Shown: positions 1-37,179 of the stretch, one piece after another
How positions within the stretch are numbered: position 1 is the stretch's first letter
How the letters are laid out: each line of letters begins with the position of its first letter
Virus record (IMG/VR): IMGVR_UViG_2909303794_000005
Direction: 5' to 3' (one strand)
Length of the DNA stretch: 37,179 nt
From: a virus
Lineage: Duplodnaviria; Heunggongvirae; Uroviricota; Caudoviricetes
The notes under the pieces: generated by a model
Seen by the model: the letters and a program-made list of their open reading frames with translations, nothing else
Databases searched by the model: none
What the model was told of the DNA's origin: nothing
Made by a program: the position numbers and the translations under genes

Positions 1-273
1 ATGAACATCGGTAAAGCAATCATCAACTACGCAGCACGTCGCAACATGGACATTACCTTGATTGGCGATGAGGCCGTGGCGTTCTGGGAAGCGGATAACG
101 ATTGTGAATGGATGTTCTCCTACATGATTGGTAATGATGGTTTCCTCCACTTTAAAGGCAATGTGTATCTGCCGCAGGAGATTAAAGAAGAATTACCGGC
201 GTGCATCGATACAGACAAGAAGCTGAAAGAAGTAATCAACTTTATCGCTAAAGAGTTTATCAGCAAGAAGTAA
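1..273 (+). CDS. hypothetical protein, possibly 5'-truncated at window edge
   Basis: ORF begins at base 1; 90 aa, no recognisable motif. Confidence 0.35.
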   Translation: MNIGKAIINYAARRNMDITLIGDEAVAFWEADNDCEWMFSYMIGNDGFLHFKGNVYLPQEIKEELPACIDTDKKLKEVINFIAKEFISKK

Positions 274-285
274 GGCAGCAAAACA

Positions 286-672
286 ATGTTCAATATCATG
301 ATTCGTAAATTTGGTGAGATGACTTTCGAGAAAGCTGGTGTTGCGCGTACAGAAGAAGAAGCAATGGCCTTAGTTCTGGTAGCACTGAGATCATCACCTG
401 AGATTATCGACGCTGAATATGTTGCGGCTGAGGGTGAGATTAAAGAGATTAAAGCGGTGGCTAAGGAATTAGGTGTTAAAGGTTTCCGTAAGCTGAAACT
501 ATCCCGCGAGTCATATGTAATTGGTAAGCAAGGACAATACCTAGATGAGAATACCGTGATTATTCTACTGAATAAGATCACCCGCTATGGTTTCCAGATT
601 GAGCAATATAAAACGTGTTTCGAATTATACGAAAAAGGTTTGCTGGATACTCTGACCATCGTTCGCGCTTAA
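286..672 (+). CDS. hypothetical protein
   Basis: ATG at 286 with weak AAGG upstream; 128 aa, no recognisable domain. Confidence 0.4.
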   Translation: MFNIMIRKFGEMTFEKAGVARTEEEAMALVLVALRSSPEIIDAEYVAAEGEIKEIKAVAKELGVKGFRKLKLSRESYVIGKQGQYLDENTVIILLNKITRYGFQIEQYKTCFELYEKGLLDTLTIVRA

Positions 673-812
673 TTAATTTCTAATTTGGTGGGTGTAATTC
701 CCACCGCTTTTTAAATGGAGAATCAAACATGTTAGCTTTTATCTCATTCGTGGGAGGTAGTCTCACAACTATGATTAGTCTTTCTTATATTGTCGTTAGT
801 ATGGGGTGAGCA

Positions 813-938
813 ATGAAACAATTTCATGATGGCATTTCATCTAAGACATTCAAGAAAGAATATAGCGGATTGTGTATTAACTGGATTGATTTGATTGGTG
901 CGGTTGTGTTTGGTCTGGTAATTAGCATCAATTTTTAA
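813..938 (+). CDS. candidate small hydrophobic peptide (41 aa)
   Basis: ATG 813 after GGGGTGAG; translation MKQFHDGISSKTFKKEYSGLCINWIDLIGAVVFGLVISINF with hydrophobic C-terminus. Below ORF-track cutoff, speculative. Confidence 0.2.
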   Translation: MKQFHDGISSKTFKKEYSGLCINWIDLIGAVVFGLVISINF

Positions 939-983
939 CGATATAAATATATCGTAATTCAAATAACAAGAGGAAATTCTACT

Positions 984-1229
984 ATGAAAAAGATTATCGC
1001 GGGTATCGTTCTTGCTCTGGGTTTGGTTGGTGCTGCAAATGCCGAACAATATGTACAGGGTGATAGTGTCAAGCGTGCTGCCGTTGCACCTTCTTTAAAT
1101 CAACTGTGTACTGAATTAGCACAGATTGCCGGAGTTGGTGACGATGACGACTTTATTACTGCGTGTGTATGGAGTCATATCGAGGATATTAATAAACGTG
1201 ATGCAAAACTAACTGGAAAGAAATATTAA
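984..1229 (+). CDS. small secreted/periplasmic protein with Sec signal peptide
   Basis: RBS AGAGGA upstream of ATG; N-terminus MKKIIAGIVLALGLVGAANA then EQ (AxA signal peptidase I site, no lipobox); two Cys in the roughly 61 aa mature part. Confidence 0.6.
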   Translation: MKKIIAGIVLALGLVGAANAEQYVQGDSVKRAAVAPSLNQLCTELAQIAGVGDDDDFITACVWSHIEDINKRDAKLTGKKY

Positions 1230-1245
1230 TGACTTACTAACCAAT

Positions 1246-1279
1246 GCCCCTATCGTTATAATACGCGGTAGGGGCTTTT
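1246..1279 (+). terminator. rho-independent terminator
   Basis: GCCCCTA / TAGGGGC stem followed by TTTTTGTTTT directly after the 984-1229 stop. Confidence 0.6.
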
Positions 1280-1294
1280 TGTTTTGGAAATGGT

Positions 1295-2974
1295 ATGAAA
1301 ACTAAACTGTATTCGTATATTCGCTTCTCGTCTATGCGTCAGAGTGATGGTTCGAGTTATGAACGACAAATCAGGATGGCGAGAGAGATTGCGGCAAAGT
1401 ATGACCTTGAACTGGTAAATGATTATCAGGATCTGGGTGTATCTGCGTTTAAGGGTGCTAACTCCAAAACAGGGGCGCTATCTCGTTTCCTTGATGCAAT
1501 TGGTAGATCCGTTCCTGTTGGTAGCTGGCTATTCATCGAGAACTTGGACCGTTTATCCCGTGCCGATATTGTCAGTGCGCAGGAGTTATTCCTTTCAATA
1601 ATCCGTAGGGGGATAACCATTGTTACTGGCATGGATAACAAGATCTACTCGCTGGATACTGTTACCGCTAATCCGATGGACCTGATGTTCTCCATCCTTT
1701 TATTCATCCGTGGTAATGAGGAAAGCCAGACTAAGCGCAATCGTACTAACTCAAGCGCATTGATTAAGATTAAAGCTCATCAAGAAAATCCACAAAATCC
1801 GGCAGTGGCTATCGAGGAAGTTGGAAAGAATATGTGGTGGACTGATACCACTTCCGGTTATGTGCTGCCTCATCCGGTGTACTTCCCTGTTGTTCAGGAG
1901 ATTGTGGAATTACGGAAGAATGGACGTTCAACCGCCGAAATACTGGATCACCTTAACGAGACATATGCACCACCACCAGCGGTTAGTAATAAGAAGCATT
2001 CAAAATGGTCACGGGCAATGGTTGAAAGGTTGTTTCATACCCGCGCTTTGATTGGTATCAAGGAAATATCTGTAGATGGCGTTAACTATGAGTTAAAGGA
2101 TTATTACCCTCGTGTTATTGATGACCCTACGTTCTATCACCTTAAGAAAAATATTGGTGCTAGAGCATGGAACTTTGGAGACAAGGAAGAAGTTAAACCG
2201 ATCCCCCTGCTTAGTGGTATTGGCCTATTGAAATGTGATCATTGCGGTTGCGCTATGGTTAAAGTGAAGGGAACGAACAAACGTTCTGACCAGTATCGTT
2301 ATACATGTGATGCGACCCGTTCACGTAGACTTGATTGCGAGCATCCAAACTGGAGTTTTCGAGGTGATCAATTAGAGAAAGCTGTATTGCAATTGCTGGC
2401 TGATAAAATCTGGATTGCTGAGGACAAGGCTAATCCGGTTCCGGCGTTGAAAGTACAGGTTGATGAAATATCACGCAAGATTGATAACCTGATTGCCCTT
2501 TCTGCTATGACAGGAGCAACGAAGGAGCTAGCCGATCAGATTACTACCCTCAATAGCGAGCGTGAAACACTCTACAATCAGATCAAGATGGCAGAAGAGG
2601 AAATGTATTCTGTTGACTCTCAAGGCTGGGAGAAGCTCGCAGAATTTGATTTAGAAGATGTTTACAACGAGGAACGACTAAAGGTCCGGTTTAAGATTAA
2701 GCAAGCTCTAAAGCGGATCGGGTGTAGCAGGATTGACAGAAACAAAAACTTGTTTGTACTGGAATACATCGATGGAAAGACCCAGAGAGTTGTAATAGAA
2801 AATTCAAGAGGAACGAGGAAAGGACAAATCTTTGTCGATTTGAAGACCATCAATGATAGGCAGATTCTGGAGAGTAACGGGCTTGTTCTGCATCCATGTT
2901 TAGACATGCTGACAGATAAAGACTGGAAACCAGAAGAGGAAATACCAGGTCCATTACAGGAATTTGGAATTTAA
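1295..2974 (+). CDS. large serine recombinase (serine integrase/resolvase superfamily)
   Basis: N-terminal resolvase catalytic motif YIRFSSMRQ...RQ, Cys-rich zinc-ribbon segment CDHCGC...C...C, C-terminal coiled-coil; 559 aa is typical of large serine recombinases. Confidence 0.85.
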   Translation: MKTKLYSYIRFSSMRQSDGSSYERQIRMAREIAAKYDLELVNDYQDLGVSAFKGANSKTGALSRFLDAIGRSVPVGSWLFIENLDRLSRADIVSAQELFLSIIRRGITIVTGMDNKIYSLDTVTANPMDLMFSILLFIRGNEESQTKRNRTNSSALIKIKAHQENPQNPAVAIEEVGKNMWWTDTTSGYVLPHPVYFPVVQEIVELRKNGRSTAEILDHLNETYAPPPAVSNKKHSKWSRAMVERLFHTRALIGIKEISVDGVNYELKDYYPRVIDDPTFYHLKKNIGARAWNFGDKEEVKPIPLLSGIGLLKCDHCGCAMVKVKGTNKRSDQYRYTCDATRSRRLDCEHPNWSFRGDQLEKAVLQLLADKIWIAEDKANPVPALKVQVDEISRKIDNLIALSAMTGATKELADQITTLNSERETLYNQIKMAEEEMYSVDSQGWEKLAEFDLEDVYNEERLKVRFKIKQALKRIGCSRIDRNKNLFVLEYIDGKTQRVVIENSRGTRKGQIFVDLKTINDRQILESNGLVLHPCLDMLTDKDWKPEEEIPGPLQEFGI

Positions 2975-3010
2975 GCGGCCTAAATCGACGTATAACGAGC
3001 TAAACGCTTT

Positions 3011-3040
3011 AAGGGGTACATTCGTACCCCTTTTTAATTT
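3011..3040. terminator. bidirectional rho-independent terminator between convergent genes
   Basis: AGGGGTAC / GTACCCCT stem, loop ATTC, flanked by T-runs on both strands. Confidence 0.6.
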
Positions 3041-3047
3041 AATTGCG

Positions 3048-4223
3048 TTAGGCAGCGTCTAAGAGAGTATTAAAGTATTCATCCATTAAATCAGGACTGT
3101 CGTCATCAATACAGAAAAATTCTGGTTTATTGATGCCGTAGAAGTGAGTATGTAGCTTGAATGTATCCTCATCAAATACATCTTTCGGAGATACCCACAT
3201 ATTAGCCTCGTCCGGTTGATTGGTTAGGTAGTCATAAACCAGTTGTTGTAAGTGTGGTAACTCATCAATAGTCAGAGTTTCCGACCATCCATCCTTGAAA
3301 TCTTTGTAGGGTGCGGCGTGAGTCTTGAAGCGTTGTTTTACTTCATGCTCTAAATCGGCAGCTTTCCAACCATCCTCAAACTCATGAGTAAAGATTAAGC
3401 GGTGAGTGAAGTTGCTCTTTCTGGTTTGTTCTCTCATTCGTTCTTCTGGTTTTCGGGTAGTGATTCCAAATTTAATAAATTTGTCATCTAATAATTGAAT
3501 GTAGAAACTAGCCTTACCCTGATAAGTCCGGTTAGACAGTTGCACCAGTTGGTCTTTAATGCAAAGCGGACAAGTGAAAGAATCAGCACATCTTAAATGA
3601 GATTCCCATTCGTGGTTATGTGACTTGCAATAGGTTTTAAATTTAACATCCTTTAGGTGTGGGGTGTTTATGATGAATCCTTTGAAGATGTAAGGTGTAG
3701 TCTCGCAACGTGCATTGATGAGTGTCTCTTTGTCCTTAATAACTTCATCAAAAGTCTTGCCACTTCTTACCCGTTGGGATTTTTCAGCCATACAGATTTT
3801 ACAATCAAAATCAAAATCATCCTTGAGAGCATGTAATAGAGATGGCGTCATGATTTGATTGTGTATAGGACACAAAACACGGGCTTTTGTCTTGTTGCGC
3901 CCTTTCCATTCTCCTTGCCATCCTAGAAACTTCTTTCCCTTCTCATTACAACGAGATTCCATTTTCAACCATACAGCCTTTTCAGTCTGGAATAACTCAC
4001 CCCCGTTAGTATCTTCCAGTTTGCGTAATTTGTAGTCCTTATATTCTTGTGTGTCTAAATTGTATAACCGGAAGTAAGTATGATTACCTTTCCACGGTAG
4101 GATAAATCCACCAAATACAAAAGTAGGTTCCAGTTTAGTGATGATTCGTTGTTGGTACTCTTCCGGCGATAAACCGCGAGTTTTCTTAACAAAAGGAATT
4201 TCGGCAGCGTAAGCAAGTTTCAT
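3048..4223 (-). CDS. T5orf172/GIY-YIG-like domain protein with Cys-rich zinc-ribbon-like region
   Basis: Start chosen at internal ATG (MKLAYAAEIPF) with RBS GAGGA 7 nt upstream, not the upstream ATG of the 428 aa ORF. Motif FYIQLLDDKFIKFGITTRKPEERMREQ...DGWSETL matches the T5orf172 pattern from memory; CxxC pairs in the N-terminal half. Confidence 0.45.
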   Translation of the reverse strand: MKLAYAAEIPFVKKTRGLSPEEYQQRIITKLEPTFVFGGFILPWKGNHTYFRLYNLDTQEYKDYKLRKLEDTNGGELFQTEKAVWLKMESRCNEKGKKFLGWQGEWKGRNKTKARVLCPIHNQIMTPSLLHALKDDFDFDCKICMAEKSQRVRSGKTFDEVIKDKETLINARCETTPYIFKGFIINTPHLKDVKFKTYCKSHNHEWESHLRCADSFTCPLCIKDQLVQLSNRTYQGKASFYIQLLDDKFIKFGITTRKPEERMREQTRKSNFTHRLIFTHEFEDGWKAADLEHEVKQRFKTHAAPYKDFKDGWSETLTIDELPHLQQLVYDYLTNQPDEANMWVSPKDVFDEDTFKLHTHFYGINKPEFFCIDDDSPDLMDEYFNTLLDAA

Positions 4224-4378
4224 AGTAGTTTCCTCTAAAATAATAAGCTCACTACTATTTATTAGAGAAAATTGTCTTACTATTGCATTCTCTATCTGAA
4301 TGTGTATAATACGCGACCCTAAATCCCAAACCAACCATATTGAGGTTATGCCTATAAGTTAAAAAAAGTGAGGTCTAT

Positions 4379-4948
4379 ATGATTCCAGTAATGGCTAAAG
4401 ATATTGTTTTTACTCCTAAATCCTCCCGTGCTGTAACTCCATCGGCATTAGAACAACGCATTCTGACTCACATCAAAGATAAGGACTTACCATTAGTCTT
4501 TCATGGCTTTCTGGGTGAGTTTAAAGGGCTTCATTCAAGAATTGCTCTAACATGTACCCGATGCGGTAATAGAGCCGACAAATCAGCTACTAACCTGCTT
4601 AATGAAGGTAAACGATGTGTTTGCTTCAATAGTGACTACTTTCAATATAAAGCGGGTGTGCCTTATCTCTATGTAATGAAGTCTGGGGATATTGGTAAAT
4701 TTGGTGTTACAAAGTCAATCATCAAGCGACGTGTTAATCTGGGTGTACGCAATCCCGGTCATAACTTTGATATTGTCTTTGCTGGTGAAATGCCATCAAT
4801 GAAACATGCACTAGCCACTGAAAGAGCAATAAAGAGATTACTGGATGTGGGTATAGGCGGGATTGAATACGGCAAAACTGAAACATTCCACTACTGCAAT
4901 AAATCACTAAACAATATAAAGAATATTGCAAGTGTGGAGTGGAACTAA
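4379..4948 (+). CDS. T5orf172/GIY-YIG-like domain protein with zinc-ribbon-like N-terminus
   Basis: RBS GTGAGG before ATG 4379; CTRCGN...CVC cysteine cluster, then YLYVMKSGDIGKFGVTKS...RR...GKTETF resembling the T5orf172 domain. Confidence 0.45.
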   Translation: MIPVMAKDIVFTPKSSRAVTPSALEQRILTHIKDKDLPLVFHGFLGEFKGLHSRIALTCTRCGNRADKSATNLLNEGKRCVCFNSDYFQYKAGVPYLYVMKSGDIGKFGVTKSIIKRRVNLGVRNPGHNFDIVFAGEMPSMKHALATERAIKRLLDVGIGGIEYGKTETFHYCNKSLNNIKNIASVEWN

Positions 4949-6438
4949 TGCAAGATATTAAAATTCATTTTCAAGATTACAGTTTCGTTAAGGTTGATTG
5001 CTCTCCTTCTATCGGAATGGAATTAAGAGATTATTTCTCTTTTGAGGTTGAAGGGGCTAGGTTTAGCCCCCGATACAAGTATTCAGGCTGGGATGGACGA
5101 ATAAGACTGTTTACGCATGAAAATACCCTACCAATTGGACTATTAAAAACATTGGGTGTCTTCGTTAAAAATATGGGGTATTCAGTCTGGATTGACCCGC
5201 GATTGCTTGAGAAGGAAGATGTAACCAAAGAACAGATTGATTCATGGATTGACTCTTTAGAAGTGTATTCCGGTTCCAATAAAATCAATCCTTACTGGTA
5301 TCAGCGTGAGGCAGTCTTTCAGGGTATTCATAATCGCCGTAGAATGCTGGTTCTTCCTACCAGTGCGGGTAAGTCATTGATTGCTTGTATGCTGTCTCGT
5401 TGGTACTTAGAGCATTACACCGGAAAGGTGTTAATCATTGTCCCGACTACATCGCTAGTGGTTCAAATGAGGGATGATTTCATCGATTATCGGTTATTCC
5501 CTTATGAAGCAATCCATACAATGATGAGTGGTAGCGGGAAACATCCGGGAGACAGGTTAATCACGGTTAGTACCTGGCAATCAGCTTGCAAGATGCCCCC
5601 TGAATGGTTCAAACAATATGGAATGTTGATAGTTGATGAATCGCATAAGGCTAGTGCCAAAAATATTACCAATATCATCAATGGAATGAATCATTGCCAG
5701 TTTAAAATCGGCATGACTGGTTCCCCGAAAGAATCAAAATGCCATCTTTTACAGTATGTCGGGCTTTTCGGTGATATTTCTAAGATCGTGAGTATTGACC
5801 GCCTGATGGAAGAAGGCCAGGTGACAAAACTGAAAATTAACTGTCTTTTCCTTCGTTATACCGATGAGGAATGTAGCGCGGTTAAGGGTAGAGAATATGC
5901 GGAAGAGATCAAGTATATTACGTCTAACCCACGACGTAATAAGTTTGCTTGTAATTTGGCGCTAAAACTCGCTAAGAAGGGCGAAAACGTATTCCTTATG
6001 TTCCGCAATACTAAGCACGGAAAACTTATGTATGATGCGTTACAGAAGGTACACGACAAGGTTTATTATATTGACGGTGGAGTTAAGACAGAAGAACGTG
6101 ATGAATTTAAGAAAATGGCGGAGGGTGACACCGGGATCATTTGTGTTGCGTCTTATGGTGTGTTCTCTACTGGTGTTTCAATTAAGAATTTGCACCATGT
6201 TATTTTCGGTCATCCAGTGAAGGAATCAACTATCGTTCGTCAGAGTATCGGTCGTGCATTGCGTAAACATGGTTCTAAGGATATTGCAACGGTCTGGGAT
6301 CTTATCGATCATTTGTGTATATTTGGTCGTAACGGAAAAATCAAGCATAAAAATTATGCGGTAAAACATGCACTTGAGAGAATCCGCTATTATCTGACCG
6401 ACAAGTTCAGCTATGCAACTAAAACAATTGCTATATAA
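4948..6438 (+). CDS. uvsW: UvsW-like SF2 DNA helicase
   Basis: ATG 4948 overlaps the upstream stop (TAATG) with GGAG 7 nt upstream. N-terminus MQDIKIHFQDYSFVKVDC and later blocks (LPTSAGKS Walker A, DESH, VASYGVFSTGVSIKNLHH, GRALRKHGSKDIATVWDLID) closely resemble T4 UvsW as recalled. The ORF track's upstream GTG at 4939 is less likely. Confidence 0.85.
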   Translation: MQDIKIHFQDYSFVKVDCSPSIGMELRDYFSFEVEGARFSPRYKYSGWDGRIRLFTHENTLPIGLLKTLGVFVKNMGYSVWIDPRLLEKEDVTKEQIDSWIDSLEVYSGSNKINPYWYQREAVFQGIHNRRRMLVLPTSAGKSLIACMLSRWYLEHYTGKVLIIVPTTSLVVQMRDDFIDYRLFPYEAIHTMMSGSGKHPGDRLITVSTWQSACKMPPEWFKQYGMLIVDESHKASAKNITNIINGMNHCQFKIGMTGSPKESKCHLLQYVGLFGDISKIVSIDRLMEEGQVTKLKINCLFLRYTDEECSAVKGREYAEEIKYITSNPRRNKFACNLALKLAKKGENVFLMFRNTKHGKLMYDALQKVHDKVYYIDGGVKTEERDEFKKMAEGDTGIICVASYGVFSTGVSIKNLHHVIFGHPVKESTIVRQSIGRALRKHGSKDIATVWDLIDHLCIFGRNGKIKHKNYAVKHALERIRYYLTDKFSYATKTIAI

Positions 6439-6440
6439 CA

Positions 6441-6472
6441 AAAAAGCGCCCACTAGAGGCGCTTTAATTTTA
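6441..6472. terminator. bidirectional terminator between convergent helicase and lysis-region genes
   Basis: AGCGCC / GGCGCT stem flanked by an A-run upstream and TTAATTTTA downstream. Confidence 0.5.
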
Positions 6473-6823
6473 TCCATTCCATCGTGATTTTTTCGATCTG
6501 GAATCGATATGCGTAAATGTTTTATATTTTCCTAAGCCGTATTGGGTAGGATATTTCCCATCAAGATAAGCATGAACAATATCAGGTGAGACACCCTTGA
6601 TAACAATGTCAGCCGCACGGCCTCGAACATGATAGCTATTGGCTGCCCCGCCTACATTCTTGTTATGAGTCGGACAACGGTTCCCACTGTTAATAATTAC
6701 TGGTTTCCCGAAGTGTTCGCGTACATCCTCAAGAATTACCAGTAATTCAGCGTCGATTGTATCATAATCACATTTTCCACATTTACATTTAAATTCCTTG
6801 CGAGAAAAATGTTTGCTTAACAT
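6470..6823 (-). CDS. peptidase M15 family cell-wall hydrolase (putative endolysin)
   Basis: RBS AAGGGGG upstream; FSRKEFKCKCGKC...IINSGNRCPTHNKNVGG...SYHVRGRAADI...THID matches the M15 zinc-peptidase signature (His/Asp/His ligands). Confidence 0.7.
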   Translation of the reverse strand: MLSKHFSRKEFKCKCGKCDYDTIDAELLVILEDVREHFGKPVIINSGNRCPTHNKNVGGAANSYHVRGRAADIVIKGVSPDIVHAYLDGKYPTQYGLGKYKTFTHIDSRSKKSRWNG

Positions 6824-6832
6824 ATTACCCCC

Positions 6833-7180
6833 TTAGATCATTTCGAAGATATAACCAATAAAGCGCATACCCTTGATATAATAAGGAGCAGTGCCTACAC
6901 ACACCGCGCGTGCATCGCCCAGACAGTTAAAGCTATAAGGATTAACCACATCAACTTCTTGCCCTACACGAAAACGATACTTAGGACGTTTAGCCAATGT
7001 AGCGACACAAAACACGGTCCCTTTTTCATGATCGCGGATACATTCTTTATATTGTTTATGTTTAACTCTCTTCGCCTCAAAATCATAGGTCATTGATTCA
7101 GGGCTAATGCCATTAATAAAAATACCGGAAAGCTGATCGACCGGATAAGTAGGAAATTCAGTAAAAATATTTTTAGCCAT
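6833..7180 (-). CDS. hypothetical protein
   Basis: RBS GGGGGT upstream of ATG; 115 aa, tightly spaced with the M15 gene (operon-like). Confidence 0.45.
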   Translation of the reverse strand: MAKNIFTEFPTYPVDQLSGIFINGISPESMTYDFEAKRVKHKQYKECIRDHEKGTVFCVATLAKRPKYRFRVGQEVDVVNPYSFNCLGDARAVCVGTAPYYIKGMRFIGYIFEMI

Positions 7181-7218
7181 GTTATACCCCCATAAGATTC
7201 TATGAGGGTATTTATTGA

Positions 7219-7902
7219 TTAAACGTATTTCATGCGCGATTTAATGTGCTTATTGATGTTTTCAAGCATCATTGCTTCGTTGCTTTCCCACGATCCTAGC
7301 GTCGAATAACGAGTAGAAATTTTATCCGATTTAACGGCAACGATTCGCTTACTCTGTTTCTGTATGCGTTTCTCTAAGCGACGTTTTGCCACCGCCGATC
7401 CATTCCTAGCGCGTTTGGTTCGGGATTTCTTAGGCTTGTACTTCTTCATGATAAAAGTCCCTTCCTGGTTCTCTACCTTGATGAAGTTGCCATTTTCGAT
7501 GTTACGCATCATCTTACCGCCTTTGATGGCCTTAATGTTCCCGTGGGCGTCTAAGACCTTACCGTTGGCGATTGGCACTAGCTTATTGATTTTGCCACCA
7601 TCGAAATAGTGTTTCAGATAGTCATCCTGACTGCCGATCTTCTTGTCCTTATCCCTTGCGCCCTTGATGAAGATTTGGTGTCTCGTCCCTGATCGGTTCT
7701 TGTAGTTGGTATTACCTACAGCTTGCTGAGTCCAGCGAGTAGGTCTATCAACATTCTTGTTAATCTTCTTCTGTAGTGCACGAGCAGCAAAGATCGCCCC
7801 TTCCCCTATCGCCCTTTCGAATGTATCGGTTGCCTTTTCAGACCATTGCCGTAACGCTTTCTTAGTCCTTAGAGCGTTTCGTTTATTGGTACTGGTTGCC
7901 AT
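7219..7902 (-). CDS. basic Lys/Arg-rich hypothetical protein
   Basis: RBS AGGGGG upstream; 227 aa with many K/R clusters (KKYKPKKSRTKRARN); function unknown. Confidence 0.45.
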   Translation of the reverse strand: MATSTNKRNALRTKKALRQWSEKATDTFERAIGEGAIFAARALQKKINKNVDRPTRWTQQAVGNTNYKNRSGTRHQIFIKGARDKDKKIGSQDDYLKHYFDGGKINKLVPIANGKVLDAHGNIKAIKGGKMMRNIENGNFIKVENQEGTFIMKKYKPKKSRTKRARNGSAVAKRRLEKRIQKQSKRIVAVKSDKISTRYSTLGSWESNEAMMLENINKHIKSRMKYV

Positions 7903-7903
7903 G

Positions 7904-8074
7904 TTAGCCCCCTAATAACGAAAAGACCCCCGCCAGTGTCCTTAGCAATTGTTCATCCACGGTCATAGCCGGGAGTTCAAGCCCAAAGGACGTTAGCAGA
8001 GGTCTAATAGCTACGTTATAAGTGAGGGCGACAATCAAGAGATAACCAAAATATTTCTTAAGTTTATTCTTCAT
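7904..8074 (-). CDS. candidate small membrane protein (56 aa)
   Basis: Not in ORF track (under 60 aa). Strong RBS AGGGGTGA before ATG; MKNKLKKYFGYLLIVALTYNVAI... has a hydrophobic segment; stop lies next to the start of the downstream gene. Confidence 0.35.
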   Translation of the reverse strand: MKNKLKKYFGYLLIVALTYNVAIRPLLTSFGLELPAMTVDEQLLRTLAGVFSLLGG

Positions 8075-8092
8075 ATATTCACCCCTTTATTA

Positions 8093-8371
8093 TTATTTTT
8101 GTTTGAGTATGTCGAGAACTTGGTCAAATTTGGCGTCCATCGCAACCACTTTCTTCTCTATACCGTGTAGTGTTTGTTCCATTTGGTAAACACGTTCAGC
8201 AATCTGAGTATGGTTGTTCTGCATCGTCTCAAACTTCTGGTTTAACAATGCGTCGCTGGATTCCAATTTCGACAATCTATTTTCAGTTGCTAATTGATTT
8301 CGGTGAAGTCTCCAAAGACCACCGCAAATTAAGGCGATAACACCGATACCGCCATATATAATTTCAGTCAT
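8093..8371 (-). CDS. membrane-anchored coiled-coil protein (lysis-associated candidate, i-spanin- or holin-like)
   Basis: RBS GGGGGCG upstream; N-terminal hydrophobic helix GGIGVIALICGGLW followed by heptad-like coiled-coil sequence. Confidence 0.45.
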   Translation of the reverse strand: MTEIIYGGIGVIALICGGLWRLHRNQLATENRLSKLESSDALLNQKFETMQNNHTQIAERVYQMEQTLHGIEKKVVAMDAKFDQVLDILKQK

Positions 8372-8422
8372 TACGCCCCCGATATTTTTATAATTTCATG
8401 GCAGAATTATTTAGATAAAAAT

Positions 8423-8456
8423 AATCCCGCCTAACTCAAAAGAATTACGCGGGATT
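8423..8456 (-). terminator. rho-independent terminator downstream of the native tail-tip gene stop
   Basis: AATCCCGC / GCGGGATT stem followed on the minus strand by ATTTTTATCT; lies just below the reconstructed native stop at 8476-8478. Confidence 0.45.
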
Positions 8457-8524
8457 AATTATTAAAATTAAATTTTTAAGAAACAGTAATACCCGTAGTG
8501 GCTTTTTTAGTTACCATTACAGTT

Positions 8525-8533
8525 AAATCACTG
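8525..8533. repeat. IS1 target-site duplication, left copy (AAATCACTG)
   Basis: Identical 9-mer directly abuts both IS1 termini. Confidence 0.9.
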
Positions 8534-8548
8534 GGTAATGACTCCAAC

Positions 8549-18440: not shown

Positions 18441-18472
18441 CAATAAAAAAGCCCCACCATTAAGGCAGGGCT
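18441..18472 (-). terminator. rho-independent terminator after putative tail tube gene
   Basis: Minus-strand AGCCCTGCC TTAA TGGTGGGGCT (G-U wobbles in RNA) followed by TTTTTATTG. Confidence 0.6.
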
Positions 18473-18603
18473 TATAATTAATCTTTAGCCTTGCGGCTTC
18501 GTTTAGCTGTGGCTTTCGCCGTAACAACCTCTAATTCTGGAATCACCACCGCTTCATGTTCCGGCTGTGGTTCCGGTTCTATTAAAGGAAGTTCTTCGTT
18601 AGT

Positions 18604-19080
18604 TCATCCGGCAGTATTGAAGATTTCCTGTTTCAGCGGTTTGCCGTCCACTGCAAAGGTAAACTCTTTAGTTACCACTTCTTCATCGCCACCGTTCATA
18701 GCAACTTTAGAAATAAAGCCGTTGAAAGCGGTGCGAATACCAGTCTGTTTTGCTGCGTCAACGTAATATTCTACTTTAATCTGAATACGAGTACCGTCTT
18801 CGGCAGCTTTGATCAGTTTTTCATGTACCGCATCGCCTGGGATGTAGTTAACGGTCAGAGTCAGATCAGGAACGTTCAGCTTCCCTACCAGTTTACGGTT
18901 ATACTGAGAAGAGAAGGATTTAACTTCTACAGTACCGCGTTCGATAGCAGTTTCCGGGAATCCGGCGCACTCTTTAATTTCTTCATAGCCCTCATGGTTG
19001 AGAGCGGTGTTAGTGGTATCGGCGTGATAGAACAGACTTACCAGACCACCAGTAAAAATATCTTTAAATTGCTGAGACAT
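18604..19080 (-). CDS. putative major tail tube protein
   Basis: RBS AAGGGG upstream; 158 aa; followed by a strong terminator and a conserved readthrough extension shared with the capsid gene (see findings). Assignment is by position and expression signals, not by a recognised motif. Confidence 0.45.
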   Translation of the reverse strand: MSQQFKDIFTGGLVSLFYHADTTNTALNHEGYEEIKECAGFPETAIERGTVEVKSFSSQYNRKLVGKLNVPDLTLTVNYIPGDAVHEKLIKAAEDGTRIQIKVEYYVDAAKQTGIRTAFNGFISKVAMNGGDEEVVTKEFTFAVDGKPLKQEIFNTAG

Positions 19081-19110
19081 AGAATTACCCCTTAATTAAA
19101 ATTGTTATTA

Positions 19111-19129
19111 CGGGGGAACTAGTCCCCCG
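19111..19129. terminator. GC-rich hairpin after tail fibre gene
   Basis: CGGGGGA ACTAG TCCCCCG inverted repeat between the fibre stop and the next RBS. Confidence 0.35.
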
Positions 19130-19136
19130 ACTTTTA

Positions 19137-22100
19137 TTATTTAGTTGCTTTGAGTTCGGCAATTTCTTTCTGTAATGCTTCGATCTGGGCTTTATATTTG
19201 GCGTCCATTTCCTGAATAGCTTTAATAATCAAGGCATTAACAGCGGAGTTAGAAATTGTTAAGATCTCTTCTGGCTTATCTGGATCTCCGATCTTTGAGG
19301 TTGTTACTGCTTCCGGCAATTCTTTTTCAAGATCCTGAGCAATAATACCAACTTCATGAGCAATGACAGTACGGTCGGTTAAAGACTTAACCTTATCGTA
19401 GGTGTACACAGTCAAGCGATTAATTTTATCGGTTGCATTCTCTTTATACTCTTCCTTGTTGATTTTAAGGCGAGCATCAGAACGAATATACACATCGTTA
19501 AAGTTACCATTGCGACCAGCTTGGAAATCACCGGAGGCGTTAAAGTCAAAGTTTGTGGTATGAATATGAAGACGTGCCATAGCATTAGTAATAACACCAC
19601 TAGGAACGTGTACACCCATTGCTGCGATGTGGTCTAAACCCCATTTGGTCGCTTTCCATACGTTATATGCGGAAGTTTGAGCATTAGGACAATCAACCAA
19701 TAAGCCAGCAGCGCGAGTTTTCCATTCTGACCATGCACCACCTTGTACTTCTCCGCGAATCAAACCACGGTCGCTACCGTTTGCATACCCACGTTCTAAG
19801 CGAATCATACCAGTCTGGAAAACATGGTCAAATTCTCCGCTGTTATAGTTTCGAATGCGCATTTGACCTGTGCTATCACCCCAGATAACACCACGGTTAG
19901 TACCATTAGCATCCTTAAACCAGAGTTCTTTATTACCATCTCTATACATCTGAATTTGGTTATTGGTACGCAAAACATTAGTAACCACCAAATCACCATT
20001 TATCTGAGCACGACCACCCGTTTCTAAACTACCAGCAACTCTGAATTGAATCGAACCGTTAGAATCACGCTGAGAATATAGATGATAGCTTGTTTCGTCA
20101 GCAAGTTCCCACACCTGAGCGCGAGAAGTTCCATTACCCCAATTCTTAATAAAAAATCTAGATGCAGATCCTTCGCTACGTTCCCAATATAATCGAGACC
20201 CTAAATGTGTTGTTGCATTTATTTCTACTTGACGATTTTCATTGTTGAGACGCATTAAATGATTACCAGCATCACTACCACCTAGTGTAACGTTACCATT
20301 GGCTAGGCTATAGATGAACGGCCTAAAGGTATTCCACGGACCCATAGTGTCGCCTGATTTTGTGCTCATCAGATAAACGTTACTACCGTCATTTCGCCAC
20401 CATGAACCATAGTTACCATATACAGTACGGAAGCCATCAGCATATAAAGAAATGAATTGACCGTTGGTATAGACTCGCTTCATGTTACCTGTCTGAAATT
20501 CGATCTGTCCGTCGATATGTTGACGAATAGAACTGCCACCTACATCGCTATACCATTCAAAAACGTTAGTATCAGCATTGGCATAACCGATCCAACCTTG
20601 ACGCGTAATATTTCCAGTCCGGTTATCTTGAAACGCAATGTGGTTAGATTGACCAGCAGGTCGGCGTAGTGTAATGACATTAGATCCGCCATTTAACAGC
20701 ATACGACCAGAAATAATATTACCCTTATGAGTTCCGGCAATTGAGCTACTAGATTCAATAGTCATAATTTCCTGAGCATCAGTGCTACCAGTAGCCAGAC
20801 GATAGCTGGCACCTTGAACAGTCTCATGCCAGATCATTTCATTATAGTTACTACGGAATTTACGAATATATTTTCGTCCAGTACCCCTATCATTACTCAA
20901 GTGAACAATATCATAACTGTTTTGTGTGTTATCGTCAAAACTCAACACACCACGTTTATTTTCAGTATTAAAAAGAGTTACGTTGCGACCACCGATAACA
21001 CCAACGGAAGGTTTAATTAACGTGGCTTCCGGCGTATCATAAACCGTCAAACTTACATAAACAGATTTCCCATATTCGACAATAACGTTATCGGTATAAC
21101 GCTGATATTTCACGTAGATATCATAGTTATCACCGGAAGTATTGACAGCAAATACCTCAAAATCTTTGTTTGTATTTCTACGGTATGCAATTACGTTAAG
21201 ACCTTTAGGTCTATCGTTACCACTACGCAGAAGAATTTCTACTACGTCAACCTGATCATATGCCGTAACGTTGTAACCATTACCACCATGAATACGGAAA
21301 AACACACTACGCCCGTTTTGTGGAATTGTTGCGGTTGCCAATTTGAAATATGCAGATACGTTTTCGCTAGAATTAGGAACAGACATAGTGACGTTTTTAA
21401 CAAACATCTTGTCAACTTCTGCTTTAGTGTATGCACCGATTTCGCCAGGAGTCGGCTTATCACCTTCGTGATACATCTTATAGCTAAAGTTCTTCTGTCC
21501 TTCTCTATCAAAACCATAGGTTTCAACACGAGATCCACCAGACGCATAACGGAAAGTAAATCCGCGACCGTGAGCTTTACCGGCAGAGTGAGGAACGTTA
21601 AGAGTTAGATCCATGAGTCCATCTTGACCATTGGTACGGAAAGCACCAAAGTAGTTAAGATCTCTCGCTGTCTGGTCTTCCAAATAGTTAGCTGTTTTGG
21701 TTAACAGATACCCGCCGTGCTTAGTGTTGGTATTCTTCTTGATGTAAAGAGCATCGTTACTACCTTCAATACCATCAATTCGACGGTTAGCGGCTGCGAT
21801 CGCTGAATCAGTATCAGTTTTGTTTTTGTCAACCTTTGCGTTAATAGCGGTATGGTTGCTATTCACCGTCCCTGTAAGGTTACTGATTTTAGTATCAGCA
21901 TCGCGTTTATTGTTCGCTACCGTAGTTTCAATGGCTGATTTGTTAGCTGCAACGGTACTCGTTAAGCTGGAGATCTTGGAATCAGCATCAGACTTGTTAG
22001 CTGTAACGGTTTTGGTCAGATTGCTAACATTGGTGTTAGTGGTATCAACACGGCTATTGATCGCGGTGTTATTGTCATTAACCGTCGTGGTTAAAGCTGC

Positions 22101-22577
22101 GATTTTATTGTCCGCATCTCGTTTATTATTTGCTACAGTAGTTTCTATAGCTGATTTGTTAGATGCAACTGTCCCCGTAAGGTTATTGATCTTAGTATCA
22201 GCATCGGTTTTATTTGCCGTGACTGTCTGGGTTAAGTTACTAACCGTGGTGTTAGTAGCATCAATGCGCTTATTGGTCGCTGTATCTTTCGTGGTAATAG
22301 TCTGATTCAGTTCAGCTTTAGCACTAGCCAGATTATTAGCGGCTTCTTGTTTGTTGGAAGCAATAACACGGTCAGTGCTAGTTTTGTTATTGTCTACTTT
22401 AGTGTTAAGTTCAGCGTGTTTTTCTGGAGAAACACTAATTTGGACTACGTTATTATTTTTGTCTTTGGTGTAAATCACATGATCCGCCAACTGTAAGGCG
22501 ATTTCACCCTGTGATAATTGTTCCGGCGTTGGCTTTTTACCAGCCGTCTGTGTGCGTTTAAATTGGATCGACTGCAT
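19137..22577 (-). CDS. tail fibre with C-terminal intramolecular chaperone (peptidase S74-like) domain
   Basis: RBS GTGAGGTGA upstream; 1146 aa; C-terminal SDARLK...LTDRTVIAHEVGIIAQDL...AVNALIIKAIQEMDAKY resembles the self-cleaving chaperone domain of T5 L-shaped fibre / endosialidases as recalled. Confidence 0.8.
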   Translation of the reverse strand: MQSIQFKRTQTAGKKPTPEQLSQGEIALQLADHVIYTKDKNNNVVQISVSPEKHAELNTKVDNNKTSTDRVIASNKQEAANNLASAKAELNQTITTKDTATNKRIDATNTTVSNLTQTVTANKTDADTKINNLTGTVASNKSAIETTVANNKRDADNKIAALTTTVNDNNTAINSRVDTTNTNVSNLTKTVTANKSDADSKISSLTSTVAANKSAIETTVANNKRDADTKISNLTGTVNSNHTAINAKVDKNKTDTDSAIAAANRRIDGIEGSNDALYIKKNTNTKHGGYLLTKTANYLEDQTARDLNYFGAFRTNGQDGLMDLTLNVPHSAGKAHGRGFTFRYASGGSRVETYGFDREGQKNFSYKMYHEGDKPTPGEIGAYTKAEVDKMFVKNVTMSVPNSSENVSAYFKLATATIPQNGRSVFFRIHGGNGYNVTAYDQVDVVEILLRSGNDRPKGLNVIAYRRNTNKDFEVFAVNTSGDNYDIYVKYQRYTDNVIVEYGKSVYVSLTVYDTPEATLIKPSVGVIGGRNVTLFNTENKRGVLSFDDNTQNSYDIVHLSNDRGTGRKYIRKFRSNYNEMIWHETVQGASYRLATGSTDAQEIMTIESSSSIAGTHKGNIISGRMLLNGGSNVITLRRPAGQSNHIAFQDNRTGNITRQGWIGYANADTNVFEWYSDVGGSSIRQHIDGQIEFQTGNMKRVYTNGQFISLYADGFRTVYGNYGSWWRNDGSNVYLMSTKSGDTMGPWNTFRPFIYSLANGNVTLGGSDAGNHLMRLNNENRQVEINATTHLGSRLYWERSEGSASRFFIKNWGNGTSRAQVWELADETSYHLYSQRDSNGSIQFRVAGSLETGGRAQINGDLVVTNVLRTNNQIQMYRDGNKELWFKDANGTNRGVIWGDSTGQMRIRNYNSGEFDHVFQTGMIRLERGYANGSDRGLIRGEVQGGAWSEWKTRAAGLLVDCPNAQTSAYNVWKATKWGLDHIAAMGVHVPSGVITNAMARLHIHTTNFDFNASGDFQAGRNGNFNDVYIRSDARLKINKEEYKENATDKINRLTVYTYDKVKSLTDRTVIAHEVGIIAQDLEKELPEAVTTSKIGDPDKPEEILTISNSAVNALIIKAIQEMDAKYKAQIEALQKEIAELKATK
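19140..19481 (-). other. intramolecular chaperone domain of tail fibre (predicted autoproteolytic release)
   Basis: Begins at the Ser of IR-SDARLK (residue about 1033); domain boundary inferred from the family motif. Confidence 0.55.
21831..22265 (-). repeat. in-frame tandem repeat in tail fibre N-terminal shaft
   Basis: Two near-identical 72-73 aa units (DATNTTVSNLTQTVTANKTDADTKINNLTGTV... and DTTNTNVSNLTKTVTANKSDADSKISSLTSTV...) with about 24 aa sub-periodicity. Confidence 0.6.
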
Positions 22578-22606
22578 CGAATCACCTCACTATAAAACAG
22601 GAATAA

Positions 22607-22624
22607 GGGAGGCGTTAACCTCCC
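22607..22624 (-). terminator. GC-rich hairpin after the 277 aa structural gene
   Basis: GGGAGG CGTTAA CCTCCC, followed on the minus strand by TTATTCCTGTTTTAT. Confidence 0.4.
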
Positions 22625-22654
22625 AACGTTCATGTTTTATTTAGGTAAGCAATC

Positions 22655-23488
22655 TTAATACTCACCGAAATCGATCCGGTCCGTCTTAGCCACTGCGCCA
22701 ATTTCGCTAGGTGTCGGTTTCTCATTGGTGGAATATACCTTGATCCATTCAGAACGACCGTTTTCCTGAATATTTCGGACACGTAAACGCGGTGCGCCAG
22801 AAGTATTACAGGTTAATTGCCATGCGCCATGCTCATTAGCTTGAAGATGAATTAACGATGTATCAGCACCATAAGGGTTAGTGCTAGCCGTTCCTTTGTA
22901 GGTTACGAAACGGTTTCCTGCTAATGCCTCGCTATCAATACCGCCCGTGAATGGATGTACACCAGCACCGATACCAAAATCACCCTGACGTAAGATACGG
23001 CCTTCGGTAGCAATACCCCTTGCCAAAATCCCGCCATCTGGTTCAAGTTTAAATTCCAGTGTTACAGCTTTGTTATCACTACCACGGGTTTTATGTGATG
23101 TGACGTAAGCATCATAGATGACATAGTAACCAGTGTTAGCAGCACTATAGCCAGAGTTCACAACATAGAACATACGGAAGCGTAAAGGTGTTTTATCCTC
23201 TACCGCTTTCATCAACATTGCTTGATGTTCATCGTCAAGAACACGGTTTAACGTGAGTGTTGTCGGTTCCAGTCTACGATAACCAGCAAGTTTCCCCGTA
23301 GCGTCCTGATCGTACTCTTCCAGAGTTTCTATCTCTGTGGATTCTGTTAGCGTAGGGAATGCTGCGACGTTCTCAATAGAACTAAAGCTAGGATCGAAAA
23401 AGTCGACCTGATTGTCTAGCTGGTTAGAGATTGAAATCTCTACATGGCTTCCAGTAAAAATATCTAAGTTATCATGCGTAATATTCAT
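22655..23488 (-). CDS. virion structural protein with fibre-like C-terminal motif
   Basis: 277 aa between connector genes and the tail fibre; C-terminal NEKPTPSEIGAVAKTD echoes KPTPGEIGAYTKAEVD inside the fibre. Confidence 0.4.
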   Translation of the reverse strand: MNITHDNLDIFTGSHVEISISNQLDNQVDFFDPSFSSIENVAAFPTLTESTEIETLEEYDQDATGKLAGYRRLEPTTLTLNRVLDDEHQAMLMKAVEDKTPLRFRMFYVVNSGYSAANTGYYVIYDAYVTSHKTRGSDNKAVTLEFKLEPDGGILARGIATEGRILRQGDFGIGAGVHPFTGGIDSEALAGNRFVTYKGTASTNPYGADTSLIHLQANEHGAWQLTCNTSGAPRLRVRNIQENGRSEWIKVYSTNEKPTPSEIGAVAKTDRIDFGEY

Positions 23489-23497
23489 TATTACCCC

Positions 23498-23920
23498 TTA
23501 AAAACGCGCTAGATAAGAAAATTTAAGGCTAAGTGTCCCAACGATACCCCCATCACTAGAATCATCGTCATAATCGGTATTAGAAGCTACTGGAGTGATA
23601 TCTGAAATAGAGAAGCCCAAATCTTTAAATCGTGGGTTATCCGGCTGAATCTGGATTATCTGGCAAATACCCTCATGGATTTTCGTTTCATGAATCTGAG
23701 AATATAATTGCATTTCGATAACGCATTCAGCTTGCATTGCATTACCACCACGGACCCTAGTGTAAGTCTCATTCATTCCGGTGATCCAACAAACCACGTC
23801 ATCACTAAAGCCTTGCTGAGTTTGTTCTACGTTTAAAGCCAGACCTAAATCTTGTTCGATAATATCTTGCAAGGCGCGTTTGATTTTCAGTCTAGGCATA
23901 TTATTAACGGTAGCGAGCAT
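23498..23920 (-). CDS. head-tail connector / neck protein candidate
   Basis: Start at ATG (MLATVNN...) with RBS AGGGGG 6 nt upstream; position downstream of capsid gene. Confidence 0.35.
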   Translation of the reverse strand: MLATVNNMPRLKIKRALQDIIEQDLGLALNVEQTQQGFSDDVVCWITGMNETYTRVRGGNAMQAECVIEMQLYSQIHETKIHEGICQIIQIQPDNPRFKDLGFSISDITPVASNTDYDDDSSDGGIVGTLSLKFSYLARF

Positions 23921-24194
23921 GTGTACCCCCTGCCAGAGTAATAAAGCAATCAGAAGTATTATCACCATTGCGCTTAACGTATTGAACTTTGAAACGCTGA
24001 TTTTCTACAATGACAATATCACCTTGCTTTAAGTCTCCCTCACGACAGAATAGAAATTCTGTTTCTGTCATTACCCCTTGTTCGTCGGTAGTAGTAATTT
24101 CATGGTAAGCACGAATTGATTTACCACCTTCCACCGAAAATACAGGAGCACTTCGGAACATTCTTGATAATTGTGATTCTGATAATTTGAACAT
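23904..24194 (-). CDS. head-tail connector / head completion protein candidate
   Basis: RBS AAGGGGG upstream; 96 aa directly after the capsid gene terminator. Confidence 0.35.
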   Translation of the reverse strand: MFKLSESQLSRMFRSAPVFSVEGGKSIRAYHEITTTDEQGVMTETEFLFCREGDLKQGDIVIVENQRFKVQYVKRNGDNTSDCFITLAGGTHARYR

Positions 24195-24221
24195 AGTTAC
24201 CCCCTTTATGGAGTATTTACA

Positions 24222-24251
24222 TACAAAAAAGCCCCACCGTTAGGCAGGGCT
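24222..24251 (-). terminator. rho-independent terminator after major capsid gene
   Basis: Minus-strand AGCCCTGCC TAAC GGTGGGGCT followed by TTTTTTG; same element as 18441-18472. Confidence 0.6.
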
Positions 24252-24343
24252 AATTATTATTTTGCTTTCGGTGGACGTCCCACCTTTTTAGCTGTGGCTT
24301 TCGCCGTAACTACCGGAATTTCTTCCGGCAATTCTTCGTTATT

Positions 24344-26347
24344 TCACTCTTCGCCAATTTTCAGAACTTTCAGAGCTTCCGGCTGTGCTACAACGTAGTC
24401 CAAATCTACAAAGATACGAGGCACTACCGCACCACGGTCACGGTATGTAGTTAGATCCATATCCAGTTCCAGACCGCCCCACTCACCGATGGTAATACCG
24501 GAGAAGTCACCCAGAACGATGTGGTCTGCCGGAATAACGCCAGAAGTAACTACTTCGTAACCAGCCAGTTTGCCGTTTTCGATGATATAACCGGAAACGC
24601 CGTTATCTTTCAGGGTAGATTCCAGTTCAGCAGCAGTTGCACCGCTCATCGCAAACTTGATCGCCTGAGCAGGAACGCCAGCGTCGGTCAGTGCTGCAAT
24701 TTCTTTCAGGAAGTCTTTGTAAGAGAAAGCAGCTTTCTTGGTAACGCGGTTAGCGTCTACCAGTTGCTTAACCAGACCAGCCGGACCACGGTCGTTAGCT
24801 TTATCAGACAGAATCAGTTGTTCCAGTTTGATGCGAACAGCTTTGTTAATGTGATCAGTGATCAGGGTAGCGATGCCCGGAACGGTTTTCAGCGACTGAC
24901 GGCTGATCGGGTTGCCACCAGCAAAAGTCTTAGGAGACAGTTTCACGTTTGCAAATTCAGCTTTGCCTTCCGGTGCAGCACCGTTTTCATCAACGAAGCC
25001 GAAAGCGTCAACGCTGGATTTAGTCATTTTTGGAATAGCGGTCGGGGAGTTCAAGCCACTGTAAACAGTCACACCCAGACGACCCAGAACAGATTCCGGC
25101 ATCAGCATTTCGATGTAGGATTCAGTCATCAGTTTTTCGTCAGTGATAGCGGTCAGGTCGGCTTTGGTGTTACCAGCAGAAGCAGCACGCATAGCAGCAG
25201 CCGGAACGAATACAGAGCCACCGCGAGCAGCACGACCACGCTGCATTGCAGCACCAGCAGCCATAGCGGAATATTCAGCTTCGTTAGCACCCAGAGCAGC
25301 ACCATCTACCAGAGAGCGAATTACGTTGTTCAGGTCAAAAGTTTTTTCCATTTTAGAGTCCTTAATTTGTTCGTTATTACGTTGAGCATTGACGAGATTA
25401 TTTAGTGCCTTAGTGCGGAATGCTTCCGGCGTCATGTCTTTAATTGCCAATGCGCGTGCTAATTCAGAGTCATCAATATTTAGTTCGCGTGCAATTTCGC
25501 GAATTTCTTCTTCGTCTTCTTCGGAACGTTCAGCCACTTCTTCGGTTTTTTCTTCTTCAACCGGAGCGGCTTCACGTTCTTCTTTTACTTCTTCTGTTTC
25601 CCGAACAGTTGAACTATCATCATCAACACTTTCAGGATGTTTAGCGTCTTTTCCGTCTTCGAGATTTTCATCTTCTTTATTCTCTTCAACTTGGCGCTCT
25701 TGAGTTTCTTCAACTTTCGGTTCTTTATTTTCTTCTACCGGAGTTTCTTCAACCTGAGCTGATTCTTGTTCTTCTTTGATTTCTTCGATTTGTTCTTTAG
25801 TCATATCGCGTTTAGCCCCCAAATTAACTGTGATAGTATTTAGAGAGCGATTTAAACCGACCGTATCGTCTGCGGGAACGGTGACAAATGAGAGTTCATA
25901 GGGTGCCCACTTAGTAACAATCAATTGTCCTTTGGTGTAGTCGATGTGATATTCTTTAATGTCATAACCGACAGAAATTTTTTCCATCGTACCTTCAATG
26001 ACTTTATTGCGAATATCATTAGCCAAAGTGCCATGCTTAGAGAATTTAACCAGAGCACGGCCTACGTTATCCGCATCGATTCGAGCGTTACAAACGACAC
26101 CAATGTGATTATCGAAAATATGATTGAACAGCAACGGAGCGTTATTATTCAGACGAGACAGATCAACCGCTTCCGGTGTATGTACCAGAATTTCATCTAA
26201 TACCACCATTTCTTGATTTTGCTCATCCCAGAATTGGCGCTGATAAGGCTGTTCACTGGAGAAAGCAATTTCAAATTCGTATTGATCGTTATGCCCTTCG
26301 TTAATAACTCCACCGTAACCGTTAAGATCGCGGCGAAATTTAAGCAT
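24344..26347 (-). CDS. prohead protease - acidic scaffold-like linker - major capsid protein fusion (HK97 fold)
   Basis: N-terminal about 170 aa with HK97-type protease motif ELSFVTVPADD; Glu-rich middle region; C-terminal about 350 aa with HK97-like capsid features. RBS AAAGGTGA upstream. Confidence 0.8.
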   Translation of the reverse strand: MLKFRRDLNGYGGVINEGHNDQYEFEIAFSSEQPYQRQFWDEQNQEMVVLDEILVHTPEAVDLSRLNNNAPLLFNHIFDNHIGVVCNARIDADNVGRALVKFSKHGTLANDIRNKVIEGTMEKISVGYDIKEYHIDYTKGQLIVTKWAPYELSFVTVPADDTVGLNRSLNTITVNLGAKRDMTKEQIEEIKEEQESAQVEETPVEENKEPKVEETQERQVEENKEDENLEDGKDAKHPESVDDDSSTVRETEEVKEEREAAPVEEEKTEEVAERSEEDEEEIREIARELNIDDSELARALAIKDMTPEAFRTKALNNLVNAQRNNEQIKDSKMEKTFDLNNVIRSLVDGAALGANEAEYSAMAAGAAMQRGRAARGGSVFVPAAAMRAASAGNTKADLTAITDEKLMTESYIEMLMPESVLGRLGVTVYSGLNSPTAIPKMTKSSVDAFGFVDENGAAPEGKAEFANVKLSPKTFAGGNPISRQSLKTVPGIATLITDHINKAVRIKLEQLILSDKANDRGPAGLVKQLVDANRVTKKAAFSYKDFLKEIAALTDAGVPAQAIKFAMSGATAAELESTLKDNGVSGYIIENGKLAGYEVVTSGVIPADHIVLGDFSGITIGEWGGLELDMDLTTYRDRGAVVPRIFVDLDYVVAQPEALKVLKIGEE

Positions 26348-26366
26348 TTAATCACCTTTAATTAAT

Positions 26367-26383
26367 TGGGGGCATTGCGCCCC
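26367..26383 (-). terminator. GC-rich hairpin after portal gene
   Basis: GGGGGC ATTGC GCCCCC between portal stop and capsid RBS. Confidence 0.4.
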
Positions 26384-26392
26384 CGTTGGTTA

Positions 26393-27904
26393 TTAGGGAT
26401 CGGCTGGGGAATTTTTTTCTTCATCCTCGCCATTAACGATAATATTTAGTGCGCTCTTTTCGGCTTGAATCTCTGAGAATACTTTTTCAGGATCATCACC
26501 ACGTTCTAATATAACGGCAGTACGTGATTTAAGTCCGTTATCAATTAAAGCAATCTCGGCGCTTACGTCTTTAAATGGATCGACGGATTCAAAACGCGGA
26601 CGAATAATAGTAGTGTTATCGATAATATGCGGGATTGCAGTAATACGAATCGGAACAATACCACGCGCGGAATAATGGCGTAGATATGCTTCGAAAATGG
26701 GCGACACCACTGTTTCAATCAATTTGTTTTGCAGTGCTTTAACGCGGTGTCGTTGCATTAAATCACCGAATCTACTGGCGCTGTAGTTTATTTGTGAACA
26801 ATCTCCTGTTAAGCCCTGTTTGAACACGCCTAAGCCCATTGATACGCTAGTAAACATCGCATCATTGAAGGAATTGAAATCATCGCCTGATTGAGTAGCT
26901 TGGATTGATTTAATCGTTGCCCCTTCCGGTAATTCCTGAATAGTACCAGGTGCAAAATCCTGTACTACTTCCGGCGCTTGATATTGTTCATCCTCTTCAC
27001 CAGTATCAAAATCGTCACCAGAATCTTTCGGACGTTCGATAAAGCCCATAGAACTAGCCGCAATACGTTTCTGGATAATTGCAGTTTCGCGGAATGCGTC
27101 TTGATGTGCGATATCCTTGATCACTGGCAGGAAGTCAGTCACACCACGCAGGGATTCGGCTGTAAGTGGTTGATAATAATGGCATACTTGCGATGCATCT
27201 ACGCGATAGTTATCACCTGTGTAAGTCTGAGTCAGTAGGTTGATTTTACGAAACCAGTATGCTACTGGCTTCATTGTTTCTACGTCATACTCGATCCCCT
27301 GATAGATAGCACGTTCTTTGCTTACTTCACGGTTTAGCGACCAGTCGCACTTATCAGCAGACAGGATAGAAACATTTAACTCATTGTTTTCTTTGGTTAA
27401 AACGATGAAGCACTCACCACCCATAACGCGCTCACGTTCAGCCATTACCAGCAGTTCACGGAAGTTAAAGCGACCGTTACGAGAGAAGCGTTTAGCATTC
27501 TGCGCCCACTTCCAGAAAGCATTCTCGATCTGCTTATTCAGTGCGCTATCAAGTTTGCCATTTGGTTTAACAACTGACGGCTTCGGATCTAGGCCACCAC
27601 CGACCACCATATCGGTGATGTATTGCGTGTAGCGACTGCCTACGGAAGTGTTTAAGGCCAGAGTACGACCCTGATCATAAAGGCGCTTACCGTTCGATTT
27701 GAGAGCCTTATTGAAGGTTCCTGTAATGGTGTCTTGTTGAAGCGATCCATCAATGCGATCACCCACCAGACCTAAACTACGCTTAGACAAATCTTTCTGG
27801 TATTTTTCTATAGATTTGTCGATGAAAATTTTTGGTTGTTGCTGGCGGTGATTAGTTTTAACTGGAGTTTCTACCGCCTTTTTGCGTCGAAAAAGATTAA
27901 ACAT
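26393..27904 (-). CDS. portal protein (lambda gpB-type)
   Basis: 503 aa immediately downstream of terminase and upstream of protease/capsid; overall resemblance to lambda-family portal proteins. Confidence 0.8.
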   Translation of the reverse strand: MFNLFRRKKAVETPVKTNHRQQQPKIFIDKSIEKYQKDLSKRSLGLVGDRIDGSLQQDTITGTFNKALKSNGKRLYDQGRTLALNTSVGSRYTQYITDMVVGGGLDPKPSVVKPNGKLDSALNKQIENAFWKWAQNAKRFSRNGRFNFRELLVMAERERVMGGECFIVLTKENNELNVSILSADKCDWSLNREVSKERAIYQGIEYDVETMKPVAYWFRKINLLTQTYTGDNYRVDASQVCHYYQPLTAESLRGVTDFLPVIKDIAHQDAFRETAIIQKRIAASSMGFIERPKDSGDDFDTGEEDEQYQAPEVVQDFAPGTIQELPEGATIKSIQATQSGDDFNSFNDAMFTSVSMGLGVFKQGLTGDCSQINYSASRFGDLMQRHRVKALQNKLIETVVSPIFEAYLRHYSARGIVPIRITAIPHIIDNTTIIRPRFESVDPFKDVSAEIALIDNGLKSRTAVILERGDDPEKVFSEIQAEKSALNIIVNGEDEEKNSPADP

Positions 27905-27914
27905 GATTTACCCC

Positions 27915-28412
27915 TTATCGCGTAAGACGTAATTTGATATTTTTAATCGGGCTAATTCCCTGTTTACGTCGTTCGGCTTGAATTAATTTTGATAACTGAC
28001 GTTCATAATCGACTTTTAGAGTCTGGAGAACAGCCAATGACTCATAGGCGAAAGTATTCCCTTTCACTGTCATTTGAGATAATGCGGCTTCGTCCCCAGA
28101 TAAACGGGCGAAAATAACTTGCTCGATTAAGGCGATAGTTTCCCGCAGATATTCTTTTTTGGATTGTTTGGCGAATACTGGCAAAACAGTTAATTCCTGC
28201 ATTGATATCAGTTCATCATCCAAAGTTGTTACGATGGTATATTTACCTTCGGCAAAATCTAAGGTTTTAATCTCATGATTAGCCGGAGAATCATCAACCT
28301 GATAAATGATACCTTTATTACTATTTCCTACCTGAATTGTTACACCCTCTTCATTCGCCAGCGTGACTTTTTCGCCTTTACGAATTACTAAGGGAATTAG
28401 TTCTAAACTCAT
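27915..28412 (-). CDS. hypothetical head protein (lambda gpW position)
   Basis: 165 aa between large terminase and portal; no motif recognised. Confidence 0.35.
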   Translation of the reverse strand: MSLELIPLVIRKGEKVTLANEEGVTIQVGNSNKGIIYQVDDSPANHEIKTLDFAEGKYTIVTTLDDELISMQELTVLPVFAKQSKKEYLRETIALIEQVIFARLSGDEAALSQMTVKGNTFAYESLAVLQTLKVDYERQLSKLIQAERRKQGISPIKNIKLRLTR

Positions 28413-28484
28413 AATTACCCCTTATTTAATTGTTATTGGATTAACAATATTTAGGAGTAAGCCGCCCCGAAGGACGGCGAGTTA

Positions 28485-30392
28485 TTAGAACGATGTTACC
28501 CAACTACGGCCTCTATTTGGACGTCTGGCGATGTTTTTACGTTGTGGTCGTGTGATTGGCTTAGTTTCTTCGATTTGCTCGTTAGATTGCGATTTAGGAG
28601 CTTCTACGGGTTCTTCGACAACACGGTTTAAGCTGTCTTTCATTGCAATGAGTTTATCCCATGACATTTTTGAAAGGACGTAGCGAGAAGCCGCTGTAGC
28701 ATACACGGCGCAGTCGAGCGCCTCGTTTCGTGTCGCACCTGGATTTTTTACCCATCTCACGCCAGTAGTAGTACGCTTAACAGATTCACTTAAAAGCTGA
28801 TCGAGATAATCATCAGGAACGGTGTCTGATATTTCTAAGGCAATATGAGGATTATCTTTCAGGTTCCTAGCCAACATTTCACGAAATGCAGTTTTACCCA
28901 CGTTAACACCCAACATAAGCAATTCATGACCACCTGTGCGGGTAGGTTTAACCGGAATGATCGGAGCGTTACCAGCAGAACTACCTTTGATAGCGTGTAA
29001 GTTCTTCCACTTGCCGCAAATACGGTATCCAGCTTGAGTGAATCGACCGTTCGATGTATCAAGGAAGCTGGCGAGCATAGGAACACGATCACCCGATACA
29101 GTAGTAAATTTGGTTTTATGGAAGTTGATTAATCTATCCCATACAGGGGATTCATATCGTTCACAGTTATGATCGTAAAAGCTACGGTGATCCAGAATGT
29201 AAACCTTATCTTTCGCTACACCTAAGATGGTAGTTTCTGCGCGATCTAATTGCTGGTCAGTACCCGCACATAAGAAAATCACGTCATCAGGGATATTCTC
29301 GATAGAAACATCTGTTTTGAGTTGTTCCAGTTCATTTGCTTCTACTGCCGTGTCCTGATCGTCGTATACCTTACCTAACACGGTGTTATAAAATGATTGT
29401 AAATCAAAGGATTGCCACGCATGACTAAAATCAACCACACAAGCGCGGATACTACTGAAAGGTGAATACAGACGGCTAATCCAGAATCCTGCTACCTCAC
29501 TTTCACGGGTTGCTCTCCACTCTCCTTGTGCTACTGCCCTGATTCGTTCCCCTTCTGTCCATGCGTTCTTACAGTGGGGGCAAATATAACGAGCGGTATC
29601 AGGATCGGGTAAGTTCTTACCATCGATGTTACGCCATTCAAATTGAACGTTTTCCCACTCGATCACCTGGTGTTCCCCGCAATGAGGACACGGAACAAAA
29701 AACATACGCATATCGCTTGATAACCATTGCTGGTTAATGCTTCCCAGCTTACTGGTCGGGGTACTGGATACGACTAATCGACCTTCATCGCCAAAGGTAG
29801 TTAAACGGTTAGCAGCCAGTGCCACCGGATCACCTTCTTCTGAGGCTGTAGCAGCATCGATTTCGTCAAGCAATCCAACCTTTGCGGTCTTACCACGTAG
29901 GGTCGATGGACTGGTTAGCGATACCATGTAAAGGAAGTGATTCGTTTTTAGCTGGAGTTGGTTATTGTTGTTAACCGCATTGCGATCATTCTTGTCTGTA
30001 ACAACGTCTTTTAATGCATCACATGCTTCGATAGACGGTCGGATCTTACCAGCGAGATATTGAGACATTTCTTTAGCGGTTGATTGTCCGATAATCATAT
30101 TGCATGGATCGTTAGCCATCTGGTTAAACAGGATGCCGTTCAGGATGGTAGTCTTTCCGATCTGCGCACTGGTCATCAGAACATACTTTTTCTTATTCTC
30201 AAGGAAAGGAGCATCAATCATGCCTTTCTGGAATGACAGCAATTTAACTTTATCCCCAGCTTGAGGACCATCTACCAGCACCATATTCGCTTCGCACCAT
30301 TCCGATGGAAGGAGTTTAGGCGGTGGCGTAATATATTTGGCTGCATTTCTGAGAATCTTTTTTAATTTGGCCTTATTAGAAATCAGTTTCAT
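28485..30392 (-). CDS. terL: terminase large subunit (lambda gpA family)
   Basis: Walker [10 protein letters not shown], paired CPHCGEH...CPHCKN zinc-finger typical of GpA-type terminases, C-terminal nuclease region; RBS GAGGGT upstream. Confidence 0.9.
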
Positions 30393-30477
30393 GTAATTAC
30401 CCTCATTACGAAATATGAAGGTATTTATTAAATTGTTGATATTTTGATAAATACGGGTATTAATTAAAGGGGGTTGT

Positions 30478-31080
30478 ATGCTAATTAATCAGCAACAAAG
30501 AGATGAATTAGAATTAGCCTTGTCTTGTACCGATCATGAATATCGTTTGCCAGTTAAGCATAAGCATTTAAAAACCGACTACACTACATCTGGCTTTAGT
30601 CGTGAGGAAGCGAAAGAGATTTTAATAGAATTTTACCGCGATAATGGTTATACAGACGTTCACAACTTCTTTAAGAAGCATAGAACATCGCATACAGAGT
30701 TTCGGAGAGTCCGAGATTGGTTTGATTTTGATATCAAGCGTTATTATCGCATTGATGACGGTCCTATCTATCGGTTGCAGTGGAAGCCGATCCGAGAAGT
30801 GTTGAAACAGAAGAGATTGAATCACGCAATTACACGCTATCGTAACGAGGCTTTCAAGAAAGGCTATGGTGATACAAGGGAACTATTCGTTGAACTCGCT
30901 AACGTGCGTTATAGCCACTATTACAACGATCCTAAAGGGTTCTTTGAAGTGCTTCGCAAGGTTGATATTAGTCGGGGTACATACTATTCACGGTTGAAGA
31001 AGTACGGGATTAAGGCAGAGTTCTTTATGTCGGTTGACGATGGAGAACTTTTTCCTATAAAATGTAAGTCCTCTAAATAA
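30478..31080 (+). CDS. hypothetical DNA-binding protein with C-terminal HTH-like motif
   Basis: RBS AAAGGGGG; C-terminal [15 protein letters not shown] resembles the HTH of the two small proteins at 31116 and 34720. Confidence 0.45.
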
Positions 31081-31115
31081 AGGTGAACATTCACTTTAAT
31101 TTGGAGAAAATGACT

Positions 31116-31343
31116 ATGACTACTAAAGCTACTCGCGGTCGCCCTGCCCGTTTTAACGCTGAACAGATGGCTGATATTGCCTACGCTTACTATACAGCGG
31201 ATCGTGGTAAGGAAGCGAAAGAACAGATTCTTAGTGAACATGGGATCTCAATCGCCCAATTCTATAAGAATATGAAGAAGTTAGACATTAAATTCTATGT
31301 TCAGATCGGTGATGGTCAGATCGTAGAAGCAACAGGTTTTTGA
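31116..31343 (+). CDS. small AT-hook/HTH DNA-binding protein
   Basis: ATG 31116 has better SD spacing (GGAG 9 nt upstream) than in-frame ATG 31110 or GTG 31083; KATRGRPARF (AT-hook-like) and GISIAQFYKNMKKLDIK (IS3 OrfA-like HTH). Confidence 0.5.
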   Translation: MTTKATRGRPARFNAEQMADIAYAYYTADRGKEAKEQILSEHGISIAQFYKNMKKLDIKFYVQIGDGQIVEATGF

Positions 31344-31358
31344 GTTTTGATTCTCTTT

Positions 31359-31382
31359 GCCACTCTTCGGAGTGGCTTTTTT
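31359..31382 (+). terminator. rho-independent terminator
   Basis: GCCACTC TTCG GAGTGGC (UUCG tetraloop) followed by TTTTTTG. Confidence 0.7.
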
Positions 31383-31473
31383 GTATGTAAAACAATCTCG
31401 CCAGTTTTGGTGAGATCTATAGATGCCCTCAAAATTGAGGGGATGTACTCAACTCTGAGCGCATCTACAGATA

Positions 31474-31499
31474 CAAAAAAGCCCCTGAAATTCAGGGGC
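31474..31499 (-). terminator. rho-independent terminator after Rha-like operon
   Basis: 9 bp arms GCCCCTGAA / TTCAGGGGC followed on the minus strand by TTTTTTGTAT; the arm sequence is the same motif as the 34017-34201 iterons. Confidence 0.55.
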
Positions 31500-31507
31500 A
31501 AAAATTA

Positions 31508-32338
31508 TCACAGTCCGAAGACTTCCAGTGATCCAACATTCTGGCGGAGACGTTCAGCTGCTTTATTTTGAATCAGAATAGTGTTGTTCGGCTTAGGAAG
31601 ATTCAGAGTTGCTTTTTGTTCTTCTTCCAGAACACCCAATTCAACCAGCACCGGAAGCACATCAACAGTAAACTCAAGCTGGTAGTGAGCATTCATGCGG
31701 CAGAAAGACAGAGAAGAGTCATTAGCAACATACCCACACGGCTTGTTATTTTCATCATAGACGCGCTCAATGTAGCCAGCAGTACGCAAGGCCGTCAGTG
31801 CTTCTTTAACCTTCGTAGCGCCCTTTTTAGCGCCTAACAGACGTGTCATAGAATGGCTATCTACGGATTTGCGAATGTGTAGCTCAATCAGTTTTTTATT
31901 TTTGCGTTTTTCATCTAATGCCAGTTCGATCCAGTCTGTTTCTTCAAAGTGTTCATATGGATTAACCGGAACATTAGCTTTACCTTCTTTCATCAAACGC
32001 CATTCTTTAGCAATTTTGAAGCGAAGCGGTGCATCGTATCCCATAACCAGAGTATTACAGAGATCTTCATCCAGTTCATACATCGGGCGAGATTGATTAT
32101 TCTTATCAAAATATGAAGATTCTACAAAATACCCCAGCGCAAAATTGCGCCCGGCTAATTCGCTTCCTTTTTCAAGAGAATCAATCATGCGACGAAAATC
32201 ACGCATAACATCTTTATGATTCTTTCCGGTCAATTCAGCAATCTGACGGGTAGACATGGTCAGCGGTTTGGTGTTATCAACAACCAGAGACACGGAAGCA
32301 GTTTTAACAGCAGTATTCATAGTAGTAACAGTATTCAT
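31508..32338 (-). CDS. Rha-family phage regulatory protein (antirepressor-like)
   Basis: N-terminal TMSTRQIAELTGKNHKDVMRDFRRMIDSL matches the Rha-domain pattern as recalled; RBS AAGGGGA upstream. Confidence 0.7.
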   Translation of the reverse strand: MNTVTTMNTAVKTASVSLVVDNTKPLTMSTRQIAELTGKNHKDVMRDFRRMIDSLEKGSELAGRNFALGYFVESSYFDKNNQSRPMYELDEDLCNTLVMGYDAPLRFKIAKEWRLMKEGKANVPVNPYEHFEETDWIELALDEKRKNKKLIELHIRKSVDSHSMTRLLGAKKGATKVKEALTALRTAGYIERVYDENNKPCGYVANDSSLSFCRMNAHYQLEFTVDVLPVLVELGVLEEEQKATLNLPKPNNTILIQNKAAERLRQNVGSLEVFGL

Positions 32339-32427
32339 AGTATTAATTCCCCTTAAACGGTTTAATGATTTGGTCCTCCTAGTTCCGGCAGCATCACCGG
32401 AACAATTTTATTTATAATAGAAATTTA

Positions 32428-32760
32428 TTACCAATCGATTTCTACTTGGTCTTCTTCATAATAAGGAATCGCATATTCATAACGCCAGTTTTCGATGATT
32501 TCACGTTCTTCATTAGTAAGAAGGTGATTGCTAACTGGAGTCGCATTGTGATTACCAGCTTCGAATTGTTCGCGAACTTCCAGCATTGCATGAATACCAG
32601 TTAAGGACATCAGATCAAACGGAACATGCATACTACGGGAGATTGTTTCACGGGATACGCCCCAATCATTTTCTACATGGCTAGGGCTTACAGAAACGGT
32701 TTTGCCGGAGATTTTAACAGTCCAGTCATACAGGGATTTAGTGATGGTAAATTCTTTCAT
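32428..32760 (-). CDS. hypothetical protein
   Basis: RBS AAGAGGA upstream; 110 aa; first gene after the promoter/operator at 32817-32858. Confidence 0.45.
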   Translation of the reverse strand: MKEFTITKSLYDWTVKISGKTVSVSPSHVENDWGVSRETISRSMHVPFDLMSLTGIHAMLEVREQFEAGNHNATPVSNHLLTNEEREIIENWRYEYAIPYYEEDQVEIDW

Positions 32761-32816
32761 GTTACATCCTCTTTACAAATCTAGGTCAAATAGGTTCAAA
32801 GTTGTCAAGTGCGATA

Positions 32817-32845
32817 ATCATAAAAAAGTCAGAAAATTTTGTCAA
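32817..32845 (-). promoter_or_regulatory. sigma70-type promoter (minus strand)
   Basis: Minus-strand TTGACA, 17 nt spacer, TATGAT; about 55 nt upstream of the 32760 start. Confidence 0.5.
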
Positions 32846-32858
32846 TACCCCTTGACAA
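32839..32858. promoter_or_regulatory. palindromic operator-like site overlapping the -35 element
   Basis: TTGTCAA TACCCC TTGACAA, perfect 7 bp inverted repeat; more TTGAC/GTCAA half-sites at 32790-32880. Confidence 0.45.
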
Positions 32859-32880
32859 GACGCCAAAGGGTTGACCTAAC

Positions 32881-33333
32881 TTACAGCATATCTAAGCCTT
32901 CATCGTAACCGTAGAAGCCATTCTGAGAAGAGAAACAGATTGGCGCGTAGTCGTCGTCATCTTCGTCTTGTTCATCTCGTTCTGGGGCTTCCTGAGCGGG
33001 TTGTTTACCATAATCAGCCATAATCTGGTCAAGATCGGCGATCCCATAGTAAGAGCCTAAATCAACGTCATATTCACGAACATCAAACGGCAGGTCATCA
33101 CGAACAATAATTGCCGGAATGTTGTTGTATTGTTCACGACCTTCATCAGTAAAGCAGTCTACGATCACCGTAGGGCGACCATTACGTTTAAGAGCATAGA
33201 AAGCAGTTGAGAAATTGGAGTCTTCGGAATGACGAATGATGTTATAACCACGATTAGCGAAAACATGCATCATAGCCAGATTATCATCATGGTTCAGACC
33301 CAGAAGAATGAAAGGAGTTTTAGTATTGATCAT
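32881..33333 (-). CDS. hypothetical acidic protein
   Basis: RBS AGAGGA upstream; 150 aa with Asp/Glu-rich C-terminal region. Confidence 0.45.
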   Translation of the reverse strand: MINTKTPFILLGLNHDDNLAMMHVFANRGYNIIRHSEDSNFSTAFYALKRNGRPTVIVDCFTDEGREQYNNIPAIIVRDDLPFDVREYDVDLGSYYGIADLDQIMADYGKQPAQEAPERDEQDEDDDDYAPICFSSQNGFYGYDEGLDML

Positions 33334-34016
33334 AGTGGAAATCCTCTAAAAAGTGAATCAAAGTAAGTTCACTATTATTTATAACGAGAAATTTTTGTCT
33401 AATTTGAAAGGAATTGGTATTCAGTCGGCTTCGCCTCCTTCATAGATTTTGATTAAATCATCATCAAAACGAAGAAGTATCTTTAGAATATAAGAATCTT
33501 TCTTTTGGAGAAATAATAATCCGGAAGCAATTTAGCAACCGAAGGTTGCAATCCCGAAGGGATACCAATACCTTTCATGATCATTAAAGTGATCTAGAAT
33601 CATCTAGTAACCAGTTAACTACTATTATCTTCAAAGTGATTATTACTATCTTTCTAGAATCAGTTAGTAACTAGTTTAAAATCCCTTTCAAGAAAATCCT
33701 TTCAAAAGTGATTCTCGATGCCACGCAGTGGCGTCGCAGACGTTTGAGAGTGAGCGAAGCGAGCGAGCAAACTAGTTAATTCCTTCTAAGACCATCTAGT
33801 ATCATCTAGTTTAAATTAGTGTTACTAGAAGTAATTGGTTAGCGCTTCGCGCAGTCGGGCTACGCCCTCCTAATATCTTTTTGGTTATTTGTTGTTTTTG
33901 GTTTTACACATGAGCGTAGCGAATGTGTTATATAATATCTATGCACGCCCGATTCCCCGTTTTTGCCCCTCACTAAGTTAATGTTTTATAAAGAGTTTTT
34001 CTTACCAATCCTTTTC

Positions 34017-34201
34017 GGGGGCAAATTTCAGGGGCAAAAATTAGATTTTCAGGGGCAATTATTGGCATTTCAGGGGCAAAAATGAGGGGCAAAATCACCG
34101 TTTCCCAGAATTTCAGGGGCAAAAATATTGGGTTTCAGGGGCAAAAATGGGATGTGGAATCTAGGGTATTTTGGTTCAGGGGCAAAAATTCAGGGGCAAT
34201 T
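34017..34201 (+). repeat. iteron array: 9 direct copies of (TTC)AGGGGCAA(AAAT)
   Basis: GGGGCAA cores at 34018, 34031, 34052, 34073, 34086, 34116, 34138, 34179, 34193, spaced 13-41 bp; an inverted copy at 33961-33969. Confidence 0.8.
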
Positions 34202-34240
34202 TTCATAGTGTAGGGCTAGTGTAGGTTTGAAAATCCTTTG

Positions 34241-34298
34241 TTGACACTGTGTAGGATCGGTGCTACACTTGACAATTAGAGAAAAAATGTGGTATAAT
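34241..34298 (+). promoter_or_regulatory. tandem strong sigma70 promoters
   Basis: TTGACA (34241) -17- TACACT, and TTGACA (34269) -18- TGgTATAAT (extended -10, 34290-34298). Confidence 0.65.
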
Positions 34299-34662
34299 AT
34301 TTGTATTGAAAGTGAAAATTTACCGATTTTCCTTCCTATTGTTATCACCGTGTTAAATTGTTATATGTCTGTGAAGATTTGGATCTGAGAGAAAATCTTG
34401 TAACAAATCTTTACAATTCATAGCTCAATTAATGCTCACCGCTTTAGCAAAAAGTGCTATGCAATTTTCTAAATTGATTGAATAAACATCAATTTGGTTA
34501 ATTCGTGTTCTTCTCTTTAGCAATTCGTGCTGCGGTTTAACACATTTAACACGTCTGATAACATCTGAATAACATTTTAACATATCTCTGTTATAAATAC
34601 ATATATAAGAGATAAATGTGAGGGGTTGAAAAATAAAATACAATCCCCATATAAATAATAGT

Positions 34663-34683
34663 GAGCGGTTAACGCTCTTTTTT
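34663..34683 (+). terminator. weak terminator/attenuator before the 34720 gene
   Basis: GAGCG GTTAA CGCTC followed by TTTTTT, located before the AGGAGG RBS. Confidence 0.45.
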
Positions 34684-34719
34684 AAGAAATCATTAATCCA
34701 CATTGTAGGAGGATTCGAG

Positions 34720-34902
34720 ATGGCACGACCTGTTAAGTTCACTCGCGAAATCATCTTAGAAATGGCTAAACGCTACTTTGAGTTAACGCCGGGTGTGAGA
34801 ATTGAAGAGTGGTTTAAAAATGAGGGTATCGATAAATCAACCTTTCATAAACTCTTAAAGAAGTATGACATTAAAGTAAAGATTACCGCCGAGGTCTGGT
34901 AA
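34720..34902 (+). CDS. small HTH DNA-binding protein (paralogue of 31116-31343)
   Basis: Strong RBS AGGAGG 7 nt upstream; MARPVKF...NEGIDKSTFHKLLKKYDIK parallels RGRPARF...HGISIAQFYKNMKKLDIK. Confidence 0.5.
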   Translation: MARPVKFTREIILEMAKRYFELTPGVRIEEWFKNEGIDKSTFHKLLKKYDIKVKITAEVW

Positions 34903-34944
34903 TAACCTTTCACTGAGAATTATATGATGGCTTTAAAAATAAAA

Positions 34945-34978
34945 AAGCCTCCCTTGTTGCAGCAAAGGAGGCTTTTAG
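34945..34978 (+). terminator. rho-independent terminator
   Basis: AAGCCTCC ... GGAGGCTT stem followed by TTTT. Confidence 0.6.
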
Positions 34979-35021
34979 CATGAAACATTAAAACTAACAC
35001 AGAGTATTCAGGAGTATTTAT

Positions 35022-35963
35022 ATGTTATTTTCCGCTAACTTTTTCACTAACGAAGTAACCAACGCTAAAGCAGTTATCAAATTTGGCACCGAAGCAAACA
35101 AGAAGATTCAGCCGAAAGTTGTTGCTCATGTTTCCTTTGCACAGCAGAAATCCGCTTTCGCTGGCTTTAAAGCACATCGTGAAGCACTGATCGCGGCTGG
35201 CTTTGGTGTTGACGGTAAACTGCCTAACGGCATTCGTAAAGCAATCGACCGCGTTAAACCTGCTAAAGACGTTGCAGTAGACCACATCGTTACTTTTACC
35301 GTTAAGAACTCTTCTGAACTGTTCCACCTGGTTATTGCTGGTGATACTGCTATCGTTTCCGCTCCTAACATGGATTTTCAGGATACCGCTGATTGCCAGA
35401 TCACCTTCGGTCGTCGTAAAGAAGTTACCGGAAAAGCTAAACTGAACTTCACTAAATCCGGCAATCCTTACTTTGCTGTATTCTTTAACAGCCACGCTAC
35501 CGAAAAAGAAGTTGTAGAACTGGTTGCTTATGAAGGTGAAGAGAAAGAACGTATTGAATCTTGCGAAGCATTTCTGGAACTGGAAGCACAGGTGAATGCT
35601 GTTTCTCCTGTTGTAGAAGATCGCTTTGCTGCACTGGAAGCACAGATCGCAGAACTGAAAGCTGCGCTGGAAGAAAAAGACCAGATTATCGAAGCCCAGA
35701 AAGCTGAAATTGAAGAACTGAAAGCTAAAGAAGTTGCTCCGGTGGCAGTAGTTGAAAATGCGGCTGATGAGGCCGCAAATGATGAAGTAGAAGTGAAAAT
35801 CGATGTGATGCGTGATCCGATGGCTGCACTGCAATTACTTCGTTCTTTTAAGGGCAAATCTCATTTTTCTAGTGATGTAGAAGATGAGGAAGAAGAACAG
35901 AAACGCAATGCTGCAATGCTTCATGATGAAATGTACGGTACTAACTTTTCTTACTGCCAATAA
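35022..35963 (+). CDS. acidic coiled-coil protein with host-like (high-expression) codon usage
   Basis: RBS AGGAG 8 nt upstream; 313 aa; heavy use of CTG, CGT, GCT, GGT, GAA, AAA codons unlike the AT-rich surrounding genes; Ala/Glu-rich heptads and acidic C-terminus. Confidence 0.6.
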   Translation: MLFSANFFTNEVTNAKAVIKFGTEANKKIQPKVVAHVSFAQQKSAFAGFKAHREALIAAGFGVDGKLPNGIRKAIDRVKPAKDVAVDHIVTFTVKNSSELFHLVIAGDTAIVSAPNMDFQDTADCQITFGRRKEVTGKAKLNFTKSGNPYFAVFFNSHATEKEVVELVAYEGEEKERIESCEAFLELEAQVNAVSPVVEDRFAALEAQIAELKAALEEKDQIIEAQKAEIEELKAKEVAPVAVVENAADEAANDEVEVKIDVMRDPMAALQLLRSFKGKSHFSSDVEDEEEEQKRNAAMLHDEMYGTNFSYCQ

Positions 35964-35966
35964 AAA

Positions 35967-35986
35967 AGGGACTCCGAAGAGTCCCT
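35967..35986. terminator. bidirectional terminator hairpin
   Basis: AGGGACTC CGAA GAGTCCCT, preceded by an A-run and followed by T-rich sequence. Confidence 0.55.
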
Positions 35987-36060
35987 AGTAAGTTTAGGTT
36001 AGGTTGCACAACAAAGATGAGGTTATAATGAACATAATGCTACATTATCTAGTAAAGCCA

Positions 36061-36087
36061 GAAAAATAACCGCCCCTTTCGAGGCGG
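36061..36087 (-). terminator. rho-independent terminator (minus strand)
   Basis: Minus-strand CCGCCUC GAAA GGGGCGG (GNRA loop) followed by TTATTTTTC. Confidence 0.55.
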
Positions 36088-36245
36088 GAGGATTAATACT
36101 CAATCTATACTTGTTATGTTTTTATGTTGTATAGTCACTGACTATGAAAACACTGTACTGAATGTGTTTTATGGCTTTTAATCGGGAACTCTCTTTCGAA
36201 AATTCCCTGTTAAAACCACATAAGGAGAAATGGCAGATTACAATA

Positions 36246-36530
36246 TTATTTAGTCTGTTTGAAAACAAACGTTAAAAATTCGATTAAGCAATATACCCAG
36301 CATACAGTAAGCAGTAGATGCATAGAAATAGCCGGATGGAAGTTAAAAAGTGTCATACTAACTAGACCAACAATATAAGAAATCCCTTCGACAATTAAAG
36401 CTAGACTAGAAAATGCAACAAACGCACCTAAGAATAATTCAGCACGTTCTCGATTTTCGGTTCCGAGTTTATAAGCAGAAATAACAGCCAGAATAGTAAT
36501 GATGACAGCATAGGTAATAAAAGTAGCCAT
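36246..36530 (-). CDS. small membrane protein with three predicted transmembrane helices
   Basis: RBS AAGAGGA upstream; 94 aa with three hydrophobic stretches of about 20 residues. Confidence 0.45.
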   Translation of the reverse strand: MATFITYAVIITILAVISAYKLGTENRERAELFLGAFVAFSSLALIVEGISYIVGLVSMTLFNFHPAISMHLLLTVCWVYCLIEFLTFVFKQTK

Positions 36531-36556
36531 AGTTTTATATCCTCTTAAAAGTTAAG

Positions 36557-36575
36557 CGGGGGAGAACATCCCCCG
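36557..36575 (-). terminator. GC-rich hairpin after terminase-small-like gene
   Basis: CGGGGGA GAACA TCCCCCG, same hairpin family as 19111-19129. Confidence 0.4.
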
Positions 36576-36624
36576 TAGACGTTGACCCGTTCAACATCTT
36601 TCATACATTTATTTATAACGCGTT

Positions 36625-37179
36625 TTAAGACACATCAAATTCATCGTCTTCTTCTGGTTCTTGTTCTTCCGGTTCATCCATTAATGGTAATTCTTCTTCC
36701 TCGTCTTCTCCCAAATCTGCATTTTCGAACAAGTCCCCTACTTCATTTAAACGACGCTCGATGATCTCCCTTAGCTTATTCTTCAATGTTTTCTGATCAG
36801 TGGCAGATTCAAGAATTTCTAAAGCGTCGATTGTGGCGATCTGCAAAATAGTCTGTTTCACCTTCCCGCAATATTCCGCTAGTTCCTGTTCTACATAACC
36901 GACCGGAATCAGGAGATTCATTGCTTCCTGGTTCTCTCGTTCGGCTGCATCCGCTAATGCTCTCTCACGGCGTAATTTCTCTACGTCGATTTGTTCCTTG
37001 ACAGTAGTTTCTTTAAGCGGGTTGATAATATTTTTCAAGACCCATTCTGTTCCTTCTTTGGCTGGCACGCGTCGTGTATTGGTATTAAATGGCATTCCTC
37101 GTTCTTGCCATTTCTTAGCGGCGTTGATTGTATAGCCGTATAAACGGGAAATTTCTGTAAGGGTTAATTCTTCTTTCAT
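36625..37179 (-). CDS. terminase small subunit-like protein (Nu1-type HTH); start at or beyond window edge
   Basis: N-terminal LTLTEISRLYGYTINAAKKWQERGMPF then EKLRRERA resembles lambda Nu1 (winged HTH, W.E.GMP) as recalled; acidic C-terminal tail. Confidence 0.55.
   Translation of the reverse strand: MKEELTLTEISRLYGYTINAAKKWQERGMPFNTNTRRVPAKEGTEWVLKNIINPLKETTVKEQIDVEKLRRERALADAAERENQEAMNLLIPVGYVEQELAEYCGKVKQTILQIATIDALEILESATDQKTLKNKLREIIERRLNEVGDLFENADLGEDEEEELPLMDEPEEQEPEEDDEFDVS

Follow-up and report, generated by a model that had tools for sequence, protein, structure and literature searches.

The large serine integrases phiC31 Int, Bxb1 gp35, Listeria A118/LI Int, and TP901-1 Int are built on one domain order, which is shared by the enzyme described here: a catalytic domain is followed by a long alpha-E helix, a recombinase domain (RD), and a zinc-ribbon domain (ZD) with an inserted coiled coil. 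Phage large serine integrases (phiC31 Int and others) also resemble the present system in their short att sites, palindromic attP, 2-bp non-palindromic crossover, and intragenic attB. Serine integrases are valued genome-engineering tools; most of the well-described ones are from Gram-positive hosts, and tyrosine integrases predominate in E. coli prophages. A non-palindromic core of minimal length, combined with an imperfect palindrome at attP and an attB inside a gene, is the expected signature of a serine integrase, not of a tyrosine integrase (PMC3783163).

In phage databases, the best homologues of the present enzyme are YbcK of DLP12 and its relatives in lambdoid phages (4A7, Perceval) of E. 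coli (~31% identity over 80%, E 1e-43). Genes of the YbcK type are internal, reside in phages that have a tyrosine integrase of their own, and are without assigned att sites, whereas the present gene is located at the end of its prophage and is the only integrase of the element. Full-length large serine recombinases (LSRs) of Gram-negative phages are represented by the Burkholderia phages Bcep22, Bcep176, and JC1 (27–30% identity over 85–94%), which differ from the present prophage in phage type and host. XisF, the excision recombinase of the fdxN element (NCBIfam NF041201), is matched weakly over RD, ZD, and coiled coil, and membership in this family is excluded because the 48 bits obtained are far under the 375-bit family cut-off.

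The window analyzed here is the whole stretch of 37,179 nucleotides from a virus record (IMGVR_UViG_2909303794_000005). A preliminary description had noticed in it a large serine recombinase gene within a phage of otherwise lytic-looking organization. This gene very probably encodes the integrase with which a temperate E. coli and Shigella phage of the siphovirus type joins attP to an attB within ycdX at a TT dinucleotide, and whose RD–ZD region sets the target. Direct support is provided by the architecture and active site of the protein, the integrated copies and their junctions, the symmetry of attP, the status of the gene as sole integrase, and the co-variation of RD–ZD with the target gene. 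The gene and its domains are arranged as follows.

1295..2974, + strand: large serine recombinase (integrase) gene, int, ATG start, 559 aa (ORF, Pfam, PHROG, AF2, Foldseek)
1295..1789, + strand: catalytic domain and long alpha-E helix, aa 1–165 (PF00239, 3GUV alignment, helix 127–164 in the model)
1862..2164, + strand: recombinase domain (RD), aa ~190–290 (PF07508)
2207..2410, + strand: zinc-ribbon domain (ZD), aa ~305–372, with C314, C317, C338, and C348 (PF13408)
2411..2659, + strand: coiled-coil hairpin, aa ~373–455 (AF2 helices 382–406 and 410–437)
2660..2971, + strand: C-terminal beta-rich extension, aa ~456–559 (AF2 strands 472–533)

The 559-aa ORF is a genuine large serine recombinase with the complete LSR build. 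The catalytic serine, recombinase domain, zinc ribbon, and coiled coil that the preliminary description had assigned to it are all recovered by Pfam, the 3GUV alignment, the alignment of homologues, AlphaFold2 (AF2), and Foldseek. In a Pfam search of the full-length protein, Recombinase (PF07508) matches aa 198–287 with 35 bits (curated cut-off, 21.1 bits), and Zn_ribbon_recom (PF13408) matches aa 310–368 with 42 bits, above its curated cut-off. The Resolvase domain (PF00239) was missed by this full-length scan and was recovered on splitting the protein by domain (aa 6–152, 57 bits, E 2.4e-15, with the N-terminal 160 aa alone). PHROG 95, annotated as 'integrase', is matched over aa 2–484 (E 1e-62), and the C-terminal beta extension (aa ~456–559) has no Pfam match. 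The full-length protein gave no match in a PDB sequence search, and neither did the C-terminal 399 aa when searched separately; the sole PDB sequence match is 3GUV, in which YTRVST aligns with the catalytic serine motif YIRFSS (S12).

Missing catalytic residues had been named in the preliminary description as a reason to abandon the integrase reading. In an alignment of 24 homologues with identities down to ~30%, R10, S12, D85, R86, and R89 are invariant; these residues correspond to R8, S10, D67, R68, and R71 of gamma-delta resolvase. The zinc ligands C314, C317, C338, and C348 are likewise invariant in this alignment. In sequence and structure, the protein therefore has each component of a large serine integrase, i.e., the catalytic domain, alpha-E with RD, a four-cysteine ZD, and the coiled coil. 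By analogy with known LSR–DNA structures (4KIS), the RD probably serves as the binding module for the inner att half-site.

The AF2 model of the integrase (mean pLDDT 77.7) consists, from N- to C-terminus, of an alpha/beta catalytic domain, the alpha-E helix (127–164), a helical RD (196–290), a beta-ribbon ZD (312–356), an antiparallel hairpin (382–406/410–437), and a beta-rich C-terminal domain (472–533). The coiled coil that emerges from the ZD is predicted by AF2 only, with pLDDT of about 75–88, the model aligning over its full length with cryo-EM chains of phiC31 and other integrases, and the C-terminal strands (472–533) are modeled by AF2 with pLDDT of about 75–90. The best matches of the model in PDB by Foldseek are full-length serine integrases and their DNA complexes (9dxf, 9dxh, 9y66, phiC31 9tep/9rah, and the Listeria LI integrase 4KIS), with a probability of 1.0 at 13–16% identity.

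The window has a siphovirus-type gene map of ~37 kb with complete structural and lysis modules. The following genes mark its ends and its main modules.

1..273 and 286..672, + strand: left prophage end, two small ORFs between attL and int (PHROGs 6147 and 14908, unknown function)
14759..17188: tape measure protein
28485..30392: lambda-gpA-like large terminase
36625..37179, − strand: small terminase subunit gene, right prophage end (PHROG 57, 2.8e-15)

Further phage genes in the window encode a portal protein, a fused protease/major head protein, a major tail protein, tail tip and fiber proteins, and an M15 endolysin. A search of 50,697 phage records yielded no meaningful DNA match to window positions 1–5000, the closest capsid match among phages is 46% identical, and no isolated phage resembling the prophage was found. 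A T4-like phage was considered because uvsW and the distal tail-fiber sequence match RB49-like Krischvirus (78–93%), and it is ruled out by the ~37-kb siphovirus module and the chromosomal context. An origin from a plasmid or phage-plasmid is ruled out as well, the best plasmid copy being 43.5% identical. Scans for tRNA genes and Rfam families revealed nothing relevant. An IS200/IS605 tnpA gene is inserted in the window copy and is absent from the near-identical prophage.

The window is an excerpt of an integrated temperate-phage prophage, and both att cores lie outside it. It extends from the first to the last prophage gene, beginning 44 bp inside attL and stopping 370 bp before attR: position 1 is the first prophage ATG (L001:19302; attL TT at L001:19258–19259), and the end of the window is the start codon of the last prophage gene (L002:14295; attR TT at L002:14665). 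What had been taken as a lytic-looking organization is thus that of an integrated prophage, excerpted from its first gene through its last. With the sequence recognized as a prophage and the gene as its integrase, the presence of a serine integrase is no longer puzzling.

Window positions 700–3100 are present in 56 of 5,426 complete E. coli genomes with 90–99% identity, in every case on the chromosome. In the best match (NZ_AP027850.1), the prophage is flanked by two ycdX pseudogene fragments, the left one annotated as 'missing N-terminus' and the right one as 'missing C-terminus', with ycdY–csgG to one side and ghrA to the other. The PGAP annotation of this prophage contains neither a tyrosine integrase nor any other integrase besides int, and no transposase. 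Junction searches detected the ycdX attL in ~26 genomes and attR in the same 26, where the 36.9-kb prophage splits ycdX; a further 5,395 genomes match the host half alone of each junction query, most of them being without the prophage. In 16 attR matches, similarity on the phage side ends 25–35 bp from the TT. Since this limit equals the length of one half-site, it suggests constraint on the site itself.

Contigs that encode the exact protein of the window match the window at 98.5–98.6% and have the csgG–ycdZ–ycdY locus and the same attL; in every contig inspected, this protein is found at the ycdX locus. Strains that share the ycdX junctions come from several continents and from humans, pigs, chickens, a dog, a cat, and a frog. 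As expected of a temperate phage, a complete phage genome is found integrated between attL and attR, and strains without it have the site empty. The prophage copies and att junctions for which the preliminary description had proposed searching host genomes thus exist. Its suggestion that the gene acts as a phage integrase in integration and lysogeny is supported by these copies, by the defined attL and attR, and by the invariant active site.

The att sites were derived by alignment with the uninterrupted ycdX gene of MG1655 (empty site) and are as follows.

attB: CATATTTGGGA-TT-TCCGGGATGG, ycdX codons ~134–136 of 245
attL: ...TTTGGGA-TT-CCCTAATATCATG...
attR: ...ACGTTCGGG-TT-TCCGGGATGG...
attP (reconstructed): ...GTGTTATTGGGGGTTGACTACGTTCGGG-TT-CCCTAATATCATGTACCCACAATAACAC...
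attP, 60-bp form (predicted): AAAATCGGTGTTATTGGGGGTTGACTACGTTCGGGTTCCCTAATATCATGTACCCACAATAACACGAGGGGG

TT is the sole dinucleotide that fits both junctions under a 2-bp staggered exchange, and attB and attP have almost no identity beyond this non-palindromic TT. The distance from TT to TT is 36,860 bp. attP (~56 bp) is an imperfect palindrome, the two arms of which, read as an inverted repeat, agree at 20 of 28 positions, compared with a background of 7.1 ± 2.4 over the window; a dyad score of at least 19 is attained at just 1 of ~37,000 window positions. A TT core is found in the ycdX, hicB, and codB systems (see below) and, together with the attP dyad, gives the att-site pattern of a serine integrase. 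The junction type, the palindromic attP, and the absence of another integrase indicate that the serine integrase is most probably responsible for the insertion.

In the excised circle as reconstructed, attP would be located between the small-terminase gene and ORF 1..273, and int lies ~1.34 kb from attP with three small ORFs in between. This linkage of attP and int is looser than in many serine-integrase phages. The junction pattern of excised attP (GACTACRTTCGGGTTCCCTAATAT) had 0 matches each in IMG/VR, JGI metagenome contigs, and GTDB representative genomes, and this absence from assemblies is weak negative evidence on excision or circularization. Phage-sized contigs with P0013 and P0014 were considered as excised forms and rejected, as both are integrated hicB-type prophages.

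A cluster of 975 members in E. coli and Shigella has the identical protein as its representative. Relatives occur in Salmonella (70–77%), E. fergusonii (74%), and Edwardsiella (60%), after which identity falls to ~40%, and they are named nothing more specific than 'recombinase family protein'. The following target genes are used by the enzyme of the window and its relatives.

E. coli, window type: ycdX, codons ~134–136; attB TTTGGGA-TT-TCCGGG
Salmonella, enzyme of 72% identity: ycdX, at the homologous position; TT, with the CCCTAATAT arm shared with the window type
E. coli, 92% identical enzyme: hicB antitoxin gene, ~codon 102; attB TTTAGGT-TT-GCCAAT; attP ...TTGACTACATTCGGG-TT-CCCTAATATCATG...
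E. fergusonii, 74% identical enzyme: codB cytosine permease gene, ~codon 122; attB GGTTGCC-TT-ACCCACC

When the ycdX and hicB enzymes are compared, 30 of the 44 substitutions fall within aa 196–351 (binomial p = 3e-8). The RD and ZD diverge by 16.7% and 20.3%, the catalytic domain by 1.3%, and the coiled coil, 96–98% conserved between ycdX- and hicB-type enzymes, by 3.9%. The four hicB enzymes are 98–100% identical in the RD and 96–100% identical in the ZD. The catalytic domain of one of them, the ETEC1717 enzyme, is closer to that of the codB enzyme (95% identity) than to those of its hicB counterparts (81–82%). As the hicB enzymes share RD–ZD despite the foreign catalytic domain of ETEC1717, the DNA-binding module tracks the target and the catalytic module is reshuffled. 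Such tracking is in line with what is known of RD and ZD, which take part in recognizing att sites. The RD of the Salmonella ycdX enzyme is quite divergent (65%), and similar domains are therefore not required for use of the same target gene. A degraded prophage remnant is present at hicB in NZ_CP043414.1.

It is conceivable, although doubtful, that this lineage retargets itself by exchanging RD–ZD as a 'specificity cassette' between integrases that otherwise keep the same catalytic domain, coiled coil, TT core, and most of attP. If so, these enzymes would constitute a natural, near-isogenic, and mutually orthogonal integrase set for ycdX, hicB, and codB; insertion in ycdX, or in the part of hicB that encodes the DNA-binding tail of the antitoxin, may moreover switch the host gene reversibly. 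Searches of the accessible literature found neither ycdX as a prophage or integration site nor hicB as a prophage integration site, the matches for hicB and attB being irrelevant. Neither the att sequences nor the protein sequence occurs in the portion covered of the supplements to the main LSR catalog (Durrant et al., 2022).

The surroundings of int and the putative control genes of the prophage include the following features.

984..1229, + strand: gene for an 81-aa secreted protein, directly 5′ of int (ORF with a typical Sec signal peptide, MKKIIAGIVLALGLVGAANA followed by EQ)
1246..1275, + strand: strong terminator-like hairpin of 11 pairs, 20 bp 5′ of the int ATG (pattern scan)
3011..3032, + strand: terminator-like hairpin and T-tract 3′ of the int stop codon, between convergent genes (pattern scan)
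3048..6438: variable cargo adjoining int, two CapR/T5orf172 (GIY-YIG-like) genes and a UvsW-like helicase gene (Pfam, PHROG)
31508..32338: Rha-family regulator

The terminator and the small secreted neighbor that the preliminary description had attributed to int are thus present, the former as the hairpin at 3011–3032 and the latter as the 81-aa ORF with its Sec signal peptide. Its view of int as an isolated, moron-like unit does not hold, because the gene is the integration module, ~1.34 kb from attP, and the only integrase of the element. The 81-aa gene is kept in ycdX-, hicB-, and codB-type prophages (loci L001, L008, L010, and L013–L017), and its product has no family match in Pfam, PHROGs, or PADLOC. 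The loop of the hairpin at 1246..1275 includes TATAAT, and a regulatory role may be suggested for this element from its sequence. The cargo at 3048..6438 differs among related prophages. PADLOC detected no defense system match for the recombinase or its CapR/T5orf172 neighbors and only generic helicase matches for the helicase, so that the recombinase is not placed beside an anti-phage system recognized by this program.

No CI/Cro repressor or S24 peptidase repressor was detected in the window by Pfam and PHROGs, in agreement with the preliminary description, which had noted a Rha-like regulator only and no evident CI-like repressor; the possible regulators recognized in these searches are the Rha-family regulator and small HTH-like ORFs only. 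Excisionase/RDF and replication initiator genes were likewise not recognized in the prophage by Pfam and PHROGs. Iteron- or operator-like repeats are located at 33.6–34.3 kb. A candidate for lysogeny control is an AT-rich region of 1.4 kb with iteron-like repeats and a sigma-70 promoter that matches the consensus perfectly.

Three other explanations of the locus have been weighed. The prophage might be a defective remnant, with a recombinase that integrated once and is now a vertically inherited, inactive fossil. The absence of excised attP from three collections, the lack of a related isolated phage, the IS200/IS605 transposase insertion in the window copy, and the clearly degraded hicB remnant in NZ_CP043414.1 would all be in keeping with such decay. 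However, the ORF is full-length, its catalytic residues are invariant, and it belongs to a 975-member cluster and occurs across genera; the structural and lysis modules are complete; and the same junctions recur in strains from different animal hosts and several continents, whereas in 5,395 genomes host sequence is retained to either side of the site, most of these genomes being without the prophage. In addition, close relatives use three different target genes, which requires recent mobility, and decay of this kind is accordingly improbable. 

It is very improbable that the recombinase is an accessory gene, whether YbcK-like, an invertase or resolvase, or a marker of a defense cassette, and that integration is carried out by something else. 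The element has no other annotated integrase, the RD–ZD sequence co-varies with the target gene, and the 2-bp core, the minimal identity of attB and attP, and the palindromic attP are typical of serine and not of tyrosine integrases; nor is the gene flanked by an inverted-repeat invertible segment. These points stand against the facts that its closest phage homologues are YbcK-type proteins (~31% identity), which are not the integrases of those lambdoid phages, that serine recombinases have been reported beside defense systems, and that variable cargo lies directly 3′, although PADLOC has no match for the recombinase or the adjacent CapR proteins. A small transposon-like element (TnpX/IS607-style) within an otherwise lytic phage could be imagined from the terminator-like hairpins that flank the gene and from the lack of DNA similarity between window positions 1–5000 and known phages, but it is hardly credible: the junctions enclose the whole 36.9-kb phage and not the gene, and the position of the gene beside the left end is constant in ycdX-, hicB-, and codB-type prophages of three genera.

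For a phage integrase acting at ycdX, the catalysis, directionality, and RDF requirement would be those of the serine-integrase family. Integrase dimers would bind the ~56-bp attP and the ycdX attB, and the bound dimers would synapse via their coiled coils. S12 would then make double-strand cuts at the central 5′-TT in both sites, the subunits would rotate by 180°, and the ends would be religated, inserting the 36.9-kb genome and splitting ycdX. Excision would need a phage-encoded RDF and, occurring at the TT core, would restore ycdX. The RD–ZD module would determine which host gene is used (ycdX, hicB, or codB).

The outcome is an E. coli-native serine integrase with a predicted attP and attB, of which close natural variants (~92% identical) use different targets and differ mainly in the two DNA-binding domains. 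Taken together, they form a small natural series that bears on how serine integrases encode their choice of target. The definition of ycdX, hicB, and codB as prophage insertion sites also aids the annotation of prophages.

Compared with phiC31-type integrases, the present enzyme has an identity of only 13–20%, with a PDB match at the sequence level that is confined to the catalytic domain, and by this measure it is remote from all characterized members. It further differs from them in its enterobacterial host, in its targets (ycdX, hicB, or codB), and in an extra beta-rich C-terminal domain of ~100 aa. In interrupting a gene, the prophage resembles SPbeta with SprA (spsM), the B. subtilis skin element with SpoIVCA (sigK), and A118 (comK), which likewise split a host coding sequence. 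Precise excision at the 2-bp core would similarly be predicted to rebuild the split ycdX gene. Serine-integrase elements of this gene-splitting kind (SPbeta SprA, skin SpoIVCA, and A118) are the described systems used for this comparison (PMC5499854), and nothing in the present prophage departs conceptually from the known serine-integrase paradigm.

Control of integrase expression by transcriptional read-through or by an embedded promoter could operate at a hairpin just upstream of the gene for the predicted large serine recombinase, as judged from the sequence of this interval; no consensus promoter for the integrase was found in the bases separating this hairpin from the ATG. The interval between the integrase and endolysin genes (3048-6438), when compared across related prophages, is a cargo slot of variable content.

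1246-1275, strong hairpin resembling a terminator, whose loop holds a perfect TATAAT (GCCCCTATCGTTATAATACGCGGTAGGGGC); the integrase ATG follows 20 bp downstream
3048-6438, cargo in the window: two CapR/T5orf172 (GIY-YIG-like) proteins and a UvsW-like helicase

The cargo of the Salmonella relative (L009) additionally includes UvsY, the slot is empty in strain PI7 (L004), and other hypothetical genes occupy it in ETEC1717 and in a hicB-type contig (L017). A PADLOC search of the window's cargo (3048-6438) returned zero matches.

The window also carries a transposase gene, flanked on one side by lysis/tail accessory genes and on the other by the gene for the tail tip. The prophage of E. coli NZ_AP027850.1, which is otherwise roughly 99% identical to the window, is without this gene, and this absence accounts for most of the ~730-bp difference in length between the two. 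The packaging genes are separated by about 6 kb containing regulatory and unknown genes, an unusual layout in which the small terminase subunit gene adjoins attR, the prophage–host junction at the right prophage end.

8549-9052 (-), IS200/IS605-type transposase gene (PHROG 720, E 1e-78)
28485-30392 (-), large terminase gene
36625-37179 (-), small terminase subunit gene
30478-31080, 31083-31343 and 34720-34902 (all +), three ORFs of 200, 86 and 60 aa
34013-34199, TTTCAGGGGCAA direct repeats, at least six copies at about 21-bp spacing
33955-33972, inverted copies of TTTCAGGGGCAA
33593-33811, TCTAGAATCATCTAGTA repeats, four copies
34269-34298, TTGACA-18-TATAAT promoter, perfect match with an extended -10

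The three ORFs have no family matches in Pfam or PHROGs and share a similar C-terminal HTH-like motif (...YY/FH.LKKY[DG]IK); they look like paralogues, and they are candidate regulators or excision factors (RDFs). The repeats and the promoter lie in an AT-rich stretch of roughly 1.4 kb (33300-34720) with no convincing ORF; this stretch is a candidate for an origin, an operator or a centromere.

At the hicB site, the prophage in strain PI7 (L007, 5223-5731) leaves the 138-codon HicB antitoxin without its C-terminal third, which is lost from about codon 102 onwards, and the annotation of this one lysogen gives the adjoining hicA toxin gene a frameshift. In NZ_CP043414.1, the hicB-type prophage is reduced to a degraded remnant (L005, 5900-10460), which lacks the integrase and structural genes; besides a junction resembling attL (TT-GCCTAATATCATG...), it still contains an IS3 pseudogene, a gene of the LprI family and two pieces of hicB.

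Three genes of this siphovirus-type prophage resemble those of T4-type phages.

19137-22577 (-), T-even-style distal long-tail-fibre gene, with a DNA match to gp37 of RB49-like Krischvirus phages
17923-18429 (-), Gp38-like adhesin gene
4939-6438 (+), uvsW-like helicase gene, 78-82% identical to Krischvirus uvsW

DNA identity to the Krischvirus gp37 is 81-93% over about 19206-21710, and the presence of the fibre, adhesin and helicase genes in such a prophage is a sign that a temperate prophage and virulent T4-type phages have recently exchanged genes.

Follow-up and report, generated by a model that had tools for sequence, protein, structure and literature searches.

Gene layout and control signals at the locus

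The window, the whole stretch of 37,179 nt that was analysed, is an E. coli prophage with ycdX as its integration site. Two intact, divergently transcribed genes were found between a recombinase and a UvsW-like helicase: ORF1 (3048-4223, minus strand), encoding 391 aa from an ATG (MKLAYAA...), and ORF2 (4379-4948, plus strand), encoding 189 aa. The first-pass annotation had given the same two divergent reading frames in the same position, and both points were confirmed. The large serine recombinase, which is the prophage integrase (1295-2974, plus strand), was identified from the Pfam domains Recombinase and Zn_ribbon_recom, from PHROG 95 integrase and from synteny. It is a context gene convergent with ORF1, and a GC-rich, terminator-like hairpin (3011-3032, strand unassigned) separates the two. 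The UvsW-like DNA helicase (4948-6438, plus strand) is also a context gene; its start is overlapped by the ORF2 stop codon (TAATG), and the two genes appear to be translationally coupled. The NCBI PGAP annotation places the ORF2 start at an ATG at 4391, giving 185 aa. A start at 4379 (189 aa) is plausible because GAGG at 4370-4373 lies 5 nt upstream of this ATG and the N-terminus MIPVMA is kept even in distant alleles.

ORF1 and ORF2 share a divergent control region (4224-4378), recognised by sequence reading and conservation, which is kept while the coding bodies on both sides are swapped. The ribosome-binding site of ORF1 (GAGGAAA, minus strand) lies inside it. A plus-strand promoter with TTGCAT (4283-4288), a 16-nt spacer and TATAAT (4305-4310) is plausible; it was read by eye and is put forward as a candidate, since a simple sigma-70 promoter scan of the intergenic region flagged none.

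CapR zinc modules and T5orf172-type nuclease domains

Both proteins consist of one or more N-terminal CapR-type zinc fingers (PF21817) followed by a C-terminal T5orf172 domain of the GIY-YIG superfamily (T5orf172, PF10544, and MUG113, PF13455, belong to the GIY-YIG clan in Pfam). In ORF1, three CapR-type modules precede the nuclease domain, which is of the T5orf172/GIY-YIG type and is followed by an acidic tail of low confidence. The first module (aa 1-85; 3969-4223, minus strand) is degenerate and has no Cys; it is homologous to the N-terminus of ORF2 and, in a 348-aa paralogue from the related prophage L003, to the first of the canonical CapR repeats. The other two are zinc module 1 (aa 87-150; 3774-3965, minus strand; C118-x2-H121...C141-x2-C144) and zinc module 2 (aa 165-225; 3549-3731, minus strand; C199-x2-H202...C218-x2-C221), which matched each other in hhalign with a probability of 98.6%. 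ORF2 has a single CapR module (aa 33-85; 4475-4633, plus strand; C59-x2-C62...C80-x-C82), followed by its T5orf172-like, GIY-YIG-fold domain (aa 93-175; 4655-4903, plus strand). The Cys clusters pointed out at first pass are real. ORF1 has two and ORF2 has one, and they are conserved, with zinc ligands C-H-C-C in ORF1 and C-C-C-C in ORF2 that are invariant in the family alignments. Both proteins carry the four-ligand CapR motif and exceed the CapR gathering threshold of 24.2 bits, ORF1 with 39.8 bits over two stretches (5e-10) and ORF2 barely, with 24.8 bits (2.4e-5).

The nuclease domain of ORF1 (aa 238-330; 3234-3512, minus strand) exceeded the gathering threshold of MUG113 (26.4 bits against 22.3) and that of T5orf172 (20.6 bits against 20). 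The same Pfam comparison placed ORF2 below the T5orf172 threshold (13.8 bits against 20, E = 0.088), so that the proposed T5orf172 assignment was borne out directly for ORF1 and not for ORF2. Membership of ORF2 is transitive, and rests on its match to PHROG 681 'endonuclease' (2.5e-18), on its homologue P0018, which has a precomputed PF10544 match, on the same-sized relatives P0031, P0035, P0040 and P0046, which exceed the Pfam T5orf172/MUG113 thresholds, and on an hhalign match to the ORF1 domain (E = 1.3e-5). ORF1 matched PHROG 681 at 1.8e-42, and in both proteins the signal is far beyond chance. A profile of the ORF2 family collected 1715 relatives, mostly with 2-5 (maximum 10) CapR repeats ahead of the nuclease domain, and sampled relatives carry Pfam T5orf172/MUG113. 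The NCBIfam search gave nothing useful.

The AF2 models of both proteins (pLDDT 84-85) show the GIY-YIG alpha/beta fold, which agrees with the superfamily named at first pass. They were built on shallow alignments because a word-indexed homologue search returned few close relatives (11-16), and a second round using the alignment gained one more. A domain-only profile of 26 sequences matched the GIY-YIG proteins 1ywl (E = 8e-4) and 1zg2 (2e-3), and the Tyr, Arg and Glu of the family lined up with the corresponding GIY, Arg and Glu motifs. A Foldseek search of ORF2 against the PDB gave no match, and a full-length ORF1 profile against PDB sequences gave only a spurious zinc-finger-like match. Both ORFs keep all seven invariant positions (Y, K, G, R, E, G, E) of the diverse 26-sequence alignment: Y241, K251-F-G253, R262, E292 and G312-W-S-E315 in ORF1, and Y98, K107-F-G109, R117, E148 and G165-K-T-E168 in ORF2. 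The motifs originally noticed, FIKFGITTRKPEER...GWSETL and IGKFGVTKS...GKTETF, are both present. The conserved GIY-YIG core of Tyr, helix 1 Arg and catalytic Glu corresponds to Y241/R262/E292 and Y98/R117/E148, respectively. Unlike classical GIY-YIG domains, both ORFs have K-[FV]-G in place of the second Tyr motif ('YIG') and G-x-[TS]-E after the helix of the catalytic Glu.

Allele replacement and gene loss among related prophages

ORF1 and ORF2 were intact in all six genomes compared, with dN/dS of 0.15 and 0.11, respectively, which marks them as functional genes under purifying selection. The two proteins share just 19-33% identity, in patches, and an hhalign comparison of their N-termini (E = 6e-8) shows them to be relatives. 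The DNA of the locus has no long inverted repeat; together with the patchy identity, this rules out that one gene was recently duplicated, whether in tandem or in inverted orientation. The pair had been described as duplicated and divergent; the orientation stands, and the duplication was overstated, as the sequences indicate old, distant paralogues and not a local duplication. An obligate two-component pair was also ruled out: L003 has the same ORF2 (95%) joined with a 37% identical ORF1 paralogue, and ORF2 is absent from L004, L005, L012 and L014, which do carry an ORF1-type gene. The alleles of the two genes assort independently.

Related prophages have paralogues of 31-65% identity in place of these genes, or no gene. 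In the slot that follows the recombinase stop codon, the paralogues of L003, L004 and L008 are just 31-37% identical, and the slot of L006 is empty. The recombinase and lysin of L004 are 100% identical to those of the window, yet its ORF1 paralogue is 32% identical, and L003 carries a third family member across the recombinase, on its other side. Nucleotide homology ends at the CDS ends of ORF1 (3051-3062 and 4219-4221). At the other slot, the 3' end of ORF2 (4877-4948, plus strand, ending in TETFHYCNKSLNNIKNIASVEWN) and the helicase are kept at the nucleotide level even where the ORF2 body is a 46% identical allele, and this end therefore marks a recombination boundary. In L018 and L019, the ORF1-ORF2 island is 93-100% identical while the 5' half of the adjoining recombinase is only about 74% identical, with an identity gradient running from the island into the recombinase, a pattern that ordinary mosaic recombination could mimic.

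Among 55 E. coli genomes with the recombinase 3' end, 11 had both genes, 1 had another ORF1 allele and 4 had a double deletion; in the four examined of the remaining 39 (L004-L007), the slot was empty or held a different paralogue or a truncated ORF1. The check for presence/absence polymorphism among related phages thus revealed variation in presence and in allele at one locus of otherwise similar genomes, including a lineage with both genes deleted. In E. coli and Salmonella, every ORF1-family gene found is linked to the 3' end of the recombinase, directly downstream of it, and the helicase accompanies every ORF2 allele found. The 2.2-kb region had no nucleotide match in collections of phages and plasmids, and the element is known solely as a chromosomal prophage.

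The double deletion has arisen through two microhomology junctions. ORF1 was lost between TTAGGCAGCGT at 3048-3058 and its copy TTCGGCAGCGT at 4200-4210 in L002, L021 and L022, leaving MKLAYAA* (the first 7 codons and a stop), and ORF2 between CTGAATGTG at 4296-4304 and its copy CTGGATGTG at 4841-4849, leaving its last 36 codons. Strains of this lineage from the USA, China and Egypt have identical junctions, and since so widespread a lineage has lost both genes, both are dispensable. The remnants at the junctions also rule out the gene-less allele of L002 as an ancestral empty target; gene-less alleles within the helicase-bearing lineage are deletion derivatives and not naive target sites.

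Relation to known nucleases and likely function

The closest published counterparts are the putative homing endonucleases Gp53, Gp121, Gp130, Gp165 and Gp174 of phage ICP1, which combine CapR-type repeats with T5orf172 (Netter 2021, PMC8096241; Barth 2023, PMC10448857). Likened by published description, they resemble ORF1 and ORF2 in having N-terminal tandem CapR modules and a C-terminal T5orf172 domain, a variable repeat number, several paralogues per genome and genes at the boundaries of genetic exchange, where Barth et al. (2023, PMC10448857) placed these nucleases. ICP1 is a lytic vibriophage, whereas ORF1 and ORF2 reside in a temperate E. coli/Salmonella prophage. The zinc modules of ORF1 read C-x2-H...C-x2-C with spacers of 15-19 residues, in contrast to the published motif CxxC-(24-26)-CxC; the spacers of both ORFs fall short of the 24-26 residues of this motif, and the first ORF1 module, unlike the ICP1 motif, has no zinc ligands.

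The best phage tblastn matches were PHROG 681 proteins of T4-like (Phi1/RB49-type, JK32, Whisky) and T5 coliphages, often in several copies per genome. ORF1 matched those of T4-like phages with 27-29% identity over 80-86% and that of T5 with 28% over 63%; these phages are virulent, all matches are below 30% identity, and the T5 match includes the region that names T5orf172. PLE CapR, the capsid-operon repressor of a V. cholerae satellite (15.5 kDa; PMC8096241), has the same DNA-binding domain (PF21817) and lacks T5orf172, a domain that ORF1 and ORF2 keep and whose core is intact in both. Odn (ICP1 Gp88) is an experimentally active T5orf172 nuclease that retains Arg and Glu, with E180A as catalytic mutant (PMC8263062). 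This DNase shares its nuclease domain family with ORF1 and ORF2 and can be re-targeted by a swap of its DNA-binding domain, but differs in using a RepA_N domain aimed at the satellite origin. I-TevI, T4 Seg and SLX1/UPF0213 have the opposite domain order, as the DNA-binding modules of ORF1 and ORF2 are N-terminal.

On balance, ORF1 and ORF2 are probably endonuclease genes of the homing type, free-standing and independent of each other, with CapR and T5orf172 domains; a homing role has been proposed for this family in vibriophage ICP1 and in T4/T5-like coliphages. With its CapR modules at the N-terminus (three in ORF1, one in ORF2), each protein would read a specific DNA site, and the tethered GIY-YIG-type domain, with its Tyr/Arg/Glu core, would cut nearby DNA of related phages without that allele. 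Repair by recombination from the nuclease-carrying genome would then copy the gene, together with its flanking DNA, into the genome that was cut; alternatively, the cut might merely disadvantage the rival genome. The first-pass reading of the pair, GIY-YIG-superfamily genes with a suggested selfish or defence/counter-defence role, is supported. The cassette-like allele swaps at fixed sites give a population pattern that appears to resemble that of homing endonuclease genes. The fixed linkage of the ORF1 family to the recombinase 3' end and of ORF2 to the helicase could instead reflect a conserved function for the host phage rather than a roaming selfish gene, and mosaic breakpoints and identity gradients also arise from ordinary phage recombination.

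An unlikely alternative is that the nucleases are retained as weapons for cutting competitors such as superinfecting relatives or satellites, the allele diversity reflecting an arms race over target specificity. The accessory slot adjoining the integrase, hypervariable alleles on near-identical backbones, purifying selection without decay, and the GIY-YIG defence nuclease PD-T4-3 among the structural neighbours are consistent with it, as is Odn, which cuts PLE and is a precedent for a T5orf172 nuclease whose DNA-binding domain was exchanged (PMC8263062). However, ORF1, ORF2 and the L003 paralogue matched no PADLOC-DB v2 defence model at E ≤ 0.1, and the deleted lineage spreads well without both genes. 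The weapon and homing explanations also overlap in mechanism, and sequence alone cannot separate them.

Somewhat more speculatively still, the slots downstream of the recombinase and upstream of the helicase may be dedicated nuclease cassettes of this ycdX-integrating prophage family, whose interchangeable alleles serve as allele-specific weapons or gene drives. Differing in DNA specificity, these alleles would act between competing temperate phages with a common attachment site. ORF2 would form a self-contained cut-and-repair module with the UvsW-like helicase and, in relatives, with UvsY.

It is rather improbable that the proteins have been domesticated as DNA-binding regulators that work independently of the nuclease, in the manner of PLE CapR or of I-TevI in its repressor mode, and that they control the divergent promoter region, the recombinase or the helicase operon. 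Proteins with a CapR domain can serve as repressors with sequence specificity (PMC8096241), the control region is conserved despite changing coding bodies, the synteny with recombinase and helicase persists from one genus to another, and ORF2 and the helicase appear coupled. Both ORFs nevertheless keep the nuclease domain, absent from CapR, with all invariant core residues, and an essential regulator is hard to reconcile with identical recombinases paired with 32% identical alleles or none and with a helicase lineage that survives the loss of both genes.

The ORF1-family protein might also be an accessory factor of its neighbouring serine recombinase, such as a recombination directionality factor. 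Directionality factors of serine integrases have been recruited from unrelated protein families, and in both E. coli and Salmonella the ORF1 family invariably lies next to the recombinase and convergent with it; such an accessory role is nonetheless very improbable, as the two do not co-vary (a 100% identical recombinase accompanies a 32% identical paralogue) and the gene is absent from L006-type and deletion-type prophages.

The locus is a known type of system and ordinary in kind, and its main point is the swapping of very different versions at one spot. It brings the CapR and T5orf172 architecture, studied earlier mainly in the lytic vibriophage ICP1, into temperate enterobacterial prophages, with an unusually clean population record of at least four very divergent alleles at one exact site on near-identical backbones. 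The locus is thus a convenient E. coli system for studying cutting, targets, and exchange or exclusion between prophages.

Domain architecture and family membership of ORF1 and ORF2

The first-pass annotation described two divergent ORFs of 391 and 189 aa. Both were intact, and the motifs it quoted were found in them, which confirms that observation. In Pfam, ORF1 matched the CapR homology domain in two stretches (39.8 bits, 5e-10; threshold 24.2), MUG113 (26.4 bits; threshold 22.3) and T5orf172 (20.6 bits; threshold 20). ORF2 matched the CapR homology domain with 24.8 bits, was not listed for MUG113 at E <= 1, and reached 13.8 bits for T5orf172. The T5orf172 model thus recovered ORF1 but not ORF2, and the membership of ORF2 was therefore checked by other routes. 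Both proteins matched PHROG 681 'endonuclease' (ORF1, 1.8e-42; ORF2, 2.5e-18). At E <= 1e-3, an exhaustive search with the ORF2-family profile retrieved 1715 cluster representatives. The majority were 300-470 aa long and had the nuclease domain behind 2-5 repeat matches. Relatives of the same size as ORF2 cleared the T5orf172/MUG113 thresholds. PADLOC and NCBIfam gave no useful match for either protein.

The domain layout was resolved from family alignments and local hhalign. In ORF1, a degenerate CapR-like module without Cys (aa 1-85) precedes two CapR modules (aa 87-150 and aa 165-225; ligands C-x2-H...C-x2-C); the T5orf172 domain spans aa 238-330, and the C-terminal tail is acidic and of low confidence. 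ORF2 has a single CapR module, with the ligands C59-x2-C62...C80-x-C82, ahead of a T5orf172-like domain at aa 93-175. The AlphaFold models of the two proteins were confident (pLDDT 85.4 and 83.6), and both proteins retained all seven positions (Y, K, G, R, E, G, E) invariant in a diverse 26-sequence domain alignment. The profile of this alignment matched the GIY-YIG proteins 1ywl (E 8e-4) and 1zg2 (E 2e-3), with the family Tyr, Arg and Glu aligned to their GIY, Arg and Glu motif positions. Arg and Glu are also kept in Odn, the one biochemically active T5orf172 nuclease (PMC8263062). Assignment of both proteins to the CapR plus T5orf172/GIY-YIG family is secure. The overall interpretation of the first-pass annotation was supported, except that the divergent pair is not duplicated: local duplication was rejected, and the genes are old paralogues.

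Prophage context

The window covers the left part of a prophage that sits in ycdX of E. coli, adjoining the csg operon, and that has siphovirus-type head and tail genes; window 1-8533 was 98% identical to NZ_AP027850. The prophage-chromosome junction lies at the beginning of the window (1-40; L001:2720-3100). ycdX has been split by the large serine recombinase and carries the annotation of a truncated pseudogene in each lysogen examined; other sites, hicB (L006) and codB (L007), hold related recombinases. The recombinase (1295-2974, 559 aa) is convergent with ORF1 (3048-4223, minus strand), with a hairpin terminator between them (3011-3032). ORF2 (4379-4948, plus strand; 185 aa from the PGAP start at 4391) is followed by a gene for a T4 UvsW-like helicase (4948-6438; UvsW_N 1.4e-34), and its stop codon overlaps the helicase start; the prophage that encodes this helicase is temperate and siphovirus-like. 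UvsY lies just downstream of the helicase in relatives (L003:9536-9703, L008:8103-8510) and is absent from the window. A complete IS1 (8534-9301, 768 bp; InsA/InsB ORFs at 8549-9246) sits immediately upstream of the tail-tip gene, between the two copies of its 9-bp target duplication, AAATCACTG (8525-8533 and 9302-9310); the NZ_AP027850 prophage, 98% identical elsewhere, lacks it. The 1146-aa tail-fibre protein (19137-22577, minus strand) resembles in its C-terminal half T4-type long-tail-fibre distal subunit families (PHROG 1699, 1.8e-143) and is a mosaic with virulent-phage receptor-binding modules.

Allele replacement and gene loss

The recombinase 3' end was common to 55 complete E. coli genomes, and further configurations came from draft E. 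coli and Salmonella assemblies. Eleven genomes, of the window type, carried ORF1 in the slot after the recombinase, with ORF2 and the helicase. L003 had a 337-aa paralogue (37% identity) in the slot, with ORF2 at 95%, the helicase and UvsY; L008, from draft genomes, had a 390-aa paralogue (31%), an ORF2 allele (46%), the helicase (84%) and UvsY. In Salmonella, a 65% (L011) or 40% (L015) homologue accompanied a 186-aa ORF2 homologue (53% in L011) and the helicase. L004 and L005 had a 332-aa paralogue in the slot and neither ORF2 nor helicase; the L004 paralogue was 32% identical to ORF1 despite a recombinase and lysin 100% identical to those of the window. Other ORF1-type alleles with different neighbours occupied L012 and L014, and the slot of L006, without ORF2 or helicase, was empty. 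In L012, an E. coli variant of the prophage, a 165-aa protein with a Phage_Inh_N Pfam match (4451-4948, plus strand) adjoins the ORF1-type gene in place of ORF2 and the helicase, which suggests that the region serves more generally as a slot for accessory or conflict genes. L003 encodes a third protein, CapRx3-T5orf172, of 348 aa upstream of the recombinase (L003:3322-4368, plus strand, NZ_CP069522; CapR 1e-28, PHROG 681 2e-73); the corresponding site, window ~984-1229, holds no more than an 81-aa ORF, whose N-terminus resembles a signal peptide.

Nucleotide homology among the prophages was lost at the stop codon of ORF1 (3051-3062) and regained at its start codon and upstream region (4219-4271), and that of ORF2 was confined to the first ~13 and last ~24 codons, so the coding bodies behave as cassettes between conserved flanks. 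ORF1 and ORF2 alleles assorted independently. L018 and L019 were 93-100% identical to the window over the ORF1-ORF2 region and only ~74% over the recombinase 5' half. Both genes were intact in all six window-type genomes compared, with dN/dS of 0.15 (ORF1), 0.11 (ORF2), 0.17 (recombinase) and 0.06 (helicase).

The helicase module was rare (16 of 5426 complete E. coli genomes), and four of the 16 lacked both nuclease genes. Together with the divergent alleles and the empty slot, these genomes bear out the presence/absence polymorphism that the first-pass annotation had proposed to look for. The deletion junctions lie within short direct repeats, TT[A/C]GGCAGCGT for ORF1 (3048-3058 and 4200-4210) and CTG[A/G]ATGTG for ORF2 (4296-4304 and 4841-4849), leaving MKLAYAA-stop, the intact intergenic region and the final 36 ORF2 codons. 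Junctions were identical in three genomes from the USA, China and Egypt (L002:6076-6352, L021, L022); the fourth (H76/H130, NZ_CP122768) had an extra IS1 inside the remnant region. The double deletion marks a single phage lineage that has spread, which makes ORF1 and ORF2 accessory. A reading of 'empty' alleles as naive homing sites was rejected, as the remnants show a derived state. In L007 (5647-6063, minus strand, NZ_CP015229), an ORF1 homologue is cut by an IS3-family insertion to 138 aa, the nuclease domain only (MUG113 7e-5), a further route of gene loss.

Predicted function and known counterparts

In the putative homing endonucleases of vibriophage ICP1, T5orf172 likewise stands behind CapR-type zinc-finger repeats at the N-terminus; in the published study of them, 95 of 229 T5orf172 homing endonuclease genes had CapR domains, many repeated (PMC8096241; PMC10448857). 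The best tblastn matches of ORF1 among phages were proteins of T4-like coliphages, at 27-29% identity across 80-86% of its length, and of T5 itself; they are annotated as hypothetical or endonuclease, often with several copies per phage.

The most likely function, which we favour with some caution, is that of a free-standing homing-type endonuclease that would cut DNA at specific sites. The CapR modules would bind a specific DNA site, the tethered GIY-YIG-type domain would cut rival alleles, and repair of the cut would copy the cassette with its flanks. This homing-type model is supported by the intact catalytic core, by purifying selection and dispensability, by the presence of several paralogues per genome and by the exchange of alleles at fixed positions in near-identical backbones. 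A putative competition or anti-satellite nuclease resembling Odn overlaps with it mechanistically and is a less probable reading. A nuclease-independent regulator resembling CapR is unlikely, given that the nuclease core is retained and the genes are dispensable. A recombinase accessory factor is highly improbable, as co-variation with the recombinase was lacking.

ORF1 and ORF2 fall within an already known kind of protein, and the dynamics of the locus would not surprise specialists. These dynamics neatly exemplify ideas already published on nuclease genes that sit at recombination boundaries, and do so in an E. coli prophage that is tractable.

Follow-up and report, generated by a model that had tools for sequence, protein, structure and literature searches.

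In phage lambda, the S-R-Rz/Rz1 genes bring small membrane proteins and a soluble endolysin together in one cluster of the late transcription unit. Further small membrane factors are described in other phages. Mu gp25 (99 residues), the 'releasin', is a DUF2730 protein (PF10805), and the same study raises the question of what DUF2730 proteins do beside endolysins without secretion signals (Chamblee et al. 2022, PMC9239132). In the Shewanella prophage LambdaSo, lysis depends at the holin step on Lcc6, a protein of 65 residues with a single transmembrane domain (TMD) and no family assignment, which sets a precedent for additional membrane proteins like those described below (bioRxiv 10.1101/2024.01.23.576932). 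Single-domain M15_3 endolysins are encoded by SP6-like Autographiviridae (UAB_Phi78 gp53, Proteus phages PM85 and Pm5460); these proteins and LysPM1 of Proteus phage Homer have 115–117 residues, common zinc-site motifs and no export signal. Among tail completion proteins, 80alpha gp51, lambda gpZ, SPP1 gp16.1 and HK97 gp10 share a fold class, and SPP1 gp16.1 is reported to be necessary for routing DNA into the cytoplasm (PMC11099176).

The locus studied here lies in a 37,179-nt stretch of DNA (the window), which is a nearly complete ~36-kb prophage. It appears to form the distal stretch of the late genes, closed off by a terminator, in an uncharacterised family of temperate siphovirus prophages with a serine recombinase. 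We read the segment, with a probability of roughly 55%, as a composite in which g117 is the endolysin, g92 and g56 serve the membrane step, g227 is a tail completion protein with g115 as its companion, and no spanin is encoded. The arrangement is unusual although its parts are mostly known, because lysis genes are mixed with a probable tail completion protein.

Gene order and the junction with the tail operon

The segment and the genes that bear on it are as follows.

6443..6465, unstranded: bidirectional terminator, separating g117 from the convergent UvsW-like helicase gene
6470..6823, minus strand: g117, zinc-dependent Peptidase_M15_3, 117 aa (Pfam 9e-28, above the cut-off; phrog_894 'endolysin', 1.7e-45)
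6833..7180, minus strand: g115, conserved companion of g227, 115 aa (found directly after the g227 homologue in the 8 loci compared and in DCP80)
7219..7902, minus strand: g227, very basic protein, 227 aa, probable tail completion protein (lambda gpZ / SPP1 gp16.1 / HK97 gp10 / 80alpha gp51 class)
7904..8074, minus strand: g56, 56-aa membrane protein, predicted N-in with one TMD
8093..8371, minus strand: g92, bitopic inner-membrane protein, 92 aa, TMD at residues 4–20, predicted N-out/C-in
about 8415..8457, minus strand: terminator-like hairpin and U-run, 15-bp interrupted stem (fold -24.1 kcal/mol, z -6.9)
8476..8533, minus strand: orphaned 3′ end of the J-like gene, last 15 codons and stop (collinear with 19995..20055 of the intact relative L001)
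8534..9301, minus strand: IS1, 768 bp, 99.7% identical to the IS1 copies of P1 and SfIV
9280..13029, minus strand: J-like tail tip / host-specificity gene, 1249 aa (Pfam Ig_GpJ_C 4e-28, Phage_Tail_Tip 3e-18)
14759..17188, minus strand: tape measure gene (TMP), whose allele type tracks that of g227

Five co-oriented genes, encoding 92, 56, 227, 115 and 117 aa, run from 8371 to 6470 on the minus strand. They are separated by 18, 1, 38 and 9 nt. A ribosome-binding site of the GGGGG type precedes each of them. The first-pass annotation had described tightly packed genes after the tail operon, with a transmembrane and helical or coiled g92, a hydrophobic g56 and a very basic g227; all of the ORFs are present at that span and have these properties. 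RefSeq labels four of the five 'hypothetical'. The dN/dS ratios against relatives are 0.04–0.22 for all cassette genes with estimable dS, indicating purifying selection, and the five-gene order is also found in prophages with proteins only 20–40% identical. The genes are therefore not chance ORFs. The conserved order is J, a TM protein of ~92–111 aa, a TM protein of ~56 aa, a basic protein of 181–239 aa, a protein of ~100–117 aa and a muralytic enzyme, and it is kept in Providencia, enterobacterial genome assemblies and metagenomic relatives.

The element is integrated by a serine recombinase and its terminase genes are lambda-type; relatives of the prophage occupy ycdX in 54 of 5426 complete E. 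coli genomes. The cassette DNA matched E. coli chromosomes alone, with no match except IS1 in phage and plasmid collections, and Rfam and tRNA scans of the window returned nothing. A Foldseek search of the PDB was likewise empty. Unlike the lambda S-R-Rz/Rz1 cluster, the cassette has no member of an S-like holin family, no Rz/Rz1 and no unimolecular spanin, places two non-lysis genes between the membrane proteins and the lysin, and lies at the distal rather than the proximal end of the late genes.

The tail gene upstream is indeed disrupted by IS1, as the first-pass annotation held. The IS1, with insA/insB oriented like the tail operon, is flanked by a 9-bp target duplication, CAGTGATTT, at 9302..9310 and 8525..8533, and one copy lies within the orphaned J-like 3′ end. 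The 3′ end of the J-like gene is cut off and its stop codon now falls inside IS1. The last 15 residues (TVMVTKKATTGITVS in L001) are replaced by VMLPTY; the protein of the intact relative has 1258 aa. Since IS1 has removed the C terminus of the receptor-binding protein, the prophage in this window is probably defective, though the five genes are intact.

Between the J stop codon and g92 lies the hairpin, which is absent from the earlier account. A simple terminator scan made no call at this site. Its stem sequences differ among relatives and its structure is conserved in every one, the equivalents in L005, L007, L008 and L009 folding at -19.6 to -24.6 kcal/mol. A scan detected no sigma-70-like promoter between the hairpin and g92, and the conserved bases there are incompatible with -35/-10 spacing. 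Transcription of the cassette would have to pass the hairpin downstream of J or begin after it. Because a conserved strong hairpin separates J from g92, simple read-through from the tail operon into the cassette is doubtful, and this hairpin together with the negative promoter scan implies that cassette expression needs antitermination or an unrecognised promoter. IS1 insertions are known to be polar on downstream genes. If the cassette depends on read-through, the IS1 would be expected to reduce its expression too; the insertion would be relevant to cassette expression only in the case of antitermination.

The probable endolysin and the small membrane proteins

Judged from its sequence, g117 is very probably the prophage endolysin. 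Over its full length it displays 60–64% identity to annotated SP6-like phage endolysins, and 549 phage records match it. The zinc site is complete (SxHxxGxAxD, S63..D72; F103-x-H105; D107), with H65, D72 and H105 read as the ligands, and its residues match those of the characterised LysPM1. The identity and the intact site support the earlier proposal that the M15 peptidase is an endolysin. The peptidase is the 117-aa protein, and the 115-aa protein is the product of a different gene. No signal or SAR sequence is found in g117. In relatives the endolysin slot holds M15_3, M15_4 or a GH24 lysozyme, an exchange of enzymes in the last slot that is module swapping typical of endolysins. In contrast to the SP6-like enzymes, g117 belongs to the prophage of a temperate siphovirus, where its gene closes the tail operon. 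The genes flanking SP6-type lysins show no similarity to its neighbours, and the idea that g92, g56 or g115 might be homologues of the small genes there was rejected.

As a small cytoplasmic zinc peptidase, g117 would reach the murein only once the inner membrane is breached. This membrane step would most likely be supplied by g92 and g56, two small inner-membrane proteins of opposite predicted topology.

The g92 protein has one N-terminal hydrophobic helix, followed by a 72-aa helical or coiled domain that is predicted to be cytoplasmic. In 10 homologues the N-flank is free of K/R and never has more than one acidic residue, while 2–4 K/R lie in the C-flank; topology prediction places Mu gp25 likewise. 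The build of g92 thus predicted is releasin-like, with ~3 periplasmic residues, one TMD and a cytoplasmic helical domain of ~70 aa. The g92 family (~92–105 aa) is similar in size to Mu gp25. Both have an acidic N terminus of 2–5 residues outside, one TMD ending GG..W, basic residues just inside and a ~70-aa helical cytoplasmic domain, both are encoded within a few genes of an endolysin, and their profiles show weak in-register similarity.

Alignment of g92 with five DUF2730 proteins by hhalign gave 30% probability over 41 columns (E 5.5e-4). The score exceeds 200 of 200 block-shuffled nulls and is just slightly above the spanin controls, and the single-sequence scores of 11–20 overlap the 12–16 of the i-spanin controls. 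PF10805 is absent from the Pfam hits of the window's g92 at E ≤ 1, and a faint hit appears in the L020 homologue only. Other weak matches of the family are to phrog_739 (3 homologues) and phrog_1863. The i-spanin role suggested by phrog_739 was rejected because g92 is predicted to be N-out/C-in, has no o-spanin partner, and scores lower against Rz and Mu gp23 in hhalign than against DUF2730. We regard g92 as a candidate lysis membrane factor with the architecture of the Mu gp25 releasin, to which its sequence similarity is no more than suggestive.

Differences from the releasin were observed. A releasin is expected within five genes downstream of the endolysin in a Mu-like phage, whereas the g92 gene is three genes upstream of the lysin in an element that is not a transposable phage. 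The published releasin mechanism is inapplicable as such, since the partner endolysin has no SAR domain. Mu gp24 and gp26 show no resemblance to g56 and g115 and were rejected as their counterparts. LambdaSo, unlike the cassette, also has a pinholin, a SAR endolysin and spanins, and the likeness of Lcc6 to g56 and g92 lies in small size, a single TMD and the lack of a family assignment.

The g56 protein has a Lys-rich N terminus and an acidic/amphipathic C-tail ending in GG, and does not have the charged C-terminal tail usual in holins. Homologues occur in L005, L007, L008, L009, L018, L020 and L016, and as an unannotated ORF in DCP80; the dN/dS of g56 is 0.11–0.22. In every context g56 is translationally coupled to g227: a single nucleotide separates the stop of the one from the start of the other, or the two overlap. 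This holds even where the endolysin is placed differently (L016, DCP80). Apart from phrog_1296 (E 0.051, 2 of 11 homologues), neither g56 nor g92 matched a holin family of Pfam or PHROG, and g56 had no family hit of any kind that rose above noise. The g56 protein is the best holin candidate.

Lipobox ORFs, with ATG, GTG or TTG starts allowed, are lacking in the cassettes of the window, L001, L005, L007 and L008. The sole hit in the L009 cassette is the TMD of the g92 homologue, and a scan of the whole window returned only a spurious ORF within the tape measure gene. Neither a spanin pair nor a unimolecular spanin was found in the cassette, the window or the relatives scanned. The first-pass annotation had seen no clear holin or spanin pair and had proposed topology and lipobox prediction as a check; g92 and g56 have one TMD each, and its view is supported by the lack of a holin-family match and of a spanin or lipobox ORF in the cassette. 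It had also reasoned that a canonical lysis cassette elsewhere would count against its reading, and no other muralytic or lysis family was recognised among the remaining window ORFs scanned. A 94-aa protein at 36246..36530, adjoining the Nu1-like small terminase, has three hydrophobic helices in the shape of a class I holin and could be the real holin; it has no family hit, and on the map of the prophage ~29 kb separate its gene from that of the endolysin.

The basic protein, its companion and the tape measure

For the g227 protein (pI 10.7, 55 K+R), a tail completion role in the virion is a better explanation than a role in lysis. Its fold is that of the tail completion class, with a long N-terminal helix, a beta-hairpin, a short helix and a C-terminal helix, and the best fold match is 80alpha gp51 (PDB 9mu2 chain P). 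The only profile link of the family, via P0067, leads to phrog_1924 'minor tail protein' and phrog_27 'tail completion or Neck1'. Pfam has no hit for g227, with Minor_tail_Z at E 0.11 in one homologue only, and PDB sequence-profile searches with g227 and g115 returned noise only. The likeness of g227 to the class is one of fold, without a significant sequence or profile match to lambda gpZ or HK97 gp10, for which hhalign with the g227 family gave probabilities below 1%.

Rhodobacter phage RcCronus gp44 (a 'minor tail protein', phrog_1924) is homologous to the g227 family via P0067, with DRPT.FT, YL and GN motifs shared. RcCronus and the present prophage are both ~36-kb siphoviruses whose hub, peptidase-position and host-specificity tail-tip genes are shared with the Rhodobacter gene transfer agent. 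The gp44 gene is the last before cos and the small terminase, its neighbours are not g56- or g115-like, and the RcCronus endolysin, unlike g117, is a SAR-type lysozyme encoded after the large terminase. In L016 as in RcCronus, the g227 homologue is directly upstream of the small terminase and away from or divergent to the lysin. Compared with tail completion genes elsewhere, g227 is displaced: it follows J among the lysis genes, preceded by the coupled gene for the 56-aa membrane protein, and does not lie between the head-closure and tail-terminator genes. The canonical site, before the tube gene, holds only a gpFII-like 96-aa gene (Phage_attach 1.9e-4) and one unassigned gene of 140–156 aa.

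The tape measure gene supplies indirect genetic evidence. Over a matrix of 6 loci the identities of TMP and g227 correlate with a Pearson coefficient of 0.97; the co-variation draws on only four allele types, which offer no discordant case as a test. Between the window and L030, TMP is 41% and g227 40% identical, and Dit, hub, J and g92 are 90–97% identical. TMP and g227 are thus the two genes replaced together in tail-to-lysis modules that are otherwise 84–97% identical. The g227 protein would sit inside the neck, in contact with the DNA end and the N termini of the tape measure, and a tail completion role there would explain both its basic charge and the co-variation. The first-pass annotation had found a basic 227-aa protein unusual in a lysis context; the profile links, the fold and the co-variation with TMP make tail completion the better reading.

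The g115 protein would be the constant companion of g227; in L016 a 132-aa ORF occupies its slot. Searches of Pfam, PHROG and PDB gave no match for g115. A tail terminator role was rejected, as g115 did not align by hhalign with lambda gpU or the HK97 terminator and had no PHROG or Pfam hit, and the idea is further weakened by the 140–156-aa gene already at the terminator position. The trio g56-g227-g115 persists without g92 in DCP80 and L016. Both g227 and g115 are presumably present in the virion. The term lysis cassette given in the first-pass annotation would accordingly apply to the endolysin and, most likely, the two small membrane proteins, and does not extend to all five genes, because g227 is a probable virion protein and keeps company with g56 and g115 in loci that have another arrangement of the endolysin.

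Alternative readings and significance

In a single dedicated five-gene lysis system, g56 and g92 would be holin and regulator and g117 the endolysin, while the cationic g227, with g115, would stand in for the missing spanin as a 'disruptin'-like destabiliser of the outer membrane. The extreme basicity of g227, the lack of a spanin or lipobox ORF in the cassette of any relative, and the position of g227/g115 homologues next to some endolysin type in every enterobacterial context seen would all fit, and the LambdaSo preprint cites a phage that lacks a spanin and relies on a cationic peptide at the outer membrane (bioRxiv 10.1101/2024.01.23.576932). However, the profile links and the 80alpha gp51-like fold point to the tail, homologues in L016 and RcCronus stand apart from the lysin, co-variation with the tape measure makes no sense for a lysis factor, and g227 has neither a signal sequence nor amphipathic-peptide character, so that we hold this reading to be very unlikely. 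Barely credible is the opposite case, in which every gene of the cluster is structural, with g117 as a virion-associated peptidoglycan hydrolase for entry, and release occurs by other or host means, or the element is defective and non-lytic. The cluster directly follows the tail genes and contains a probable virion protein; a tip peptidase is found in tails of the kind related to the Rhodobacter gene transfer agent, and the prophage has DUF6950 at that position. However, g117 is a single-domain enzyme close to free SP6-like endolysins and equivalent to LysPM1, it is swapped for GH24 or M15_4 enzymes as endolysins are, and no other endolysin candidate exists for a family maintained across genera.

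It is also conceivable, though rather unlikely, that only g117 is lytic here, with g56, g227 and g115 forming a virion or DNA-entry module (g56 being, for example, membrane-inserting and ejected), g92 an exclusion or moron protein, and the holin elsewhere, such as the 94-aa protein. The tight g56-g227 junction in every context, the trio that persists without g92, the class I holin shape of the 94-aa protein and the role reported for SPP1 gp16.1 speak for such a module. The 94-aa protein has neither a family hit nor proximity to the endolysin gene, however, while g92 and g56 accompany the endolysin slot whichever of three enzyme types fills it, and g92 resembles the Mu releasin, which works with endolysins. 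Small hydrophobic virion proteins of the g56 kind are not known from lambda-like necks. The composite reading is preferred. A bolder extension of it is quite unlikely: g92 would be a far-diverged DUF2730/releasin outside Mu-like phages which, with g56, gates how a cytoplasmic endolysin of the non-SAR kind escapes in a siphovirus without spanins, and the conserved coupling of g56 to tail completion would then link lysis timing to virion completion. If true, g92 would offer a direct handle on DUF2730 function with endolysins that have no secretion signals.

Two of the five genes can now be named with reasonable support, as an endolysin and a tail completion protein, and a third has a testable analogue in the releasin. 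The paired replacement of TMP and tail completion alleles is natural variation that lends genetic support to the contact observed in the structure of the 80alpha neck. If g92 and g56 really release a soluble endolysin with no recognisable holin or spanin involved, this family would be a tractable E. coli case of non-canonical lysis, to be listed with the Mu releasin, LambdaSo Lcc6 and the spanin-less phages.

Composition of the cassette and its very probable endolysin

Five genes, named by the length of their products, lie on the minus strand 3' of the J-like tail-tip gene.

8371..8093, minus strand: g92, 92 aa, a single N-terminal segment of strong hydrophobicity, then a helical region
8074..7904, minus strand: g56, 56 aa, hydrophobic
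7902..7219, minus strand: g227, 227 aa, pI 10.7, with 55 Lys and Arg against 19 Asp and Glu
7180..6833, minus strand: g115, 115 aa
6823..6470, minus strand: g117, 117 aa, M15 peptidase
8534..9301: IS1, with the 9-bp target duplication CAGTGATTT
6443..6465: bidirectional terminator closing the cassette

The successive intergenic gaps are 18, 1, 38 and 9 nt, and a GGGGG-type ribosome-binding site precedes each gene. Where dS is measurable, dN/dS against relatives is 0.04–0.22 for the five genes, indicating purifying selection. Reading frames, tight packing and IS1 insertion were all found as in the first-pass annotation, which had described five co-oriented, tightly packed genes after an IS1-disrupted tail gene and taken them for a probable lysis cassette. 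The segment acts as a lysis cluster only in part.

The product of g117 matches Peptidase_M15_3 of Pfam (E 9e-28) and phrog_894 "endolysin" (1.7e-45), and exhibits 60–64% identity over its full length with endolysins of SP6-like podophages. LysPM1, a 116-aa Peptidase_M15_3 endolysin of demonstrated activity, has a described Zn triad and catalytic motif, and these have counterparts in the g117 product: SxHxxGxAxD (S63–D72) and F103-x-H105 with D107. The enzyme in this last slot is a Peptidase_M15_3 in the window and in relative loci L005, L007, L008 and L022, a Peptidase_M15_4 in L009/L010 and L018/L019, and a GH24 lysozyme in L020/L021. Exchange of unrelated enzyme types in one slot is typical of endolysin genes, and three types are swapped here. 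The SP6-like identity, the phrog_894 match, the Zn motifs and the slot swapping bear out the earlier suggestion that the peptidase is an endolysin; g117 very probably encodes one, and it is an ordinary member of an already known family. The protein carries no signal or SAR sequence, so a membrane lesion is required for access to the wall.

Membrane proteins and expression of the cassette

In all ten g92 homologues examined, the N-terminal flank is 0–5 residues long with no Lys or Arg and at most one acidic residue, and 2–4 Lys or Arg lie within 15 residues past the transmembrane domain. The predicted topology is N-out/C-in, with a cytoplasmic helical domain of about 70 residues. The Mu gp25 "releasin" was reported as a 99-residue protein with four periplasmic residues, a 73-residue cytoplasmic domain and DUF2730 (PF10805) over its whole length (Chamblee et al. 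2022, PMC9239132), an architecture that g92 shares. One g92 homologue has a "faint" precomputed match to PF10805. Alignment of the g92 family with five DUF2730 proteins by hhalign gave 30% probability, E 5.5e-4 and 41 in-register columns. None of 200 nulls reached that score; they were made by shuffling the TMD columns and the tail columns apart from each other, which destroys heptad periodicity. Single-sequence scores against DUF2730 (11–20) are only slightly higher than those against i-spanins (12–16). The match to the releasin is thus clear in architecture, kinship with DUF2730 is suggestive only, and g92 is not assigned to that family.

The product of g56 begins with a Lys-rich segment, contains one TMD and closes with an acidic, amphipathic tail whose last residues are GG; its predicted topology is N-in/C-out. 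Its size and position make it the best candidate for a holin; no holin family matches it. No lipobox ORF occurs in the cassette of the window or its relatives; there is therefore no recognisable spanin, and in this respect the segment departs from a canonical lysis cassette. The first-pass annotation had likewise seen no canonical holin or spanin pair. Scanning the other window ORFs against Pfam and PHROGs found no further muralytic enzyme, holin or spanin family.

A 94-aa protein (36246..36530, minus strand), with no family match, resembles a class I holin in shape, having three hydrophobic helices and a C-terminus that is short and basic. Immediately upstream of its gene is a Nu1-like gene for the small terminase (36625..37179, minus strand). 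About 6 kb, including a block with a Rha-family regulator, separate that gene from the one for the large terminase (28485..30392).

A hairpin with a 15-bp stem (-24.1 kcal/mol, z -6.9), followed by a U-run, separates the J stop codon from g92. Every relative examined has an equivalent, with a stem of different sequence. In the distant relatives L009/L010 (7500..7560), its U-run reaches the ATG of the g92 homologue and its 3' arm holds the Shine-Dalgarno sequence of that gene, so the hairpin could also govern translation. A scan 3' of the hairpin found no sigma-70-like promoter. It is therefore likely that expression depends on antitermination past the hairpin or on a kind of promoter outside the range of the scan. 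IS1 insertions are polar on downstream genes, and in the antitermination case only, IS1 would reduce cassette expression; the earlier idea that lysis timing depends on read-through from the tail operon is possible. Independently of transcription, six IS1-encoded residues stand in place of the final 15 of the J-like protein, and because of this loss of the J C-terminus the prophage is probably defective.

Prophage context and conservation

Cassette DNA has no match in phage or plasmid collections. It is present in 54 of 5426 complete E. coli genomes, always in the chromosome. In two relatives examined, a prophage of about 36 kb sits in ycdX and carries a lambda-type large terminase, portal and fused capsid gene, a tail module in which the J-like gene comes after the distal-tail, hub and DUF6950 genes, then the five genes, a variable accessory block and a large serine recombinase. 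The window therefore spans nearly the whole prophage.

Further features were noted in the window. Genes for a T-even-type distal subunit of the long tail fibre (1146 aa; phrog_1699, 1.8e-143) and for a gp38-like adhesin are inserted among the tail-tube genes (17923..22577, 22655..23488, 18604..19080), bordered by two paralogous major-tail-like genes that both match phrog_158. The accessory block between lysin and recombinase (3048..6438) encodes a UvsW-like helicase and two CapR-domain proteins, the first with T5orf172/MUG113 in addition and the second with a match to an endonuclease family of PHROGs; it is missing in L001 and differs elsewhere, with UvsW-1 or UvsY fragments. An AT-rich stretch of 1.1 kb (33334..34424, GC about 0.36–0.37) without an ORF of at least 70 aa is found close to the Rha-family gene, in what is presumed to be the regulatory region. 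Adjoining the recombinase gene, 984..1229 (plus strand) encodes a protein of 81 aa whose signal peptide is of the typical cleavable kind (…GAANA/EQ) and which could be a lysogenic-conversion or exclusion factor.

Genomic contexts of relatives were retrieved via g227 homologues, which are rare (6 clusters in an index of 5.8 billion proteins; 12 representatives among 1.84 billion). The order J, 92–111-aa TM protein, 54–57-aa TM protein, 181–239-aa basic protein, 101–117-aa protein and muralytic enzyme is kept in Providencia, enterobacterial genome assemblies and metagenomic relatives, at protein identities down to 20–40%. The cassette is a conserved unit. Its sub-unit g56-g227-g115 recurs in two other arrangements, in Escherichia phage DCP80 and in metagenomic contigs L016/L017, where the trio lies directly upstream of terminase genes beside a divergent lysozyme. 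The g56 stop codon is at most 1 nt from the g227 start in every context. Compared by sequence, g115 follows the g227 homologue in 8 loci and DCP80, and a 132-aa ORF fills the slot in L016; g115 has no relatives detected outside this cassette family. As a tail terminator, g115 found no support when tested.

The DCP80 record (GenBank PQ671644, 141 kb) is classed as a T4-like Gaprivervirus. Its nt 1..11647 are homologous to this siphovirus prophage family and hold tape measure, hub, J (38%), g227- and g115-like genes, a Nu1-like gene and an unannotated 57-aa g56-like ORF (8807..8980). Either the assembly is chimeric or the phage is a striking mosaic.

The basic protein g227 and the tape measure

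Nine of 15 g227-family members match phrog_1924 ("minor tail protein"). In P0067, the family's most distant member, the match runs end to end (2.4e-33), and there is also a slight one to phrog_27 "tail completion or Neck1". Among phages, P0067 has as homologues the gp44 proteins of RcCronus, RcRhea and RcSaxon, all Rhodobacter phages; gp44 is encoded by the last gene ahead of cos and the small terminase. A usable AlphaFold2 model of g227 from a 14-sequence alignment (pLDDT 72.5, pTM 0.60) has an element order that fits the tail-completion fold (long N-terminal helix, beta-hairpin, short helix, C-terminal helix); it includes a beta insertion, which has also been noted for gpZ. Its BFVD matches are weak but on theme (HK97-gp10, "putative tail-component", "type I neck protein"). 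Foldseek against PDB returned nothing, hhalign of the family against gpZ and HK97 gp10 single sequences was negative, and Pfam gave only Minor_tail_Z, for one member at E 0.11. The gene also lies outside the canonical neck position of tail completion genes.

An independent line comes from allele switching. In the tail-to-lysis region (also in L030, L031 and L032) two genes are hypervariable: g227 and the one listed next.

14759..17188, minus strand: TMP, tape measure gene

Across six loci these two change allele type together. Between the window and L030, g227 and TMP display 40% and 41% identity, against 90–97% for Dit, hub, DUF6950, J and g92 and 76–86% for g56, g115 and the lysin; between the window and L002 they display 98% and 95%. 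The Pearson correlation of their identities, 0.97, is above that of any other gene over the six loci, which comprise four allele types only. These types share about 36–61% identity, the neighbouring genes 64–97%. The tail tube gene varies independently of the switching.

Taken together, g227 is probably (about 0.65) a divergent, unusually placed tail completion protein. Lambda gpZ is a very basic protein of about 190 residues, and a tail-completion role accounts for the odd basicity of g227; the first-pass annotation was right about its charge, and its oddness as a lysis gene is explained by that probable role.

Overall, the segment combines a known endolysin family, an unusually placed tail-completion-class protein and the releasin-like g92. 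Its interest lies in the possibility that a releasin-like factor is paired with a soluble endolysin in a non-Mu phage that lacks a spanin, in the conserved way in which g56, encoding a tiny membrane protein, is coupled to a tail completion gene, and in the joint replacement of tape-measure and tail-completion alleles.

Follow-up and report, generated by a model that had tools for sequence, protein, structure and literature searches.

Homologous open extensions behind conserved UGA stops of the capsid and tail tube genes of a tailed prophage, and their probable translation by low-level readthrough

In a tailed double-stranded DNA prophage of E. coli, analyzed here as one window (the whole stretch of DNA studied, 37,179 nucleotides), the genes for the major capsid protein and the major tail tube protein both stop at a UGA followed by A, the most leak-prone of bacterial stop signals, and behind each stop the reading frame continues into a short extension. 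The related sequences support the view that wherever such an extension is present its frame stays open and the stop ahead of it is TGA-A. The reading that we favor, at a probability of roughly 0.6, is that low-level readthrough of UGA by tRNA-Trp gives rise to minor extended forms of both proteins; a few percent of the capsid and tail tube subunits would probably then carry a flexible, positively charged tail.

The tail tube gene, a 158-aa entry of the ORF list (minus strand, 18604–19080), ends with TGA at 18604–18606 and has A at the +4 position (18603), which together form the putative leaky stop signal UGA-A at 18603–18606 on the minus strand. In frame behind it lie 41 codons (TNEELPLIEPEPQPEHEAVVIPELEVVTAKATAKRSRKAKD; minus strand, 18481–18603) that lead to a TAA (minus strand, 18478–18480), placed 4–5 nt ahead of the stem of an intrinsic terminator (minus strand, 18441–18473; hairpin 18473–18449, with a 10-bp stem and a T-run). 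The original prediction had described just this succession of a 158-aa ORF, TGA-A, 41 in-frame codons, TAA and terminator, and it is confirmed in every element. The encoded peptide runs from an acidic, proline-rich spacer through VVTAKATAK to the basic end RSRKAKD. PGAP annotates neither this extension nor the one behind the capsid gene. An apparently fused homologue of 198 aa from a metagenome (P0001) has W at the junction; its DNA keeps TGA-A, and the W therefore comes from the gene caller's reading of TGA.

The ORF at 18604–19080 is a lambda-like tail tube protein by profile, fold and gene position. It matches phrog_158 (major tail protein) at E 8e-21, whereas with the Pfam lambda-like TTP families PF16460 and PF16461 it scores 27.3 and 24.9 bits, just below the respective cut-offs of 28.4 and 26.1. 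The core of its AF2 model matches the N-terminal tube domain of lambda gpV (Foldseek E about 1e-6), the best matches being 8k36, 7t2e and 7t4f (lambda V), with Hcp proteins next; the phrog_158 profiles run past the tube domain, to 376 positions. PGAP labels the same gene 'phage tail tube protein' in an identical prophage of E. coli 14EC007 (NZ_CP024131, about 2.96–2.99 Mb). In the window the tube gene is followed by a gp38-like adhesin, a TAC, a T-like ORF and an 809-aa gene, for whose L009 homologue the annotation reads 'phage tail tape measure protein', and the G-T slip site GUA AAG UAA lies at 17572–17580; the tube gene thus precedes the genes of the G/T tail assembly chaperones and of the tape measure protein, as in lambda-like siphoviruses. 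The extension had itself been offered as support for the tail tube assignment, and by itself it gives none; the assignment holds on these independent grounds. An ORF on the opposite strand (18491–18766, plus strand, TTG start) that lies antisense within the tube gene was set aside, as nothing backs it.

The capsid gene encodes a 667-aa fusion of prohead protease, scaffold-like linker and HK97-type major capsid protein (minus strand, 24344–26347; Pfam Peptidase_S78 and Phage_capsid; phrog_617, E 9e-93). Its TGA at 24344–24346 is likewise followed by A at +4 (24343), both on the minus strand, and in frame behind TGA-A comes an extension of 28 codons (NNEELPEEIPVVTAKATAKKVGRPPKAK; minus strand, 24260–24343) that is closed by TAA TAA at 24254–24259. 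The intrinsic terminator that follows (minus strand, 24230–24251) is related to the one behind the tail cassette.

The two extensions also have sequence in common. The 23-mer GTTACGGCGAAAGCCACAGCTAA, which encodes VTAKATAK, has exactly two occurrences in the window (18503–18525 and 24288–24310, both on the minus strand), and chance leads one to expect no such recurrence in the window even with 3 mismatches; the tail copy contains a mini hairpin, GGC-GAAA-GCC, at 18511–18520. In IMG/VR the motif is found 36 times, always in frame behind the TGA-A of a capsid or tail tube gene. The exact core and the related terminators support the homology of tail and capsid extensions that had been claimed from the window. 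As to the further motifs cited in its favor, NEELP is common to both loci, with codons that differ synonymously (CTT/TTG for Leu, CCT/CCG for Pro), and IPE is not, the tail peptide having VIPE and the capsid peptide EIPV. Judged from the sequences, the tail cassette is a recent copy, specific to one lineage or allele, of the capsid cassette, which is the older of the two; the tail copy later diverged in its middle but kept frame, TGA-A and basic tip. The original prediction had anticipated neither this recent duplication nor the RNA hairpins of the capsid cassette described below. The capsid cassette for its part is exchanged as a unit among capsid alleles (L008–L010).

An open frame of this kind in a single sequence is not significant alone. 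Frame 0 stays open in 10.5% of dinucleotide shuffles of the tail extension and in 24.2% of those of the capsid extension, while the other two frames contain 4 + 4 stops (tail) and 1 + 2 stops (capsid). That the arrangement amounts to more than chance follows from stop usage in the window and from comparison with relatives. Among the 38 ORFs examined in the window, 32 end in TAA, and TGA-A is found only at the capsid and tail tube genes. The comparison covered about 90 related copies in prophages of E. coli, Salmonella and Providencia, most of them 85–100% identical at the DNA level. In a survey of the loci, TGA-A with an open extension was present in 54/54 extension-bearing capsid sequences of E. 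coli and Salmonella, and TGA-A was invariant in all 30 of the extension-bearing tail tube copies (30/30); it recurs in the tail tube genes of another 8 IMG/VR contigs and in 5 copies from metagenomes, and the Providencia capsid gene has TGA-A and an open extension too. The bases 5' of the TGA-A stop vary among copies. Alleles of either gene that have no extension end in TAA-T, often doubled. No close isolated phage was found; the best phage match in GenBank, DCP80, has about 43% protein identity and does not carry a simple readthrough extension, phage and plasmid collections gave no near matches, and a scan of representative genomes with the capsid profile returned no relative.

The way in which the extensions vary in length bears on the best surviving alternative to readthrough, which is that the segment is an untranslated, structured 3' UTR that acts only as RNA, with hairpins that stabilize the very abundant capsid and tail tube mRNAs or a 3'-end-derived sRNA with the conserved 23-nt core as its seed, the open frame being a relic of a coding tail. 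Extensions measure 28–44 codons in capsid genes and 36–41 codons in tail tube genes. Their indels are of 3, 3, 3, 6, 24 and 27 nt in the capsid extension, with 48 nt between its short and long forms, and of 3, 6 and 18 nt in the tail extension, plus 6 nt in Providencia; at least 11 indel classes are thus all multiples of 3, whereas those in the adjacent non-coding terminator loops and T-runs are mostly of 1–2 nt (1, 1, 1, 1, 1, 2, 2 and 3). No in-frame stop interrupts an extension in any of the about 90 copies from the three genera, while frames +1 and -1 of the variants contain 1–6 stops each. These observations argue against a purely untranslated role, as does the constant presence of TGA-A in a phage whose usual stop is TAA, with TAA-T where the extension is missing. 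The original prediction had itself named a repeated 3' UTR or terminator module as a competing account of the shared segment. Extensions occur with three terminator types, and L017 combines a tail extension with another terminator type; the extension is therefore separable from the terminator, which argues against its being only such a module.

On the other side, part of the conservation lies at the level of RNA. Fold prediction for the capsid cassette gives an 11-bp hairpin, AAUUGCCGGAA-GAAA-UUCCGGUAGUU (minus strand, 24308–24333), the first paired base of which is the 11th nucleotide after the UGA in the short capsid cassette. This hairpin shows compensatory changes in L051 and Providencia and a GU to AU change in L035; taken together, the three capsid helices have 4 double-sided changes, compared with 0.6 in shuffles (1 of 500). 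One compensatory change, GGC-GAAA-GCC to GGA-GAAA-UCC, falls within the VTAKATAK core itself. The capsid hairpins are thus kept by compensatory changes, and to that extent the conservation is that of RNA. Among relatives the core changes mostly non-synonymously and is almost fixed at third codon positions, this near-invariance being common to paralogs and genera, and Salmonella has the identical core despite a capsid of only 55% identity; the pattern points to constraint on the nucleotides or to frequent exchange of the module. An untranslated segment would also fit with the lower pS of the extensions (0.19–0.22, compared with 0.26–0.32 in the upstream coding sequences) together with their fairly high pN/pS, with the intrinsic terminator that always stands at the end of the segment, and with the movement of the module between capsid alleles. 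Against this, Rfam returned nothing for 17800–24800 at E up to 1, and the window holds no target complementary to the 23-nt core at 20/23 nt or better. Hairpins are predicted in the tail extension as well, but there they show no double-sided changes and a percentage of paired cells equal to that of shuffles; a tail covariation seen by eye (CCAC/GUGG to CUAC/GUAG) failed under the tested structure. With the in-frame indels and the stop context added, an exclusively untranslated role is in our judgment unlikely.

The peptide itself appears to evolve with some freedom. The pN/pS ratio is 0.42 in the tail extension, compared with 0.14 in its upstream coding sequence, and about 0.7 (up to 0.73) in the capsid extension, compared with 0.24 upstream; variable sites are distributed over the three codon positions as 17/21/24 (capsid) and 11/7/14 (tail). 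These values indicate that the extension peptide is under relaxed constraint, purifying selection being weak; both ratios nevertheless stay below 1, in favor of readthrough. Residues 159–198 of the extended tail protein have AF2 pLDDT values below 50, predicting disorder, and neither extension yielded a Pfam or PHROG domain. The basic tips vary (KKVGRPPKAK, KKQRKTKE, KRGRKPKE, KKERKTKAK, KRSRKAKD, KRGRKAKN and KRRKSK), and composition stays constant across the variants despite their differing sequences, an acidic, proline-rich stretch being followed by one of Ala, Lys and Arg. An AT-hook (PF02178) was considered for the capsid variant KKVGRPPKAK and rejected, as its 14.2 bits (E 0.04) fall short of the cut-off of 17.4; the tail extension and the other variants gave no match. 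The parallel that had been drawn with the decoration domains that recoding adds to capsid and tail proteins fails for a folded domain: what is predicted is a disordered peptide. The frameshift route by which Ig-like decoration domains are reached is absent here, the extension lying in frame 0.

Relaxed constraint on a peptide whose frame is nevertheless strictly open might suggest that translation matters and the peptide does not, the readthrough ribosome hindering the terminator hairpin and so tuning downstream transcripts or 3'-end stability. In capsid and tail cassettes alike, and with all three terminator types, the extension stop is separated from the terminator stem by just a few nucleotides, which agrees with such a role; in relatives without an extension, however, the TAA of the gene itself is equally close to the terminator, so that the geometry is not special to the cassette. 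The constancy of composition in variants of differing sequence, and the similar, constitutive short Pro/Ala/Lys C-terminal tails carried by several related capsids, also count against a role of translation alone, which we regard as quite unlikely.

Low-level translation might equally be a tolerated leak, selectively neutral and persisting through shared ancestry and recombination in a young group of prophages. Such neutrality would accord with the 85–100% DNA identity of most copies, with the finding that a single open frame this long is not rare by chance, and with Hafniaceae relatives in which a 5-aa basic tail has been truncated by a GAA to TAA change with no obvious loss to the phage. But the cassette has been kept in Salmonella, despite the divergence of the capsid there, and in Providencia, through many substitutions and in-frame indels; the tail tube gene acquired a second copy, which diverged and yet kept frame, TGA-A and tip; and in no copy has TGA become TAA or TGG. 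A neutral leak is accordingly very improbable.

Selenocysteine at the UGA, directed by a SECIS-like hairpin 11 nt downstream, has next to no chance of being correct and is rejected: the minimal E. coli SECIS has a similar hairpin spacing, which the 11-bp hairpin reproduces in the short capsid cassette only, but SelB needs G-U loop residues and a bulged U, whereas here the loop is GAAA without G-U residues or a bulged U, the three types of cassette have wholly different apical sequences, and Rfam gives no match at E up to 1. An alternative code or a suppressor tRNA was likewise dismissed, as the window contains no tRNA genes, TGA ends four other ORFs and code 11 leaves every long ORF uninterrupted.

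Under the preferred reading, that of UGA readthrough, the ribosome would usually terminate at the UGA-A of the capsid and tail tube genes, and in a small fraction of passes the host Trp-tRNA would decode the UGA, so that translation would run on for 28–44 codons (capsid) or 36–41 codons (tail tube) to the strong TAA before the terminator. UGA followed by A is reported to be in E. coli the context prone to misreading by tRNA-Trp, and U at +4 to make the strong context (PMC5289835). The predicted junctions are ...FNTAG-W-TNEELPLIEPEPQPEHEAVVIPELEVVTAK in the tail protein and ...VLKIGEE-W-NNEELPEEIPVVTAK in the capsid protein. Natural E. coli isolates may show only rare UGA readthrough. Both abundant virion proteins would thereby gain the same type of appendage, an acidic, proline-rich spacer with a basic tip rich in Ala, Lys and Arg, and the tips would form a few surface 'whiskers' per virion. 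A surface location is most likely, because the tube domain ends where the external domain of gpV begins and C-terminal additions on HK97-fold capsid proteins point outward, as in T7 10B. Such whiskers may plausibly serve in weak electrostatic adhesion to anionic polymers of the cell surface or of mucus. The tail cassette itself arose when the capsid cassette was duplicated onto a single allele of the tail tube gene.

A broader proposal, which we put forward as doubtful, is that of a portable recoding cassette composed of UGA-A, a 10-nt spacer, structured RNA, the codons for the basic tip and, to close it, a strong stop followed by a terminator. The structured RNA, with its first paired base at the 11th nucleotide after the stop, would act as a stimulator of readthrough; to our knowledge a readthrough-stimulating hairpin has no precedent in bacteria apart from SECIS. 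This cassette has been copied from capsid to tail. The phage family would have so strong a need for a sub-stoichiometric basic whisker on the virion surface that its lineages would supply it differently: by reading through UGA (E. coli, Salmonella and Providencia), by direct fusion, or by a -1 frameshift on an A_AAA_AAG-type motif (in L105 and L100, and possibly in Edwardsiella and phage DCP80). In some distantly related capsids a basic tail is found in the -1 frame behind slip motifs of the A_AAA_AAG type.

Several known systems resemble the one proposed. The A1 protein of Q-beta (Allolevivirus), a minor virion protein extended at its C-terminus, likewise arises at a leaky UGA that ends the coat gene, by tRNA-Trp readthrough at a few percent; unlike Q-beta, a single-stranded RNA phage in which one gene bears a large folded extension essential for infection, the present system is a tailed double-stranded DNA prophage in which peptides of 28–44 residues, predicted to be disordered, follow two structural genes. 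The Listeria phages PSA, A118 and A500 make normal and C-terminally extended capsid and tail products by recoding close to the 3' end of the genes (reviewed in PMC5009743). They do so by +1 or -1 frameshifting, whereas in-frame readthrough is proposed here. The tail extension here duplicates the capsid one, and we know of no evidence that in the Listeria phages one extension was copied from the other. T7 (10A/10B), T3 and Lactobacillus phage A2 likewise have a minor form of the capsid protein whose C-terminal extension is displayed on the surface (PMC5009743). In T7 this extension is no Ig-like domain, in which it resembles that of the present phage; the mechanism in T7, T3 and A2 is, however, -1 frameshifting, without a matching extension of the tail tube. 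With lambda gpV the tail protein shares the tube fold and an appendage that starts at the C-terminal end of the tube domain, but the gpV appendage is a folded, Ig-like domain that is present constitutively on every subunit and decorates the tube exterior, whereas the appendage here is short, predicted to be disordered, and placed behind a stop codon.

Frameshifting was thus already known to give minor extended versions of capsid and tail proteins, and UGA readthrough was known from RNA phages, whereas in the literature searched no tailed double-stranded DNA phage was reported in which stop-codon readthrough serves the major capsid protein or the tail tube protein. If the proposed readthrough is true, it would join the recoding repertoire of tailed phages, one short peptide module would prove copyable between the two most abundant proteins of the virion, and the prophage would offer a simple natural E. 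coli system for studying how UGA readthrough depends on context and possibly on structure. It would then also carry a practical warning for annotation, since PGAP omits both extensions and a metagenome gene caller fused the tail one only by taking TGA as Trp. The arrangement further suggests that head and tail each offer a natural site for low-copy display.

The structural genes of the window, an E. coli prophage 100% identical to that of strain 14EC007, lie on the minus strand. The tail tube ORF (158 aa; 18604-19080, minus strand) ends ...FNTAG-TGA with A as the +4 base and continues in frame 0 for 41 codons, TNEELPLIEPEPQPEHEAVVIPELEVVTAKATAKRSRKAKD (18481-18603, minus), closed by a TAA stop (18478-18480, minus); a terminator-like 10-bp G+C-rich hairpin with a T-run (18473-18441, minus) follows 4-5 nt past the TAA. 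The arrangement described in the original prediction, a TGA-A end, 41 in-frame codons, TAA and then a terminator, is thus present in the sequence. Its assignment of the ORF as the tail tube protein has independent support from PHROG profiles (phrog_158 'major tail protein', E 8e-21), from Pfam lambda-like TTP families scoring just below their cut-offs, from the AlphaFold core, whose best structural matches are the lambda gpV tube domain (8k36, 7t2e, 7t4f; E about 1e-6), with Hcp proteins next, and from gene position upstream of a chaperone pair and an 809-aa gene; a related prophage has a homologue of the latter under the name tape measure protein. In the 14EC007 prophage PGAP names the ORF phage tail tube protein but gives no annotation for the extension.

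Several neighbouring genes have features of their own. A gp38-like adhesin gene (17923-18429, minus; Pfam Gp38_N, E 4e-15) stands between the tail tube and chaperone genes; it is missing from L017, L019-L022 and Providencia, which makes it a mobile insertion within the tail operon. At the chaperone pair there is a likely G-T -1 frameshift site, GUA AAG UAA (17572-17580, minus; ORFs 17572-17880 and 17192-17542), where PGAP calls two separate genes; the -1 frame from AAA (17578-17576) is open into the T-like ORF, which has sub-threshold Pfam matches to both Phage_TAC_13 and Phage_tail_T. Immediately upstream of the side tail fibre gene (1146 aa) lies the gene for a 277-aa protein (22655-23488, minus) that may be a tube-fold collar anchoring the fibre. 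Its N-terminal domain resembles a tail tube protein (phrog_158, E 9e-9; the 158-aa tube protein is about 27% identical), and its C-terminal part is fibre-like. In L017 (E. coli E275a) the side tail fibre gene is split by an IS2 insertion (4184-5412).

The second extension is that of the capsid gene (24344-26347, minus), a 667-aa fusion of prohead protease, scaffold-like linker and HK97-type capsid protein (Pfam S78 and Phage_capsid; phrog_617). It ends ...KIGEE-TGA-A and continues in frame 0 with NNEELPEEIPVVTAKATAKKVGRPPKAK (28 codons), then TAA TAA and a related terminator. The claim that the two extensions are homologous is confirmed because the regions have in common NEELP, with synonymously differing codons, an exact 23-nt core, GTTACGGCGAAAGCCACAGCTAA, found in the window only at these two places, and the terminator AGCCCTGCC...GGTGGGGCT; of the shared motifs originally listed, only 'IPE' does not hold literally. 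The capsid cassette accompanies every tail tube allele and is present also in Salmonella and Providencia, whose tail gene has none, while the tail cassette is limited to one tail tube allele group (>=89% identity). The 3' half of the tail cassette, ...GTTACGGCGAAAGCCACAGCAAAACGAGGCCGCAAGGCTAAGAAT..., is almost identical to the RGRKPKE-type capsid cassette, and its 5' end is similar to the NNEELP type. The capsid cassette is the older and more widespread of the two, and the tail cassette is a copy of it made by duplication; since then the copy has diverged in its middle part (EPEPQPEHEAVVIPE) and has retained the frame, TGA-A and basic tip. In the E. coli prophages L008-L010, L087 and L090 the capsid allele is only 38% identical in its C-terminal region, yet the extension is near-identical at the nucleotide level; this places a recombination junction near the stop codon, so that the cassette moves with the downstream head-tail genes.

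The window sequence alone says little about translation, as dinucleotide-preserving shuffles retain an open frame 0 in 10.5% of tail trials and 24.2% of capsid trials. Stop usage is more telling: TAA ends 32 of the 38 ORFs examined, and TGA-A ends only the capsid and tail tube genes, the two most highly expressed virion genes. UGA with a 3' A is reported to be especially prone to tRNA-Trp misreading in E. coli, and +4U to make termination stronger (PMC5289835, citing Engelberg-Kulka 1981); E. coli UGA readthrough reflects Trp-tRNA-Trp competing with RF2 (PMC10570021).

Among 5,426 complete E. coli genomes, 22 carry a related copy. The comparison covered 17 E. coli prophage loci, 41 IMG/VR loci and contigs from Salmonella, Edwardsiella, Providencia and Hafniaceae, with 33 motif-anchored IMG/VR stretches and 5 metagenome contigs added. 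TGA-A ends every extension-bearing capsid gene (54 E. coli and Salmonella sequences, with capsid-body identity down to 55% and 38%, plus Providencia) and every extension-bearing tail tube gene (30 sequences, plus 8 new IMG/VR and 5 metagenome contigs). The residues preceding the stop differ between copies (KIGEE, HISE, HISAE, KKVD, AASE, SLPA; NTAG, FTAG, NTAA, TAGG), and no change of TGA to TAA, TAG or a sense codon was found among the extension-bearing copies compared. In contrast, tail tube alleles of <=72% identity are without the extension and end TAA-T, often TAATAA, directly 5' of a terminator; more distant capsids behave likewise. One public 'tail tube' protein of 198 aa (P0001; locus L018, ENA ERZ27280761 contig k141_243218) is the readthrough product, with W in place of the UGA, but it arose only because the gene caller used a TGA=Trp code on a short contig; its DNA has TGA-A. 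The extension-less tail tube proteins of Salmonella and Providencia (L021, L022, L109, L114, L115) have constitutive basic tips, ...GLMGRK, ...AASARK and ...SAAARK, a miniature of the tip set behind UGA in the E. coli lineage.

The extensions (25-45 codons in capsid, 36-41 in tail genes) contain no frame-0 stop in any variant, as against 1-6 stops in either of the other frames. Their gap classes are all multiples of three (capsid 3, 3, 3, 6, 24, 27, 48; tail 3, 6, 18; a 6-nt insertion in Providencia), as against gaps of 1, 1, 1, 1, 1, 2, 2 and 3 in the adjoining downstream terminator loops and T-runs, i.e., 11 of 11 versus 1 of 8 (p about 2e-4, our own hypergeometric estimate). The C-terminal tips vary yet stay basic (KKVGRPPKAK, KKQRKTKE, KRGRKPKE, KKERKTKAK, KRSRKAKD, KRGRKAKN, KRRKSK). 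The extensions give pN/pS values of 0.42 (tail) and about 0.7 (capsid), compared with 0.14 and 0.24 for the upstream coding sequence of the same loci; the peptide is therefore constrained, though weakly, in keeping with a disordered linker. AlphaFold pLDDT is <50 across the entire tail extension.

Part of the conservation is at the RNA level. The short capsid cassette contains an 11-bp hairpin, AAUUGCCGGAA-GAAA-UUCCGGUAGUU, whose first paired base is the 11th nucleotide past UGA, followed 3' by a mini hairpin GGC-GAAA-GCC within the core and then GGUGG...CCACC (24296-24333 and 24270-24284, minus; Providencia counterpart in L109 at about 4176-4260). In a set of seven distinct sequences, Providencia among them, pairing holds for 99.2% of cells, and both-sided changes (A-U to G-C, U-A to C-G, C-G to A-U, U-A to C-G) occur at four pairs versus 0.6 in shuffles (1 of 500), with no slid control near; the Providencia insertion sits in the hairpin loop. 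Nucleotide conservation, including the near-fixed third positions of the core, is therefore partly due to RNA structure. By eye, long-form and Salmonella cassettes bear CUUCCCCC...GGGGGAAG and CUCUCCCC...GGGGAGAG. For all three cassette types, the minimum-free-energy structure of most variants begins 11 nt past UGA. Covariation support was not found for the structure tested in the tail extension, nor was there any Rfam match. The capsid hairpins may stimulate readthrough, stabilise mRNA or act otherwise. The related loci L105/L106 (CAGGAGCA/UGCUCCUG against CAGGAGAA/UUCUCCUG) and phage DCP80 also have a hairpin soon after the stop of the capsid gene.

The hairpins and conserved core could belong to a purely untranslated 3' UTR module, but this is unlikely, since it leaves unexplained the frame-preserving indels, the missing stops and the contrast of TGA-A with TAA-T. 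The extension is found with three terminator types, and L017 joins a tail extension to the terminator type usual behind extension-less tail genes, which speaks against a pure terminator module. A translation-coupled effect on the adjoining terminator, somewhat less probable again, accounts for the open frame and weak peptide constraint; however, it fails to account for the composition being conserved, or for extension-less relatives having the same stop-to-terminator spacing. That readthrough is simply a neutral leak seems improbable. Decoding of UGA as selenocysteine can be set aside, as the hairpins have no SECIS features. UGA readthrough on both genes, as originally predicted, is the best available reading of a real finding, and the comparative evidence for it is strong.

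Under the readthrough reading, UGA-A would normally terminate, and Trp-tRNA-Trp would sometimes decode it to give extended capsid and tail tube subunits. A siphovirus virion contains a few hundred capsid and tube subunits, and readthrough of 1-5% would place a handful of extended subunits on the head and on the tail of each particle. Where HK97-fold capsid proteins have C-terminal additions, as in T7 10B, these are displayed on the surface; in structure comparison the tail extension starts where the external Ig-like domain of lambda gpV starts, and phrog_158 profiles run far past the tube domain. We therefore infer surface 'whiskers', each with an acidic Pro-rich spacer and a cationic tip, which might plausibly adhere weakly to anionic surface polymers; adhesion is the least secure step of the mechanism.

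The proposed mode of working is that of the Q-beta A1 readthrough protein. The predicted likeness to recoding-added decoration domains stands in part: Listeria phages PSA, A118 and A500 also make long forms of capsid and tail proteins, and T7, T3 and A2 make long forms, all frameshift-derived (PMC5009743). Unlike these, the present tailed dsDNA phage would use in-frame UGA readthrough, its appendage is a short disordered peptide and not a domain, and the appendages on its tail and its capsid are copies of a single cassette. The literature searched yielded no account of such a readthrough cassette in a tailed dsDNA phage, though one may still exist.

Among Hafniaceae, the L113 capsid ends ...PAGAEAKSKD* and those of L110-L112 ...PAGV-TAA-AKSKD*, where GAA to TAA removes a five-residue basic tail that is still in frame past the stop. 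Sister-clade capsids (about 45% identity) have constitutive ends ...PAEAKAAKQ, ...PAEVKAALKASA or ...GETRKAK, the short tail being fused in frame in L057, L060, L063, L101 and L102. In others a basic tail rich in Pro/Ala/Lys spans the stop in the -1 frame and is preceded by lysine slip motifs close to that stop: the canonical heptamer A_AAA_AAG in L105 (IMG/VR 2617271085_000004, about 2210-2330), A_AAA_AAA in L100, GUA_AAA_A in L106, GUA_AAG in Edwardsiella L023 (about 1770-1860) and GAA_AAG in DCP80 (L065, about 7760-7900). In L023 the -1 tail reads ...VKSGRKPKTDN and can be recognised as a homologue of ...KRGRKPKE in E. coli/Salmonella. At the window's own G-T chaperone genes, too, the frameshift site is built on GUA AAG (GUA AAG UAA). 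These observations suggest that the family may have three ways of adding one type of tail: readthrough, frameshift or direct fusion.

Follow-up and report, generated by a model that had tools for sequence, protein, structure and literature searches.

The window analysed here, a 37,179-nucleotide stretch of viral DNA with all of its genes on the minus strand, belongs to an uncharacterised E. coli prophage lineage and raises the question whether ribosomes pass the UGA stop codon of its capsid gene and translate the open frame behind it. The gene encodes a fused prohead protease, scaffold and major capsid protein (Pfam Peptidase_S78 at residues 40-162 and Phage_capsid at residues 409-664; PHROG 617, major head protein), and we found its TGA-A, the 28 further open codons, the tandem TAA TAA and the terminator at 24346-24230 just as a preliminary description had reported them (Table 1). 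The capsid extension runs from an acidic start (NNEELPEE) through a conserved VTAKATAK to a basic tip (KVGRPPKAK). We also confirmed that a homologous extension follows the UGA at 18604 of the major tail tube gene, as the same description had claimed: both extensions open alike (TGA AMT AAC GAA GAA) and share an exact 24-mer which occurs only twice in the window, with 0 occurrences expected by chance. The tube gene carries the PGAP label ‘phage tail tube protein’; its product covers positions 15-157 only of the 376 positions of the PHROG 158 profile, other members of the family being longer, and it scored slightly under the threshold of the lambda-like TTP families of Pfam. A PDB sequence search with the tube protein gave no match, and the PDB sequence match of the capsid protein (8gta) tells nothing about the orientation of its C-terminus. 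The terminators behind the two extensions, with hairpin energies of -17.3 and -17.6 kcal/mol, are the two best-scoring minus-strand sites within 17000-27000.

Table 1 Coordinates of the capsid and tail tube genes, their candidate leaky stops and the elements of their extensions (positions are those of the window).
Feature	Position	Strand	Description
Fused prohead protease-scaffold-major capsid protein gene	24347..26347	-	667 codons; Pfam and PHROG matches
Candidate leaky stop, capsid	24343..24346	-	UGA at 24346-24344, then A at 24343
Capsid extension	24260..24343	-	28 open in-frame codons, NNEELPEEIPVVTAKATAKKVGRPPKAK
RNA hairpin 1, capsid extension	24308..24333	-	11-bp stem AAUUGCCGGAA / UUCCGGUAGUU, GAAA loop; begins 10 nt after UGA
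Mini-hairpin GGC-GAAA-GCC	24296..24305	-	Within the conserved 24-mer (24287-24310)
Hairpin 3 GGUGG-GACGU-CCACC	24270..24284	-	Among the basic-tip codons; GRPPKAK-type alleles only
Tandem stops closing the capsid extension	24254..24259	-	TAA TAA here; TAA TAA or TGA TAA in all capsid copies
Intrinsic terminator after the capsid extension	24224..24251	-	Hairpin 24251-24230, 9-bp G+C-rich stem, UAAC loop, U-run
Candidate capsid readthrough junction (predicted)			...KIGEE-X-NNEELPEEIPVVTAK
Major tail tube protein gene	18607..19080	-	158 codons; PHROG 158 major tail protein, E 8e-21
Candidate leaky stop, tube	18603..18606	-	UGA at 18606-18604, then A at 18603
Tube extension	18481..18603	-	41 open in-frame codons, TNEELPLIEPEPQPEHEAVVIPELEVVTAKATAKRSRKAKD; then TAA at 18480-18478
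Structured RNA domain, tube extension	18523..18593	-	Begins 10 nt after UGA, ends just before ACGGCGAAAGCC; z = -1.9
Intrinsic terminator after the tube extension	18443..18473	-	Hairpin 18473-18449; near-identical to the capsid-gene terminator
Candidate tube readthrough junction (predicted)			...NTAG-X-TNEELPL...

The cassette was then compared across relatives, with a set of 88 occurrences from prophages and metagenomes that represent 37 distinct nucleotide versions (a count that overstates independence, since the variants form only about 4-5 independent sequence classes), plus 4 more loci. In 37/37 versions, covering all 88 occurrences, the extension began immediately after the TGA-A that closes a capsid or tube ORF, kept the frame and contained no stop, and the 4 added loci agreed; a search of the whole set for relatives with an out-of-frame or interrupted extension, as had been proposed in the preliminary description, returned none. 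Even a capsid allele with 38% identity to that of the window carried the same cassette in frame. Extension lengths differed by whole codons only, both behind the capsid gene (28, 33, 42, 43, 44 or 45 codons) and behind the tube gene (36, 39, 40 or 41 codons). The TGA and the following A were invariant in all 37 versions, while the codon before the stop (GAA, GAG, GAC, GGA, GCT, TCT or GGT) and the +1 and +2 codons varied. Lineages without the extension, namely two other tube alleles, a Salmonella relative, a JGI contig and phage DCP80, all end in TAA; in the Salmonella relative, the two proteins themselves end in short basic stretches that are constitutive (...KAPAGRSK and ...APGVAARK). The tube extension is dispensable, as 12 related prophages have a tube allele without it. 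A suppressor tRNA or an altered genetic code was rejected on the grounds that tRNA genes are absent from the window and that TAA is the stop of 32 of its 42 ORFs.

We also looked for proteins in which the extension is fused constitutively. Among 5.8 billion proteins, a query made of the capsid C-terminus, Trp and the extension retrieved none in which a sense codon had replaced the stop, all matches ending at the UGA (91% coverage), and the sole match of an extension-peptide profile was a miscalled ORF of 33 aa inside the extension. A profile search of genome contigs with the capsid alignment returned no relatives. In every E. coli genome match among the matches listed, the extension was without an annotated feature.

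The reading frame of the extension has the signature of coding DNA. Frame 0 scored 0.43-0.61 per codon, compared to 0.50 +/- 0.16 for genuine genes, with a codon-frame log-likelihood ratio of 0.49 per codon for the capsid extension of the window; frames 1 and 2 scored negative, and in no version was either of them free of stops, the usual number being two to six. The variable sites had passed through at least 100 substitution steps, and the number of stops created was 0 against an expectation of 3.4 (P = 0.02). Selection at the amino-acid level was weak: crude dN/dS was 0.74 (capsid tail) and 0.44 (tube tail), and variable extension sites showed no third-position bias; as dN/dS is confounded by RNA pairing and mosaicism, we found these values unconvincing as proof of protein-level selection. 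The peptide retains a spacer that is acidic (Glu/Pro) and a tip rich in Lys/Arg, whose basic charge persists through differing sequences, including replacements of AAG by CGA (Lys by Arg). The preliminary description had taken the difference between CTT CCT and TTG CCG in the two copies as a sign of protein-level selection; the difference is real, but the sign is not a clean one, because these bases belong to the 5' arm of an RNA helix whose 3' arm covaries with them. Several other seemingly synonymous changes in the extension are explained equally well by RNA pairing. The GRP motif that had been likened to an AT-hook is present in the capsid copy of the window, but its AT-hook identity did not hold up, as the match to PF02178 was below threshold (14.2 bits, E 0.039; cut-off 17.4) and other alleles have QRKTKE, ERKTKAK, RSRKAKD or RGRKPKE in its place. 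Independent initiation within the extension was likewise discarded, as no start codon is conserved (TTG is changed to TCG in relatives L050 and L065). An ATGA overlap found in many variants opens just a 7-codon out-of-frame ORF.

The bases of the extension also hold a conserved RNA fold, a feature absent from the preliminary description. Hairpin 1 of the capsid extension had a fold z of -3.7 and a compensatory change from U-A to C-G in L050, the 3 pairs of the mini-hairpin formed in 100% of cells, and hairpin 3 was converted from GGUGG/CCACC to GGCGG/CCGCC in L028 and L029. The closing helix began at extension nucleotide 11 in every variant and was 91% paired, compared to 22-47% when slid; its covariation was above that of 500/500 shuffles, and both sides had changed in 6 of the 9 pairs. 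Variable columns were far rarer in stems (1/44) than in unpaired positions (25/53; Fisher P = 1.5e-7). The tube closing helix of the window contains two mismatches, this copy being a recombinant of two variant classes. The apical loops varied fully between variants, from a GAAA tetraloop to a multi-branched domain and other loops in tube copies, and Rfam, searched with 18300-24600 under a permissive threshold, gave chance-level matches only. Structures that act mechanically on bacterial ribosomes usually have a spacer of 5-9 nt, and the 10 nt found here are longer.

The intact frame, the codon usage and the pairing of TGA-A with the extension and of TAA with its absence support the readthrough interpretation of the preliminary description, and on this sequence evidence we estimate a probability of roughly two in three that minor, extended forms of the capsid and tube subunits arise by programmed UGA readthrough. 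Both genes would then carry a readthrough cassette at which most ribosomes would terminate at UGA-A, which is also the stop context of Q-beta. A small fraction would decode the UGA, most likely with Trp-tRNA(Trp), and would translate another 28-45 codons before meeting a strong tandem stop close ahead of the terminator. In E. coli, UGA readthrough is a competition of Trp-tRNA(Trp) with RF2/RF3 (PMC10570021). The minor subunits would gain a tail composed of an acidic Glu/Pro-rich spacer followed by a Lys/Arg-rich tip. By analogy with HK97-fold capsids and lambda-like tube proteins, the C-termini of both proteins should point outward, as the C-terminus of the P22 coat protein does (PMC9962691), so that the tail would form a low-copy flexible surface appendage that possibly binds polyanions (LPS, capsule or mucin, for example). 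The RNA domain, closed 10 nt after the UGA, may stimulate readthrough; alternatively, it may shield a rarely translated A-rich stretch from decay. A more far-reaching proposal is that UGA-A, the 10-nt spacer and the covarying hairpin make up a portable two-part bacterial signal which actively raises readthrough, and that the phage displays its polybasic tip in low copy number on the head as well as the tail so as to adhere to anionic surfaces (LPS, capsule, gut mucin). We regard this as a tentative and rather doubtful idea, which, if true, would provide the first case in bacteria of a signal comparable to those with which eukaryotic viruses stimulate readthrough by RNA structure.

The main rival explanation is that the cassette is an untranslated structured 3'UTR which makes the two most abundant late mRNAs more stable or takes part in their processing, its open frame being an accident or a fading coding relic. 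The strong RNA-level constraint on the stems, the covarying closing helix, fold z values of about -3.7 to -3.9, the weak amino-acid constraint and the dispensable tube copy are all in its favour. However, a 3'UTR leaves unexplained why indels come in whole codons, why stops are absent from one frame alone, and why gene-like codon usage occurs in exactly the upstream frame; nor does it account for the association of TGA-A with the extension and of TAA with its absence, the tandem stop and the retained charge pattern, and we consider it unlikely. It could also be that readthrough is real and the peptide irrelevant, with ribosomes masking the 5' arm of the terminator so that the leak rate sets transcription into the downstream head-completion and tail genes. 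A frame kept open despite weak amino-acid constraint would fit such a role, as would an extension stop that always lies 5-8 nt before the terminator stem; this short gap is nevertheless not special, since relatives without the extension have it too (6 nt in the DCP80 tube gene). As terminator masking also leaves the conserved acidic-then-basic pattern and the Lys/Arg exchanges unexplained, and relative L056 has kept its extension in front of a terminator of different sequence, we judge it to be improbable.

We consider two other roles of the RNA to be less likely still. With its hairpins, its A-rich single-stranded conserved core and its U-tailed terminator at the mRNA 3' end, the region resembles Hfq-dependent 3'UTR-derived sRNAs, and the exact 24-mer and the near-identical terminator in two copies could be those of an sRNA released together with the terminator, the 24-mer serving as seed. 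The putative seed is partly conserved but varies (ACA GCT to GTT, GCA or CCA), the terminator is swapped in L056, an Rfam family match is absent, and a search within the window returned 0 complementary targets of at least 9 nt on the transcribed strand. The maintained reading frame is left unexplained as well, and we consider this a very improbable account of the cassette, although sRNA release could coexist with readthrough. Insertion of selenocysteine at the UGA, directed by the hairpin that follows after about 10 nt and would serve as a SECIS element, has in its favour a similarity to bacterial SECIS elements, which have a spacing of about 11 nt. A SECIS element is a stem-loop immediately downstream of UGA (PMC7026636). 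Here the sequence of the hairpin varies and the apical loops differ completely between variants, so that no single SelB-binding loop is conserved, and we give selenocysteine insertion next to no credence.

For programmed UGA readthrough of the two genes, our preferred reading, we found no precedent in tailed DNA phages in the literature that we searched, including two reviews (PMC5009743, PMC7026636), of which the former names no readthrough case in a tailed phage. According to these reviews and our literature search, recoded C-terminal extensions of phage capsid and tail proteins are known only via frameshifting, and programmed readthrough in phages essentially only from Q-beta-like RNA phages. 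If confirmed, the cassette would represent readthrough in a tailed dsDNA phage that affects two structural proteins simultaneously and is accompanied by a conserved RNA structure next to the stop codon. It would offer a naturally occurring system in E. coli in which the influence of stop context and RNA structure on UGA leakiness could be studied. Automatic annotation would then be shown to miss such products, and the cassette suggests a natural low-copy display strategy. Carrier strains should be easy to obtain, strain 14EC007 being one example, as the lineage is present in 54 of 5426 complete E. coli genomes (~1%).

Among known systems, the readthrough signals of eukaryotic viruses (the MuLV pseudoknot, extended stem-loops) are similar to the cassette in combining UGA, a short spacer and a conserved stable structure in the coding sequence of the extension (PMC7026636). 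They act, however, on eukaryotic ribosomes and eRF1, while the 10-nt spacer found here is somewhat long for a bacterial ribosome. The preliminary description had noted that phages extend capsid and tail tube proteins by recoding. By frameshifting, gene 10A/10B of T7 and T3, Lactobacillus phage A2 and the cps and tsh genes of Listeria phages A118, A500 and PSA likewise yield a major and a minor longer product, with 3' structures or stop codons as stimulators, and in the Listeria phages the capsid and tail-shaft genes are both recoded (PMC5009743). In these phages the ribosome shifts by -1 or +1, and the added part often consists of Ig-like domains, whereas here a short charged tail would be added in the zero frame behind a stop. 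In Q-beta (Allolevivirus), also named in that description, UGA with a following A ends the coat gene and about 5% readthrough gives A1, a minor C-terminally extended capsid subunit (PMC7026636). Q-beta, however, is an ssRNA phage that needs its extension, a folded domain of about 196 aa, for infectivity, whereas the present cassette belongs to a dsDNA tailed prophage, combines a conserved 3' RNA fold with an extension that is dispensable at least on the tube, and would add a low-complexity tail of 28-45 aa to two structural proteins.

In the window, a strong intrinsic terminator begins 2 nt past the second TAA of the capsid extension. The preliminary description had proposed UGA readthrough from an in-frame stretch between the capsid TGA-A and this hairpin, and that layout was confirmed at 24346-24254. 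Its claimed homologue behind the tube UGA was also found: TGA-A leads into 41 open codons closed by a TAA, with a terminator near-identical to the capsid one after it. Both copies contain the exact 24-mer GTTACGGCGAAAGCCACAGCTAAA, which occurs nowhere else in the window (chance expectation 0). A plus-strand terminator-like site at 24270-24284 is merely the reverse complement of hairpin 3 in the capsid extension and was rejected as an independent feature.

Capsid and tube genes with their extensions, and comparison loci without the tube extension
Feature	Position or loci	Strand	Remarks
Fused prohead protease-scaffold-major capsid gene, 667 codons	26347-24347	minus	Peptidase_S78 + Phage_capsid
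Capsid stop TGA, next base A	24346-24344	minus	
Capsid extension, 28 open codons (NNEELPEEIPVVTAKATAKKVGRPPKAK)	directly behind TGA	minus	
Tandem TAA TAA closing the capsid extension	24259-24254	minus	
Tail tube gene, 158 codons	stop TGA 18606-18604, then A	minus	PHROG 158
Tube alleles lacking the extension	L025, L026, L030 and others; L058		

The window, a prophage of E. coli, is 100% identical to the sequence of strain 14EC007 (NZ_CP024131.1); of 5426 complete E. coli genomes, 55 have its capsid region at about 89-97% identity. Among deposited phages there was no DNA-level match except to a tail-fibre segment; the closest named phage is DCP80, with capsid and tube proteins about 45% identical. 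The DCP80 record (PQ671644.1) is classified as Straboviridae; Tevenvirinae; Gaprivervirus, which looks doubtful given that the phage has a terminase of GpA type and an HK97-type protease-capsid fusion akin to that of the window. The DCP80 capsid TAA is followed (7786-7882) by a hairpin and, in the -1 frame, by an ORF of 28 codons with a basic end (...APVKKSKSASG), and this frame runs open across the last capsid codons (GAA AAG); in this one genome, the ORF may be an analogous frameshift-type extension. The window prophage is lambda-like and of siphovirus type, and bears a long tail fibre module of T4 type (19137-22577 and 17923-18429, minus strand) that includes a gp38 adhesin homologue and a gene for 1146 aa, in which 19206-21710 shares 77-93% DNA identity with gp37 of RB49-like (Krischvirus) phages. 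The tube gene, its extension and terminator are placed, unusually, between the gp37-like and gp38-like genes. A 277-aa protein (22655-23488, minus strand), encoded upstream of the fibre gene, is a predicted second tube-like paralogue: its residues 1-154 match the major-tail-protein family PHROG 158, and the C-terminal remainder is additional.

An exact scan of IMG/VR for the 24-mer returned only copies in frame behind one stop, a set biased by the route of discovery; loci were therefore gathered through similarity of the capsid protein. Each of the 31 close relatives, which share 82-100% identity across the final 120 residues, had TGA-A, an in-frame extension of 28, 42, 43, 44 or 45 codons, TAA TAA and the terminator. 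The TGA-A and extension were arranged identically in six metagenome contigs, located by a degenerate pattern within the capsid gene, and in six E. coli genome matches that are among the most divergent. Even a capsid allele sharing only 38% identity with that of the window, present in the HeN100 and RMDEC332 prophages and in five IMG/VR contigs (four from a scan plus locus L009), had TGA-A with this extension in frame behind it; one version is a deletion variant of 33 codons. In total, 88 occurrences in 37 distinct nucleotide versions gave no exception to in-frame placement behind TGA-A, bearing out the expectation that relatives would keep the frame. Distant relatives (a Salmonella prophage at 53-61% identity, a JGI contig and DCP80) end in TAA, immediately followed by a terminator. 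Otherwise related prophages carry the tube gene in at least three allelic forms, of which only the window type bears the TGA-A extension; the others, about 59% (12 loci) and 73% identical, have a TAA-T stop right ahead of a different terminator. Since extension-bearing loci all have TGA-A and extension-less ones all have TAA, the pairing is strict. TAA is the stop in 32 of the 42 window ORFs.

The extension behaves as a reading frame. In every version, stops interrupt frames +1 and +2 (one or more, usually two to six) but not frame 0, and indels between versions are whole codons throughout (48, 27, 15, 9, 6 and 3 nt). No in-frame stop was seen at variable sites, compared to 3.4 expected over at least 100 parsimony steps (P = 0.02). 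With a codon-frame score trained on the window's structural genes, frame 0 reached 0.43-0.61 per codon, similar to genuine in-frame windows (0.50 +/- 0.16), and frames 1 and 2 scored negative, like off-frame sequence. No conserved start codon was found within the extension among the versions compared. Constraint at the amino-acid level is weak: crude dN/dS was 0.74 (capsid tail) and 0.44 (tube tail), and third-position bias was not seen at variable sites. Composition is conserved as a Glu/Pro-rich acidic spacer, a VTAKATAK core and a Lys/Arg-rich tip, the latter in variants (KKVGRPPKAK, KKQRKTKE, KKERKTKAK, KRSRKAKD, KRGRKAKN, KRGRKPKE) that include Lys-to-Arg exchanges requiring several base changes. 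The GRP motif, previously likened to an AT-hook, fell under the Pfam cut-off and is not kept among alleles.

The preliminary description had overlooked a conserved RNA structure. Its closing helix, the outer helix of the domain, starts at extension nucleotide 11 in all variants, leaving a 10-nt spacer behind the UGA, and its 3' arm is the 9 nt immediately ahead of ACGGCGAAAGCC, which itself folds as a GGC-GAAA-GCC mini-hairpin. The arms vary by class yet remain complementary (AAUUGCCGG / CCGGUAGUU; AACCWUCUG / CAGACGGUU; AACUUC / GAAGUU; AACAACC / GGUUGUU), and locus L050 shows a compensatory U-A to C-G change in one lineage. When only the arms were aligned, 91% of cells were paired, compared to 22-47% with the partner slid. 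Six of nine closing-helix pairs were altered on both sides and covariation exceeded all 500 shuffles, in a test whose structure was derived from the very sequences tested and which covers only about 4-5 independent classes. Among long variants of the capsid extension, variable columns numbered 1 of 44 in paired positions and 25 of 53 in unpaired ones (Fisher P = 1.5e-7). Capsid-copy folds were more stable than shuffled sequence (z -3.7 to -3.9); that of the window tube copy, a two-class recombinant whose closing helix has two mismatches, was weaker (z -1.9). At loci L063 and L072, a 27-nt deletion between two in-phase GAAGAA repeats takes out precisely the second inner hairpin of the capsid extension and keeps the outer helix, first hairpin and frame. 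The difference between CTT CCT and TTG CCG in the two window copies is real, but these bases lie within the helix, and RNA pairing accounts for them as well as the selection on protein read from them.

An untranslated, structured 3'UTR would account for this RNA conservation but leaves the reading-frame evidence unexplained, and we consider it unlikely. Distinctly improbable is a readthrough that serves regulation, through ribosomes masking the terminator, with an irrelevant peptide; the weak amino-acid constraint would fit, but the retained charge pattern would not. That the region yields a 3'UTR-derived sRNA was supported by neither a target search within the window nor an Rfam search and appears very improbable, and a selenocysteine insertion element at the UGA has a negligible chance because the loops vary among variants.

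Judged by sequence, the extension has the classical anatomy of a recoding cassette, since a gene-like open frame without its own start codon lies in the upstream frame, with a conserved weak stop before it, a tandem strong stop after it and an overlapping conserved 3' structure. Lambda-like tube proteins carry C-terminal domains on the tube exterior, and other PHROG 158 members have a much longer C-terminus than the window tube protein. As the P22 coat C-terminus also points outward (PMC9962691), the tails would probably be displayed on the virion surface. UGA readthrough in E. coli reflects Trp-tRNA(Trp) competing with RF2/RF3 (PMC10570021), and the Q-beta A1 protein arises from about 5% readthrough (PMC7026636), so the tail would be expected on a few per cent of the subunits of both capsid and tube. 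The hairpin may stimulate readthrough or, alternatively, shield a rarely translated, A-rich stretch otherwise open to RNases. In the Salmonella relative (L054, GCA_013119815.1; 1080-1135 and 7390-7435), capsid and tube have short constitutive basic C-termini (...KAPAGRSK and ...APGVAARK) followed by TAA, which hints that a basic tip is useful in this phage group; these may represent its ancestral form. Adhesion to polyanionic surfaces is our guess at a function.

Reviewed capsid and tail extensions of tailed phages are frameshift-derived only, and the readthrough cases reviewed are Q-beta among phages and SacB in bacteria (PMC5009743, PMC7026636). Our full-text literature search returned no report of readthrough in a capsid or tail gene of a tailed phage, for which comparative genomics now suggests a candidate cassette. 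The readthrough UGA of Q-beta likewise has A as its next base.

Follow-up and report, generated by a model that had tools for sequence, protein, structure and literature searches.

The window analysed here, the whole stretch of 37,179 nucleotides, represents a serine-integrase prophage of ~37.6 kb, for which the host insertion gene is ycdX. Its ends are the first and last gene calls of a trimmed provirus, and because of this trimming it stops exactly at the ATG of a Nu1-type small terminase gene (terS), which lies at the very edge of the prophage; the upstream region of terS and the att junction (~364 bp) fall outside it. On the same minus strand, but 6,232 bp away, lies the gpA-type large terminase gene (terL), and the gap between the two holds units running in both directions, gene positions that confirm those given in an earlier note on this DNA. 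The genome outside the gap comprises integrase, cargo, lysis, tail and head genes, among which the head, tail and lysis set is complete, and we found no other regulator, replication gene or small terminase there. The IS1 between the tail genes means that this particular copy is perhaps not fully functional. The pertinent features are the following:

26393-28412, minus strand: head-tail joining protein (165 aa; PHROG 5774) and lambda-type portal (PHROG 21)
28485-30392, minus strand: terL, gpA-type, 635 aa, first gene of a head-tail-lysis block reaching 6470
30393-30477: divergent intergenic region of 85 bp, read from the sequence
30478-31080, plus strand: p200, two copies of an hth60-type domain, divergent from terL
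31083-31343, plus strand: p86, paralogue of hth60, likewise divergent from terL
31359-31499: convergent pair of predicted terminators (31359-31376, plus; 31499-31481, minus), each followed by TTTTTTGTAT
31508-33333, minus strand: p150-p110-Rha operon, with promoter-like sites at 33401-33374 and 32845-32817
31508-32338, minus strand: Rha-family gene (Pfam Phage_pRha, 1.1e-17)
32428-32760, minus strand: p110, unknown protein of the Rha operon
32881-33333, minus strand: p150, unknown protein of the Rha operon
33334-34719: control region of ~1.4 kb devoid of a convincing ORF
33593-33811, plus strand: second repeat family, four copies of TCTAGAATCATCTAGTA, in the noncoding control region
33961-34202, plus strand: iteron array, ten copies (nine direct, one inverted) of (A/G)GGGGCAA(A/T)(A/T)
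34269-34298, plus strand: predicted sigma-70 promoter (TTGACA, 18 nt, TG-TATAAT) matching the consensus at 12/12 positions and pointing at hth60-p313
34303-34690, plus strand: leader of ~390 nt between this promoter and hth60, with a hairpin and T-run at 34663-34685
34720-34902, plus strand: hth60, small HTH-like protein of 60 aa
35022-35963, plus strand: p313, a protein with no annotated family that co-occurs with GGGGCAA iterons
35967-36087: terminator hairpins (36087-36070 and 35986-35967, both minus), predicted to end the terS-mem94 unit (minus) and the hth60-p313 unit (plus)
36246-36530, minus strand: mem94, hydrophobic protein of 94 aa, probably membrane-bound judging from its ORF and sequence
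36625-37179, minus strand: terS, 184 aa, with a match to PHROG 57, a family profile that finds lambda Nu1, and orthologues abutting terL in other loci

The terL product shows both domains of gpA, GpA_ATPase (Pfam; 1.4e-56, 192.4 bits against a cut-off of 25.6) and GpA_nuclease (Pfam; 1.1e-45, 156.5 bits against a cut-off of 22.5), and matches PHROG 15 at 1.5e-139. The joining protein and portal genes follow directly downstream, an order also seen in the IMG/VR loci L042-L047 and in the DCP80 record. On the other side of terL, the orientation of the genes implies that both the start of its late unit and the p200 promoter must be placed within the 85-bp divergent region.

The genes of the gap have a distinctly regulatory cast. 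The Rha protein belongs to its family by Pfam Phage_pRha (64.8 bits against a threshold of 29.9) and TIGR02681 (8.9e-13, 48.3 against 45.95), and additionally matches the anti-repressor/Rha families of PHROG. The hth60 protein, which has a weak match to Pfam HTH_Tnp_1 (0.0015), is paralogous to p86 (BLASTP 4e-8) and to both halves of p200 (4e-4 and 0.066), and the p200-p86 pair is kept in all members of the ycdX lineage. The gene mem94, which follows terS within one predicted unit, is present in some relatives only, and family searches with its product returned no match. The iteron array, Rha-like operon, HTH proteins and membrane protein that the earlier note had listed could all be located. 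Its terminators also find support, terminator-like sites in the gap being enriched (14 against 4.7 +/- 2.2 in shuffled sequences): the p200-p86 unit and the Rha operon are each predicted to end at one member of the convergent pair, and the 35986-35967 hairpin directly follows the stop codon of p313. Its strong promoters fared less evenly: the single 12/12 sigma-70 match stands, but promoter-like sites as a whole are not enriched in the gap (12 against 19 +/- 5 in shuffles). This layout predicts separate transcription units for terS and terL; the two would come from separate transcripts and TerS would act in trans on TerL. terS is co-oriented with the host ghrA-ycdX operon and therefore might be expressed in lysogens.

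The leader RNA is predicted to be strongly structured (MFE -100.7 against -66 +/- 5 kcal/mol, z -6.9), with no covariation support and no match in Rfam. The iterons are tied to the gene beside them: the 20 loci with p313 all have 7-11 copies of GGGGCAA, the 17 loci without it all have 0-1 copies (37/37 loci consistent), and relatives lacking p313, such as L015, L022 and L041, have other iterons in the corresponding place. A repeat array whose neighbouring gene varies in step with it is what an iteron replicon would display; p313, however, is not related to a known Rep family, has no family in Pfam, PHROG or NCBIfam, shows no similarity to known initiators, and all its listed homologues are named hypothetical. 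We regard p313 as a candidate iteron-binding initiator or immunity protein, and read the iterons and their cognate gene as a swappable origin/initiator or immunity cassette, which would act as a replication origin.

The distance between the terminase genes was compared across relatives, as the earlier note had proposed. In the 38 loci examined of the ycdX-prophage lineage, whose hosts are E. coli, Salmonella and further enterics, with TerS identity down to 53%, the terS-terL gap is 5.8-8.6 kb throughout and the module order is identical. In 45 other gpA-type loci a member of the TerS family lies directly upstream of terL: the ten closest (L042-L047 and L055-L058) have terS overlapping terL by 68-95 nt as measured by the HMM envelope, or by ~110 nt in ORF coordinates for L042 and L044, and 35 further IMG/VR loci have it at most 883 bp upstream. 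Among the loci compared, the wide gap is confined to the ycdX lineage, and the note was right in calling a separation of 6,232 bp unusual for Nu1/gpA-type genes, which are otherwise co-oriented with terS directly upstream. The adjacent-gene relatives have TerS and TerL of the same families as the window (L042-L047: TerS 35-38%, TerL ~39% identity; L055-L058: TerL 38-41%) and the same gene order after terL, and L044 also has a serine integrase. They differ from the window, apart from the overlap, in having a basic TerS tail (KKDTTSRKNKTK) in place of a long acidic one, and early genes unrelated to those of the window.

Within the ycdX lineage identical TerS proteins occur with TerL alleles that are only 59% identical, the alleles being joined abruptly by recombination at terL codon 16. 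Such a pairing is unexpected if the TerS-TerL contact is allele-specific.

These comparisons lead us to consider it likely that a real terS has become physically uncoupled from terL in one lineage of ycdX serine-integrase prophages, and that the intervening 6.2 kb is the phage's own early block, made up of the Rha-family operon, the three paralogous small HTH proteins and the 1.4-kb control region with its iterons, consensus promoter and cognate downstream gene. The note had offered an inserted island as one reading, beside an unusual regulatory arrangement. In its full form the island reading would have foreign accessory DNA or morons wedged as dispensable cargo between once-adjacent terS and terL. 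Adjacency is indeed the norm of the family, and therefore something was interposed at some time; the block also contains variable cassettes (mem94 and p110 present or absent, p313 replaced, extra genes in L006 and L050), and nowhere in the window is GC lower than in its noncoding part (0.355-0.372). Against this, block and order persist in all 38 lineage members, neither an integrase nor a transposase is encoded in the gap, a region-wide repeat scan showed no repeats flanking it, and outside it no regulator or origin-like element of the phage was found. The variability, moreover, is allelic, involving a protein and its matching iterons together, as in phage immunity/replication regions. A recent foreign island is therefore not supported for the intervening DNA, and we deem it unlikely that it represents foreign cargo of this kind.

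The usual marks of an island or moron are sporadic presence, mobility genes or repeats, and odd composition. The gap was examined for these and does not display them: it recurs in every lineage locus with no recombinase, and its GC of 0.355-0.43, against ~0.40-0.44 elsewhere, is low in the noncoding part only.

The nature of the 184-aa protein itself bears on the note's other suggestion, that it is a regulator rather than a packaging subunit. Its match to PHROG 57 (2.8e-15) spans residues 1-168, which we treat as full length, and its L044 orthologue matches the same family at 8.6e-21. The TerS family profile A2 aligns over residues 3-80 with lambda Nu1 structures in the PDB (6hn7_B, 2.8e-4; 1j9i_A, 1e-3), and Pfam Phage_Nu1 (PF07471) is hit with 15.4 bits, below its cut-off of 30; NCBIfam yielded no match. 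The AF2 model (pLDDT 71) predicts the N-terminal winged HTH seen in lambda Nu1, with a strand-helix-helix-strand arrangement in residues 1-39, then a long helix, a helical domain and a disordered acidic tail (residues 156-184). A Foldseek search with this model found no significant match, the best (E >= 0.9) being MerR, RdfS, Xis and RppC folds. A dN/dS of 0.10-0.22 indicates purifying selection.

A protein acting mainly as a site-specific DNA-binding regulator in this lineage, one possibility being a recombination directionality factor for the serine integrase at the nearby attP, would fit with the location of terS ~364 bp from the att junction, its predicted transcription apart from terL, the excisionases RdfS and Pukovnik Xis among its non-significant structural neighbours, and its pairing with very different TerL alleles. 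Yet the protein is orthologous from end to end to relatives' genes overlapping terL, it has the PHROG 57 and lambda Nu1 matches, and its conservation among relatives extends past the HTH into the helical body and tail. A search across the window's proteins for an alternative TerS, the canonical small terminase that the note had wanted looked for elsewhere, found none. We consider a mainly regulatory role very unlikely: going by its homology, the protein is very probably the real Nu1-type small terminase of this phage, and very probably not just a regulator. That the element is a decaying, defective prophage whose odd gene order is a functionless rearrangement scar is likewise very unlikely: the IS1, the preponderance of genes named hypothetical by PGAP and the want of an isolated phage of the ycdX type in the phage collection (save part of the chimeric-looking DCP80 record) could be so read, but the order is kept across genera with terS under purifying selection, the structural and lysis genes are all there, the element is found in 63/5,426 complete E. 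coli genomes (~1%), and in one assembly the contig is broken at att, which the presence of excised copies would explain.

Returning to the uncoupled terS, a candidate cos site lies just outside the window. The sequence GATCGAGGCGGGGAAAGGGG, located 95-110 nt upstream of terS, has 14 contiguous nt in common with P2 cosL, an identity seen at that distance in seven loci, and a related GC-rich core is found upstream of terS in the distant relatives L042-L046; the window itself contains no copy. The core varies in the lineage, with at least three alleles (others being those of L027-L036, L040, L041, L050 and L051). If cos is just upstream of terS, as we infer, the virion DNA would start cos-terS-early-terL.

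Three known systems offer points of reference. Lambda has Nu1 next to A, and a single late transcript running across cos covers both. The window resembles lambda in its gpA-type TerL with both Pfam domains, in a TerS with Nu1-like N-terminal winged HTH, helical body and C-terminal tail, in the joining protein and lambda-type portal after terL, and in the candidate cos (cosN-cosB in lambda) just upstream of terS. It departs from lambda in that 6.2 kb holding an early block separate terS from terL, the two belonging to different predicted units, that TerS scores under the Pfam Phage_Nu1 threshold, and that the integrase is a serine recombinase. In P2, terS (M) and terL (P) are non-adjacent, lie in divergent operons and are separated by capsid genes alone; their products gpM and gpP belong to families other than Nu1/gpA. 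The window shares with P2 the non-adjacency, and in the ycdX lineage a stretch of 14 nt from the P2 cohesive end (19 nt) recurs uninterrupted upstream of terS, although some lineage members lack this similarity; here, unlike P2, a regulatory and replication-like region separates the two genes. The third is RppC of the E. coli phage-inducible chromosomal islands (6hlk/6hn7), which, going by the title of PDB entry 6hlk, we take to redirect the TerS of a helper on behalf of a satellite that has no structural genes. Profile A2 detects its Nu1-like HTH (3.8e-4), and terS of the window likewise stands separate from any terL, but the phage that carries it is complete, and its orthologues are terS genes overlapping terL.

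The split of terS and terL is a real but modest variation, and it concerns packaging machinery of a familiar type. Somewhat speculatively, terS and the candidate cos may form, at the border of the prophage, a cassette for packaging specificity that stands by itself and reassorts independently of terL. Should this hold and both TerL combinations package, TerL divergence would be tolerated far beyond the lambda/21 paradigm; alternatively, recognition would rest only on the ~16 first TerL residues and the acidic TerS tail. There are consequences for annotation too: pipelines and prophage finders usually seek terS beside terL, and most terS homologues carry the source name 'hypothetical', as does terS itself in the PGAP annotation (RefSeq) of one complete genome, so that the phage appears to be without a small terminase; a literature search found no paper on it. 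The lineage is a natural case of terS and terL being inherited and exchanged separately, and could serve to find out what portion of TerL has to be recognised by a Nu1-type TerS, and whether cos needs a cis position beside terS. More generally, it flags an uncharacterised family of temperate phages in ~1% of complete E. coli genomes, endowed with a swappable cassette of iterons and protein.

The window is bounded by two start codons: the ATG of a + strand gene at its beginning and that of the - strand terS-like gene at its end. Exact-protein look-ups located both end genes in E. coli chromosomes, with ycdY-ycdZ-csgGFED beside the left prophage end and ghrA and a truncated ycdX beside the right. 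We conclude that the window is a prophage that interrupts ycdX and has been cut back to its outermost gene calls. In strain PSJ-22 (NZ_AP027634), 364 bp lie between the terS ATG and the ycdX junction, and in a further comparison locus, L008, the left junction is found ~40 bp upstream of the first gene (L008 9960-10000). The region was recovered from 63 of 5,426 complete E. coli genomes. Its modules are:

1-2974: three small genes and a serine integrase
3048-6438: variable cargo, including CapR/MUG113-domain proteins and a UvsW-like helicase
6470-28412 (-): lysis, tail and head genes
28485-30392 (-): terL, the large terminase gene
30393-36624: 6.2-kb region between the terminase genes
36625-37179 (-): terS, the small terminase gene

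Several observations attach to this map. The four-gene operon ending in the serine integrase (1-2974) begins only ~40 bp from the left att junction. The promoter of this operon is probably on the other side of attP, towards terS, and only excision would bring the two back together. On the host side of the window end (L048 10604-12932), terS and mem94 have the same orientation as ghrA and the truncated ycdX, so host operon transcription could run into the terS end of the prophage; the insertion also separates ycdY and ycdZ from the ghrA promoter. The cargo block, flanked by the lysis genes and the integrase, encodes two CapR/MUG113 (T5orf172)-domain proteins besides the UvsW-like helicase; L009 and L011 have different genes at this position, which suggests a defence/anti-defence hotspot. 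In the tail module, a 1,146-aa protein (19137-22577) resembling the T4 long-tail-fibre distal subunit is enclosed by two paralogous major tail proteins (18604-19080 and 22655-23488), with an adhesin-like gene at 17923-18429; the placement of these genes is unusual. IS1-type InsA/InsB genes (8549-9246; PHROG 1191, 1.9e-55; PHROG 720, 1.4e-78), at a local GC peak of 0.51, sit between a gpJ-like tail tip gene (9280-13029) and a 92-aa gene (8093-8371), a position with just ~105 bp in L008; this insertion may impair the window's copy. In one E. coli draft assembly the whole prophage forms its own contig (L050, JAVDCW010000029.1, 37,735 bp), whose end, 366 bp upstream of terS, falls roughly at the att site; assemblers break contigs in this way when excised and integrated copies are both present.

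The arrangement described in the earlier note is borne out: all the features it listed are present at the coordinates given, and terS and terL share a strand, with 6,232 bp between them. The intervening units alternate in direction and have terminator-like hairpins at their ends, a class that is enriched (14 vs 4.7 +/- 2.2 in shuffles):

(+): p200 and p86, between terL and the Rha operon
31359-31376 (+) and 31499-31481 (-): predicted terminators between p86 and Rha
(-): p150, p110 and Rha
~1.4 kb without a convincing ORF
(+): hth60 and p313
35986-35967 (-) and 36087-36070 (-): predicted terminators after mem94 and p313
(-): mem94, a probable membrane protein

One promoter in this region matches the consensus perfectly (34269-34298, +); as a class, promoter-like sites show no enrichment.

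The synteny comparison that the earlier note had proposed places this arrangement in context. When the window proteins were searched by tblastn against 47 fetched loci, every close relative (TerS identity >=53%; E. coli, Salmonella and another enteric; all in ycdX) displayed the identical module order, with a terS-terL gap of 5.8-8.6 kb. In six distant IMG/VR relatives (TerS 35-38%, TerL 39-40% identity) terS abuts terL, and in two of them (L042 and L044) the terL ATG lies inside the terS 3' end. A set of 80 gpA-type terL loci was then fetched and its ORFs screened with TerS-family and TerL-family HMMs: a TerS family member was detectable in 45 loci outside the ycdX lineage, and in all 45 terS is found just upstream of terL on the same strand, at a distance of -95 to +883 bp, the ten closest overlapping terL by 68-95 nt. 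From the adjacency outside the lineage and the gap in every close relative it follows that the split is a derived state, specific to the ycdX lineage and stable within it. Megablast of window 28000-37179 and of L044 against the phage collection gave no match. The only relative among deposited phages is Escherichia phage DCP80 (PQ671644.1), in which the first ~26 kb (1-26300) of a 141-kb record classified as T4-like are related to the window prophage (TerL 45% identity) and are directly followed by T4-like genes such as motA. Its terS comes after the lysis genes and does not adjoin terL, which has at least 1.7 kb in front of it. The record appears to be an assembly chimera with a T4-like genome, and its true circular order cannot be read from it.

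The earlier note had raised an inserted island as one possibility; that the intervening DNA is such an island, and dispensable, is improbable. All 38 lineage members have the block, and it encodes no recombinase, so it is not a recent island; its content also contradicts this reading, as no regulators were found in the genome outside it: it carries a Rha-family protein and three proteins with an HTH-like domain. The latter (p86, hth60 and p200) are built from one ~55-aa domain, present in two copies in p200, and p86 and hth60 are paralogues (4e-8). In the noncoding stretch, directly upstream of the consensus promoter, nine direct copies and one inverted copy of a GGGGCAA repeat are found (33961-34202). 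All 20 loci with p313 carry 7-11 copies and all 17 lacking it carry 0-1, the latter having other genes and other iterons at the equivalent position, for example:

L015: CCCTACACTA, eight copies at ~22-bp spacing
L041: TCCCCG at 11-bp spacing

The iteron-p313 unit thus behaves as a cassette would, either origin/initiator or operator/repressor. We favour the former, since no other replication function was found in the conserved part of the phage, the sole helicase (4939-6438) sitting in cargo absent from some relatives; as p313 showed no likeness to any known initiator in family and homologue searches, the matches listed being only near-identical hypothetical proteins, the origin is a putative one.

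The ~390-nt leader 3' of the consensus promoter (34303-34690) folds far better than its shuffles (z -6.9) and ends in a hairpin and T-run just before hth60. Rfam gave only chance-level matches across 30000-37179 and none for the leader; an alignment fold returned a positive covariation term with few compensatory pairs, and we do not claim an RNA gene. The leader contains a conserved long-range inverted repeat, TGTTATCA...GTTAAAT / ATTTAAC...TGATAACA. Several short GC-rich hairpins with GAAG/GCGAAGC-type loops (e.g. gcaaccgaaggttgc and cccgaaggg) are dispersed over the AT-rich control region at 33540-33870; similar hairpins occur in the 1.3 kb upstream of terL in DCP80, with no detectable sequence similarity.

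The identity of the terminase genes bears on a second proposal of the earlier note, that the Nu1-like protein is a DNA-binding regulator rather than the packaging subunit, and on the related reading that it is an excision factor. TerL clears both Pfam gpA domain thresholds by a wide margin. Residues 1-168 of the 184-aa TerS align with PHROG 57, 'terminase small subunit' (2.8e-15), and the protein scores under the Pfam Phage_Nu1 threshold; a 14-member profile of its family matches lambda Nu1 in the PDB (6hn7_B, 2.8e-4; 1j9i, 1e-3) and also the Nu1-like N-domain of RppC. The AlphaFold model (pLDDT 71) opens with a strand-helix-helix-strand unit at the N-terminus, followed by a 50-residue helix and a helical domain, and its acidic tail is disordered. 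Foldseek found no significant match for it in the PDB; the non-significant fold neighbours include excisionase-like ones which, with the position of the gene near attP, would suit a regulator or excision factor. Against this stands full-length orthology to terS genes that overlap terL, and we hold this reading to be more improbable still. The ORFs scanned in the window include no second TerS-like protein, and a TerS alignment search of genome_contigs gave no confirmed match. A dN/dS of 0.10-0.22 against six relatives indicates that selection maintains terS. Decay of the prophage, which the IS1 in the window's copy might suggest, is the least probable reading, given conservation across genera, purifying selection and the contig breaking at the att site.

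Within the lineage, the two terminase genes are inherited in different combinations. Across the window and L002-L007 there are at least two terL allele classes, ~59% identical to each other, and identical TerS proteins are paired with TerL alleles ~96% and ~59% identical to that of the window, likewise in Salmonella. The two classes have identical DNA across the intergenic region and the first 16 codons (30345-30392), followed by abrupt divergence, and their last ~60 TerL residues are again 94-100% identical; terL alone is swapped, its neighbours are not. The sharp divergence at codon 16 marks a recombination junction, and the conserved TerL N-terminus therefore cannot be read as co-evolution with TerS, a use of it that we rejected.

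In lambda cosN-cosB travels with Nu1, and an analogous candidate is seen here. In seven fetched lineage loci GATCGAGGCGGGGAAAGGGG occurs 95-110 nt upstream of terS, outside the window; 14 contiguous nt of it recur in the 19-nt cohesive end that the P2 record annotates, and the adjacent-type relatives have a related core, AAGGCGGGGCGAAAC, ~75 nt upstream of terS. No copy turns up in the window, even when 3 mismatches are allowed. The core is allelic, tracking the terS allele and not the terL allele, and some lineage members have quite different sequence there. By analogy with lambda, a candidate cos may thus travel with terS, which we offer as a lead and not as a result. No clear R-site-like repeats were found upstream of terS, only phased T-tracts. 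The P2-cos-like core (L048 11263-11282) contains a hypervariable spot of 2-3 nt (CC/TC/CT/AT, then G or T), with flanks that do not otherwise differ among the E. coli copies; ~35 nt further out there is a conserved palindrome, GGTCGCTACGCGAC.

As the most likely mechanism, we propose that TerS would be expressed from its own terS-mem94 unit by a promoter within the 364 bp outside the window. Expression of the late block, with TerL as its first product, would begin in the 85-bp divergent region (30393-30477) or upstream of it. The two proteins would assemble in trans into a Nu1/gpA-type holoenzyme cutting at a cos site, whose position just upstream of terS we give with moderate confidence; packaged DNA would in that case be ordered cos-terS-early block-terL-head-tail-lysis-cargo-int-attP. 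What the analysis shows is the gene identities, the synteny and the predicted terminators; transcription, contact between the proteins and cos are inferred. This machinery is lambda-like and departs from lambda only in gene arrangement; the split is not a new mechanism. In P2 terS and terL are likewise non-adjacent, but the protein families differ, and only capsid genes lie between them, unlike the block described here. The literature searched held no description of the ycdX prophage family, nor a relevant one of non-adjacent terminase genes of this kind. The split arrangement is useful for annotation, and the lineage provides a natural test of how tight the linkage of terS, cos and terL is required to be.

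Follow-up and report, generated by a model that had tools for sequence, protein, structure and literature searches.

Three genes of an uncharacterized E. coli prophage, orf200, orf75 and orf60, are true paralogues by sequence and make up one unnamed family of small, predicted DNA-binding proteins. A preliminary description of the window (the whole stretch of 37,179 nucleotides analysed here) had proposed them as binders of nearby GGGGCAAAA iterons. Across related phages, the iteron type instead tracks orf313, the gene directly 3' of orf60. With modest confidence, we lean towards a division of labour in which the three helix-turn-helix (HTH) proteins would be regulators acting at conserved sites, orf60 would be the autoregulator of its cassette and orf313 would be the iteron-specific protein.

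A paralogous family of small HTH proteins

The three open reading frames, and the C-terminal motif said to unite them, were found where they had been reported (table 1), and paralogy is backed by two kinds of comparison. BLASTP aligns orf75 with orf60 over 52 aa at 35% identity (E=2e-8), and orf200 with orf75 and orf60 at 2e-4 and 4e-4, respectively. In a jackknife, an HMM built from the homologues of one family alone was run against the 326 six-frame ORFs of the window (at least 40 aa). The other two proteins were the only matches in all three directions (E from 1e-4 to 3e-9), the next best in the window being at E of at least 0.66. Both BLASTP and the AF2 model show the domain duplicated inside orf200 (residues ~40-99 and ~131-193), which brings the copies to four across three genes; the HMM found no further copy among the 326 ORFs. 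The ATG at 31116 used as the start of orf75 is the same in the RefSeq annotation of a 97.7%-identical prophage and also fits homologues opening with MTTKATRGRP or MKKLGRPCRF.

Table 1. Genes and sequence features of the HTH family and the neighbouring cassette (positions in the window).
Feature	Position	Strand	Description
AATAAATA box (mirror)	30422-30429	-	29 nt 5' of terL; back-to-back with GATAAATA
GATAAATA box	30446..30453	+	24 nt 5' of orf200; candidate phage-type promoter element
orf200	30478..31080	+	200 aa; N-terminal helix, two tandem HTH and beta-hairpin domains, neither with an RP arm
orf200 domain 1	~30595-30774	+	
orf200 domain 2	~30868-31056	+	
orf75	31116..31343	+	75 aa; disordered RGRPARF arm, three helices, C-terminal beta-hairpin; single domain
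orf200-orf75 intrinsic terminator	31359..31376	+	GCCACTCTTCGGAGTGGC then T6; 16 nt past orf75 stop
Rha-operon intrinsic terminator	31481..31499	-	GCCCCTGAATTTCAGGGGC then T6; from terminator scan
Iteron array TTCAGGGGCAAAAAT	33961..34201	+	nine direct copies, 34015-34201; inverted copy, 33961-33972, minus strand
Sigma-70 promoter	34269..34298	+	TTGACA-18-TATAAT, extended TG; 12/12 matches; between iterons and orf60
Two TATAAATA boxes	34592-34599, 34650-34657	+	candidate orf60 promoter
Palindrome/hairpin GAGCGGTTAACGCTC then T6	34663-34677	+	just 5' of orf60 RBS; candidate operator or terminator
orf60	34720..34902	+	60 aa; MARPVKF arm, HTH, one C-terminal strand; single domain
Hairpin, 14-bp stem	34943..34976	.	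orf60-orf313 gap; strong terminator on minus, weak terminator or attenuator on plus
orf313	35022..35963	+	context gene outside the HTH family; co-varies with iteron type

AF2 predicts the arrangement H-H-H-beta-beta once in orf75 and twice in orf200. In the orf75 model (mcc1c1ffe85ee, pLDDT 82), helices at 15-27, 32-41 and 46-55 are followed by strands at 61-63 and 69-71, and residues 1-5 have pLDDT below 50. In the orf200 model (m0d7610e2ceb3), domain 1 reads H42-56/H61-67/H72-82/E86-92/E97-99 and domain 2 reads H134-147/H152-161/H166-175/E180-186. Both models show the three-helix bundle, with helices 2 and 3 as the HTH, that defines homeodomain-like (tri-helical) folds. Every copy of the domain thus consists of an HTH of the homeodomain-like/Hin-resolvase/IS3-OrfA class, three helices long, and a short beta-hairpin after it.

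Profile searches point to the same class at low scores. The Pfam model HTH_Tnp_1 matches orf60 (E=0.0015, 19.1 bits) under its gathering cut-off of 24.1, does not match orf75 or orf200, and reaches E<=0.1 in only 4 of 21 family members; HTH_7 is also sub-threshold, with a best E of 0.088 in one member. The domain lies under every Pfam threshold, and the family is therefore unnamed. In hhalign comparisons, the family matches HTH_Tnp_1-type repeats at 96% and those of HTH_7 type at 95%, the GRP arm being part of the latter alignment. When the family profile was run against 1.84 billion proteins, multi-repeat proteins appeared outside the family (five of the nine checked are made of HTH_Tnp_1, HTH_7, HTH_23 or HTH_28 repeats), the E-values of these remote matches being sums over several weak repeat matches. 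A PDB sequence search with the profile returned nothing below E=0.05, and Foldseek against BFVD nothing below E=0.23. Taken with the AF2 helices, the sub-threshold and hhalign matches uphold the earlier suggestion of an HTH of IS3-OrfA or resolvase type.

The members differ in their N-termini: orf200 joins two domains in tandem, both without an arm, whereas orf75 and orf60 have a flexible basic arm (RGRP and ARP, respectively). Homologues of orf75 keep RGRP (LGRP in one, P0006) and those of orf60 keep ARP (AGQ in one, P0041). These arms had been likened to AT-hooks. The segments TRGRPARF and MARPVKF are real. M-A-R-P-V-K of orf60 has no Gly, and T-R-G-R-P-A-R of orf75, which lies in a low-pLDDT segment, may be better called a GRP arm of the HTH_7 type (resolvase/Hin). 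The RGRP of orf75 aligns with that arm in hhalign, and the alignment favours homology. In HTH_7-type domains, the GRP arm sits in the DNA minor groove, and the arms of orf75 and orf60 occupy the matching position.

The prophage is inserted in ycdX, and the genes form part of a conserved early/replication-control region in an uncharacterized temperate phage lineage of Enterobacterales. All three are intact and syntenic, and their protein sequences are conserved from E. coli as far as Proteus and Edwardsiella-type prophages, with gene order kept down to 41% identity. Homologues of orf200 in E. coli, Salmonella and Proteus (41-93% identity) are all annotated as ‘hypothetical’, a label that an HTH family name would fix in E. 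coli, Shigella, Salmonella, Proteus and Edwardsiella. The region is present in 57 of 5,426 complete E. coli genomes, and the exact orf200 sequence occurs in 118 blocks of the contig index. Neither megablast with 30000-35100 nor tblastn with orf200 found a match in 50,697 phage records, and no cultured phage in that set carries the family; a one-genome-per-species scan gave no confirmed relative, and a literature search on the ycdX prophage nothing relevant. The lineage has no recognizable CI/Cro or initiator, and the HTH proteins are therefore the main candidates for its regulatory circuit.

Iterons, promoters and the mobile cassette

The GGGGCAAAA elements reported near the HTH genes are real. 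Allowing at most one mismatch, TCAGGGGCAAWW occurs 11 times in the window against 0.6 expected: nine times in direct orientation at 34015-34201, a tenth time inverted at 33961-33972 and once more inside the 31481-31499 palindrome. Part of the TTCAGGGGCAAAAAT array forms a sub-series with a spacing of ~21 bp. Related phages carry GTGTAGG, ACTAGWAA, GCTAGGGAT, WWCGATTAY or ATGCYAYTTT arrays in place of TTCAGGGGCAAAAAT, so that there are six iteron types, each with its own version of the gene 3' of orf60. Type A comprises 20 loci, the window included, with AGGGGCAA arrays and an orf313-type gene; type B comprises 12 loci with GTGTAGG arrays and an alternative gene of 328-341 aa. None of these 32 loci is discordant. 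They have a common ancestry and do not count as independent cases; what carries the argument is mosaicism, together with the six distinct iteron types. The four further types (L043, L045, L046 and L051) each have a different orf313-like N-domain.

The HTH genes behave otherwise. L008 (type A) shares its orf60 allele with L009 (type B), and L002 (A) shares a different one with L032 (B); orf60 re-assorts freely even though it lies between the two co-varying elements, the iterons and the orf313-type gene. Its alleles co-vary neither with GTGTAGG motifs nor with the leader, of which relatives have two unrelated variants. Despite other iterons, the orf60 helix STFHKLLK(K/R)Y is unchanged in L045 and L051, the orf75 helix GISIAQ(F/Y)YK in L043 and L045, and the orf200 recognition helices in two of the four distant cassettes. 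Across the six types, then, specificity co-varies with iteron sequence in orf313 and not in orf60, orf75 or orf200, and sequence comparison makes these three independent of iteron type. The earlier argument from adjacency, that HTH genes next to GGGGCAAAAA elements encode iteron binders or initiators, gains no support from this pattern. Nor does the 31474-31499 palindrome lend it any, this being the terminator of the Rha operon. It lies 9 nt past the Rha stop, has the 8-bp stem (6 GC pairs), 3-nt loop and T6 of an intrinsic terminator, and holds one iteron-like 15-mer in its plus-strand reading. Copies are kept in type-B phages, which have other iterons, and are missing from several type-A phages.

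The gene that does follow the iterons, orf313, is a candidate iteron-specific DNA-binding protein. Its N-terminal domain of ~190 aa is followed by a coiled coil, then by an acidic region and lastly by a short tail that is conserved. The N-domain is common to a divergent family of which orf313 is a member; to the type-B protein, only the C-terminal half is similar. It has no Pfam, PHROG, NCBIfam or PADLOC assignment and no recognizable DNA-binding or Rep domain; the LmuB matches in PADLOC/NCBIfam are coiled-coil noise, and a homologue search returned near-identical copies only. One relative matches RepM weakly (E=0.001; 18.5 bits, the cut-off being 250), a match absent from other members. The array itself could be an operator array, not an origin.

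Comparison of loci shows an obligate association: wherever orf60 occurs, so do iterons and an orf313-like gene. This gene always follows orf60, including in a T4-like phage and on another contig, and the pair is also found in L048. In the T4-like phage, an insert between genes 3 and 2 brings together iterons and a hairpin with a homologue of orf60 and an orf313-like gene. The T4-like orf60 homologue (P0057) and the 204-aa protein of L046 gave no tblastn match in the 50,697 phage records, T4 included. What emerges is a compact cassette in which GC hairpins, phased iterons and a promoter are joined to a small HTH gene and to a gene whose protein can exchange its N-terminal domain. Its specificities number at least six, and transfer has carried it across the divide between temperate phages and a T4-like lytic phage. 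Should this be a portable replication origin that brings its initiator and regulator along, it would exemplify the modular exchange of origins in nature and could supply orthogonal DNA-binding pairs.

Several control elements accompany these genes. orf200 and orf75 are probably co-transcribed, and the GATAAATA and AATAAATA boxes are conserved within an otherwise diverged intergenic alignment. orf60 is the first gene 3' of the iteron/promoter region. A transcript from the predicted promoter at 34269 would be ~380 nt long, ending at the 34663 hairpin; this candidate operator of orf60 could be a mere terminator or an RNA 5' stem-loop. The order of box, 5-10 nt, hairpin and T-run is kept in L010, L043 and L045, and L046 has a -10 box and a hairpin. 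The 34943 hairpin is conserved in L010, with an equivalent between the two genes in L046. On a wider scale, 9 of the 11 DATAAATA boxes fall in the 10% of the DNA that is non-coding, within 130 nt 5' of a same-strand gene start, a placement far commoner than for composition-matched 7-mers. They head orf200, terL, orf150, Rha, orf60, orf94, the lysis-side operon and, in relatives, terS as well, and precede the same genes in L043, L045 and L051.

Proposed regulators at conserved sites and the competing readings

From fold, position and elimination, we infer a regulatory role. The nearby repeat array is matched to the neighbouring orf313, and the HTH proteins are therefore probably ordinary phage regulators. 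They would regulate transcription by binding specific sequences, and these targets would be conserved throughout the family; candidates are the DATAAATA-box regions and the palindrome at the promoter of orf60. orf60 would act as autoregulator of the iteron/orf60/orf313 cassette, in a position much like that of small Cop-type repressors 5' of plasmid rep genes, and orf313 would use its variable N-terminal domain to read the iterons, its probable role being that of replication initiator.

That the HTH proteins, especially orf60 and orf75, themselves bind the GGGGCAAAA iterons as regulators or initiators now looks quite improbable. Two of the genes do have GGGGCAAAA-containing DNA close by, the predicted fold is an HTH, and a GRP arm with an HTH would suit a site with a G-rich core and an A-tract. 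Yet identical orf60 alleles occur with unrelated iterons, the iteron type is always that of the orf313-like gene, and the copy beside orf75 is a terminator present independently of iteron type. A role as accessory or architectural partners of orf313 at a putative replication origin, helping to build or regulate the initiation complex and not controlling transcription, is rather unlikely but deserves more weight. Such partners could target CTAG-rich boxes, GC mini-hairpins or AT-rich DNA, all within the 1.4 kb of non-coding sequence, or else the conserved C-terminal portion of orf313. The constant company of orf60 with the cassette, even in the T4-like phage, fits this role, as does L051, where all genes are co-oriented 3' of the iterons and orf200, orf75 and orf60 lie between these and the orf313-like gene. 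So do the conserved non-iteron features, namely a CTAG cluster in the non-coding region (eight in 232 bp) and GC-stem triloop hairpins that recur in non-coding regions. Against it, DnaA boxes are not enriched in the non-coding region, and GCGAAGC-type hairpins (three of the window's seven lie there) are enriched modestly and are too few to rely on.

The DATAAATA boxes, which head nearly every transcription unit, raise the idea that these are sites where the HTH proteins act as promoter-specificity factors or as activators. The placement and conservation of the boxes speak for it; the box is conserved, and so are the recognition helices of the three proteins, and no gp55/gp33-like factor was detected in the phage. 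In T4, however, it is a sigma-2-like protein rather than an HTH that reads boxes of this kind, and an HTH at -10 would more likely repress. Host RNA polymerase could also read the boxes, and the T4-like cassette has a normal TATAAT instead. The idea is improbable. It is similarly a long shot that the paralogues are the lineage's own promoter-recognition or promoter-switching factors for T4-late-like DATAAATA boxes; if true, a temperate phage with no detectable gp55/gp33 would have built a global transcription switch from Hin/OrfA-type HTH domains. A packaging role for orf200 and orf75 in cos-site recognition, suggested by their divergent position beside the large terminase gene, is very unlikely. 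terL adjoins them in most relatives, and the HTH repeats of P0052 (96% to the family) also match the Pfam Sf6 small-terminase model, but the small terminase is a separate gene (36625-37179; phrog_57, E=2.8e-15), and in L051 the two genes adjoin orf60, not terL. The L051 order also weakened the candidate role of orf200 and orf75 as terL-promoter-specific regulators. Hardly credible is the view of the genes as IS OrfA remnants or mobile-element debris with no phage function. Their weak HTH_Tnp_1 similarity and an orf60 homologue (P0044) named ‘Transposase’ in one database source could suggest it, yet there is no adjacent DDE/rve ORF, the window's one insertion sequence, an IS1 at 8549-9246, is 22 kb off, and the genes are intact, syntenic and conserved from E. 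coli as far as Proteus and Edwardsiella-type prophages.

Comparison with known systems

The HTH_7 domains of Hin/Gin and Tn3-type resolvases belong to recombinases, whereas members of this family, 60-200 aa long, stand alone and have no serine-recombinase catalytic domain attached; the serine recombinase of the phage is a separate gene (1295-2974). The family also adds a C-terminal beta-hairpin and scores below the HTH_7 threshold, orf60 has ARP in place of GRP, and orf200 is armless. IS3 OrfA proteins (HTH_Tnp_1) have a leucine zipper after the HTH, where this family has the beta-hairpin. The family moreover has no OrfB/DDE partner and no frameshift site, and its genes are conserved phage core genes.

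Cop-type repressors, such as CopR of pIP501, are small transcriptional repressors encoded just 5' of plasmid rep genes. Similarly, orf60 is small, lies between promoter/origin repeats and an initiator-like gene, and has a palindrome at its own promoter. The likeness is one of arrangement, with no known relationship in sequence; orf60 is phage-borne, and its function here is a proposed one.

The origin oriE of T4 combines an evenly spaced cluster of direct repeats, a host-type early promoter and the small genes repEA and repEB (PMC3016281). The cassette shares repeats, a host-type promoter and small genes, and that of L046 lies in the gene 1-3-2-4-53-5 baseplate region. The T4 genes repEB and repEA differ in being 45- and 50-codon ORFs antisense to gene 5, and on this account they were rejected as homologues of orf60 and orf313.

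Finally, orf313, unlike the HTH family, invites comparison with iteron-dependent initiators of swappable specificity, such as lambda O, its lambdoid relatives and plasmid Rep proteins. Its iterons lie 0.8-1.7 kb 5' of the gene and not inside it, no homology to Rep or O was detected beyond the weak RepM match of one relative, and an initiator role is putative. The likeness lies in a variable N-terminus that co-varies with phased iterons, joined to a more conserved C-terminus.

Three genes and four helix-turn-helix domains

The three ORFs orf200, orf75 and orf60 and their shared motifs are present as the preliminary description gave them. Pairwise BLASTP relates orf75 to orf60 (E=2e-8), orf200 to orf60 (E=4e-4) and orf200 to orf75 (E=2e-4), and the orf60 and orf75 alignments cover two different parts of orf200, so that this protein contains two domain copies. 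As a control for chance, an HMM was built from the homologues of each protein alone, and the 326 ORFs of a six-frame translation of the window were searched with it. Every profile recovered the other two proteins (E 3e-9 to 1e-4) and nothing else among these ORFs, the next best having an E-value of at least 0.66. The family in the window is thus exactly three genes and four domains.

AlphaFold2, run for orf75 on a 21-sequence alignment, predicts a disordered N-terminus followed by three helices (15-27, 32-41, 46-55) and a beta-hairpin (61-71), with pLDDT 82; orf200 is predicted to form an N-terminal helix and then two H-H-H-beta-beta units. No family member reached threshold in a Pfam scan: orf60 scored 19.1 bits on HTH_Tnp_1 (cut-off 24.1), a model matched at E<=0.1 by four of 21 members, and one member matched HTH_7. 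Searching 1.84 billion representative proteins with a profile gave 30 matches at E<=0.001, those beyond the family itself being mainly proteins with 3-7 matched repeats. When nine matched proteins were scanned against Pfam, five proved to be made of HTH_Tnp_1, HTH_7, HTH_23 or HTH_28 repeats; the remaining four (P0048, P0057, P0064 and P0066), all family members, had no match. Profile-profile comparison gave 96% probability against HTH_Tnp_1-type repeats and 95% against HTH_7-type repeats, with RGRPARF of orf75 aligned to GRPSVIT. Together, the profile searches, profile-profile comparison and AlphaFold2 model support, at superfamily level, the fold class first guessed from a likeness to IS3 OrfA. 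It constitutes a new branch of this superfamily, unnamed so far and set apart by the C-terminal hairpin; though new as a family, it belongs to a well-known type.

In Hin/resolvase-type domains, the GRP arm occupies the minor groove of A-tracts. Of the N-termini initially described as AT-hook-like, that of orf75 can best be taken for such an arm; that of orf60 is ARP only, and the orf200 domains are armless.

Features of the window and of related loci
Feature	Coordinates	Strand	Remark
orf200	30478-31080	plus	HTH family
orf75	31116-31343	plus	HTH family
orf60	34720-34902	plus	HTH family
orf313	35022-35963	plus	downstream of orf60
Large serine recombinase	1295-2974
UvsW-type helicase	4939-6438
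IS1 insB	8549-9052	minus	167 aa
IS1 insA	8971-9246	minus	91 aa
terL	28485-30392	minus	gpA-type large terminase
terS	36625-37179	minus	small terminase, separate gene
Sigma-70 promoter, perfect consensus	34269-34298		12/12 matches, extended TG; directly after iterons
Palindrome GAGCGGTTAACGCTC	34663-34677		upstream of orf60
DATAAATA boxes (minus where marked)	942-949; 7209-7216(-); 30422-30429(-); 30446-30453; 32409-32416(-); 33376-33383(-); 34592-34599; 34650-34657; 36610-36617(-)
GC-stem triloop hairpins	33400-33900		window
GC-stem triloop hairpins	12880-13180		L010
GC-stem triloop hairpins	4740-4930		L043
GC-stem triloop hairpins	10290-10790		L045
GC-stem triloop hairpins	4950-5100		L046
GC-stem triloop hairpins	6930-7390		L051
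Type-B array	13255-13372		L010
Type-B downstream gene	14242-15243		L010
Cassette	4894-6625		L046, 168-kb T4-like contig

Iteron arrays and the portable cassette

Iteron-type repeats number 11 in the window (0.6 expected), with nine direct copies at 34015-34201, among them a sub-series at ~21 bp spacing. We gathered 51 loci, of which 41 are close relatives of the prophage and others are more distant. Two classes emerged, carrying in the same position either a AGGGGCAA array (type A) or about ten GTGTAGG repeats (type B). Across the 32 loci with a locatable orf60, window included, 20 combine the AGGGGCAA array with orf313 and 12 combine the GTGTAGG array with a 328-341-aa protein; discordant pairs are absent (0/32). 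These two downstream proteins have only coiled-coil, acidic and tail parts in common, their N-terminal ~190 residues being different. More distant loci have other iterons (ACTAGWAA with an 11-bp period in L043, GCTAGGGAT in the Proteus locus L045, WWCGATTAY in L046 and ATGCYAYTTT in the Edwardsiella-type L051), and each has a separate version of the orf313-like N-domain.

The HTH proteins behave differently. One orf60 allele is identical in L008 (type A) and L009 (type B), and a second in L002 (A) and L032 (B); orf60 is located between array and downstream gene, yet follows neither, and the leader between array and orf60 reassorts independently. Array and downstream gene have thus kept in step over no fewer than three recombination joints, which argues that these two work together. 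The orf60 helix STFHKLLK(K/R)Y is the same in types A and B, L045 and L051, and the orf75 helix GISIAQ(F/Y)YK in A, B, L043 and L045; the orf200 motif, DISRGTYY in the window, reads DISRAYYK in L043. The earlier proposal that the HTH proteins bind the iterons is therefore unsupported, since array type tracks the gene after orf60 at 32/32 loci, and comparative evidence points to orf313 as the iteron-specific partner. Nor does the position of orf75 beside an iteron-like 15-mer serve as a clue: this 15-mer is half of the intrinsic terminator that closes the Rha operon on the minus strand, kept in type-B phages and absent from several type-A phages, so that its presence is unlinked to type and the adjacency argument fails.

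The orf313-like proteins form an unannotated family with a variable N-domain, then a coiled coil, and most types share an 'MRHxS' region in the N-domain. Across six different cassettes, the orf313-like type agrees with the iteron type. One member has a weak RepM_Acin match (E=0.001), which the others lack.

Gene order from terL to terS (terL, orf200-orf75, variable minus-strand genes, ~1.4 kb of non-coding DNA, orf60-orf313-like, terS) is retained down to 41% identity. In L051, iterons, orf200-like, orf75-like, orf60 and orf313-like genes follow one another in a single direction; proximity to terL is therefore dispensable, and all three HTH genes accompany the iteron module. The L051 orf200 homologue (7614-8354), between the iterons and the co-oriented orf75-orf60-orf377, is split into ORFs of 121 and 117 codons (frameshift or pseudogene).

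In L046, the orf60 homologue P0057 (64 aa) lies between counterparts of T4 genes 3 and 2, which in T4 itself have only ~100 bp between them. Ahead of P0057 are hairpins of high GC content, ~13 copies of WWCGATTAY and a region that resembles a TTGACA / TATAAT promoter; behind it are a hairpin and genes for a 204-aa orf313-like protein and a coiled-coil protein of 80 aa. The orf60/orf313-like pair recurs in one further contig. This recurrent association makes orf60 integral to a portable cassette of iterons, small HTH gene and specificity protein, and the T4-like location indicates that the cassette moves between temperate and lytic phages.

Proposed roles and non-coding elements

Association is the firmest fact on the role of the three HTH proteins. 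They would be sequence-specific regulators acting on conserved non-iteron sites, with orf60 as a putative cassette autoregulator, and orf313 would bind the iterons, most likely as replication initiator. Phased repeats, an adjacent 31% GC stretch and a strong promoter support the iteron region as an origin; DnaA boxes are not enriched in the non-coding region. That the HTH proteins act as co-factors of orf313 at the origin is unlikely. Among the prophage proteins scanned, no CI/Cro-type repressor, replication initiator or sigma-like factor came to light. We consider it improbable that the HTH proteins are promoter-specificity factors. A part as packaging accessories, suggested by the terminase neighbours that L051 dispenses with, is more doubtful still, and IS debris, for all the weak transposase-type similarity, is scarcely credible in genes of such retained order. 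We thus favour regulators of conserved sites. In all versions the approach to orf60 has the same plan: a -10-type box, a gap of 5-10 nt, then a GC palindrome and a T-run, ~30 nt ahead of the ribosome-binding site. In the window, this palindrome (GAGCGGTTAACGCTC) is a plausible candidate operator for a dimeric HTH, and equally a terminator or RNA 5' stem.

From the consensus promoter after the iterons, an untranslated RNA of ~380 nt is predicted, ending in a hairpin and T6 (34663-34685) just before orf60; such an RNA might serve in regulation, in immunity or as a primer. Its region exists as two unrelated sequence variants among relatives. Eight of the 68 CTAG tetranucleotides of the window fall within 232 bp (33594-33825), embedded in 24-nt repeats of the form TCTAGAATCAnnTAGTAACnAGTT, and relatives have similar CTAG-rich boxes in the same non-coding region. 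Upstream of the iterons, every relative has, despite sequence divergence, several short hairpins with GC-rich stems whose loops are three bases long (GAA, GCA, GTA or complements, e.g. GCGAAGC); exact GCGAAGC copies show only a modest enrichment. Two overlapping hairpins at 31395-31444, ATCTCGCC..GGTGAGAT and CCCTCAAAATTGAGGG, lie where the orf200-orf75 and Rha operons converge, in the stretch bounded by their terminators.

Prophage setting and promoter boxes

The window is a prophage of ~37 kb, and E. coli strain 2017.18.04CC carries a copy 97.7% identical to it, inserted in ycdX beside ghrA. A 4.6-kb region occurs in 57 of 5,426 complete E. coli genomes, and many NCBI contigs carry the exact orf200 protein. 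Megablast of 30000-35100 against 50,697 phage records found no cultured phage similar at the DNA level, and the closest match to the terminase is 45% identical. The prophage also encodes CapR/T5orf172 proteins, an endolysin, tail genes, a portal and a fused protease-capsid gene. Its terL and terS belong to different transcription units and are separated by ~6 kb that takes in the entire regulatory region, an arrangement unusual for gpA/Nu1-type terminases. This copy has an IS1 element within the tail-gene region (8549-9246, minus strand).

The cassette and the promoter boxes are leads of greater interest than the HTH family. The DATAAATA box has 11 copies in the window, nine of them in the 10% of non-coding DNA and at most 130 nt ahead of the start of a gene on the same strand; composition-matched 7-mers lack such a positional pattern. 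Nearly every transcription unit is headed by one, the genes being orf81, the lysis-side gene 6833-7180, terL, orf200, Rha, orf150, orf60 (twice) and orf94, and the boxes are kept before the same genes in the distant relatives L043, L045 and L051. No gp55/gp33-like factor was detected among the prophage proteins scanned. The DATAAATA box resembles the TATA box of T4 late promoters. Those promoters consist of an 8-bp TATA box without a -35 element (review PMC2988020).

Follow-up and report, generated by a model that had tools for sequence, protein, structure and literature searches.

The window analysed here, a stretch of 37,179 nucleotides, is an uncharacterised temperate phage or prophage integrated in ycdX. 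Members of this ycdX prophage family are found in E. coli, Salmonella and Edwardsiella. The locus described below is present in 50 of 5426 complete genomes, and one of its products, a protein of 313 amino acids, is recorded on at least 1000 E. coli contigs. Searches of INPHARED phages and PLSDB plasmids with megablast and blastn gave no match to positions 33900-35100, a protein scan of GTDB representatives gave no relative, and we found no account of the family in the literature. A search of the window for tRNAs found none, and gene annotation together with family searches yielded no obvious candidate for a CI-type repressor gene. Toward its right end the window contains a gene-free control region of 1.4 kb (33334-34719), followed by a predicted rightward operon that begins with a gene for a small helix-turn-helix (HTH) protein, for which 19 homologues occur in prophages of E. 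coli, Salmonella and Edwardsiella. The last part of the control region, between a predicted promoter and the HTH gene, is the subject of this analysis (Table 1).

Table 1. Predicted features in and around the leader of the rightward operon, with positions in the window.
Feature	Position	Strand	Basis or remark
Three GTGTAGG operator-like repeats	34208-34214, 34219-34225, 34249-34255	+	read from sequence; flank or overlap the promoters
Upstream promoter-like site, TTGACA-17-TACACT	34241-34269	+	10/12 matches, TG before -10; 16.5 bits
Main sigma-70 promoter, TTGACA-18-TGgTATAAT	34269-34298	+	12/12 matches; 18.3 bits (PWM scan)
Non-coding 5' leader, about 415 nt, 31% G+C	34299-34719	+	no conserved ORF; fold z about -6
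Hairpin A, 12-bp stem	34370-34415	+	inverted repeat I15; -16.1 kcal/mol, z = -4.2
Box 1, minus strand ATAGCACTTTTTGCTAAAGC	34441-34460	-	perfect marbox 15-mer at 34443-34457; T1-repeat match, TTT class
Hairpin B, between the two boxes	34469-34497	+	inverted repeat I6; fold
Box 2, minus strand GCAGCACGAATTGCTAAAGA, core CTTTAGCAATTCGTGCT	34514-34533	-	perfect marbox 15-mer at 34516-34530
TTAACA/TAACAT repeats, three overlapping weak promoter-like sites	34537-34583	+	repeat D6; 8.8-11.0 bits; speculative as promoters
Hairpin C, contains TTATAAATACA (34591-34601)	34583-34614	+	inverted repeat I16; -9.7 kcal/mol, z = -4.1
Hairpin D, GGGGTTG...CAATCCCC	34618-34648	+	-11 kcal/mol; repeat D7
Intrinsic terminator t2, GAGCG-GTTAA-CGCTC + T6	34663-34683	+	5-bp G+C-rich stem, loop of 5; 42 nt before ATG
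Conserved TTAATCCACA, then AGGAGG (34707-34712), then ATG	34693-34722	+	sequence; variant comparison
60-aa HTH gene, first in operon	34720-34902	+	weak Pfam HTH_Tnp_1 match
Strong bidirectional terminator, 14-bp stem	34943-34976		-18.7 kcal/mol; between HTH gene and next gene
313-aa gene, function unassigned	35022-35963	+	highest codon adaptation in window

The predicted main promoter is the best promoter-like site in positions 32000-37179. A TG dinucleotide one base before the -10 hexamer gives it the extended -10 form that an earlier note on this DNA had ascribed to it, about 415 nt ahead of the first credible ORF; the predicted start is near 34305. One near-consensus promoter (11.1-18.3 bits), followed by a leader of 192-449 nt before the HTH start codon, is common to all 42 distinct versions of the locus, and the arrangement of promoter, long leader, terminator and ribosome-binding site (RBS) recurs in every related locus. 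The heptamer GTGTAGG, either direct or inverted (CCTACAC), also flanks the promoter in other leader types, and these operator-like repeats suggest that the main promoter is under protein control. About ten TCAGGGGCAAAAAT repeats lie farther upstream, at 33960-34200. Repeats of TCAGGGGCAA were named, beside those of GTGTAGG, as candidate operator sites. A sigma-54 reading of GCACGAATTGC was ruled out, the spacing being two bases short. Within the leader itself, TTAACA repeats recur about every 10 bp and have inverted counterparts 200 bp away; the weak promoter-like sites that they form with TAACAT, with predicted starts near 34571, 34582 and 34590, are found in type A leaders only.

The earlier note had described the interval as holding only tiny ORFs, and this holds. 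No ORF between the predicted start and the HTH start codon at 34720 is preceded by a Shine-Dalgarno sequence. A small protein could in principle be encoded by one of several plus-strand ORFs of 10-21 codons or by a minus-strand ORF of 109 amino acids (34425-34754). However, across 18 close variants (94% identical) no plus-strand ORF of at least 10 amino acids is intact in all, and the 109-amino-acid ORF is intact in only seven. Two short minus-strand ORFs (22 and 15 amino acids) are intact in 18 of 18, both lacking a Shine-Dalgarno sequence. None of the leader ORFs recurs in other leader types or matches a family, and PGAP annotates nothing in the interval in 26 complete E. coli genomes. A conserved small protein-coding ORF that would explain the region is thus missing from the close variants, and we consider a protein product scarcely credible.

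The leader RNA, in contrast to shuffled sequences, is predicted to be strongly folded, at -108.4 kcal/mol versus -76.5 +/- 5.4 (z about -6). All ten leader types fold better than their shuffles (z from -2.3 to -6.5), and nine of the ten, the window's included, have a sense strand that folds more stably than its complement. In the window the RNA would form a row of local hairpins (A to D in Table 1). The 5' arm of hairpin D is a diverged copy of an operator-like motif, GTGTAGGtTTGAAAA, and the hairpin D module appears at other positions in other leader types; there, a nearly invariant ATAAATA stands 6-10 nt ahead of the terminator. The body of the leader is mosaic, more so than any other segment of the locus. 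No Rfam family matches the leader (33500-35200, E up to 10), none matches it in eight related loci (E up to 0.01), and at a permissive threshold the only hits in the window are terminator look-alikes at about 34943-34976. In the structure and covariation analysis across relatives that the earlier note had proposed, the leader folds better than shuffles and the terminator stem is compensated, and no covarying global fold emerges among the variants. The mosaic body, the lack of an Rfam match and the lack of a covarying fold weaken the first of the two readings offered in that note, an abundant early non-coding RNA.

Several local structures and motifs were considered and rejected. Sequestration of the RBS by an anti-Shine-Dalgarno sequence is suggested by a CCUUCCUAU/GUAGGAGG pairing in the minimum-energy fold, but the pairing is lost in close variants. 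Pairing of the box with the upstream ACGAAUUG in an RNA hairpin is not supported, since changes in the partner arm go uncompensated, and neither is a further hairpin downstream of the box in type II leaders, where one stem position is A, C, T or G against an invariant partner. The boxA consensus has a GCUCUUUA core. A boxA/nut reading of CUCUUUAGCAA fails on flanking bases that vary among variants: the window reads UCUCUUUAGCAA, the two bases before CUUUAGC are CU, CG, GU or AU, and conservation around CUUUAGC extends instead 3' over AAUUCGUGCU.

The stem and T6 that the earlier note had placed before the AGGAGG RBS is present, and a hairpin with a T-run, ending 39-43 nt before the ATG, is found in all 28 distinct sequences examined. 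In the window this hairpin, t2, has a folding energy of -8.3 kcal/mol with its flanks (z = -3.4). It exists in seven stem versions, including wobble changes, and the Edwardsiella stem is entirely different; retention of the structure while the sequence changes points to a constraint at the RNA level. The stem is short (5-7 bp, -5 to -10 kcal/mol), and t2 may be a weak terminator. Type II leaders have a second terminator early in the leader, some 85-130 nt past the start, in which two compensatory changes are seen.

These results bear on the possibility that the interval matters mainly as DNA, being part of a replication origin, a packaging site (cos/terminase) or a looping operator field, with transcription incidental. 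The setting would suit such a role. All 18 homologous loci compared have a gap of about 1.2-1.6 kb that is free of genes, except that in the Edwardsiella loci short genes are called inside it. The region is A+T-rich, it separates a Nu1-like small terminase gene on one side from the large terminase gene on the other, and it carries the TCAGGGGCAAAAAT, GTGTAGG and TTAACA repeats as well as two marbox-type sites. Nevertheless, a strong predicted promoter is directed into the interval in every variant, and the terminator structure kept through sequence change, like the better sense fold in nine of ten types, argues for a function as RNA. GC skew tracks gene orientation only, with no origin-like switch, and no replication initiator gene is recognised in the prophage. 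A DNA role is accordingly improbable.

Beyond t2, the operon contains a further terminator, conserved in all types, between the HTH gene and the 313-amino-acid gene. The latter has a frequency of optimal codons (Fop) of 0.76, compared with 0.72 (capsid gene) and 0.73 (tail tube gene), which bears out the earlier description of it as codon-optimised. Sequence searches of Pfam, PHROGs, PADLOC and PDB gave no usable match for the downstream proteins, the product of this gene matching no family, fold or defence system, and a single-sequence AlphaFold model was poor (pLDDT 46). No promoter was found between the HTH gene and the 313-amino-acid gene in nine leader types; expression of the latter would therefore have to pass two terminators. 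The second reading in the earlier note, a regulated leader controlling these two genes, gains from the comparison: every relative has the promoter 192-449 nt upstream, the terminator recurs in 28 of 28 sequences with compensatory stems, and a promoter between the two genes is lacking in the nine types. In leader variants and Rfam searches no antitermination element or conserved competing helix was identified, nor was an antiterminator protein recognised.

Alternatively, the terminated transcript of about 375 nt, or a piece processed from it, could itself be the product, a trans-acting regulatory or immunity RNA whose mosaic bodies represent immunity specificities. Consistent with this are the strong predicted promoter, the length and structure of the leader, the terminator placed just ahead of the first gene, the want of an obvious CI-type repressor gene, the exceptional mosaicism of the leader and the compensatory changes in the early terminator of type II leaders. 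The leader also contains an A/U-rich UAUAAAUA with a G+C hairpin and a U-tail, reminiscent of the 3' module of Hfq-binding sRNAs. On the other hand, neither Rfam C4 nor any other family matches the window or the eight other loci, and the hairpin loops vary freely with no correlated changes elsewhere. Duplexes between the leader and the RBS region are no better than those of shuffles (z from -1.8 to +1.1), and the GTGTAGG repeats suggest that the promoter is controlled by protein. The only conserved seed-like segment is the box described below, whose edges coincide with a DNA-binding site. We regard an RNA product as possible but rather unlikely.

The leader contains two sites that resemble targets of host regulators. 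Boxes 1 and 2 are the only two perfect matches in 37 kb to the ChIP-derived MarA/SoxS/Rob consensus gcannwwntgnnaaa (PMC12052159), and they lie 73 bp apart. By count alone this is not significant, as 0.62 perfect 15-mers are expected in the whole window and 12 of 100 shuffles contain two or more. A PWM of the T1 repeat, built from 95 T1-like sites, scores box 1 at 28.2 bits and box 2 at 19.5, while no other site in the 37-kb window exceeds 2.2. Of the 42 leaders, 38 carry one or two copies of the 17-mer CTTTAGCAATTCGTGCT, all in one orientation (57 boxes reverse, 0 forward). It does not vary in alignments with overall identities of 86% and 94%, nor between leader types that are otherwise unalignable. 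These boxes, absent from the earlier note, are the most telling feature of the leader, and nothing else in its interior is invariant. The box is missing from four of the 42, which keep the promoter and the long leader, indicating that it is accessory; in the three box-less leader types examined, the terminator is kept too.

Marboxes follow class I and class II rules (PMC12052159, PMC8811837). Those of class I are in reverse orientation and centred -56 to -85 from the transcription start (PMC12052159, PMC8811837). Box 1 is identical to the marRAB marbox at 16 of 20 positions and has the same orientation relative to transcription, and box 2 reads TTT-7X-CGTG, in keeping with the marbox form TTT-7X-CGTG/AGTG (PMC8811837). 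The boxes face backward with respect to rightward transcription, reading TTT-7X-CGTG toward the genes as in the class I promoters of marRAB and acrAB. Unlike those promoters, however, the prophage has its boxes within the transcribed leader, some 140 and 215 nt past a strong promoter; only a weak core promoter is predicted at a suitable distance in the leader type of the window, and none is predicted in the others. The centre of box 2 is at -48, -59 and -67 from the predicted starts of the three weak internal sites, the last two distances belonging to TTAACA-N18-TAACAT and CTGATA-N17-TAACAT; other leader types have no equivalent promoter, and we found no promoter whose distance from the box, on its downstream side, is kept across leader types. 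Class I activation is therefore only weakly suggested, and for the window's leader type only. Judging from their sequence, we infer that the boxes may be bound by MarA, SoxS or Rob.

The same sequence is known from a second group of phages. T1-like phages carry a 21-nt direct repeat, aaATAGCACnnnTTGnTAAAA, described in the TLS paper (PMC11447400). As read from its bases, the 17-mer is both a perfect marbox and identical to this repeat, to which the literature assigns no function; we found no link drawn there between the T1 repeat and marboxes. In IMG/VR the exact 17-mer is concentrated in two phage groups, the ycdX prophage family and the T1-like phages, while in bacterial genomes (GTDB representatives) it occurs at chance rate, with 66 matches against about 69 expected. 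The central variants GAA and TTT of the T1-like phages are both present in the window. In those phages the repeat is oriented along the direction of transcription, and in 75 of 95 sites a -10 hexamer follows after 20 nt; this is class II promoter geometry. One copy is inverted, at the 5' end of the tail-fibre gene leader. The prophage boxes, in contrast, are inverted relative to the leader, and so do not point with its transcription. A T1-type promoter on the minus strand was rejected, since at 20 nt from box 1 there is just a poor TATGAA, and box 2 lacks a -10 hexamer at that distance. That a single trans-acting factor recognises this 17-21-nt site in both of these unrelated coliphage groups is a tentative proposal, and a doubtful one.

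It is also conceivable that the boxes are aimed at T1-like phages, sensing or competing for the factor behind T1-like transcription, with the downstream genes serving exclusion or escape. The concentration of the 17-mer in the two phage groups, the presence of both T1 central variants in the window and the adaptation of the 313-amino-acid gene for very high expression would fit this idea. Yet one or two sites are too few to titrate an abundant factor, four of 42 leaders are without boxes, a T1-type -10 hexamer at 20 nt is lacking save for the poor TATGAA after box 1, and the downstream proteins match no defence family. The identity of the sites is explained more simply by shared use of one host factor, and we judge an anti-T1 role to be very improbable.

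We favour, with a probability of roughly one half, the reading of the interval as the non-coding 5' leader and termination checkpoint of a rightward early operon, with the boxes modulating its read-out. The predicted promoter, the lack of a conserved ORF, the conserved terminator and the invariant, uniformly oriented boxes all come from sequence and comparison; the conserved plan and terminator, combined with a mosaic body, speak for a terminator-gated regulatory leader instead of a single conserved non-coding RNA. RNA would start near 34305 from the extended -10 promoter flanked by GTGTAGG repeats, and a large share of transcripts would stop at t2, with a length of about 375-380 nt. Only read-through of t2 would extend transcription into the HTH gene, and the 313-amino-acid gene would also need read-through of the stronger terminator at 34943-34976. 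With two terminators to pass, the leader would act as a termination checkpoint on the operon, through either attenuation or antitermination. A host stress activator, or a factor that reads the T1 repeat, could modulate through the boxes how much transcription reaches the genes, perhaps by activating the weak internal TTAACA-N16-18-TAACAT promoters or by interfering with the elongating polymerase.

This arrangement resembles several known systems in part. With the lambda PR'-tR' region (6S RNA, Q antitermination) it shares a very strong promoter, a non-coding leader ended by a terminator and genes to be reached by read-through. It differs in that the prophage has no recognised Q-like gene or qut-type site, and its leader is two to three times longer and mosaic, appears to gate two or three early-looking genes instead of late genes and is followed by a second, internal terminator. 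P4 CI, P1/P7 c4 and N15 CA (Rfam C4, RF01695) share the plan of a leader-derived RNA, predicted here from sequence, with premature termination before the first gene, no obvious protein repressor and a locus that varies between relatives. The prophage leader nevertheless has no Rfam match (E up to 10) and no internal complementary targets, and its loops vary with no compensation. The stoperators of mycobacteriophage L5 are likewise asymmetric protein-binding sites in transcribed regions and in a single orientation; here there are only one or two sites per phage, the likely binder is a host activator rather than a phage repressor, and a roadblock is putative.

Terminator-gated leaders are ordinary in phages, and on that basis alone the interval would be routine. 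The ycdX prophage family, however, is widespread yet unstudied, and because it has no recognisable repressor this control region is the obvious place to seek its lysis-lysogeny switch. Perfect MarA/SoxS/Rob-type boxes in fixed orientation suggest host stress input into the prophage early genes. If one factor does read the site in both phage groups, and if it is host Rob, MarA or SoxS, ycdX prophages would wire stress signals such as bile salts, oxidants and antibiotics into an early-operon leader, providing an SOS-independent cue for prophage genes or cross-talk with superinfecting T1-like phages. The direct repeats of T1-like phages would then be explained as class II marbox promoters centred near -41, and these phages would drive most of their promoters via a host stress-regulon activator. 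The class II marbox reading may thus offer a simple and testable answer for the unexplained repeat that precedes most T1-like operons.

The interval between the extended -10 promoter and the HTH gene is, judging from sequence and comparison, the basis of every functional statement made here about leader, terminator and boxes, a real and conserved non-coding regulatory leader with a conserved terminator. The promoter matches the consensus at 12 of 12 positions and tops all sites in the 5-kb neighbourhood; 28 bp ahead of it is a second promoter-like site (10/12). Between the predicted start at about 34305 and the ATG of the HTH gene, no ORF comes with a ribosome-binding site. None of the plus-strand ORFs of 10 aa or more stays intact across all 18 close variants (94% identical), only 7 of which preserve a 109-aa minus-strand ORF, and PGAP annotates nothing within the leader in 26 genomes. 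The leader RNA is predicted to fold at -108.4 kcal/mol, versus -76.5 for dinucleotide shuffles (z about -6). The earlier observation of a strong promoter, an ORF-poor interval and a stem with T6 ahead of the RBS is confirmed at the level of sequence.

A hairpin and then a T-run are present in 28 of 28 distinct sequences of the last 85 nt, ending 39-43 nt before the ATG. The stem of this terminator (t2) occurs in seven versions, including GAGCG/CGCTC, AGAGC/GCTCT and AGAGCG/CGCTCT; there are wobble variants (GAGTG, GAGGGC), the Edwardsiella stem is entirely different (GCCGTC/GACGGC), and the loops vary freely, as expected where a hairpin functions as RNA. With so short a stem (-5 to -10 kcal/mol), it may terminate only part of the transcripts. 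Type II leaders, of which alignment A1 comprises 19 distinct sequences, carry an extra hairpin with T5 about 85-130 nt after the start. In all types a bidirectional terminator with a 14-bp stem follows the HTH gene, and no promoter was found between it and the 313-aa gene in any type examined. The strong promoter would, in some state, have to read through both terminators, and this read-through is the core of an attenuation or antitermination reading. We put the probability of a terminator-gated leader, taken as a whole, at about one half; that the leader RNA, folded and free of credible ORFs, serves as an sRNA or immunity RNA we consider unlikely. The proposal of a regulated leader for the HTH and codon-optimised genes is supported as regards the terminator and the missing downstream promoter. 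In optimal-codon frequency the 313-aa gene ranks first in the window, at 0.76; the capsid gene reaches 0.72 and the HTH gene 0.46. Neither an antiterminator element nor an antiterminator protein was found.

Coordinates of features in the window and in related and T1-like loci (L-numbers)
Feature	Position	Strand	Sequence or remark
Large terminase gene, gpA-type	28485-30392	-	6 kb from Nu1-like gene
Gene-free stretch	33334-34719		1.4 kb
TCAGGGGCAAAAAT array	33960-34200		about ten copies, core GGGGCAA, irregular 13-55-bp spacing
Inverted copy in array	33960-33972		one
Promoter	34269-34298	+	TTGACA-18-TATAAT, TG before -10
Box 1	34441-34460	-	diverged copy of CTTTAGCAATTCGTGCT at 34443-34459
Box 2	34514-34533	-	CTTTAGCAATTCGTGCT at 34515-34531
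Weak promoter-like sites after box 2			three, overlapping: TTAACA-16-TGaTAACAT, TTAACA-18-TAACAT, CTGATA-17-TAACAT; 8.8-11 bits
Terminator t2	34663-34683	+	GAGCG-GTTAA-CGCTC, T6
RBS	34707-34712	+	AGGAGG
HTH gene start	34718-34740	+	ATGGCACGACCTGTTAAG
19-codon ORF	34924-34983	+	MMALKIKKPPLLQQRRLLA
313-aa gene	35022-35963	+
Nu1-like small terminase homologue	36625-37179	-	extreme right end of prophage
Palindrome TTGACAnnnGTCAA	L010:5335-5363		equivalent positions in L020, L023, L026, L027, L030
Sigma-54-type sequence	L030: about 3645-3660		L020, L021: roughly 335-345 nt before HTH ATG
Inverted T1-like copy	L054:3700-3790	-	also L051, L061, L092

Between the two downstream genes, a 19-codon ORF begins 19 nt past the HTH stop codons and takes in the two arms of the terminator with the 14-bp stem; most leader types keep its start (ATGGCTTTAAAAA, preceded by GAGAA). 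If this hairpin is translated, read-through into the 313-aa gene could be coupled to that translation. The 313-aa protein is predicted to form a long coiled coil (about residues 180-236), is acidic in its C-terminal part, matches nothing among families, solved structures or defence systems, and is on record in exactly this form on at least 1000 contigs.

Relatives were collected as loci of HTH homologues; searches of IMG/VR with the 313-aa protein and with a DNA pattern contributed further loci. A gene-free gap of about 1.2-1.6 kb precedes the HTH gene in all 18 fetched homologous loci, with short called genes inside it in Edwardsiella; in the window it separates a leftward 150-aa gene from the HTH gene. 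The leader is strongly mosaic, with about ten types distinguished. Type A, that of the window, is common to some loci at >92% identity, and in others the promoter, leader and part of the HTH gene are swapped for unalignable sequence of similar length. A single near-consensus sigma-70 promoter (11.1-18.3 bits) is present in each of 42 distinct upstream regions, 192-449 nt ahead of the ATG. In all ten types the leader folds more stably than its shuffles (z -2.3 to -6.5), and in nine of the ten the sense strand outdoes the antisense strand in stability, which points to structure at the RNA level. An interval acting mainly at the DNA level seems improbable.

Other elements lie at or ahead of the promoters. 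The TCAGGGGCAAAAAT array, just upstream of them and present in other leader types too (L010, L020, L021), could be a set of iterons, a terminase-binding field or an operator field. About 50 nt ahead of their sigma-70 promoter, Salmonella types C and D have a sequence that fits a sigma-54-type promoter perfectly (TGGCACG-N4-TTGCA/T) and that the window lacks. In most non-A types the -35 hexamer lies within the palindrome TTGACAnnnGTCAA, part of a common promoter module (...GTCAAGAACTTTTTTATAAT) and likely an operator, which is absent from the window's promoter.

Searches of 50,697 phage records and 72,556 plasmids gave no DNA match to the region 33900-35100, which is found on the chromosome in 50 of 5426 complete E. 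coli genomes. The 98.9% identical copy in NZ_CP098223 belongs to a ~36-kb prophage integrated in ycdX, adjoining ghrA, and sits about 2.5 kb short of its right end; homologous loci with a readable host flank are again inserted in this PHP-domain gene. The prophage codes for a large serine recombinase, a GIY-YIG nuclease, a DEAD-box helicase, siphovirus-type structural proteins, a gpA-type large terminase, a Rha-family regulator and, at its extreme end, a Nu1-like protein; no CI-type repressor is recognisable among its genes. The control region and rightward operon lie entirely between the large terminase and Nu1-like genes, which is unusual for a cos-type packaging module. The nearest cultured relative of the large terminase is just 45% identical, and the phage is for that reason uncharacterised. 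For the 60-aa HTH protein, 19 homologues were collected at 63-98% identity; they come from E. coli, Salmonella and Edwardsiella.

The only sequence common to otherwise unalignable leaders is the 17-mer CTTTAGCAATTCGTGCT, invariant in alignments 86% and 94% identical overall and present in the window with a second, diverged copy. On the minus strand both copies match exactly the ChIP-derived marbox consensus gcannwwntgnnaaa (PMC12052159), the binding site of MarA/SoxS/Rob, and both fit the form TTT-7X-CGTG/AGTG (PMC8811837). These are the sole two exact matches in the 37-kb window, a count that is not in itself significant (0.62 expected; 12 of 100 shuffles reach two); the case for them rests instead on their closeness (73 bp), their common orientation and the coincidence of the match boundaries with the invariant block. 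The marbox of marRAB (GATTTAGCAAAACGTGGCAT), in a promoter sequence that 5416 of 5426 genomes carry unchanged (100% identity) ahead of marR, is identical to box 1 at 16 of 20 positions and faces the same way relative to transcription. Among 42 leaders, 57 boxes have this orientation inside the leader and none the opposite; four leaders lack a box, so the box counts as accessory, not as part of the basic plan. At the start of the HTH gene there is a weak likeness to a forward-oriented box (13 of 18 positions identical to the T1 repeat; PWM scores of -1.8 bits in the window and 1.0-3.2 bits in L020 and L030), and predicted RNA duplexes favour this stretch, though not significantly, as pairing partner of the leader box.

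In IMG/VR, 82 stretches contain the exact 17-mer. This ycdX prophage family accounts for 29, and most of the others come from contigs of ~40-52 kb, two that were checked being identical to Rogue1/AHS24-like and Sd1/Rtp-like Drexlerviridae. In bacterial species representatives (596 Gb) it occurs 66 times, in unrelated taxa, with ~69 expected by chance by our arithmetic. T1-like loci totalling 477 kb (among L036-L117, e.g. L046, L059, L071, L103, L108) hold 171 exact marbox matches versus ~4 expected, again by our arithmetic. Nearly all read aATAGCAC(GAA/TTT)TTG(C/T)TAAA, followed by 20 nt, a -10-like hexamer, an RBS and a start codon; the spacing is exactly 20 nt in 75 of 95 sites. A box so placed faces forward and is centred near -41, the class II arrangement known from micF (PMC8811837). 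With a PWM from these 95 sites, the window's boxes score 28.2 and 19.5 bits and the next best site 2.2. A 21-nt repeat has been described in TLS, T1, Rtp and Rogue1, its function left open among stoperator, enhancer site and UP element, and marboxes are unmentioned in that TLS genome paper (PMC11447400). We found no published link between the two, and the likeness between the T1 repeat and the box of MarA/SoxS/Rob seems to have gone unremarked. One inverted copy is found in T1-like phages as well: it opens the tail-fibre gene leader, 3 nt downstream of an extended -10 promoter (TGnTACAAT), and a terminator precedes it; an inverted box in a transcribed leader is thus not unique to the prophage.

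The leader boxes have the orientation found at class I promoters. Three weak sites downstream would put box 2 at -48, -59 and -67, of which the latter two agree with the -56 to -85 given for class I (PMC12052159). An invariant TTTATAAATA lies ~72 nt from the box centre in other types and ~82 nt in the window, which would preserve helical phase. The other types have no promoter comparable to these weak sites, and TTTATAAATA lacks a properly spaced -35 and is present also in box-less leaders, so class I activation is possible, not established; alternatively, the boxes may have an orientation-dependent effect on elongating polymerase. Two RNA roles were rejected: a boxA, in which CUCUUUA is not conserved in the 5' part, and one arm of a helix with an upstream ACGAAUUG. 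Compensatory changes do not maintain this helix; the extra hairpin of type II leaders shows two. Any particular role of the boxes is held with less confidence than the terminator-gated leader itself.

The leader would be a known kind of device in a new, unstudied phage family, with an unusual addition: one or two boxes of host-activator type that it has in common with T1-like phages.
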